Origin: Myxococcales bacterium
GTDB taxonomy: Bacteria > Myxococcota_A > UBA9042 > JABWCM01 > BTVJ01
DNA length: 26,732 bases
Direction of reading: 5' to 3'
Assembly (NCBI GenBank): GCA_045863395.1
Contig: BTVJ01000097.1
Coordinates: 1-26,732 of the forward strand
Position 1 is the first letter of the stretch; every line of letters begins with the position of its first letter. This document shows positions 1 to 26,732 of this stretch, one piece after another. The notes under the pieces were generated by a model. It was not told the DNA's origin. It ran no database searches and saw nothing but the letters and a program-made list of their open reading frames with translations. The translations under genes and the position numbers were made by a program.

Positions 1-49
1 CCCGCCCCCGCCAAGTCGTACCAGGCCACGGGGTACGGCGAGGACTTAC
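1..49. mobile_element. Possible right end (terminal inverted repeat) of an IS66-family element, truncated by the window edge
   Basis: 28..49 reads ACGGGGTACGGCGAGGACTTAC, which is GTAAG... read inward, the typical IS66 terminus. FGE homology starts abruptly right after it. The in-frame upstream residues (PAPAKSYQATGYGEDLR) do not resemble the expected PxHxVxLTxGF stretch. No transposase is in the window. Confidence 0.4.
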
Positions 50-54
50 GGTGG

Positions 55-711
55 ATGGGCGAGACCCCGGTGACGCAGGCCCTCTGGACGGCGGTCATGC
101 GCGACAACCCCAGCCGGTTTGCGGAGCAGGGAGCGCAGCGGCCCGTCGAGCACGTGAGCTGGGAAGACTGCCAGCGCTTCCTCGAGCGACTCGGAGGGCT
201 CGTGCCCGGGCTGCGCCCCCGGCTGCCGACGGAGGCCGAGTGGGAGCGCGCCTGCCGGGCGGGAACGGACGCCGCGCGCTACGGCGGGCTCCACCACGTC
301 GCGTGGCATGAGGGGAACAGCGGCGGCGAGACCCACCCGGTCAAGCAGAGGCTCCCGAACGCCCTCGGGCTGTACGACACGCTCGGGAACGTGTGGGAGT
401 GGTGTTCGGACTGGCTTGGTCCGTATCCACCAGCGGCGCGGGTCGACCCGGCAGGCGCGCCTGCGGGCTCGGAGCGGGTCATCCGGGGCGGCTCCTGTCG
501 CAGCCCGGCCAGGAGCGTCCGGGCGGCCTGCCGGCACGGGGCCCCGCCCGAGATCCGGCGCGGGACCCTGGGCTTCCGGCTCGCCCAAGGTCACGACCAG
601 CAGGCCAGCCAGCAGGCGGCGCAGACGACGGCCCCAGCGGAGGGCCAGCGGAGCGGCCCGGAGCCTGGGGCCGTCGTTCGCGCCGCCGGTCGTCGTTCCT
701 CTCGGGGGTGA
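55..711 (+). CDS. FGE-sulfatase (SUMF1/CLec-fold) domain protein, 5'-truncated or interrupted
   Basis: Motifs ETPVTQALW, NPSRF, PVEHVSWEDC, RLPTEAEWERACRAG, PNALGLYDTLGNVWEWCSD, RVIRGGS and LGFRLA. The frame is open back to base 1, but the N-terminal part of the domain is absent. Confidence 0.85.
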   Translation: MGETPVTQALWTAVMRDNPSRFAEQGAQRPVEHVSWEDCQRFLERLGGLVPGLRPRLPTEAEWERACRAGTDAARYGGLHHVAWHEGNSGGETHPVKQRLPNALGLYDTLGNVWEWCSDWLGPYPPAARVDPAGAPAGSERVIRGGSCRSPARSVRAACRHGAPPEIRRGTLGFRLAQGHDQQASQQAAQTTAPAEGQRSGPEPGAVVRAAGRRSSRG

Positions 712-716
712 GAGGA
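697..716. terminator. Small hairpin over the stop codon between two convergent FGE genes
   Basis: TCCTCTC-GGGGGT-GAGAGGA, a perfect 7-bp stem with no U-tract. Confidence 0.25.
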
Positions 717-753
717 GGCCTCCGCGCGGCAGCGCTCCTCGGGGTGGCTTCGC

Positions 754-2580
754 CTACGACACGGTTCGCGCGAGCCGCAGCCCGATCGAGGCGGCGCCGT
801 TGCCCGGCTCATGGTACCGGCGTGACTCCGACGTCACGCGCTGGCCCGGGAAGCGCTGGGAGCCCCCCCGAACGATGCGATGTGGCATCCCCTGTTGCTG
901 TTGCGCCTGCTCCGGTCCGGCCCAGTCGACCACCGCGCGGTCCGGGTAGGGGGCCGCCCAGTCCCAGCACCACTCGGCGACGTTCCCGATCATGTCGTGC
1001 AGCCCCCACGGGTTCGCTCCTCCCTCCCCGACGGGCCGGGTGTCGTCGGCCTTCGGGGCGCGAGTCTGGCCCCCGTCCGCTCCGCCTGCCCCAGCGTTCC
1101 TCTGCGCCTGGCATGCGTACTCCCACTCCGCCTCGGTGGGCAGCCGGTAGCCATTCGCTCGTCGATCCCACGACACCGTGCCGTCGTCGACGCCAGCATA
1201 GACGGGCGTGCGCCCGGCGATGGCCGACAGCGCGTTGCAGAACTGCACGGCTTCGAGCCAGGACACGCCCACCACGGGATGGTCGGGCTTCGCATCATCT
1301 GGTCGATCAAGGCCGGTGATCGCCTCCCACACGGTCCAGGTCAAGGGGACGGCGCCAAGCGCGAATGGCCGGGAGAGCCGGACGCTTCCGCCTCGCTCGC
1401 CTCTCCTCAGGGTCCCGGCTTTGACGCAGATCATCTCGATGCGGTCCGACGACGGCACGAAGCTCCCGGGGTCCTGGGCAAGGTACATGGCGTCCAGCAT
1501 CTCAGCGGGCAGCACCTCGACCGCTGATCGGCGTGGCAGCCGCGAGCGGCCCACCCCAGGGCACGCGGTCAGCAGAGCCAGGTGCATCGCCGCCGCCGAC
1601 TTGTAGCGCTGCGTAGGATCCAGGCGGAGAGCCATGTCGACGACCGCGCTCAGCTCCGCCGACACGCGCTCGCCGCACTCGACGGCGAGGGGACGCATCT
1701 TTTCAGGGGAGCGGGCACGCAGCACGCTGGCGGTCGGCTGCTTTCCCGAAAGCAGCCTCCAGAGGGTGGCGCCCACCCCGTAGACGTCAGTCCAGGGGCC
1801 GAGCCGGTCGCCCTCTTTGACGCCCTCCTTACTGTACTTCTCGACGTACTGCTCCGGCGCCGCGTAGCCCTCGCTGCGAAAGCGCGTGGCCGTCTCTGAG
1901 CCCCCAGGGCCGACCTCCAGGCGTGCGGCGCCGAAGTCCATGAGCCGCGCGGGCTTGTTCTCGCCCTTGCGGACGTACACGTTCCGCGGCTTCACGTCCT
2001 GGTGGACGAGGTGCCTTGTCCCGTCAATGACGTGCAAGGCGGTGAGAACGTCGAGCGCGAGTCCGACCGCCTCTTTCACCGGCACGCGCTTCCCTGCCTT
2101 GGCCTGCTCCTCGCACCACGCCTCGGCGTCCCTCCCGTCCTCGTAGGGCATCACGATGTACGCCGTGCCATGGTCCTGCACGATGTCGAGGACCGGCATG
2201 AGGTTCTCGTGCGGCGGCAGCGCCTTCCCCCGCTCGGCCTCATTGAAGAACTTCCCAAGCTGCTCGGCGAACTCGGTGGAATTGTTGGGAGTGACGCGGA
2301 GGCCGTCCTTGCCGCGATTCACGCCCTCGTCGGGGAAGAACTCCTTGAGCGCGACCCGCGCGCCCGTCTCCCAATGGACGGCGAGGTACACGAACGCGAA
2401 GCCTCCCTCCCCGAGCATGCGCACCACCTTGTATTGCTCTTCAGCGACCAGGCTCCCAGGCTTCAGGGACAGGATGCGACGCTCGGCCGCCTCCGAAGGC
2501 ACCGGGGCACACTCGGTGACGTGCTCGGCGCGCGGCTGGGCACACGTATCACACAAGGCGTCGCTCTCGAACACGGCCAC
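754..2580 (-). CDS. Ser/Thr protein kinase fused to a C-terminal FGE-sulfatase domain
   Basis: Kinase motifs LGEGGFAFVY, VALKEFFP, HQDVKPRN, DFG, GYAAPEQY and WTDVYGVG. FGE motifs PVVGVSW, GYRLPTEAEWEYAC, NPWGLHDMIGNVAEWCWD, RIVRGGS and IGLRLART. GTG start after GGGGAG; no transmembrane segment visible. Confidence 0.92.
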   Translation of the reverse strand: MAVFESDALCDTCAQPRAEHVTECAPVPSEAAERRILSLKPGSLVAEEQYKVVRMLGEGGFAFVYLAVHWETGARVALKEFFPDEGVNRGKDGLRVTPNNSTEFAEQLGKFFNEAERGKALPPHENLMPVLDIVQDHGTAYIVMPYEDGRDAEAWCEEQAKAGKRVPVKEAVGLALDVLTALHVIDGTRHLVHQDVKPRNVYVRKGENKPARLMDFGAARLEVGPGGSETATRFRSEGYAAPEQYVEKYSKEGVKEGDRLGPWTDVYGVGATLWRLLSGKQPTASVLRARSPEKMRPLAVECGERVSAELSAVVDMALRLDPTQRYKSAAAMHLALLTACPGVGRSRLPRRSAVEVLPAEMLDAMYLAQDPGSFVPSSDRIEMICVKAGTLRRGERGGSVRLSRPFALGAVPLTWTVWEAITGLDRPDDAKPDHPVVGVSWLEAVQFCNALSAIAGRTPVYAGVDDGTVSWDRRANGYRLPTEAEWEYACQAQRNAGAGGADGGQTRAPKADDTRPVGEGGANPWGLHDMIGNVAEWCWDWAAPYPDRAVVDWAGPEQAQQQQGMPHRIVRGGSQRFPGQRVTSESRRYHEPGNGAASIGLRLARTVS

Positions 2581-2738
2581 CTCCCCACGATGCGAGGACC
2601 ATCACGCCCCTCGGCCTCGGAGACCCCCTCACGAGCGTCGGGTTCGCCTCCCGACGATAGCCGATCACGGGTGAGCGGGGTAGAGGAAATGTGGTGCAGA
2701 GTCTGGAGGGACGAGGCGGGGAGGCTGGTGGGTCTCTT

Positions 2739-2769
2739 GGGGGGCGGCCGGCAAGTGGGGCTGCCCCCC
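2739..2769. terminator. GC-rich stem-loop just downstream of the C39 gene
   Basis: GGGGGGCGGCC-N9-GGCTGCCCCCC, 13 nt beyond the C39 stop codon; no U-tract. Confidence 0.4.
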
Positions 2770-2782
2770 CGTAGTGCCTGGC

Positions 2783-3547
2783 TCAGTAGTAGATGCGTGT
2801 AACGGCACCGGAGCCGACCCACCCATCGCCCAGCTTGCGGGTGGTCGCGGTGGTGTCCCAGGGGTCCAGGTAGGTGAAGTGGCTCCACGAAGTGCCGGTG
2901 CTCCCGTACCCGCTGACGACCACCCAGTGGTTCGTGAAGCGGTTGGACTTGGCGACGACGAGCGACCCGGCGTCGAGCAGGCTCTTGAGCGCCGAGACCG
3001 TGGTGAGCGAGCCCGTGCCCTTCCACTTCAGCCCGCCCGATCCGTCGAAGTCGGCCACCTTGGCCCAGTACACGCTGCAGCCGGAGGCGTAGCCGCCGTT
3101 GTTCTTGAGGTAGGTGTTGAGGGTCCCCGGGTTCACGGACGCGCCCCGGGCCTTCAGCGCCATGGCGGCGGCCGTGATCGCGCACCCGGCGGGGGTCTTC
3201 GTTCCACACGTGCCGATGGTCGTGTTGGAGCAGGTCCCGAGCCCATTGCAGGCCCAGCTCGTGTTGTTCTGCGAGAAGAACGAGGACACGGAGGTCAGCT
3301 TGGCGTACAGGTTGTCGTACGGCGTCGCGGTCTCCTCCGGCTGCTCGTCGGCGGCGTCACCCTCGATGCCGTAGCCCCCGCCCTCGCCGTCGCACCCCGC
3401 GACGAAGGCGAAGAGAGCGATGGCGAGCAGGACTCGCCACACGAACGCGAGGCCGAAGGACGCGACAGGGCGTCCACTCTCGGCGGCCGCGCCGCTCGGC
3501 TGCGCGGCGCCAGGCGCGGGCGCCAGAGTCAAATGTCGGGACATCAT
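2783..3547 (-). CDS. C39-like (papain-fold) cysteine peptidase, predicted lipoprotein
   Basis: ATG at 3547 follows AAGGAG. A hydrophobic stretch ends in the lipobox FVAG-C, then an acidic linker. Catalytic pattern FSQ..W, GCAITAAAM, NPGTLN, HWVVV and DPW (Cys-His-Asp). The ORF-track extension to 3961 overlaps the bEBP gene and promoter and is not credible. Confidence 0.85.
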   Translation of the reverse strand: MMSRHLTLAPAPGAAQPSGAAAESGRPVASFGLAFVWRVLLAIALFAFVAGCDGEGGGYGIEGDAADEQPEETATPYDNLYAKLTSVSSFFSQNNTSWACNGLGTCSNTTIGTCGTKTPAGCAITAAAMALKARGASVNPGTLNTYLKNNGGYASGCSVYWAKVADFDGSGGLKWKGTGSLTTVSALKSLLDAGSLVVAKSNRFTNHWVVVSGYGSTGTSWSHFTYLDPWDTTATTRKLGDGWVGSGAVTRIYY

Positions 3548-3637
3548 GCGGTCTCTCCTTCCGGTCTCCACCGAAGCCGTGGCAGGGAGAAGCGCAACCA
3601 CCCGGCTGCGACCGCCCTGTCTGGTGCTGGCAGACAG

Positions 3638-3653
3638 AGCATGGCCCGTGCCA
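3638..3653 (-). promoter_or_regulatory. Sigma54 -24/-12 promoter of the C39 gene
   Basis: Minus strand TGGCACGGGCCATGCT versus consensus TGGCACGNNNNTTGCW, with exact GG-N10-GC spacing, about 90 nt upstream of the ATG. Confidence 0.8.
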
Positions 3654-3778
3654 GGCGACCTCGGGGACGACGTGCCAGCGCGAAGTGGCTCGCAACGCTG
3701 CGTACTCACGATGTTTCTTCGGTCGAGGCGGCGCGAAGCGGTCCCCGAGTGAGTCGCCATCTCTGGCCGGAACCCCGC

Positions 3779-3815
3779 CGTACACGGTTCGCCGTACCGT
3801 ACGATTTGGTTCGGT
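3779..3815 (-). promoter_or_regulatory. Putative upstream activator sequence (bEBP binding site) for the C39 promoter
   Basis: Minus strand ACCGAACCAAATCGTACGGTACGGCGAACCGTGTACG. Its last 14 nt match 6431..6444 (GCGAACCGYGYAYG) and end 125 nt before the -24 box. Confidence 0.6.
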
Positions 3816-3834
3816 GCAGGGTGCTCTGCCTTTG

Positions 3835-5457
3835 CTACGGGCCCTGATTCGGCTTCTCGAAGGTGCGGTACACGAAGGACTTGAACTGGGGCGAGTACGG
3901 TATGCCGAGGAGGTTCGCAGTCGCCAAGTATCGCTGCTCCTTGCCTTTCGTAGCCTCCCAAGCGGCTCTGATCTGCTCCCGATCAAGCTGCTTGTAGGCG
4001 TCGAGTTGGAGATTCCCTGGCTCCTGGCGGGTCTCGCCACTGCCCGTGATCGACTCTCCCGTCGATGTCGTCTTGTTGGTCGAGGCCGCGTATGCCGCCG
4101 TCTGTTCAGCGATGAGCTGAGAGACATCCAGTCGCCTGCCCCGGACACGGTCGCGGTGCCAGGCTGCTTCGGCTGCCCCCTTGAGCTGACGAACGTTTCC
4201 GGGCCAGTCGAAGCTCAACAGCTTGAGGACATCCTCCGGGAGCAGGGGCGGGAGGGTTGCCTCGTCAGGGTTCTCCGGTTCGAAACACGGATCCCAAAGA
4301 TTGTTCTCGGAGGCTCCAGCACCCATTCGCAGGTAGTGCACGAACAGCGGGGCAATGTCGGGCCGTCTGGATCGCAGCGGCGGCATCTTGACGACAAATG
4401 TTGCGAGTCGGGTGAATAGCGCCTTGGGGAACTTTCGCTGCCGGACGAGGTGCGCCAAGTCGTCGTTTGCGGCGGCAACGGCGCGGCACTTCACGGGGAG
4501 TGGTTTCTCGGACCCGACTGGGGTGAATTCCGGGCTGTCCGAGATGGCGCGGAGCAGCATCGGCTGCAGCTCTTTAGAGAGCTTGTCAATCTCGTCAAGA
4601 AAGACCGTCCCATCGGCCGCCGATTGAAACGCGCCTTTCCTGTCCTTCGCTGCGCCGGTGAAGGAGCCTCGCACGTGGCCGAAGAGTTCCGACCCTGCCA
4701 CGCCCTCTTGAATCGCCGCGCAGTTCAGGGGCAGGTAGGGCTTCTTGGATCTACTCGACAGATCATGCACTGCGCGAGCGACCAGCTCCTTCCCCGTCCC
4801 AGGCTCCCCGACGAGCAGCACTGGACTCGTGGCGTCTTTCACGTCCCGAATCCGACGCCGGAGGTCGTTCACCTCGCAGCTCTCCCCGAGGATGGTATCC
4901 GCTGCCGTTGAGCACCGCCGCCTCGGCGCCAGGTGAAGCAGCAGCAGCACGTAGTGCCCGAGCTGGATGCAGACCCCCTCCTTGACCTCGTCCTGCGTCA
5001 CTGTGACCTGCCCGCTCCGCTCCACGCCGCCGACGATCACCCGGAGCCAGCCGGCTGGCCTCGACGCTGCGTAGGGGCCCGGGGTCAACCTGACGCCGCC
5101 AGCGCCGGGCATCCTGAATGTGACCGTCTCGTTGCCCTCCTGCGCCGACACGACGGGCGCCAGCACCTGGCGCTCCTCGGTGCCAGGCCTCGCGAAGACG
5201 AGCCGGCCGAGCTTGACTGCCTTGCGCTGGTCAAACTCCTTCCAGAGGTCGTAACGCAGCCCGATCCGCCGGATGTCATAGTCGCACACGATGGTGAGGG
5301 CAGGGCCGCTCTGCTCGTCCGGGCTCTCCGCGGGCGCCGGCGGCGGCTTGTCCTGAACGGTCCTCTGGCGTCTCTCCGCCTCGGGCATCCCTCCCGGCGC
5401 CTCGCGACGTTCGACGCCCATCGCGCCATGGCCCCGGGCATCGCGTCCTTCTCTCAT
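3835..5457 (-). CDS. Sigma54-dependent transcriptional activator (bEBP): degenerate FHA-like N-terminus, AAA+ core, atypical Fis-type HTH
   Basis: Motifs GEPGTGKELVARAVH, LNCAAI, SELFGHVRGSFTGA, VFLDEID and WPGNVRQL. ATG at 5457 follows GAAGGGAG; the start is uncertain. Confidence 0.9.
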   Translation of the reverse strand: MREGRDARGHGAMGVERREAPGGMPEAERRQRTVQDKPPPAPAESPDEQSGPALTIVCDYDIRRIGLRYDLWKEFDQRKAVKLGRLVFARPGTEERQVLAPVVSAQEGNETVTFRMPGAGGVRLTPGPYAASRPAGWLRVIVGGVERSGQVTVTQDEVKEGVCIQLGHYVLLLLHLAPRRRCSTAADTILGESCEVNDLRRRIRDVKDATSPVLLVGEPGTGKELVARAVHDLSSRSKKPYLPLNCAAIQEGVAGSELFGHVRGSFTGAAKDRKGAFQSAADGTVFLDEIDKLSKELQPMLLRAISDSPEFTPVGSEKPLPVKCRAVAAANDDLAHLVRQRKFPKALFTRLATFVVKMPPLRSRRPDIAPLFVHYLRMGAGASENNLWDPCFEPENPDEATLPPLLPEDVLKLLSFDWPGNVRQLKGAAEAAWHRDRVRGRRLDVSQLIAEQTAAYAASTNKTTSTGESITGSGETRQEPGNLQLDAYKQLDREQIRAAWEATKGKEQRYLATANLLGIPYSPQFKSFVYRTFEKPNQGP

Positions 5458-5643
5458 GGCGCGTCTCCCTTCGTGATGTTGCTGGCGACCCCCGGTACGC
5501 GATCCACCCATGCCACTCCCGTCCCACGAAGACCCGATGCAAACACGGCTCGCCGTTGGCCGTCAAGACCCAGCCGCGAGGGGAAGGCCGAGGCAGACAC
5601 CGACCGCGGCGCCCGCCAGCGTCGGCGCGGTCCACTCCGAGCA

Positions 5644-6000
5644 TCAAGCGGCGTGGCGGAGCTCGGCGCGGATGACGATCTCGTCGAACGGGGCGGAGAG
5701 GTGCCCCTGCGTGTCACGCTCCAGGAGGCCCAGCTCCACGAGCTGGGTCACGTCCACGTGGACGTTCTTGTAGTCGCGCTCCAGGTGCTTCGCGAGCTGC
5801 CGGATGCTCAGACCCTCCGTGCGGGCGACGAAGCGAAGGAGCTCGAGGCGCCGCTCGGTGATTGCGGCGAAGAGCTCCCGCAGGCTGCCAAAGGCGAGCC
5901 GGGGTGTCACGTTCGCACCTGACTCGCTGCGTGTCCATGCTTCAGCGAAGGCTGCGAGGGCTGCCGCGGGCGACTGCACCTCGATCTCGATGCGCTTCAT
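5644..6000 (-). CDS. Winged-HTH DNA-binding antitoxin (HVO_A0114-like family)
   Basis: LAFGSLRELFAAITERRLELL...SIRQLAKHLERDYKNVHVDVTQLVELGLLE...PFDEI. The ATG overlaps the toxin stop (ATGA), with a GGAGG RBS. Confidence 0.85.
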   Translation of the reverse strand: MKRIEIEVQSPAAALAAFAEAWTRSESGANVTPRLAFGSLRELFAAITERRLELLRFVARTEGLSIRQLAKHLERDYKNVHVDVTQLVELGLLERDTQGHLSAPFDEIVIRAELRHAA

Positions 6001-6298
6001 GGTCTCCACCTCCATCTGGTCAGACGCTCGCAGTCCGTCACGAAGTCCTCGATCAGCTGGTCGAGCGACGTGAAGTCGTAGGGCTCTTCGTCGTCGCCGT
6101 AGTGACGGTGGTCGCCCTTGCCCCGCTCGTTGTCGTATCGCACGACGCATTGACCCGGCCGAGCGCAGTACAGCCGGTACTTCACGCCCTGCGAACGGGG
6201 CGAGCCCGTACCCTCAGGCCGGGCAGGCTTCAGAGGACCATCTCGACGGTGACGTCGTCTTGGCTGCCCTTGAAGCGGTAGAGAAGCCGAGCCTTCAT
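5997..6298 (-). pseudogene. DUF6516 (TumE-family) toxin, inactivated by a nonsense codon and a frameshift
   Basis: MKARLLYRFK...VEMVL*SLP has TGA at 6230..6232 where the family has W (WxLP). KYRLY...VRYDNERGKGDHRHY...Y.FTSLDQLIEDF then continues in a shifted frame. Confidence 0.8.
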
Positions 6299-6333
6299 AT
6301 GGCGTAGGATGCCATAGGGTTCGTTCCGTTCAA
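6298..6333 (-). promoter_or_regulatory. Putative sigma70 promoter (leaderless) and operator palindrome of the TA operon
   Basis: Minus strand TTGAAC-N16-CATCCT with an extended TG, 7 nt before the ATG and no RBS. An inverted repeat TATGGC-N7-GCCATA (6298..6316) covers the -10 box. Confidence 0.5.
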
Positions 6334-6410
6334 GGCCGTTGCTCCGAGGCTCGTTCCTCGCCTTGGGCATCAGAGTCGGCGTGCGACCCCTTGGCTCATG
6401 GTTCAGCCGT

Positions 6411-6444
6411 GCGGTTCGACCGAACCGAACGCGAACCGCGCATG
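6411..6444 (+). promoter_or_regulatory. Putative upstream activator sequence for the M23 operon promoter
   Basis: GCGGTTCGACCGAACCGAACGCGAACCGCGCATG contains the inverted repeat GCGGTTCG-N13-CGAACCGC and repeated CGAAC units. It ends 125 nt before the -24 box. Confidence 0.6.
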
Positions 6445-6516
6445 CGACTCCAGCGTACCGCACGCAGGGGTGCGGGGCGGGTGGGGATGCGTCCAACTTA
6501 TCAGGCGACTGTCTCG

Positions 6517-6547
6517 TAACATTATGAAATCATGCATGTGTTTCATA
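6517..6547 (+). promoter_or_regulatory. AT-rich, IHF-like bending site between the UAS and the sigma54 promoter
   Basis: TAACATTATGAAA resembles the IHF consensus YAANNNNTTGATW with 2 mismatches. It overlaps a TATGAAA-N11-TTTCATA palindrome and is conspicuously AT-rich for this DNA. Confidence 0.45.
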
Positions 6548-6569
6548 TCGTCAGGTCTCCGCCACGCGC

Positions 6570-6585
6570 TGGCACGCCGCTGGCA
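6570..6585 (+). promoter_or_regulatory. Sigma54 -24/-12 promoter of the M23-M23-ATPase unit
   Basis: TGGCACGCCGCTGGCA, with exact GG-N10-GC spacing, about 60 nt upstream of the ATG at 6645. Confidence 0.8.
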
Positions 6586-6644
6586 ATCCATGCAGCCATG
6601 ACCCGGCGGTGTTCGTCGGGGCAGCAGACCCACGGAGGAGACCC

Positions 6645-7298
6645 ATGAAGCGTTGGCGAACTCTCGTTCTGTTCGCGGGTGCCCTGTTCCTGGCCGCGTG
6701 CGATGTCCCCGCCGTCGACGGCGACGCCGCGTCGCACGACCTCGCGACCCAGGAGGGGGCGGCGAGCATCCCGAAGCTCCTGTGCCCGCTGGCGTCCTGC
6801 ACGCAGAGCGGCTTCGGGTTCGGCAGCACGTGGACGTACAACCGCTGCCCGCAGAAGCTGTCGAACGGGCAGGCCGGGCCCTACAAGAAGCACACGGGCG
6901 TCGACCTGAAGGCGAGCGCCGGGACCGTGGTGAAGGCCTCGGCAGCGGGCACGGTGAAGCTCGTGTACTCGGCGGGTGCCGGCTGGGGCAGCGCCATCCT
7001 CGTCGAGCACAAGGACGCGAGCGGCGCGGCCTACGTGACCCAGTACATGCACGTCAACTCCTCGGTGTCGACCGGGGCGACCGTGAAGGCGGGCCAGAAG
7101 CTCGGCACCATCGCCGCGATCACGTCGCCCCACCTGCACTTCGCGGTCTGGAACGCCCCATACGCGTCCACGGCGCAGCGCGGCGCGCTCCCGAACTGCA
7201 GCGTCTCGGGCGCATGCAGCAACGGCACGTGCTTCGACGGCAAGTACACGGACCCGGCGTGGCCGTCGAAGTTCGTGAACCCCCTCAGCTACTTGTAG
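6645..7298 (+). CDS. M23 family metallopeptidase, predicted lipoprotein
   Basis: GGAGGAG RBS; lipobox LAA-C; HTGVD (HxxxD), YMH, HLHF (HxH) and VNPLSYL. Confidence 0.9.
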   Translation: MKRWRTLVLFAGALFLAACDVPAVDGDAASHDLATQEGAASIPKLLCPLASCTQSGFGFGSTWTYNRCPQKLSNGQAGPYKKHTGVDLKASAGTVVKASAAGTVKLVYSAGAGWGSAILVEHKDASGAAYVTQYMHVNSSVSTGATVKAGQKLGTIAAITSPHLHFAVWNAPYASTAQRGALPNCSVSGACSNGTCFDGKYTDPAWPSKFVNPLSYL

Positions 7299-7427
7299 CC
7301 CCCCTCCGCGGCGCGGTCGGGCGCCCGCCCGCCGCGTCGCCCCATTCGGGGACGGACCAGCCGCGCACGGTGCGCGGGCCGGCCCGCACCCGACCCGTGG
7401 CCCGGAGCGGTCACACGGAGGAACGTG

Positions 7428-8243
7428 ATGAAGACCTTCGCTACCATGATGCTGGCCCTGCTCGTGTTCGCCGGCTGCGAGCCGCCCGAGGAGGGCGACC
7501 TCGGCGACCTCGCCACCCTCGAGGGAGAGCTCACCAGCTCCGAGCTGATGAACTTGATCTTGGGCGGCACCTACAAGATCACGCAGAGCTACCAGCCCAA
7601 CAAGGTCCACGCGGGCATCGACATTGGGGGCGTCGTCACGAACGTGACCAAGGTGCGTTCCCCGGTGTCGGGCACCATCACGGCGAACACGAGCGCCTGT
7701 GGCAAGGTGGCGATCTTCGACGGCAAGAACACGTTCATCGCCGCCCACATGAGCAACCGCACCACGCTGCCCGTCGGCAGCGCCGTGAAGATGGGTGACT
7801 ACCTGGGCACGACGGCGAGCGTGGTCGGCGGCGGCTGCTCATCCACAGGCACCCACCTGCACGTGGAGTTCCGCGTGGGCAACAACACCTCGCTTGCCCT
7901 CCCCACCGCGGACAACACGAAGACCACCCTGAACCCGCTGACCTACGCGTACCCGCCGTTCCCGGCGCCGGCGCTCCAGTCGCCGGCCAGCAAGGCGACC
8001 GTCAACGCCAAGCAGGCGACGTTCTCATGGCTGCCCATCCAGGGGGCGACGAGCTACCGGCTCCAGGTGGGCACGCTCACCACCCTCTCCGAGAGCTGCA
8101 CGGGGTGCGCCTACAACGCCGCGGCCTCCACCACGTCTCGGACCATCGCGATCATGCCTGGCAGCTACTACTGGCGCGTCCGTGCTGGCAACTCGGGGCA
8201 GGGCGGCGCCTGGAGCGCGGCGCGGGCCGTCACTGCCTGGTAG
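7428..8243 (+). CDS. M23 family metallopeptidase lipoprotein with a C-terminal fibronectin-III-like domain
   Basis: GGAGGA RBS (alternative GTG start at 7425); lipobox FAG-C; HAGID, AAH, HLHVE and NPL. C-terminal P.LQSP...TFSW....GATSYRLQV...YYWRVRA...WS pattern. Confidence 0.88.
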   Translation: MKTFATMMLALLVFAGCEPPEEGDLGDLATLEGELTSSELMNLILGGTYKITQSYQPNKVHAGIDIGGVVTNVTKVRSPVSGTITANTSACGKVAIFDGKNTFIAAHMSNRTTLPVGSAVKMGDYLGTTASVVGGGCSSTGTHLHVEFRVGNNTSLALPTADNTKTTLNPLTYAYPPFPAPALQSPASKATVNAKQATFSWLPIQGATSYRLQVGTLTTLSESCTGCAYNAAASTTSRTIAIMPGSYYWRVRAGNSGQGGAWSAARAVTAW

Positions 8244-8358
8244 GCCAGGAGGGGGGGACACCGCAATAGCCGAGGCGCGCACCATCATCGACCAGACCAA
8301 CCGCTCGGTCCTCACACCCCACGCGACGGCACCTGCCCCCACTCACGGAGAACATGCC

Positions 8359-10803
8359 ATGAACCTGGACACTCCGCGCCAGCCGGAGCTGCCTGCCTCC
8401 GAGACGGGCGAGCTCCTCCCACCCAAGCCCCACTGCCGGATCTCGACGGGTCGAGGTGAAGCGCCGCCCCCGCTACGCCGCGGCCGGGGCCACCTGAGCC
8501 TCGTCGATCATGCGACTCCCCTGCAGGGCGCCGAGCGCGAGCGGGCCACGGGAGTCTTCACACTCCGACTCGAGGCCACACTGGCCCGCCGGGTAGGCGG
8601 CGCATCCCTCGACGCCGCCGAGGGGCGACCCATCCAGCCTCCGGCCGGGCTCGAGGCGGCGTTCCACACCTGGTGGGGTCTCCTCGACTTCCTCGCCACG
8701 CGAGACGAGCGGCTGCGGTTCCAGCTCCGGCTCACGAAGCCCCGAGGGGTCGGTCGCCCCACCGCAGTGGCGCTCGCCATCCTTGCGGTAGACCCAGACC
8801 CGAGCGCCGTTGCCACGCTGCTCGACGACGCCTGGGGGGACCTGCGCGCGCGGATCCTCGCCATGGCGGAGACCCTGGAGTGGCGCCCAGTGGACGACGT
8901 GAGCGAGGCCGCGGCCCTGCTCGGTCCCTTCCCCTTCGAGTCCGTGGGCGAGCTCTTTCAGCAAGAGGCCAAGGAGCCGCGCACCGGCGCCTACCGCGTG
9001 CAGCCCTTCCGGCTCCGTGCCGACGACCTGTCCCGTGTGCTCGGTGCGCTCGCGTCCCGAGAGGAGGCCACCCTGTTCGCGGCGACCCTGGCGCCGACCG
9101 GGGCGACGACTGCCGAGACGTCCTGTGTCGGCGCTCGGGGCCGTTGCTTCGAGCAACGGGTCCACCTCGCCTCCGACGGCCCCATCCGCGACGACCTGGT
9201 CCACGCCGTCGGGAGCGCCGTGGCCGGGTACGAGGGGCTGATGATCCTGGCCGAGCGAGGGCCCGTCGACGCCCCCGGGCAGCCGCGAGGTGGCTTCTGC
9301 TGGCACGAGGCGCGGGGGCCTGCGATTCCCCTCGCGCTGGCCAACCTGACGGCGGGAGCGATGATCGCCTGGGAACCCAGTCTTGCCCCACCGGAGCTCG
9401 CCCGCGCGCGGCGGCTCGTAGACCCCGTTACCGCGTCGCTGGCCATCCGCCTGCCGGTCCGGTCCATCGACGCCCTGGCCGGCCCCGCTCTGCCCGCACC
9501 GGCGGACCTGCCGGAGACTCATGGTGTGCGGCTCGGGATGACGTCGGTGTGCGGGATCCGCCGGCCGCTGCGCCAGTCCGACGCCGACGCGTCGCTCCAC
9601 ACCTACCTGGTCGGGCGCACAGGGACGGGCAAGAGCACGCTGCTCCTTCGGATCGCCCTCGGGCGCATCGCGGAGGGCCACGGCGTGGCGCTCATCGACC
9701 CCCACGGCGACCTCGCGGACGCACTGCTCGAGCGCATCCCGGCGCACAGGGCCGACGACGTGCTCGTGTTCGACCCGACCGACGTGGAGCGTCCTGTGGG
9801 GCTGAACCTGATGGAGCACGACCCGGCGCGGCCGGAGCAGAAGTCCTTTGTGATCAACGAGGTGCTCGCCATCCTGGACCAGCTCTACGAGATGCGGCTC
9901 GTGGCGGGCCCCATCTTCGAGCAGTACTTCCGGTACGCCTTCCTCGCCATGTTCGGCGACCCCAAGACGACCGTGGACATCACCCTGCTCGAGCGCTTCT
10001 TCGTGGACGGGAGCTTCCGCGACGGCGTGCTCCGGCGTACCCGCGACGGGCGAGCGGCCGCCTTCTGGCGGCAGATCGCGGAGCGGGCGACGGGCGACAC
10101 GGGGCTCGTCAACATGGCGGCCTACGTCAGCTCGAAGCTCACGTCCTTCGTGTCCAACGAGTTCATCACGCCCATCGTGGGCCAGAAACGCAGCTCCTTC
10201 GACCTGCGCGCCTTGATGGACGAGGGCCGGGTCCTCGTGGTGCGGCTTCCCAAGGGTCGCCTTGGCGGGCTGAACACGCGGCTGCTCGGTATGGTGGTGA
10301 TCATGCGGGCGCTGCTCGCCGCCTTGAGCCGCGAGGACCTGCCGGCGGCAGAGCGCCGCCCCTTCCACCTCCTGGCCGACGAGTTCCAGACGCTTGTGAC
10401 GCCGAGCATGGCGGAGCTCCTGGCGGAGGCGCGCAAGTATGGCTTGCGCCTCACCATGGCGAACCAGAACCTGGCGCAGGTGCCAGAGGGTGTGCGGGCC
10501 GCGGTCCTCGGCAACGTGGGGACCGTGGTGGCGTTCGGCCTCGGAGTCTGTGACGCGGACGTGATCGCGCAGACCCTCGGCGACCCGAGCCTGGCACAGG
10601 CGCTCGTCCGCCTGCCGCCCTACCAGGCGGTGGTCCGCCCGACCATCGGGGGGCGTACCCTGGCGCCCTGCCTCGTTCAGACGCCGCCCCTGCCGGACGG
10701 AGCATCTCCGGAGGGGCGCCGCCGCATCGTCGACGCGAGCAGGCGGGCCATCGGACGGCCACGGCAGGCGGTCCTGGCAGAGATCGAGGGGCGCGATGAC
10801 TGA
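8359..10803 (+). CDS. VirD4/TrwB/HerA-like P-loop ATPase (type IV coupling-protein-like) with an uncharacterised N-terminal domain
   Basis: Walker A GRTGTGKS, LIDPHGDL, Walker B HLLADEFQ, EARKYGL...ANQ..AQ and GNVGT. ATG at 8359 follows GGAG; no obvious N-terminal transmembrane helices. Confidence 0.85.
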   Translation: MNLDTPRQPELPASETGELLPPKPHCRISTGRGEAPPPLRRGRGHLSLVDHATPLQGAERERATGVFTLRLEATLARRVGGASLDAAEGRPIQPPAGLEAAFHTWWGLLDFLATRDERLRFQLRLTKPRGVGRPTAVALAILAVDPDPSAVATLLDDAWGDLRARILAMAETLEWRPVDDVSEAAALLGPFPFESVGELFQQEAKEPRTGAYRVQPFRLRADDLSRVLGALASREEATLFAATLAPTGATTAETSCVGARGRCFEQRVHLASDGPIRDDLVHAVGSAVAGYEGLMILAERGPVDAPGQPRGGFCWHEARGPAIPLALANLTAGAMIAWEPSLAPPELARARRLVDPVTASLAIRLPVRSIDALAGPALPAPADLPETHGVRLGMTSVCGIRRPLRQSDADASLHTYLVGRTGTGKSTLLLRIALGRIAEGHGVALIDPHGDLADALLERIPAHRADDVLVFDPTDVERPVGLNLMEHDPARPEQKSFVINEVLAILDQLYEMRLVAGPIFEQYFRYAFLAMFGDPKTTVDITLLERFFVDGSFRDGVLRRTRDGRAAAFWRQIAERATGDTGLVNMAAYVSSKLTSFVSNEFITPIVGQKRSSFDLRALMDEGRVLVVRLPKGRLGGLNTRLLGMVVIMRALLAALSREDLPAAERRPFHLLADEFQTLVTPSMAELLAEARKYGLRLTMANQNLAQVPEGVRAAVLGNVGTVVAFGLGVCDADVIAQTLGDPSLAQALVRLPPYQAVVRPTIGGRTLAPCLVQTPPLPDGASPEGRRRIVDASRRAIGRPRQAVLAEIEGRDD

Positions 10804-10816
10804 GGGGCGGAGTGGG

Positions 10817-10948
10817 TCACCCGGGCGCGCGGGCCAGACGGAAGCCGACGTGACGCTCCCGCCTGGTTCGGGCGAGACCCACGCGCCAGTCTGCGCAGGC
10901 AGCACCGGCGCAGATGCCGCCGGTGTCGGCCTCCTGGCACTCCCTCAT
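10817..10948 (-). pseudogene. 43-codon ORF or remnant encoding only an FGE-sulfatase C-terminal segment
   Basis: GGAGG-N7-ATG; translates to MRECQEADTGGICAGAACADWRVGLARTRRERHVGFRLARAPG*. The R-x12-GFRLA spacing is identical to that in the FGE gene at 55..711. Confidence 0.45.
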
Positions 10949-10993
10949 GGTCCGACCTCCCAGCGCGGACGATCCCCCGGTACGGTCACCCCA

Positions 10994-11653
10994 TCACCGC
11001 CCAACTTGCGCCGCGTCTCTGACGCCCCCCACCACCCCAGCCACCTCGGTGACCAGCCGCGCGATGACCTCGCGCAGCGCCGCGCGGACCGGGGCCAGCT
11101 CCTCGCGCGGGAAGAACTGGCGCATGCGGCCCGACAGGGCGCGGCAGAAGCGGTGGGCGCTCACCTGCACGGCCTCGGACCCCGCGAGCCAGCCGGCGAG
11201 GCGCACCACGTGGACTCTCTCCTCGCCGAGGACGTGGAGCACGGCGCTTCGCCGCTCCCCGTCGAGCAGCGCGGCAAGCGTGTGGAACTGGCAGTGGCCG
11301 GCCAGCTCGTTGAAGAGAAGCGACACGAACCAGTGCTCGGGCTGGCGCACCGTCGGGGCGGGGAGCACCACGTCCGGCAGGGCGTCGAGCCAGGACGCGA
11401 ACAGGGCGACGTGGCGGCCTTCGTCGGCGATCTGGTCCGCGAGCTCTCCCCGAAACTCGACCGGAACCTGCTCCGCGGCTCGCTCCAGGGCGTCTTGCGC
11501 CAGGGCCTCGGCGCGATAGAAGCCGCCAATCAGACTGACCAGATCCGCGGCCCCCAGCGCCCCTCGCGGCACCGACGCCGACTCTCGGGCGGCCAAGTCC
11601 AGCGCCGCGTGCAGCGCCGCGAGCGCCGATGCCGGCAGGCACTCCACGCTCAC
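10994..11653 (-). CDS. Ferritin-like (di-iron four-helix bundle) protein
   Basis: Ligand pattern E...DEGRH...E...EERVH. The GTG start overlaps the pyk stop (GTGA). Confidence 0.7.
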   Translation of the reverse strand: MSVECLPASALAALHAALDLAARESASVPRGALGAADLVSLIGGFYRAEALAQDALERAAEQVPVEFRGELADQIADEGRHVALFASWLDALPDVVLPAPTVRQPEHWFVSLLFNELAGHCQFHTLAALLDGERRSAVLHVLGEERVHVVRLAGWLAGSEAVQVSAHRFCRALSGRMRQFFPREELAPVRAALREVIARLVTEVAGVVGGVRDAAQVGR

Positions 11654-13077
11654 GGCCCGTGCACCCGCTCGACGCGCAGCAGGTTCGTGATGCCGCGGTG
11701 CTCCAGCGGGACCCCCGCGGTGATCACCACGCGGTCGCCGTACCGAACGAGGCCGGCGCGCTGCACCTCCTCGACGGCGAGGGCCACCATGTCGTCCGTG
11801 TCGCGGGCCTCGCGGGTGAGGCGCGGGTAGACCCCGAACGCGAGGGCGAGCTGGTTTCGCACCCGCGGGTCGGGCGTCAGCGCCAGCACGGGCATGGGAG
11901 GGCGGTTGCGCGCGATGCGCCACGCGGAGGACCCGCCGAGGGTGAAGGTCACGATGGCCGCGGCCCCCACCGAGCAGGCGACCTCCACCGCCGCCAGCGA
12001 GATGGCGTCCTGGGTGTTTGCGAGCGGCGTCGGGCGGGTCGCCACCTGCCGCGATTGGAACTCCGGCGCCAGCTCCACCTGCACGGCCACCCGCTGCATC
12101 ATCTGCACGGCCTCCGCAGGCCAGTCTCCGGACGCCGTCTCTGCGGAGAGCATCACGGCGTCGGTGCCGTCGAAGATGGCGTTGGCGACGTCCGACGCCT
12201 CGGCGCGGGTCGGTCGCGGTGAGTGGATCATCGACTCCAGCATCTGGGTCGCGGTGATCACGGGCTTGCCGGCAGCCCGCGTCATGGCGATGAGGCGCTT
12301 CTGGATGACGGGCACCTCTTCCGGGGGCATCTCGACGCCCAGGTCTCCCCGCGCCACCATGACCCCATCGACCACCTCCAGGATCTCACCGAAGCGGGCG
12401 ACGGCGCCGGGCTTCTCGATCTTCGCCACCAGGCGCGCCGTGGACCCCACCCGCGCCATGTGGTCCCGCGCCACCAGCACGTCGTCGCGGGTGCGCACGA
12501 AGCTCACCGCCACCCAGTCCACCTCGATGCTCTCGCCCACCGCGAGGTCGGCGACGTCCTTCTCCGTCAGCGCGGGGATGGACAGGTCCGCCCCAGGGAT
12601 GTTGACCCCCTTGTGGTCGGAGAGCGGCCCTCCCACCTCGACGACCGTGTGTACGTCGCCCCCGCTCACGCGCTCGACCCGCAGGCGCAGGCGCCCGTCG
12701 TCGAGGAGCAGCTCCTGCCCCGGCTTCACGTCGCCGGCCAGATCCTTGTAGGACACGCTGACCCGCCCCTCGTCGCCCACCACCGGGTCTGCGGTGATCA
12801 CGAAGGGCGCGCCCTCCGCCAAGAGCACGCGCCCCGCTCCGAAGCGCCCCACCCGGATCTTGGGCCCCTGCAGGTCCTGGAGGATGGCGACGGTGCGCCC
12901 GAGCCGCTCCGCGACGCGCCGCACGTTTGCGGCCACCGCCCGGTGGTCGTCTGCGGTGCCGTGGCTGAAGTTGAGGCGCACCACGTTGACCCCACCCTCG
13001 ATGAGCCGCTCCAGCACCGCCGGCTCGCGGCTGGCGGGGCCGATGGTCGCCACGATCTTCGTCCGCTTCGAGTACAT
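11650..13077 (-). CDS. pyk: Pyruvate kinase
   Basis: RTKIVATIGPAS, RLNFSHG, DLQGPKIR, AKIEK, MVARGDLGVE, ATQMLESM, PTRAEASDVANAIFDGTDAVMLSAETA. Confidence 0.98.
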   Translation of the reverse strand: MYSKRTKIVATIGPASREPAVLERLIEGGVNVVRLNFSHGTADDHRAVAANVRRVAERLGRTVAILQDLQGPKIRVGRFGAGRVLLAEGAPFVITADPVVGDEGRVSVSYKDLAGDVKPGQELLLDDGRLRLRVERVSGGDVHTVVEVGGPLSDHKGVNIPGADLSIPALTEKDVADLAVGESIEVDWVAVSFVRTRDDVLVARDHMARVGSTARLVAKIEKPGAVARFGEILEVVDGVMVARGDLGVEMPPEEVPVIQKRLIAMTRAAGKPVITATQMLESMIHSPRPTRAEASDVANAIFDGTDAVMLSAETASGDWPAEAVQMMQRVAVQVELAPEFQSRQVATRPTPLANTQDAISLAAVEVACSVGAAAIVTFTLGGSSAWRIARNRPPMPVLALTPDPRVRNQLALAFGVYPRLTREARDTDDMVALAVEEVQRAGLVRYGDRVVITAGVPLEHRGITNLLRVERVHGP

Positions 13078-13146
13078 CTCCGTCCTTCCCTTGGAGGGTT
13101 GCGGCGGGCATCATAGGGCACAACCGACCGCGACGCGAGCAGACCC

Positions 13147-14412
13147 ATGAGACACGCCCCCTGGCTCCTTGTGCTCCTGTTGGCCTGCGCCACCAGCGAG
13201 GGCTCCCCGCAGGCGACGACCGACGGCGGCGCCACCGTCGCTCACGACGCGGCCGACGCAACTGGTGACGCCGGCTCGGGCAGCGACGCCTCGGCCGACG
13301 TCACCGCCGAACCCGCCCCACAGGTCGAGGATCTGCGCCAGGTGGTCCCCTCCGCGGGCCTCCCTCCGGAGGTCGCTCCCGACAACGCCAACAACAACCT
13401 CGACATCGTGCGCCACGAGGGCCGCCTCTATCTGGCCTTCCGTACGGCCCCGACCCACTTCGCCAGCCCCGACGTCAAGCTCCACGTGGTCAGCACCACC
13501 GACGAGCAATCCTGGCGGTGGGAGGGCACCTTCGCCCGCGGCACCGACCTGCGGGAGCCACGCTTCCTGTCGTGGAAGGGCGAGCTGCGCCTCACCTTCG
13601 CCGTGCTCGGCGCGAGCGTCCTCGACTTCGAGCCGCAGGGGGCCATGGTCACGCGACTGATCGCTCCGGGCCAGTGGACCGAGCCCACCTGGTTCGCAGA
13701 CGACACCTTCATCCCGTGGCGCACCAAGGTCATAAAGGGCACCCCTCACATGATCGGATACACGGGCGGGGGTAACATCTACGACGAGGGGGCAGAGCCC
13801 ATCTCCATCCACTGGCTCACCACCGAGGACGGCGACACCTGGACCCCCATGGTCCCCAATCAGCCGGTAGTCCAGACGGGCGGGGGCTCTGAGACCGATC
13901 TGGAGATCCTGGACGACGGCACGGTCATCGCAGTCACCCGCAACGAGGCGGGCGACGAGACCGGCTACGGCTCCAAGATCTGCCGTGCCGAGCCGAATTC
14001 ACCCGGAGACTGGAAGTGCGTCCACGACCCGCGCAAGTTTGACTCCCCCCTGGTCTTTCGCCAGGGCCCGGACGTCTGGCTCATCGCCCGGCGGAACGTC
14101 TCCGAGACCGGCGCATACGATCTCGGTCTCGATGACCTCCCGCCCCAGAAGCGCCACCAGGAGTATCAGCTCGCCTACTGGAAGCTCCCGAAGCGCTGCG
14201 CCCTCTGGCGCGTAGATCCAGTCTCCCTGACCGTCGATCACGTCCTCGATCTCCCCTCACGAGGAGACACCTGCTTCCCAGGGCTCGTCCGAGAGTCAGA
14301 CTCCCGCGTCCTGGTCTACAACTACAGCTCCCCCGTCGACGGAGATGACCTGAGCTGGGTGGACGGGCAGTTCGGCCCCACGATGATCTATCGCCAGATC
14401 ATCGACTTCTGA
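13147..14412 (+). CDS. Hypothetical lipoprotein, probable sialidase/BNR-like beta-propeller
   Basis: Lipobox LLA-C, Asp/Ala-rich linker, Asp-box-like segments (STTDEQSW, TTEDGDTW), DLREP, SETD and GDTCFPG. Confidence 0.7.
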   Translation: MRHAPWLLVLLLACATSEGSPQATTDGGATVAHDAADATGDAGSGSDASADVTAEPAPQVEDLRQVVPSAGLPPEVAPDNANNNLDIVRHEGRLYLAFRTAPTHFASPDVKLHVVSTTDEQSWRWEGTFARGTDLREPRFLSWKGELRLTFAVLGASVLDFEPQGAMVTRLIAPGQWTEPTWFADDTFIPWRTKVIKGTPHMIGYTGGGNIYDEGAEPISIHWLTTEDGDTWTPMVPNQPVVQTGGGSETDLEILDDGTVIAVTRNEAGDETGYGSKICRAEPNSPGDWKCVHDPRKFDSPLVFRQGPDVWLIARRNVSETGAYDLGLDDLPPQKRHQEYQLAYWKLPKRCALWRVDPVSLTVDHVLDLPSRGDTCFPGLVRESDSRVLVYNYSSPVDGDDLSWVDGQFGPTMIYRQIIDF

Positions 14413-14420
14413 AGCCACCG

Positions 14421-15266
14421 TCAAGCAGTCTCAGAGACCTGCGCAGCGCACAGCGCGAGCAGCCGCTCGGTCGCCTCGTAGTCCCGGAACTTGCAGGCCA
14501 CCTCCCGGCGTCCCACCCAGTACCGCCCGGTCAGCCCTCCCACCTCCGGAGACGTGGCGAGCCACAGCGGCGTGTCCGCGCCTTGCTCGGGCGTCTTGCC
14601 GCGCACCTTGGCCCAGCCCGTCATGGCGAGGCCGAGGAGCCCGGACTGATAGCGGAAGAGCTGCGTGTCGACGCTCCCCGGGTGGCACGCGTTGACCGTG
14701 ACGCCCTGGAGTCTCTCGGCCATGCCCCACGACAACATGCGCTCCGCCTGCTTGCTCTGGCGGTAGGCAGTCGTGCCGTTCCACGGGCGAGACTCCAGCT
14801 CCGGGTCGTCCAGGTCGAGGCCGCCAGCGAAGTCCGACGCCACGTTGACGATTCGACCCGCCCCGGAAGCCTCCAGGCGATCAGACAGCAGGGTCATCAG
14901 CAGATAGTAGGCCAGGACGTTGGTAGCCCACGTCCGCTCGATGCCGTCCGCGCTGACCTCACGTGCCTCTGGCCACACCGACGCGTTGTTCACAAGGACG
15001 TCAATCCTCGTGAACCTCTCCCGGAGCCGCTCCACGAACGCCCGCGTCGACACCTGACTCGACAAGTCTACGACCTGAAGCTCGAGCGCGTCGCTCCCCG
15101 TCTCGGCGGCGATCTCCGCGACCGCCCCCTCCCCGCGGACCTCGCTCCGGCACGCCAGCACAACCCGCGCCCCGAGGCGCGCCAGCCCGCGGGCGATCTC
15201 CTTGCCGATGCCGCAGTTTGCGCCGGTCACGACCGCGACACGTCCAGAGAGCAGCGTCCCGAGCAT
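14421..15266 (-). CDS. Short-chain dehydrogenase/reductase (retinol-dehydrogenase-like)
   Basis: TGANCGIG, VLVNNAS, RIVNVAS, YRQSK, HPGSVDT, GADTPLWLA. Confidence 0.93.
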   Translation of the reverse strand: MLGTLLSGRVAVVTGANCGIGKEIARGLARLGARVVLACRSEVRGEGAVAEIAAETGSDALELQVVDLSSQVSTRAFVERLRERFTRIDVLVNNASVWPEAREVSADGIERTWATNVLAYYLLMTLLSDRLEASGAGRIVNVASDFAGGLDLDDPELESRPWNGTTAYRQSKQAERMLSWGMAERLQGVTVNACHPGSVDTQLFRYQSGLLGLAMTGWAKVRGKTPEQGADTPLWLATSPEVGGLTGRYWVGRREVACKFRDYEATERLLALCAAQVSETA

Positions 15267-15279
15267 CTCTCACCGCACC

Positions 15280-16572
15280 TCAGAGGAAGAACAACACCGT
15301 GATGAGCAAGAACACGGGGATCAGCACCAGGGTCGACCAGGCCATGTATCCGAAGAACTCGGGCATCTTCACCTGGTAGGGCCCCGGGGCGCTGGCGATG
15401 GCCCGCACCATGAAGTTGGGCCCATTGCCGATGTAGGTGTTCGCCCCCATGAACACCGCCCCCACGGAGATCGCCGTCAGGATGTCGGGCGCCTGCGCGG
15501 ACAGCGCGGCGAAGCCCTCTGCGCCAGTCAGCCCCTGCGCCAAGGAGCCGAACGCCAGATAGGTGGGCGCGTTGTCCAGGAAGGACGACAGGAGCCCCGT
15601 CCCCCAGAAGAACTTCCACTGCACGTCGATGCCGAGGGCGGCACCCTCCGCCTTCAGCAGGCTCAGGGCCGGGATCATCGTGATGAAGATGCCGATGAAC
15701 AGCACCGCCACCTCGGTGATCGCCTCGAAGTCGAAGTGGTTGGCCTTGCGAATCTCCTTCTGGGTCAATGCCATGGACAGCCCCGCCATGGCGAGCATCG
15801 CGATCTCACGGACCGGCTCCCCGAGGAACAGGATGGAGGCGATGACCCCCGCGAGAAACAGGAAGTTGACCTTCCCGGTCAGGCTCAGCGGCTCGATGCG
15901 CGTCGCGTCGAGGTGCAGCGCCTGTCTCGTCTCCTGGGCATACTTGCGCTTGTCCCAGAGGTAGAAGATGCCGAGGAGCAGCCCCACTGCGGTCAGCCAC
16001 TCGGGCCACAGGGACAAGGTCCAGGTGAACGGAACCCCCCGTAGATATCCCAAGAAGAGAGGGGGATCCCCAAGCGGGGTCAGACACCCTCCGATGTTGG
16101 CCACCAGGAAGATGAAGAAGACAACGATGTGGGTCTTGTGCTCCCGCTCCGCGTTGGTCTGCATCAGCGGGCGAATCAACAGCATGGCGGCGCCGGTGGT
16201 CCCGAGGAAGTTGGCGAGGACCGCCCCTGTCGCCAGGAACGCGGTGTTCACTCCAGGGGTCGCCTTCAGGTCCCCCTTGAGGCGGATACCGCCTGAGATG
16301 GTGTAGAGGGAGCCGAGCAGCACGATGAACGAGAAGTACTCGATCAGCGCGTGGACCAGCTCGCTCCCGGCGCCGTGCGCCAGGTAGAAGGCAGCGACGG
16401 GCGTGGCCAGCGCCAGGGACACGATGGCCTTGTTGCGGTTGCGGTGCCAGAAGTGACCGGCGACCAGGGGGAGGATGGCGATGCAGAGGAGCAACGCGAC
16501 GAACGGGCCCACCCAACCCATGGCGGGGATGATGTGCGCCTCCGCGGAAGCGACGAGCACGAGTCCTGACAA
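15280..16572 (-). CDS. Putative sodium:proton antiporter (ion transporter superfamily membrane protein)
   Basis: Many hydrophobic helices; GTTGAAMLLIRP, ANIGGCLTPLGDPPLFLGYL, SSFLDNAPTYL and YIGNGPNFMV. TTG start chosen after GGGAGG. Confidence 0.85.
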   Translation of the reverse strand: MSGLVLVASAEAHIIPAMGWVGPFVALLLCIAILPLVAGHFWHRNRNKAIVSLALATPVAAFYLAHGAGSELVHALIEYFSFIVLLGSLYTISGGIRLKGDLKATPGVNTAFLATGAVLANFLGTTGAAMLLIRPLMQTNAEREHKTHIVVFFIFLVANIGGCLTPLGDPPLFLGYLRGVPFTWTLSLWPEWLTAVGLLLGIFYLWDKRKYAQETRQALHLDATRIEPLSLTGKVNFLFLAGVIASILFLGEPVREIAMLAMAGLSMALTQKEIRKANHFDFEAITEVAVLFIGIFITMIPALSLLKAEGAALGIDVQWKFFWGTGLLSSFLDNAPTYLAFGSLAQGLTGAEGFAALSAQAPDILTAISVGAVFMGANTYIGNGPNFMVRAIASAPGPYQVKMPEFFGYMAWSTLVLIPVFLLITVLFFL

Positions 16573-16687
16573 GGTGTTGCCTCCCGAGGGGCTGGAAGGG
16601 CAAGGCGGGCGCCGCGTCCCTCGGCCGGCAGCCCGGCCCCTTCTACTCCGGCTGGGGCCCCTCGACAACCCCCGTGCCTAGCATCGG

Positions 16688-17488
16688 TTACGAATCCGAC
16701 GCCGGGTGCGTCGCCTCCACCCGCTGCGATCCCTCCCCCCCGAACCGCTCGAAGGCAGCGTCATCAGGAAAGAACTTCCACAAGGGCCCCGCGACCCGGG
16801 CCTTGACCTCAAACCCGAAGAACCGGGTCCACTTCACACGGAACATCAGGTCCCGCATCTCGTTTACGTTCTCGCTCACGCGCCGGTAGGACGCCTTCTC
16901 GAGGAGCGGGGGCGGGGTGTAGTTGCGTTGCAGCCGCCGCGCCTCCTCCAGCGCCCGGTCGTCGAACCCCTGCAGCTCCGACTCGCGGCGCTCCCATGCC
17001 AGCTCGTCATGGTCGAGGCGCTCGACGCGCCCCACATTGCGCAGAAAGAACTGGGGCGTCGTCTCCTCCCGCTGCTCCTCCGCCTTGGCGACCGCCTCGG
17101 GCAGAGTGTCCTTCTCGTCGTCGAACGCCCGGTGGGGGCGCAGCACCGACCCGTCCGCCCGGATCCCCGAGAAGGCGGGGTTGTCCTCCACGTTCATGCC
17201 CACCGTCCGCCGCGGCCGGAAGAACCGGATGTCACGCGCCGTGGCGCCAATGCGGGGCGTCCGCGCGTCCAGATAGCGGGCGATGCACGGCCCCCCGTGA
17301 TACGGCCCCAACGACACCGGCTCGGTCAGCGTCCCGCCGCGCCACACCCCGAGAGACTCCCAGAACCCCACCTTGATCTCGGCCGCCCGACTCCAGCGCG
17401 GCCACTCAAGGGGCAGGATCACCTCGGGGTATCGGAACAGCCGCTCCCGCAGCCGCACCCGGTCCCGCGTGGGGAGAGCTCGCCCCAT
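16688..17488 (-). CDS. Hypothetical protein, last gene of the AAA/DUF1257/DUF2997 unit
   Basis: Starts 6 nt after the DUF2997 stop on the same strand; protein-like composition; no recognised motif. Confidence 0.65.
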   Translation of the reverse strand: MGRALPTRDRVRLRERLFRYPEVILPLEWPRWSRAAEIKVGFWESLGVWRGGTLTEPVSLGPYHGGPCIARYLDARTPRIGATARDIRFFRPRRTVGMNVEDNPAFSGIRADGSVLRPHRAFDDEKDTLPEAVAKAEEQREETTPQFFLRNVGRVERLDHDELAWERRESELQGFDDRALEEARRLQRNYTPPPLLEKASYRRVSENVNEMRDLMFRVKWTRFFGFEVKARVAGPLWKFFPDDAAFERFGGEGSQRVEATHPASDS

Positions 17489-17494
17489 GGGCAC

Positions 17495-17701
17495 CTACTC
17501 GTCGCCGACCTTGATGGTCTGGCCGGTGGTCTCCTGCTGGTAGTACTCGGCGGTCATGGACCGCTCGACCACCACGCCGAGCGCCTCCTCGATGTCCTTC
17601 GTGAGGTCGAGGCACTTCTTGCCGGGGGCGCCCTTCACCTCGAAGGAGACTCCGCCGTCCTCGTCGATCACGATCTCGATGTCCCGCTTCGTCACTCCCA
17701 T
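17495..17701 (-). CDS. DUF2997 family small protein
   Basis: IEIVIDEDGGVSFEVKGAPGKKCLDLTKDIEEALG.V......T.EYYQ; the start overlaps the DUF1257 stop. Confidence 0.85.
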   Translation of the reverse strand: MGVTKRDIEIVIDEDGGVSFEVKGAPGKKCLDLTKDIEEALGVVVERSMTAEYYQQETTGQTIKVGDE

Positions 17702-18093
17702 GATCGCACCCGAATCCTGATGTGGTTGTCTTCCGTGACCTCTTCCTCGGCCAGCGTGTAGCCCTTCTTGCGAATCTCCTGCATGACCTTGTGGTAGGCG
17801 TACCGCTGCTTGACTGCCGAGACGAACTCCTTCTCGGTCACGCCCCGCGTCGTCTCGACCCCCCACCAGTCCGCCACGAAGCTGACCCCGCTCGCCGTCA
17901 CCTTGACCCCGATGTCGTAGGTCTTCGAGGCGTGGATGGAGATCGTGGCCTCGGTGGTCTGCCCGAGGTAGCCCTTGACCGTGACGAACTGCTCCGCCTC
18001 GGCCTTGGTGAAGGCGTAATTCAGGTCCTTGAGCGCCAGCTCCAGACAGATCAGGTCGTGGATCTTCGTCTCGACCGATGTGAAGTGCGACAT
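17692..18093 (-). CDS. DUF1257 (Ycf35-like) protein
   Basis: MSHFTSVETKI.DL..L..AL.DL, VKGY.G, YDIG, VADWWG, QRYAY..V......GY. Confidence 0.88.
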   Translation of the reverse strand: MSHFTSVETKIHDLICLELALKDLNYAFTKAEAEQFVTVKGYLGQTTEATISIHASKTYDIGVKVTASGVSFVADWWGVETTRGVTEKEFVSAVKQRYAYHKVMQEIRKKGYTLAEEEVTEDNHIRIRVRSWE

Positions 18094-18096
18094 GGC

Positions 18097-19652
<1,556 letters not shown>

Positions 19653-19653
<1 letters not shown>

Positions 19654-21794
19654 CAGCTCTCCAGGAAGTTGCGGAAGTTGACGAGCTCGCGCTTCATGAG
19701 GTCCGCCTCGTCCTCCACGACGCGCACGAGGTCTTCGAAGGACGCCACCGCCCCGTCCACGTCCGACGCGTCCAGGGCGTCCCGCACCTCGGGCGTGATC
19801 GCCGCGGGCGGGAGCTGCTTGAGCGGCCCCACGGCCTTCTGGATGTCGCGCACGTAGGCCCGGAACAGGCTCACGTTGGAGCGCAATGAGATGAAGTTCT
19901 CCTGGAGCAGCTCGTAGCGCCCCACCAGGTTGCCGCGGAAGCCCTCGAGCTGCTCGTTGGACAGCGCGTGGTCCTGCGCCTCCTGCACCGCGCGGCCCAG
20001 GCGCTCCCGCATGTCCTCGAGCTGCTTCCGCGCCAGCGCGGCTTCGGTCTGGAGCCGCCGGTGTTCCTCGGGTGGGAACTCGGCGAGGCGCGCCTCCGCC
20101 CGCTGCAGGTCGACCCGCAGGCCCTGGAGCTCCTCCTCCAGGCGCGCGATGGAGCGCAGCTTCTCCTTGAGGTCCGGGTGGTCGCCGATGTCTACGGGCA
20201 TCTGGGAGCGCGCGACGAGGTCTGCCTCCAGCGCAGTGATGCGCGCCCCGTGCTCGTCCACCTGCGCGAGGGCCCCGTCCCGCTCCCGGGTCAGCGCCGT
20301 CACCTTGTCTCGCAGATCGTTGACCTCGCGGTTCTTGATGTAGAAGTCCTCGAGGAGCTTTCGGCGCTCGTCCTCCAGGTCCTTGATGCCCACGCCCATG
20401 CGGACCTGCAGGATCTCGCGGTCCTTCTCTTCCAGGTCGCGCCGGAGCTGCGTGATGGCGTTCTCCTTCTCGGAGATCACCTCCCGCAGCATGTTCATCT
20501 TCTTCTCGAGCTGGTTGATCTCCCCGCCGTCCCGGTTGAACGACGTCTGCAGCGCCTCGTTCTCGTCCTTGGCCGCCCGCAGCTCGAACTGCAGCAGGTC
20601 CACCTGGTGCTGGAGCTCCTCGATCTGCCGGTCCTTCTGGCTGACCCGGATCTTCAGCTCCGTGACCGCCTGGGTCGCCTCCCGCGCCGCTCCCCCGAGC
20701 GCGTCGATCTCGTGGTTCGCCTTCTGCAGCTCCCGCTCCAGGTCGGCGATGCGCTCCTCGAAGTCGGTGATCTGCTCCCGCGCCTCCTCCAGGCGCTGGC
20801 GCTGGTGGTGGTGCTGCTCCTTGACCTTGACGTACTTCTCGGTGACCGAGTCCAGCTCGACGCTGTAGCGCACATTGCGCTGCTCGATCTCGCGCATCTG
20901 CGCGCTCAGCTCGGCGTTGATCGCCCGCTGCTCGTTCAGATCCGCCTCCAACCGGGCCCGCGCCTGCTCGACCTGCTTGAGCTGCCTCGCCAGCTCCTTG
21001 GCCTCGCCGCCTCCGCGCTGGGCTGCCTTGTCTCGCAGCTCGTCCCGCTCCTGCTCGGCGCGGCTGGCGCGCTCCGCCGCCCGCGACAGCTCGTCCTGCA
21101 GCGCCGAGACGTCCGCCTCCACGCCAGCCGAGTCGCGCAGCGACATGCGCTGCACCCGGCTGCGGGTGCGCACCGCCGACTTCTCCTCGGGCTCGCGGGC
21201 GTCCCGCGCGGGCGCTGCGGACGTGCGTCGCACGGCCTCCGGTGCCGGCACCTCTCCGGAGTCGGACAGGGGCTTGATGTGCGGCCGCTTGCCCCGGTCG
21301 AACTTCGGCACCGCCGACGTCCCCCCTCGGACGTCCACGGCGGGCTCCTCGGACAGCACCACCGGGCGAGGCTCCGGCACGGCTCGCACAGGACGCGAGC
21401 GCTCGTCACGCTGCGGCTCGCGGAGCCCCGCGTCCGGCGGCGGCTCCTCGACGGCTCTCGTCCGGGGCCCCTGCTTCACCCGAGCGGGCGCCCCCCCGTC
21501 ATCGTGGAACCACAGCTCCACCTCGCCCACCTTGATGGCGTCGCCGCCTGTGAGCTTGGCGACCGTGCTGATGCGCTGATCGTTGAGCGTGGTCCCGTTG
21601 GAGCTGTTCTGGTCCTTGATCTGCCAGGCCCCGTCGGCGAACCAGACCAGGGCGTGCTTTCTCGATACGGAGCCGTTGCGGATGCGGATGGTGACCTCGT
21701 CTCCTCGACCGATGGAGACGGGCGGAGCGCTCGGGACCAGGTCGAGGGTGGCCTCGTTGCCGGTCTCCGTATCCCTGTACACCAGACGTGCCAC
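19653..21794 (-). CDS. FHA domain protein with a long C-terminal coiled coil
   Basis: FHA motifs IGR, SVSRKHA and DQNSSNGT; Pro/Arg-rich linker; about 450 aa of heptad-like E/Q/R/L-rich sequence. The stop overlaps the AAA start (TGATG). Confidence 0.88.
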
Positions 21795-21947
21795 TGTGCC
21801 TTGCTCCGAGCTGCATGGGGAGGCGCGGGGGCGCGTACAGGGCCGCCGGCTGCTTCCGGAGCAGTGAATGTAGCAGAGGGCTCGCGCGCAAGTCTACCCG
21901 GAAGGCGGGCGTGGCGCTGGTGGGTCGGTGTGGTGGGCGCAGAACAC

Positions 21948-22280
21948 TCAGCGCGGCGTGATGCACCTCCCGTTGATGTTCTGCTCGGCGTACTCCAGCA
22001 TCTCCGAGGCCAGGTCGAACTCAGCCTTCGAGATCGACCCGTCCCCCGCCATCTCCGAGTACTTCCCTCGGACGGCGCCCTGCTCCTGGTAGAGGGTGGC
22101 GGCGCACTCGACGGAGAGCTCGCCCGAGGCGAGGCCGGCGTCGATGCGCGCGAGCTGGTCGGCCTGCACGTCGTGGAACCGCTTGGAGACGAGCCCGGCC
22201 TCGACGCCCGACCCCGCCAGGGCCGTGGCGGAGAGCAGCGCTCCGGCCGTGATGATCGCTGCGAACGTTCGTGACTTCAT
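21948..22280 (-). CDS. Small secreted helical protein
   Basis: AGGAG RBS; Sec signal peptide (ALA); Q..RI..G..SGELS and DG.IS..E half-repeats. Confidence 0.7.
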   Translation of the reverse strand: MKSRTFAAIITAGALLSATALAGSGVEAGLVSKRFHDVQADQLARIDAGLASGELSVECAATLYQEQGAVRGKYSEMAGDGSISKAEFDLASEMLEYAEQNINGRCITPR

Positions 22281-22488
22281 GTGCGCTCCTGTTGGCCGAG
22301 CCCCTCACGGGGGTCCGGGCGAGGGTCCCTCCTCGATGCGCACCGGCTGTTCCGATGCGCGACCCAAGCCCCATCGGCACCAGCCCCCGAGGCCTTGAGG
22401 GGCACTTTCCGCTCATGCCTCCCGGCGGACGCGCCGATGGACGTCCCTGCGTGGCAGCAGAGCACCCGCCGCGCAGGAGGACCCTCGC

Positions 22489-23040
22489 ATGACCCATCGC
22501 ACCCTGGCCGCCCTCGCCCCCCTGTGCCTCAGCGCCTGTCTGTCTCTCGACTTCCCCTACACCCACACCAGCGACGAGTATGTAGTGGTTGGCGAGGCCG
22601 CCGAGGAGGGGAAGAGCGACTTCGCCGGCGGTGCCAAGGTGGTGGAGCTGACCAGCGGCTTCACGGATCTGTCCCTGGAGCTGCGCCTCGACGGTGTGAT
22701 GGAGCACCTGAACGACATGGCGCTGACCGGGTTCCGTATGGAGCGGACGCCCACCAGCGAGGCTGACGACAAGGATCGGGACGACCTCTCGTTCATCGAG
22801 CGCGTGGATCTCTACGTCATCGGTCGCGATGGCCTGCCGTCGTTCCTCATGGCCACCTATGACCGGGATCGGGACGGGTACGCCCTGGACGAGCTGCCCC
22901 TGACGATGCACGAGGAGCTCGGGCTCCGGCTCTACGTGGAGAAGGGGCTCAAGATGTACTTGATGATTCGTGGGAGCCTGCCCGACGACGACGTGTCGTT
23001 CCACATCGCCTCGGACTTCCAGGCGTACTACTCGCCCTGA
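22489..23040 (+). CDS. Hypothetical lipoprotein
   Basis: GGAGG RBS; lipobox LSA-C; acidic, beta-rich domain. Confidence 0.7.
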   Translation: MTHRTLAALAPLCLSACLSLDFPYTHTSDEYVVVGEAAEEGKSDFAGGAKVVELTSGFTDLSLELRLDGVMEHLNDMALTGFRMERTPTSEADDKDRDDLSFIERVDLYVIGRDGLPSFLMATYDRDRDGYALDELPLTMHEELGLRLYVEKGLKMYLMIRGSLPDDDVSFHIASDFQAYYSP

Positions 23041-23642
23041 GCAGGACCCTTGCACTCCGAGCGGGCCCCCAGATCGGCCAGAGGCAGCAGCTTCACCTCA
23101 CGGACGACCGTGTCTCCCTCTCGGGTGGTGTGATCCAGCGCCAGCAGGGCTCGGTCGTGGGTGGAGTCCGCGGAGAGGCCCGACAGCACACTGCCTCCCC
23201 CATGCCCGTCGATGAGCACCCAAGGGCGTCCGTCTCCGCCACTGTCGGGCAGCGTGAGGACGGCGGTCCCCTCCGGGTTCACGGCCAGCGAGCACGTCAT
23301 GCCAGGCAGGCGCAGGCCTCGGTCGGTCCTCGTCGCGGGCGCCGTCGGAACGAAGCCCTTCGACTGCAACCACTTGGCGATCTCTCGCACCTTGCTGGCG
23401 GGCGCCGCGGTAGAGGCCCTCCCCTCACCCGTGGGCCACGTCTTGAAGACGCGGCGGTCCACGGTGCCCTTGACCTCCACGTAGGCCATACCCCGCTCGT
23501 GGCTCGCGCAGGCCATCTTGGAGCCGTCCGGCGCCACGGCGAAGCACCCCACCAGGTCGCCCGCAGAGAGCGAGCCGAGGGTCGGAGGTGCGGCGGCAGC
23601 GGGCAGGGCCATGAAACCGATGAGCGCCATGAGCTTCTTCAT
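23028..23642 (-). CDS. Hypothetical secreted protein
   Basis: Signal peptide MKKLMALIGFMALPAAA; FAVAPDGSKMA beta-blade-like segment; 3' end overlaps the convergent gene by 13 nt. Confidence 0.6.
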   Translation of the reverse strand: MKKLMALIGFMALPAAAAPPTLGSLSAGDLVGCFAVAPDGSKMACASHERGMAYVEVKGTVDRRVFKTWPTGEGRASTAAPASKVREIAKWLQSKGFVPTAPATRTDRGLRLPGMTCSLAVNPEGTAVLTLPDSGGDGRPWVLIDGHGGGSVLSGLSADSTHDRALLALDHTTREGDTVVREVKLLPLADLGARSECKGPAQGE

Positions 23643-23722
23643 GACCTCGGAGCCTACTTCCGCTGCCCCTTCCGGTCAAAACCATCGCACGCTATAGTCC
23701 CGCGTCTCCCGGGAGGTGCACC

Positions 23723-24367
23723 GTGCCCGAGCTCACACTGTACGTCCGCGCGACACCGCTTCAGGTGGCCGCCGCCCTGCGTCGCCACTTCGCCATGCGC
23801 GGCTTCGACGTGGCGGCGCCGAGCAGCGCCGAGCCCGCCGCCATGAGCTTCCGGGTCGGCGCCGGTGCGCTGGTCGCCGTCACCGCCGCCCCAGTGGACG
23901 CGGTGGACGAGCTGCTCGCGGCGTCCCTGAGCCAGACTCTGCGGACCCGCACCGTGACGGTGGTCGACGGTGAGCGCATCGCCGCGGTCAAGCGGTGGGA
24001 GCAGGGGCGCCTCGTGGAGCAGGCTGGCGTCATGGGCGGTCAGGTCGTGGACGGGCAGGGCACGCCGCTGGCGGAGAGGCTGGAGGCGGGCGAGCTGGGC
24101 GCCGTGCTGGCGGAGCTGGGCATCGACACGGCGGCCCCCACTCGGGCGGTGGACCTCTCCTTCGTCCAGCGTGGCGGGCGGGGGGCCCCGGAGCTGGTCG
24201 TGGACCCGGGCCTCGCCTGCCCGCGCTGCGGCGGCCCCATGGCGAGCCGGAAGGGCCGCTTCGGGGACTTCTGGGGCTGTCTACGCTACCCGAGCTGCGA
24301 CGGGAAGCTGAACGCGACCCAGGCGACGGCCCTCCGAAGTCTGCGCCCCCTTCGCCCTACTGATTGA
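23723..24367 (+). CDS. Hypothetical protein with a C-terminal topoisomerase-type C4 zinc finger
   Basis: GGAGG RBS and GTG start; CPRCGGPM..R.GRFG.FWGC..YPSC. Confidence 0.78.
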   Translation: MPELTLYVRATPLQVAAALRRHFAMRGFDVAAPSSAEPAAMSFRVGAGALVAVTAAPVDAVDELLAASLSQTLRTRTVTVVDGERIAAVKRWEQGRLVEQAGVMGGQVVDGQGTPLAERLEAGELGAVLAELGIDTAAPTRAVDLSFVQRGGRGAPELVVDPGLACPRCGGPMASRKGRFGDFWGCLRYPSCDGKLNATQATALRSLRPLRPTD

Positions 24368-26525
24368 TCTTCTCGAGGGACATGCCGCCAGTGTACCCGT
24401 AGGACACGTCGTCGTCGTAGCCATAGACGATGATGCCGATGCCGCTCTCATCGACCGAGCGGATGGTGTGCACGCCGTCCGGGATGGGGAGCTGCGCCAC
24501 GGACCAGCCGGAGTTGCCTACCGGCTTGAGCTTGCTCAGGATGCTCGAATCGTTGAGGAGCACGTCGACGCCCGTCGGCGCGATGACGTTCGCGAAGTCC
24601 TGCAGGTACTTGGGTGGCGCCAGGAACGTGTACTCCTTGCGGAACTGCTGCACGGGCGCCGCCAGGATGAACGCCGGGTCTCCGATGGGCTCGCACGACC
24701 CGCTGACGCACGTGTGACCGTTCGGGCAGGTCGACTGCCCCGAGCCAGAGCAGAACGCAGGGAAGAGCGACGACCCGATCTCGAAGCTCGATGCCAGGAA
24801 CTGCCCCACCATGATGGGCTCCGTGGCGTCGATGGTGAAGTGCTGCTTCGACGAGAGCTCCACCCACTGACCGCGGTTGAGTGTCGGCGTCGGCCCTTGC
24901 GGCGGGTTGGTGATCACCTTCGTCCCGTCCTTGGACGCCAGGATGCGCCAGTAGTCGGGCTCGTTGCCGCGCGGCATGGCGCGGCTGGCGACGTAGGTCT
25001 TGCCCCACGCGCTGACGGGCAGCATCTGCTGCTCCAGGTGGTCGGCGCAGCACTGGGTCCCGGTGACGGCGGCCTCGTGCCCGCCGAACACCCCGACCGG
25101 CTTGGTGCTCGTGACCTCTGACCCCGTGAGGTCGCCGCAGGCCTGCTGCGGCGTCGCCGTCGCGCAGTTGGCGCCCGCCTGGATGCTCAGCACCTCGTAG
25201 GGCTGGAGCGTGGTGGTCCACGTGTCGCCCTTCTGGAGCGCGGGCACCTCACCCCCCGCAAGCGTGGGCGCGGTGACCTTGACGGTGACCTCCGTGTCCT
25301 CGAAGCCGGCGACGATCGTCAGGTAGCCCCGGTAGTTGTTTGCGGTCTGCCACCGGGACATCACGAGGTACTCGGTGCCCCAGGTGTTCGACGGCAACAG
25401 CACGGACGCGTCGTTGGAGTAGACGCCCACGTTCTCGAGCGGGTTGAACTGGTAGGCGATGATCGGCGCCGTCGACTCGATGCGCCACGAGCGGGGCCCC
25501 TTCATGGTCCCGTCCACGTTGTGCGGAGGCAGGTTGAAGATATGCAGCCCACCCGACGCCACGTCGGCCTCGACCTGGGGGGCGTCGGCCTTGCTCTTGC
25601 GGATCTTGACCTTCGCGACGCTGCTGCCGGGGTTGCTGACGACCACCGCGAACTGCGCGTTGTCGGCCCCCGGTGTGGCGCCCTCGCCGCTGGCGTTGTC
25701 CAGGTCCACGGCGAAGTAGTCGCACCCCACGTTGGTGTTGAACTTCAGGTCCGCCGCGCACAGGGACTGGCACTGGCCGCCGAGGCACACTTGGCTCTCG
25801 TCGCAGGTCTGCTGGAACACCCACCCCTTGCCGTCGTGAGAGCACTCGTAGGACTCCTTGCCCTGGCACTTGCGCTGACCCGGGTAGCACACCAGGCAGG
25901 ACCCGTTGATGCACTGGGCACCGTCGGTGCACTTCTCCAGCAGCTCGAAGGTGCTGCCGTCGTCGGCGCACCGCATGACGTCATTGGCCTGGCACACCGT
26001 CGCGCCGGGGGTGCAGCCCGCGCACTGGCCGCCCTCGCACGTCCCCGGCGAGCAGTCGAACAGCTCGAAGTCCGTCCCGTCGTCGTTGCAGGTCTGGATC
26101 GCCTTGCCGTTGCACACCTTGTCGCCCGGCTCGCACACGAGCAGCTTGCACGACCCGTTCTTGCAGAGCTGGTCGTCTCCGCAGTGGGAGTCCTCGATGC
26201 ACTCGAAGCACAGCATGGCCGGCGCGCACCAGGGCTTCTGAGCGGGGCAGTCGCCGTCGGTGGTGCAGGGGACGAGGGGCCCCGATCCGCCCGCGTCCCC
26301 CTCTGTCGCTGCGTCGCTCGCGCTGTCCGGCGCCGGACCCTGGACGTCCTTCTTGTTCCCCCAGCTCGGATCCAGCACGTCGGTGGACCCCACCACGTCG
26401 GGGACCCCGCCGCCGGGGCCACCGACGAAGCCGCCGCCGCCCTTGTTGCTGGAGCAGGCCGTCAGGAGGAGCGCGAAGAGGAGCGGCTCCAGGATCAGAT
26501 GCGAGGTACGGGTGGTGTGGCGCAC
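24357..26525 (-). CDS. Cys-rich lipoprotein with an IgGFc-binding-type domain
   Basis: GTG start after GGGAG; lipobox LTA-C; repeated C.PG...C.G.....C..DG units. Then GCDYFAVDLDN, AYQFNPL, SNDASVLLP, SDKP-like STKPVGVFGGH, CCADHLEQQ, GDPAF and SYGY.GG. Confidence 0.85.
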   Translation of the reverse strand: MRHTTRTSHLILEPLLFALLLTACSSNKGGGGFVGGPGGGVPDVVGSTDVLDPSWGNKKDVQGPAPDSASDAATEGDAGGSGPLVPCTTDGDCPAQKPWCAPAMLCFECIEDSHCGDDQLCKNGSCKLLVCEPGDKVCNGKAIQTCNDDGTDFELFDCSPGTCEGGQCAGCTPGATVCQANDVMRCADDGSTFELLEKCTDGAQCINGSCLVCYPGQRKCQGKESYECSHDGKGWVFQQTCDESQVCLGGQCQSLCAADLKFNTNVGCDYFAVDLDNASGEGATPGADNAQFAVVVSNPGSSVAKVKIRKSKADAPQVEADVASGGLHIFNLPPHNVDGTMKGPRSWRIESTAPIIAYQFNPLENVGVYSNDASVLLPSNTWGTEYLVMSRWQTANNYRGYLTIVAGFEDTEVTVKVTAPTLAGGEVPALQKGDTWTTTLQPYEVLSIQAGANCATATPQQACGDLTGSEVTSTKPVGVFGGHEAAVTGTQCCADHLEQQMLPVSAWGKTYVASRAMPRGNEPDYWRILASKDGTKVITNPPQGPTPTLNRGQWVELSSKQHFTIDATEPIMVGQFLASSFEIGSSLFPAFCSGSGQSTCPNGHTCVSGSCEPIGDPAFILAAPVQQFRKEYTFLAPPKYLQDFANVIAPTGVDVLLNDSSILSKLKPVGNSGWSVAQLPIPDGVHTIRSVDESGIGIIVYGYDDDVSYGYTGGMSLEKINQ

Positions 26526-26693
26526 GTCAGGTCTCCCGCGTCGGTGGAGCGTCTGGCCCCAAAAAGTCGCGGAACCATACCACAGCGGTGCGCGCGGGAT
26601 CGACAGAATGGAGGTTCCCGCTCGTGTGCTCGGAGGCTGAGACGAGAAGAGGGGCGCACCTCGCGGCACGCCCCTCTCCATAAACGAGCATGA

Positions 26694-26715
26694 GGCGCCG
26701 GCGGGAGCCGGCGCC
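26694..26715. terminator. GC-rich hairpin, possible terminator of a gene beyond the window edge
   Basis: GGCGCCGGC-GGGA-GCCGGCGCC, a perfect 9-bp stem; a minus-strand TAG lies at 26723..26725. Confidence 0.35.
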
Positions 26716-26732
26716 CGTCGGGCTAGGGCGCC

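Follow-up and report, generated by a model that had tools for sequence, protein, structure and literature searches.

The question raised by this locus is whether a kinase, a sigma-54 activator, three lipoprotein peptidases and a coupling-type ATPase encoded side by side form a conserved, self-contained system, as the initial annotation proposed. The window analysed is the whole 26,732-nucleotide stretch of contig BTVJ01000097.1, from an uncultured sludge myxobacterium whose genome (8.77 Mb, 97% complete) encodes RpoN, with 45 sigma-54 activators and 83 kinases counted. The locus is likely a genuine two-promoter sigma-54 mini-regulon for predicted wall peptidases that was put together locally, within an island in decay, on the basis of a known module, and not a conserved new system. 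All genes and sigma-54 sites were found where they had been placed before.

1-51: end of a mobile element that we take, from the look of its protein, to be IS21-like; it interrupts the FGE gene of the flank; the contig begins here, and the stretch is identical to C17:5-55
51-711, plus strand: 3' remnant of an FGE-sulfatase-domain gene in the flank of the locus
754-2580, minus strand: kinase-FGE gene, at its previously annotated position (start GTG 2580 or 2574)
2783-3547, minus strand: Peptidase_C39_2 lipoprotein gene
3653-3638, minus strand: predicted sigma-54 -24/-12 promoter for C39, TGGCACGGGCCATGCT (GG-N10-GC, intergenic)
3785-3799: candidate activator site A, palindrome CGGTTCG-C-CGTACCG, with an extra half-site at 3808-3813
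3835-5388, minus strand: sigma-54 activator gene (start may reach 5511)
5644-6000, minus strand: HVO_A0114-family HTH antitoxin, open frame
5997-6298, minus strand: TumE (DUF6516)-like toxin gene, frameshift near 6231
6412-6427: candidate activator site B, palindrome CGGTTCG-AC-CGAACCG (region 6412-6460), with half-sites at 6432 and 6454
6570-6585, plus strand: predicted sigma-54 -24/-12 promoter for M23a, TGGCACGCCGCTGGCA (GG-N10-GC, intergenic)
6645-7298, plus strand: M23 lipoprotein gene a
7428-8243, plus strand: M23 lipoprotein gene b
8359-10803, plus strand: VirD4/HerA-like P-loop ATPase gene

The activator is indeed encoded between the two outward-facing promoters, but the toxin-antitoxin pair (5644-6298, minus strand) intervenes before the M23a promoter. 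As in the TumE-TumA pairs described in the available part of PMC10584680, this is an overlapping two-gene unit with a TumE Pfam match; it differs in that the toxin is frameshifted, so that the two frames are not both intact. The frameshift has the same state in an independent sludge run, and nothing at the locus supports the pair as a regulon member. No immunity gene was found in the locus, a negative that rests on every called gene in 754-10803 being otherwise assigned. PADLOC returned no defence system, only generic kinase, RtcR, HTH, mad8 and weak HerA matches. No sigma-70 site was found at the locus, and hairpins 3' of C39, M23a, M23b and the ATPase gene are no stronger than in shuffles. 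In two sequencing runs recorded as RNA, coverage does not distinguish genes from intergenic DNA and the contigs are very long; these runs are therefore uninformative on transcription, starts and operons.

Both promoters are preceded by the palindrome CGGTWCG-N1-2-CGWACCG, and GCGAACCG lies exactly 139 nt upstream of the -24 box in each case. The M23a promoter also has an AT-richer spacer upstream, containing a site with one mismatch to what we take to be the IHF consensus. The 139-nt spacing is near the 100-150 bp reported for activator sites in the available part of PMC7057263, and GG-N10-GC with an upstream candidate site is present at both promoters. Of the 43 near-matches to the palindrome in the 8.77-Mb genome, two are perfect, and each of these lies in intergenic DNA upstream of one of the two promoters; the motif was itself defined from these two sites and is known from a single locus. 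Two tests not tuned to the motif gave an in-register match of at least 8 in 15 of 2850 promoter pairs and a shared palindrome at 6/7 or better in 16 of 2845; the palindrome-sharing test also picks up a flagellar promoter pair on contig C74 that flanks its own activator. Plain local alignment does not set the two upstream regions apart (29% of pairs reach as high a score). No further perfect palindromes that would mark a wider regulon occur elsewhere in the genome, the one match in five other genomes has no nearby sigma-54 site and no second locus was found for comparison.

The genome holds 140 intergenic TGGCAC-N7-GC sites, 89 of them with a gene downstream. Because there are so many such sites and 45 sigma-54 activators, the sites alone do not single out this activator; the palindrome common to both promoters, unlike the sites themselves, points to it. 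Judged from these motifs, the FHA-type activator whose gene lies between the promoters likely co-activates both, in support of the earlier proposal of one activator for the two. The 400 nt that precede M23b, the ATPase gene and the kinase gene showed no sigma-54 site, and the membership of these genes in the regulon thus hangs on read-through. Of 13 other M23/C39 genes examined, none has a convincing upstream sigma-54 site (weak non-consensus matches at three).

The activator comprises an N-terminal tail with Thr10, an FHA-fold domain, an AAA+ domain and a helical C-terminal domain (model pLDDT 77.8). The FHA-like label given previously holds by fold: the N-terminal domain aligns with ArnA (Z = 10.4, r.m.s.d. 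of 2.4, 98 aligned), DgcB (Z = 10.0) and GarA (Z = 9.3), and the top 41 rows of the structure comparison are FHA or FHA-like. A profile match to the CT664 FHA domain has an E value of 0.0027, an FHA-domain word search returned only this protein and phmmer with the domain against 1.84 billion representatives gave the protein itself and three weak matches. A family profile built without this activator still matches it (E = 1.7e-12). In the FHA cleft Gly-Arg is kept, Ser is probably kept (one alignment) and the next Arg is lost, in a loop with pLDDT <50 that two alignments place differently. The C-terminal domain forms three confident helices (470-511) in the model and has no Pfam HTH_8 match.

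The AAA+ domain is intact at Walker A/B, GSFTGA, the switch Asn, the second R-finger and sensor II; the Ser variant of the GSFTGA loop occurs in 85 of 294 other activators. At the first R-finger it has Pro321, where 289 of the 294 have Arg or Lys and none has Pro, and at sensor I it has Ala307, where 290 have Thr or Ser and three have Ala. Reduced ATPase activity is reported for PspF R162A in a double mutant in the available part of PMC4132715. Having neither the first R-finger nor the Thr at sensor I, the activator may be only weakly functional or may depend on a further subunit, such as a paralogue encoded on contig C64 or C101. The initial annotation noted neither this loss of two nearly invariant residues nor the signs of decay at the locus. 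Lys322 could also substitute for the lost Arg.

A Ser/Thr kinase lies within 2.5 kb of the activator in 22 of 64 family loci, compared with four of 78 generic activator loci (a baseline drawn from a scan of genome contigs with generic AAA+ words; 80 loci), and kinase-FGE fusions are among the neighbours in five of the 64. The motif [DE]x0-2T-hydrophobic is present in 44 of 63 family tails, whereas shuffled tails give 13.4 +/- 3.1. In 32 of 41 relatives a Thr stands at the position of Thr10, whose context is basic here (RQRT) versus acidic in the family. Because the family often adjoins kinases and its tails carry a conserved Thr, control like that of GarA and DgcB is suggested. DgcB is activated by phosphorylation of its tail, and the DgcB, GarA and OdhI self-tail switches resemble this protein in having a tail Thr about 20 residues before the FHA domain; here, in contrast, the output is a transcription activator, and the tail and cleft of this copy deviate (comparison with the available part of PMC6733907). 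As judged from gene neighbourhoods, the predicted kinase/FHA-activator/sigma-54 module is a recurrent arrangement of an already known kind.

FHA-domain enhancer-binding proteins of Myxococcus xanthus were reportedly described by Jelsbak, Givskov and Kaiser in 2005. They share with the present protein the FHA-fold domain, the sigma-54 AAA+ domain, a neighbouring Ser/Thr kinase and sigma-54 promoters. It differs from them in its divergent FHA subfamily, which Pfam FHA mostly misses, in the absence of the first R-finger and sensor I Thr, and in its cargo of wall peptidases instead of developmental genes.

The proposed link from kinase to activator thus stands as a family trait, while for this particular pair the kinase-FGE protein would be the candidate input kinase. 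It is an HQD, non-RD kinase with Lys, DFG and APE intact and a fused FGE-sulfatase-like domain; the relatives that match it best, likewise kinases, come from the same genome. There is no membrane helix before the FGE domain (highest 19-residue hydropathy 1.38), and both domains are therefore predicted to be cytoplasmic. Complex prediction for the kinase domain with activator residues 1-158 scored 0.00, which is evidence neither way.

The reading that we prefer, and to which we give roughly an even chance, is that the activator co-switches the C39 and the two M23 lipoproteins. Thr10 would be the target of a Ser/Thr kinase, for which the neighbouring kinase-FGE is a plausible candidate; the phosphorylated tail would dock in the activator's own FHA domain, as in GarA, OdhI and DgcB, docking would release the AAA+ ring and the activator would then fire both promoters. 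The peptidase cargo would have been attached locally to the recurrent module. The scheme builds on computed genes, motifs, palindromes, fold and neighbourhoods, from which we infer binding, phosphorylation, enzyme activity and the target cell.

All three lipoproteins have lipoboxes and full catalytic motifs, in agreement with their earlier description, and are predicted to be wall peptidases. The C39 protein has the lipobox FVAG-C52 and the papain-fold triad Cys122/His207/Asp228. Its structural neighbours carry fused SH3b, SpoIID and GH25 domains, and some are viral; searches of phage records, viral contigs and PHROG with the protein itself gave no match. M23a (lipobox LAA-C19, zinc motifs HTGVD and HLH) and M23b (FAG-C17, HAGID and HLH) both score above the Pfam cut-off and share 27% identity. 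The best solved match of M23a is zoocin A (E = 5e-11), followed by the cell-division enzyme DipM. M23b ends in a domain of ~100 amino acids without a Pfam match, which looks fibronectin-III-like. Codon use of the peptidase genes is host-typical (59th-73rd percentile). The leader CACGGAG, found in 70 of 3246 ATG genes, precedes the starts of M23a, M23b and the ATPase gene; CsrA was rejected as its reader, PF02599 not being found.

We infer that the peptidoglycan target is most likely that of prey or competitors. The proteins share intact M23 zinc motifs, a C39_2 triad and relatives fused to SH3b or GH25 with zoocin A, lysostaphin-type M23 bacteriolysins and C39_2 lysin domains, but are lipid-anchored, have no recognised wall-targeting domain or immunity gene and are under predicted sigma-54 control. 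The same regulon could instead remodel the cell's own wall in envelope stress, division, sporulation or OMV release, which we consider rather unlikely. Each of the three enzymes is a lipoprotein, in two of them the lipidated Cys is followed by Asp (a residue whose sorting rule is uncertain for this phylum), and the matches to DipM, MepM, ShyA and Pgp3 and the lack of an immunity gene fit such a role. However, the proteins showed neither LysM nor any other domain for anchoring to the own wall, acidic linkers precede their basic catalytic parts (pI 9.3-9.7) and genes so patchy are unlikely to be housekeeping enzymes. Peptidase_C39_2 is moreover listed among lysin catalytic domains in the available part of a survey, where all the lysins reported to carry it belong to phages that infect Gram-positive hosts (PMC8223927). 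It is also possible, if unlikely, that the activator once co-activated both promoters and is now catalytically dead; the peptidases would then be silent, would answer to a different one of the 45 activators or would be repressed because the dead protein occupies the palindrome. The two rare substitutions Pro321 and Ala307, the codon use of the activator (2nd percentile), its distant closest relative (42% over FHA plus AAA) and the frameshifted toxin and IS-cut FGE gene, both in one stretch, are consistent with decay. Against this, the 517-codon frame is open and the remaining catalytic motifs are intact, Lys322 might compensate and the promoters, palindromes and peptidases are undamaged, with no differing letters there in sequence runs.

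A third reading makes kinase, activator, three peptidases and ATPase one inducible unit for antagonism or for wall opening for DNA transfer. The ATPase gene follows M23b on the same strand after 115 nt, with no terminator-like site and with the same CACGGAG leader, and a large M23 gene lies ~8 kb from its closest genome relative (49%). The 91 ATPase loci nevertheless include none with this activator family or C39 and two with M23, and the 64 activator-family loci none with C39 or the ATPase; peptidase cargo alongside the activator was seen nowhere else in the loci searched, and the claim of a conserved self-contained system, for which the initial annotation had named co-occurrence elsewhere as a test, was not borne out. 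The ATPase is Patescibacteria-type and VirD4/HerA-like, with a rare N-terminal domain common to about eight proteins. It weakly matches PF02534, PF12696 and PF10412 above cut-off and TrwB over a short stretch (E = 1e-6). It shares a P-loop ATPase with a T4CP-type domain with VirD4 type IV coupling proteins but lacks their N-terminal anchor (highest hydropathy 1.65, within the ATPase core). A search of the 97% complete genome with the VirB4-type and relaxase families PF12846, PF03135 and PF03432 found none of them. According to the available part of PMC12102498, 148 of 5713 such genes in Patescibacteria lie near virB4; to these VirD4-like/DUF87 orphans, usually far from virB4, the ATPase has ~40-44% identity over its C-terminal 55%, but it has its own N-terminal domain, no membrane helix and a non-CPR host. 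Partner secretion genes were thus not found in the families tested, and elsewhere the ATPase travels without the other genes of this locus. We regard the single inducible unit as very improbable; the ATPase probably rides along in the variable island as a passenger whose gene would, at best, be transcribed by read-through.

In a bolder form of the preferred co-switching scheme, which we hold to be improbable, a phospho-Thr switch and a rewired activator, or a hetero-ring with a paralogue, would fire a three-enzyme bacteriolytic battery on prey contact, with the orphan ATPase by read-through. If true, this would place predatory wall lysis in this organism under kinase-to-sigma-54 control. As a system the locus is limited to one genome, with decay signs and a possibly crippled activator. 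Its two promoters, single palindrome, single activator, single candidate phospho-Thr and three enzymes do make it a compact test of how myxobacteria switch on wall-lytic enzymes and of whether FHA activators really read kinase signals, and the tail motif yields a prediction of general reach that can be tested across a widespread family of activators.

At the edge of the window, the C17 copy of 1-51 runs on into a Mu-type transposase gene, and the FGE remnant shares 85% identity with the gene that ends a MoxR-like AAA/FGE cluster on contig C23.

All genes named in the initial annotation were found in the window, and both of the σ54 sites that it had claimed were confirmed and are intergenic. 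The window is the entire contig C97 of an 8.77 Mb genome that is 97% complete; no congener or family member of the host was found among the genomes searched, although named homologues suggest Myxococcota, and the sequencing runs in which the stretch occurs carry sludge or bioreactor labels. Contigs from other samples span the C39–activator, activator–antitoxin, toxin–promoter–M23a and ATPase–pyruvate kinase junctions, and the gene order is therefore not an assembly artefact. A two-promoter σ54 mini-regulon for three predicted wall peptidases is likely to be real. It rests on a recurrent kinase/FHA-activator module, is known from one genome and sits inside an island showing signs of decay. The features are

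754–2580, minus strand: Ser/Thr kinase–FGE fusion
2783–3547, minus strand: Peptidase_C39_2 lipoprotein (C39)
3653–3638, minus strand: σ54 promoter of C39
3835–5388/5511, minus strand: σ54 activator with an FHA-fold N-domain
5644–6298: TumE-like toxin and HVO_A0114 antitoxin, between the activator and the M23 promoter (overlooked in the initial annotation)
6570–6585, plus strand: σ54 promoter of M23a
6645–7298, plus strand: M23a
7428–8243, plus strand: M23b
8359–10803, plus strand: VirD4/HerA-like P-loop ATPase

The two σ54 sites lie 75 and about 105 nt upstream of start codons with ribosome-binding sites, and RpoN is encoded in the genome. Such sites alone are not special: 140 TGGCAC-N7-GC sites fall between genes in this genome, 89 of them ahead of a gene, and it encodes 45 σ54 activators and 83 kinases. 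Outward sites on both sides occur at two of the 45 activators, namely the window activator and a flagellar activator, and of 13 other M23/C39 genes that were checked, in a genome holding 17 M23 genes, none has a convincing σ54 site. A palindrome, CGGTWCG-N1-2-CGWACCG, is present upstream of both promoters (3785–3799 and 6412–6427). The genome has 43 matches to it at no more than one mismatch, and these two alone are perfect; nowhere in the genome other than at 6412–6460 do three half-sites cluster within 60 nt. As the motif was derived from the two window sites themselves, tests independent of it were run on 76 intergenic σ54 promoters. An in-register match of at least 8 was reached by 15 of 2850 promoter pairs and a common palindrome at six or more of 7 by 16 of 2845; the latter test also picks up both promoters flanking the flagellar activator on contig C74, a natural positive control. 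Plain local alignment of the two upstream regions was unremarkable (29% of promoter pairs score as high). Both promoters are likely to be served by one dedicated activator, for which the activator encoded between them is the obvious candidate.

The C74 locus (17000–26000; L296) contains fliL, fliM and flgB/C-like flagellar genes with two σ54 activators, and a CGTCAAG palindrome is common to its two outward promoters. A σ54 site on contig C15 (99951, minus strand) has a core nearly identical to that of the M23a promoter (TGGCACGCCGCTGGCAAT) and lacks the palindrome.

The activity of the window activator itself is in doubt, judging from its residues. Its first R-finger is Pro (Arg/Lys in 289 of 294 other activators; PspF R162 is described as an R-finger, PMC4132715), its sensor I is Ala (Thr/Ser in 290 of 294), and its altered FHA cleft and basic N-tail both count against function. 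Its codon use falls at the 2nd percentile of the host. Structure comparison of a model identifies the N-domain as an FHA fold (Z of 10.4 with ArnA, 10.0 with DgcB and 9.3 with GarA), a divergent member of a family starting LTIxxHPD; 41 of 301 genomes from the phylum encode members of it. The tail motif [DE]x0-2T-hydrophobic occurs in 44 of 63 family tails versus 13.4 in shuffles, and Thr10 of the activator aligns with the conserved tail Thr. DgcB, GarA and OdhI are switched by their own N-tails (PMC6733907); by analogy, the activator may be controlled by its own tail in the same way, and the conserved acidic-Thr motif amounts to a family-wide prediction of self-tail phosphorylation. The family (loci L154–L213, L054–L059 and L069) may end in two helix-turn-helix units, according to the consensus of A3.

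Family neighbourhoods were compiled from 67 listed places, less two at contig edges (65), with further loci from two other searches; removal of own-genome loci, one duplicate and one locus without a full gene left 64, of which 42 have wide flanks. In 35 of the 64 there is a kinase gene no more than about 10 kb away, and in 22 no more than 2.5 kb away; the baseline figures are 4 of 78 for generic activator loci and, within the host genome, 7 of 45 for activators and 8.6% for random genes. Related loci among the 64 do not count as independent. Kinase–FGE fusions occur in five family loci and M23 genes in three, all at least 3.4 kb away. In the loci searched, the genes did not recur as the set initially envisaged: C39 and the ATPase were each found in 0/64 family loci using home-built profiles that may overlook distant members, and the activator family and C39 each in 0/91 ATPase loci. 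Only four family loci have a strict outward σ54 site followed by a gene at up to 2.5 kb; the products appear to be secreted in three cases, and none matched a wall peptidase in the home-built profiles. A family paralogue on contig C101 (16327–21824; L147) overlaps a 1256-residue kinase–AAA–TPR gene, and a σ54 site at 16227 precedes a secreted-protein gene.

The proposal that all three peptidases are lipoproteins holds, with lipoboxes and full catalytic motifs in each. They combine acidic linkers with basic catalytic parts, and their codon use is host-typical, unlike that of the activator, kinase and ATPase. M23a best matches zoocin A, then DipM, and also several endolysin PHROGs; structural neighbours of C39 bear SH3b, SpoIID or GH25 domains, and Peptidase_C39_2 is among the catalytic domains listed for lysins of phages that infect Gram-positive bacteria (PMC8223927). 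The peptidases could act on the cell's own wall; foreign walls are the likelier target. C39 relatives occur in three of 400 other genomes, at loci without matches to the other genes, and no M23a relative was found at E 1e-14 in 400 genomes (up to seven candidates scored per genome). Contig C98 (17359–21129; L149) encodes a fusion of a C39_2 paralogue with cysteine-rich repeats that ends in a membrane tail at the C terminus. According to a review, myxovirescin is under the control of σ54 activators, which may also have a coordinating role in predation (PMC6971385). Full-text searches, covering a minority of subscription papers, turned up no account of M23/C39 enzymes controlled by an FHA activator.

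The kinase, one of nine kinase–FGE fusions in the genome, lies about 200 nt downstream of C39, and no σ54 site of its own was found. It is non-RD with intact catalytic motifs, lacks a membrane helix and has codon use at the 10th percentile. On contig C18 (147–15562; L150) a 1343-residue M23/Golvesin-like/C1-peptidase protein with no upstream σ54 site is surrounded by three related kinases, of which two carry FGE.

Full-length relatives of the ATPase are few (eight proteins at 39–55% and one in genome G367 at 49%), further matches being Patescibacteria VirD4-like/DUF87 proteins. Of its 91 loci (80 metagenome and 11 genome), 76 have low GC and two contain M23. No membrane anchor was found, nor any VirB4 or relaxase in the genome with three families searched; codon use is at the 18th percentile. 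The ATPase, M23a and M23b share a CACGGAG leader (70 of 3246 genes) and no terminator was found between the M23 genes and the ATPase, so that read-through may reach the ATPase. The islands in which homologues of the ATPase are found (contig C32, 38800–64093; L035) also contain kinases, FGE genes, a YbjN-like gene and a large AAA ATPase, and a small membrane-like gene recurs next to the homologue in L039 and L040.

The TumE-like toxin gene is frameshifted, and an insertion element, whose end occupies bases 1–51, interrupts a flanking FGE gene. Contig C23 (90000–96213; L148) mirrors this left edge, with a MoxR-like AAA gene, a large FGE-fused protein, a small FGE gene and then, convergently oriented, a further member of the activator family (E 4e-23), truncated at a repeat-bearing contig end. 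At 17495–21794 (minus strand) of the window, what looks like a single operon comprises an FHA–coiled-coil gene, then an AAA ATPase and two small genes. The gene at 10994–11653 (minus strand), which overlaps pyruvate kinase and has no Pfam match, resembles ferritin-like proteins in its motifs.
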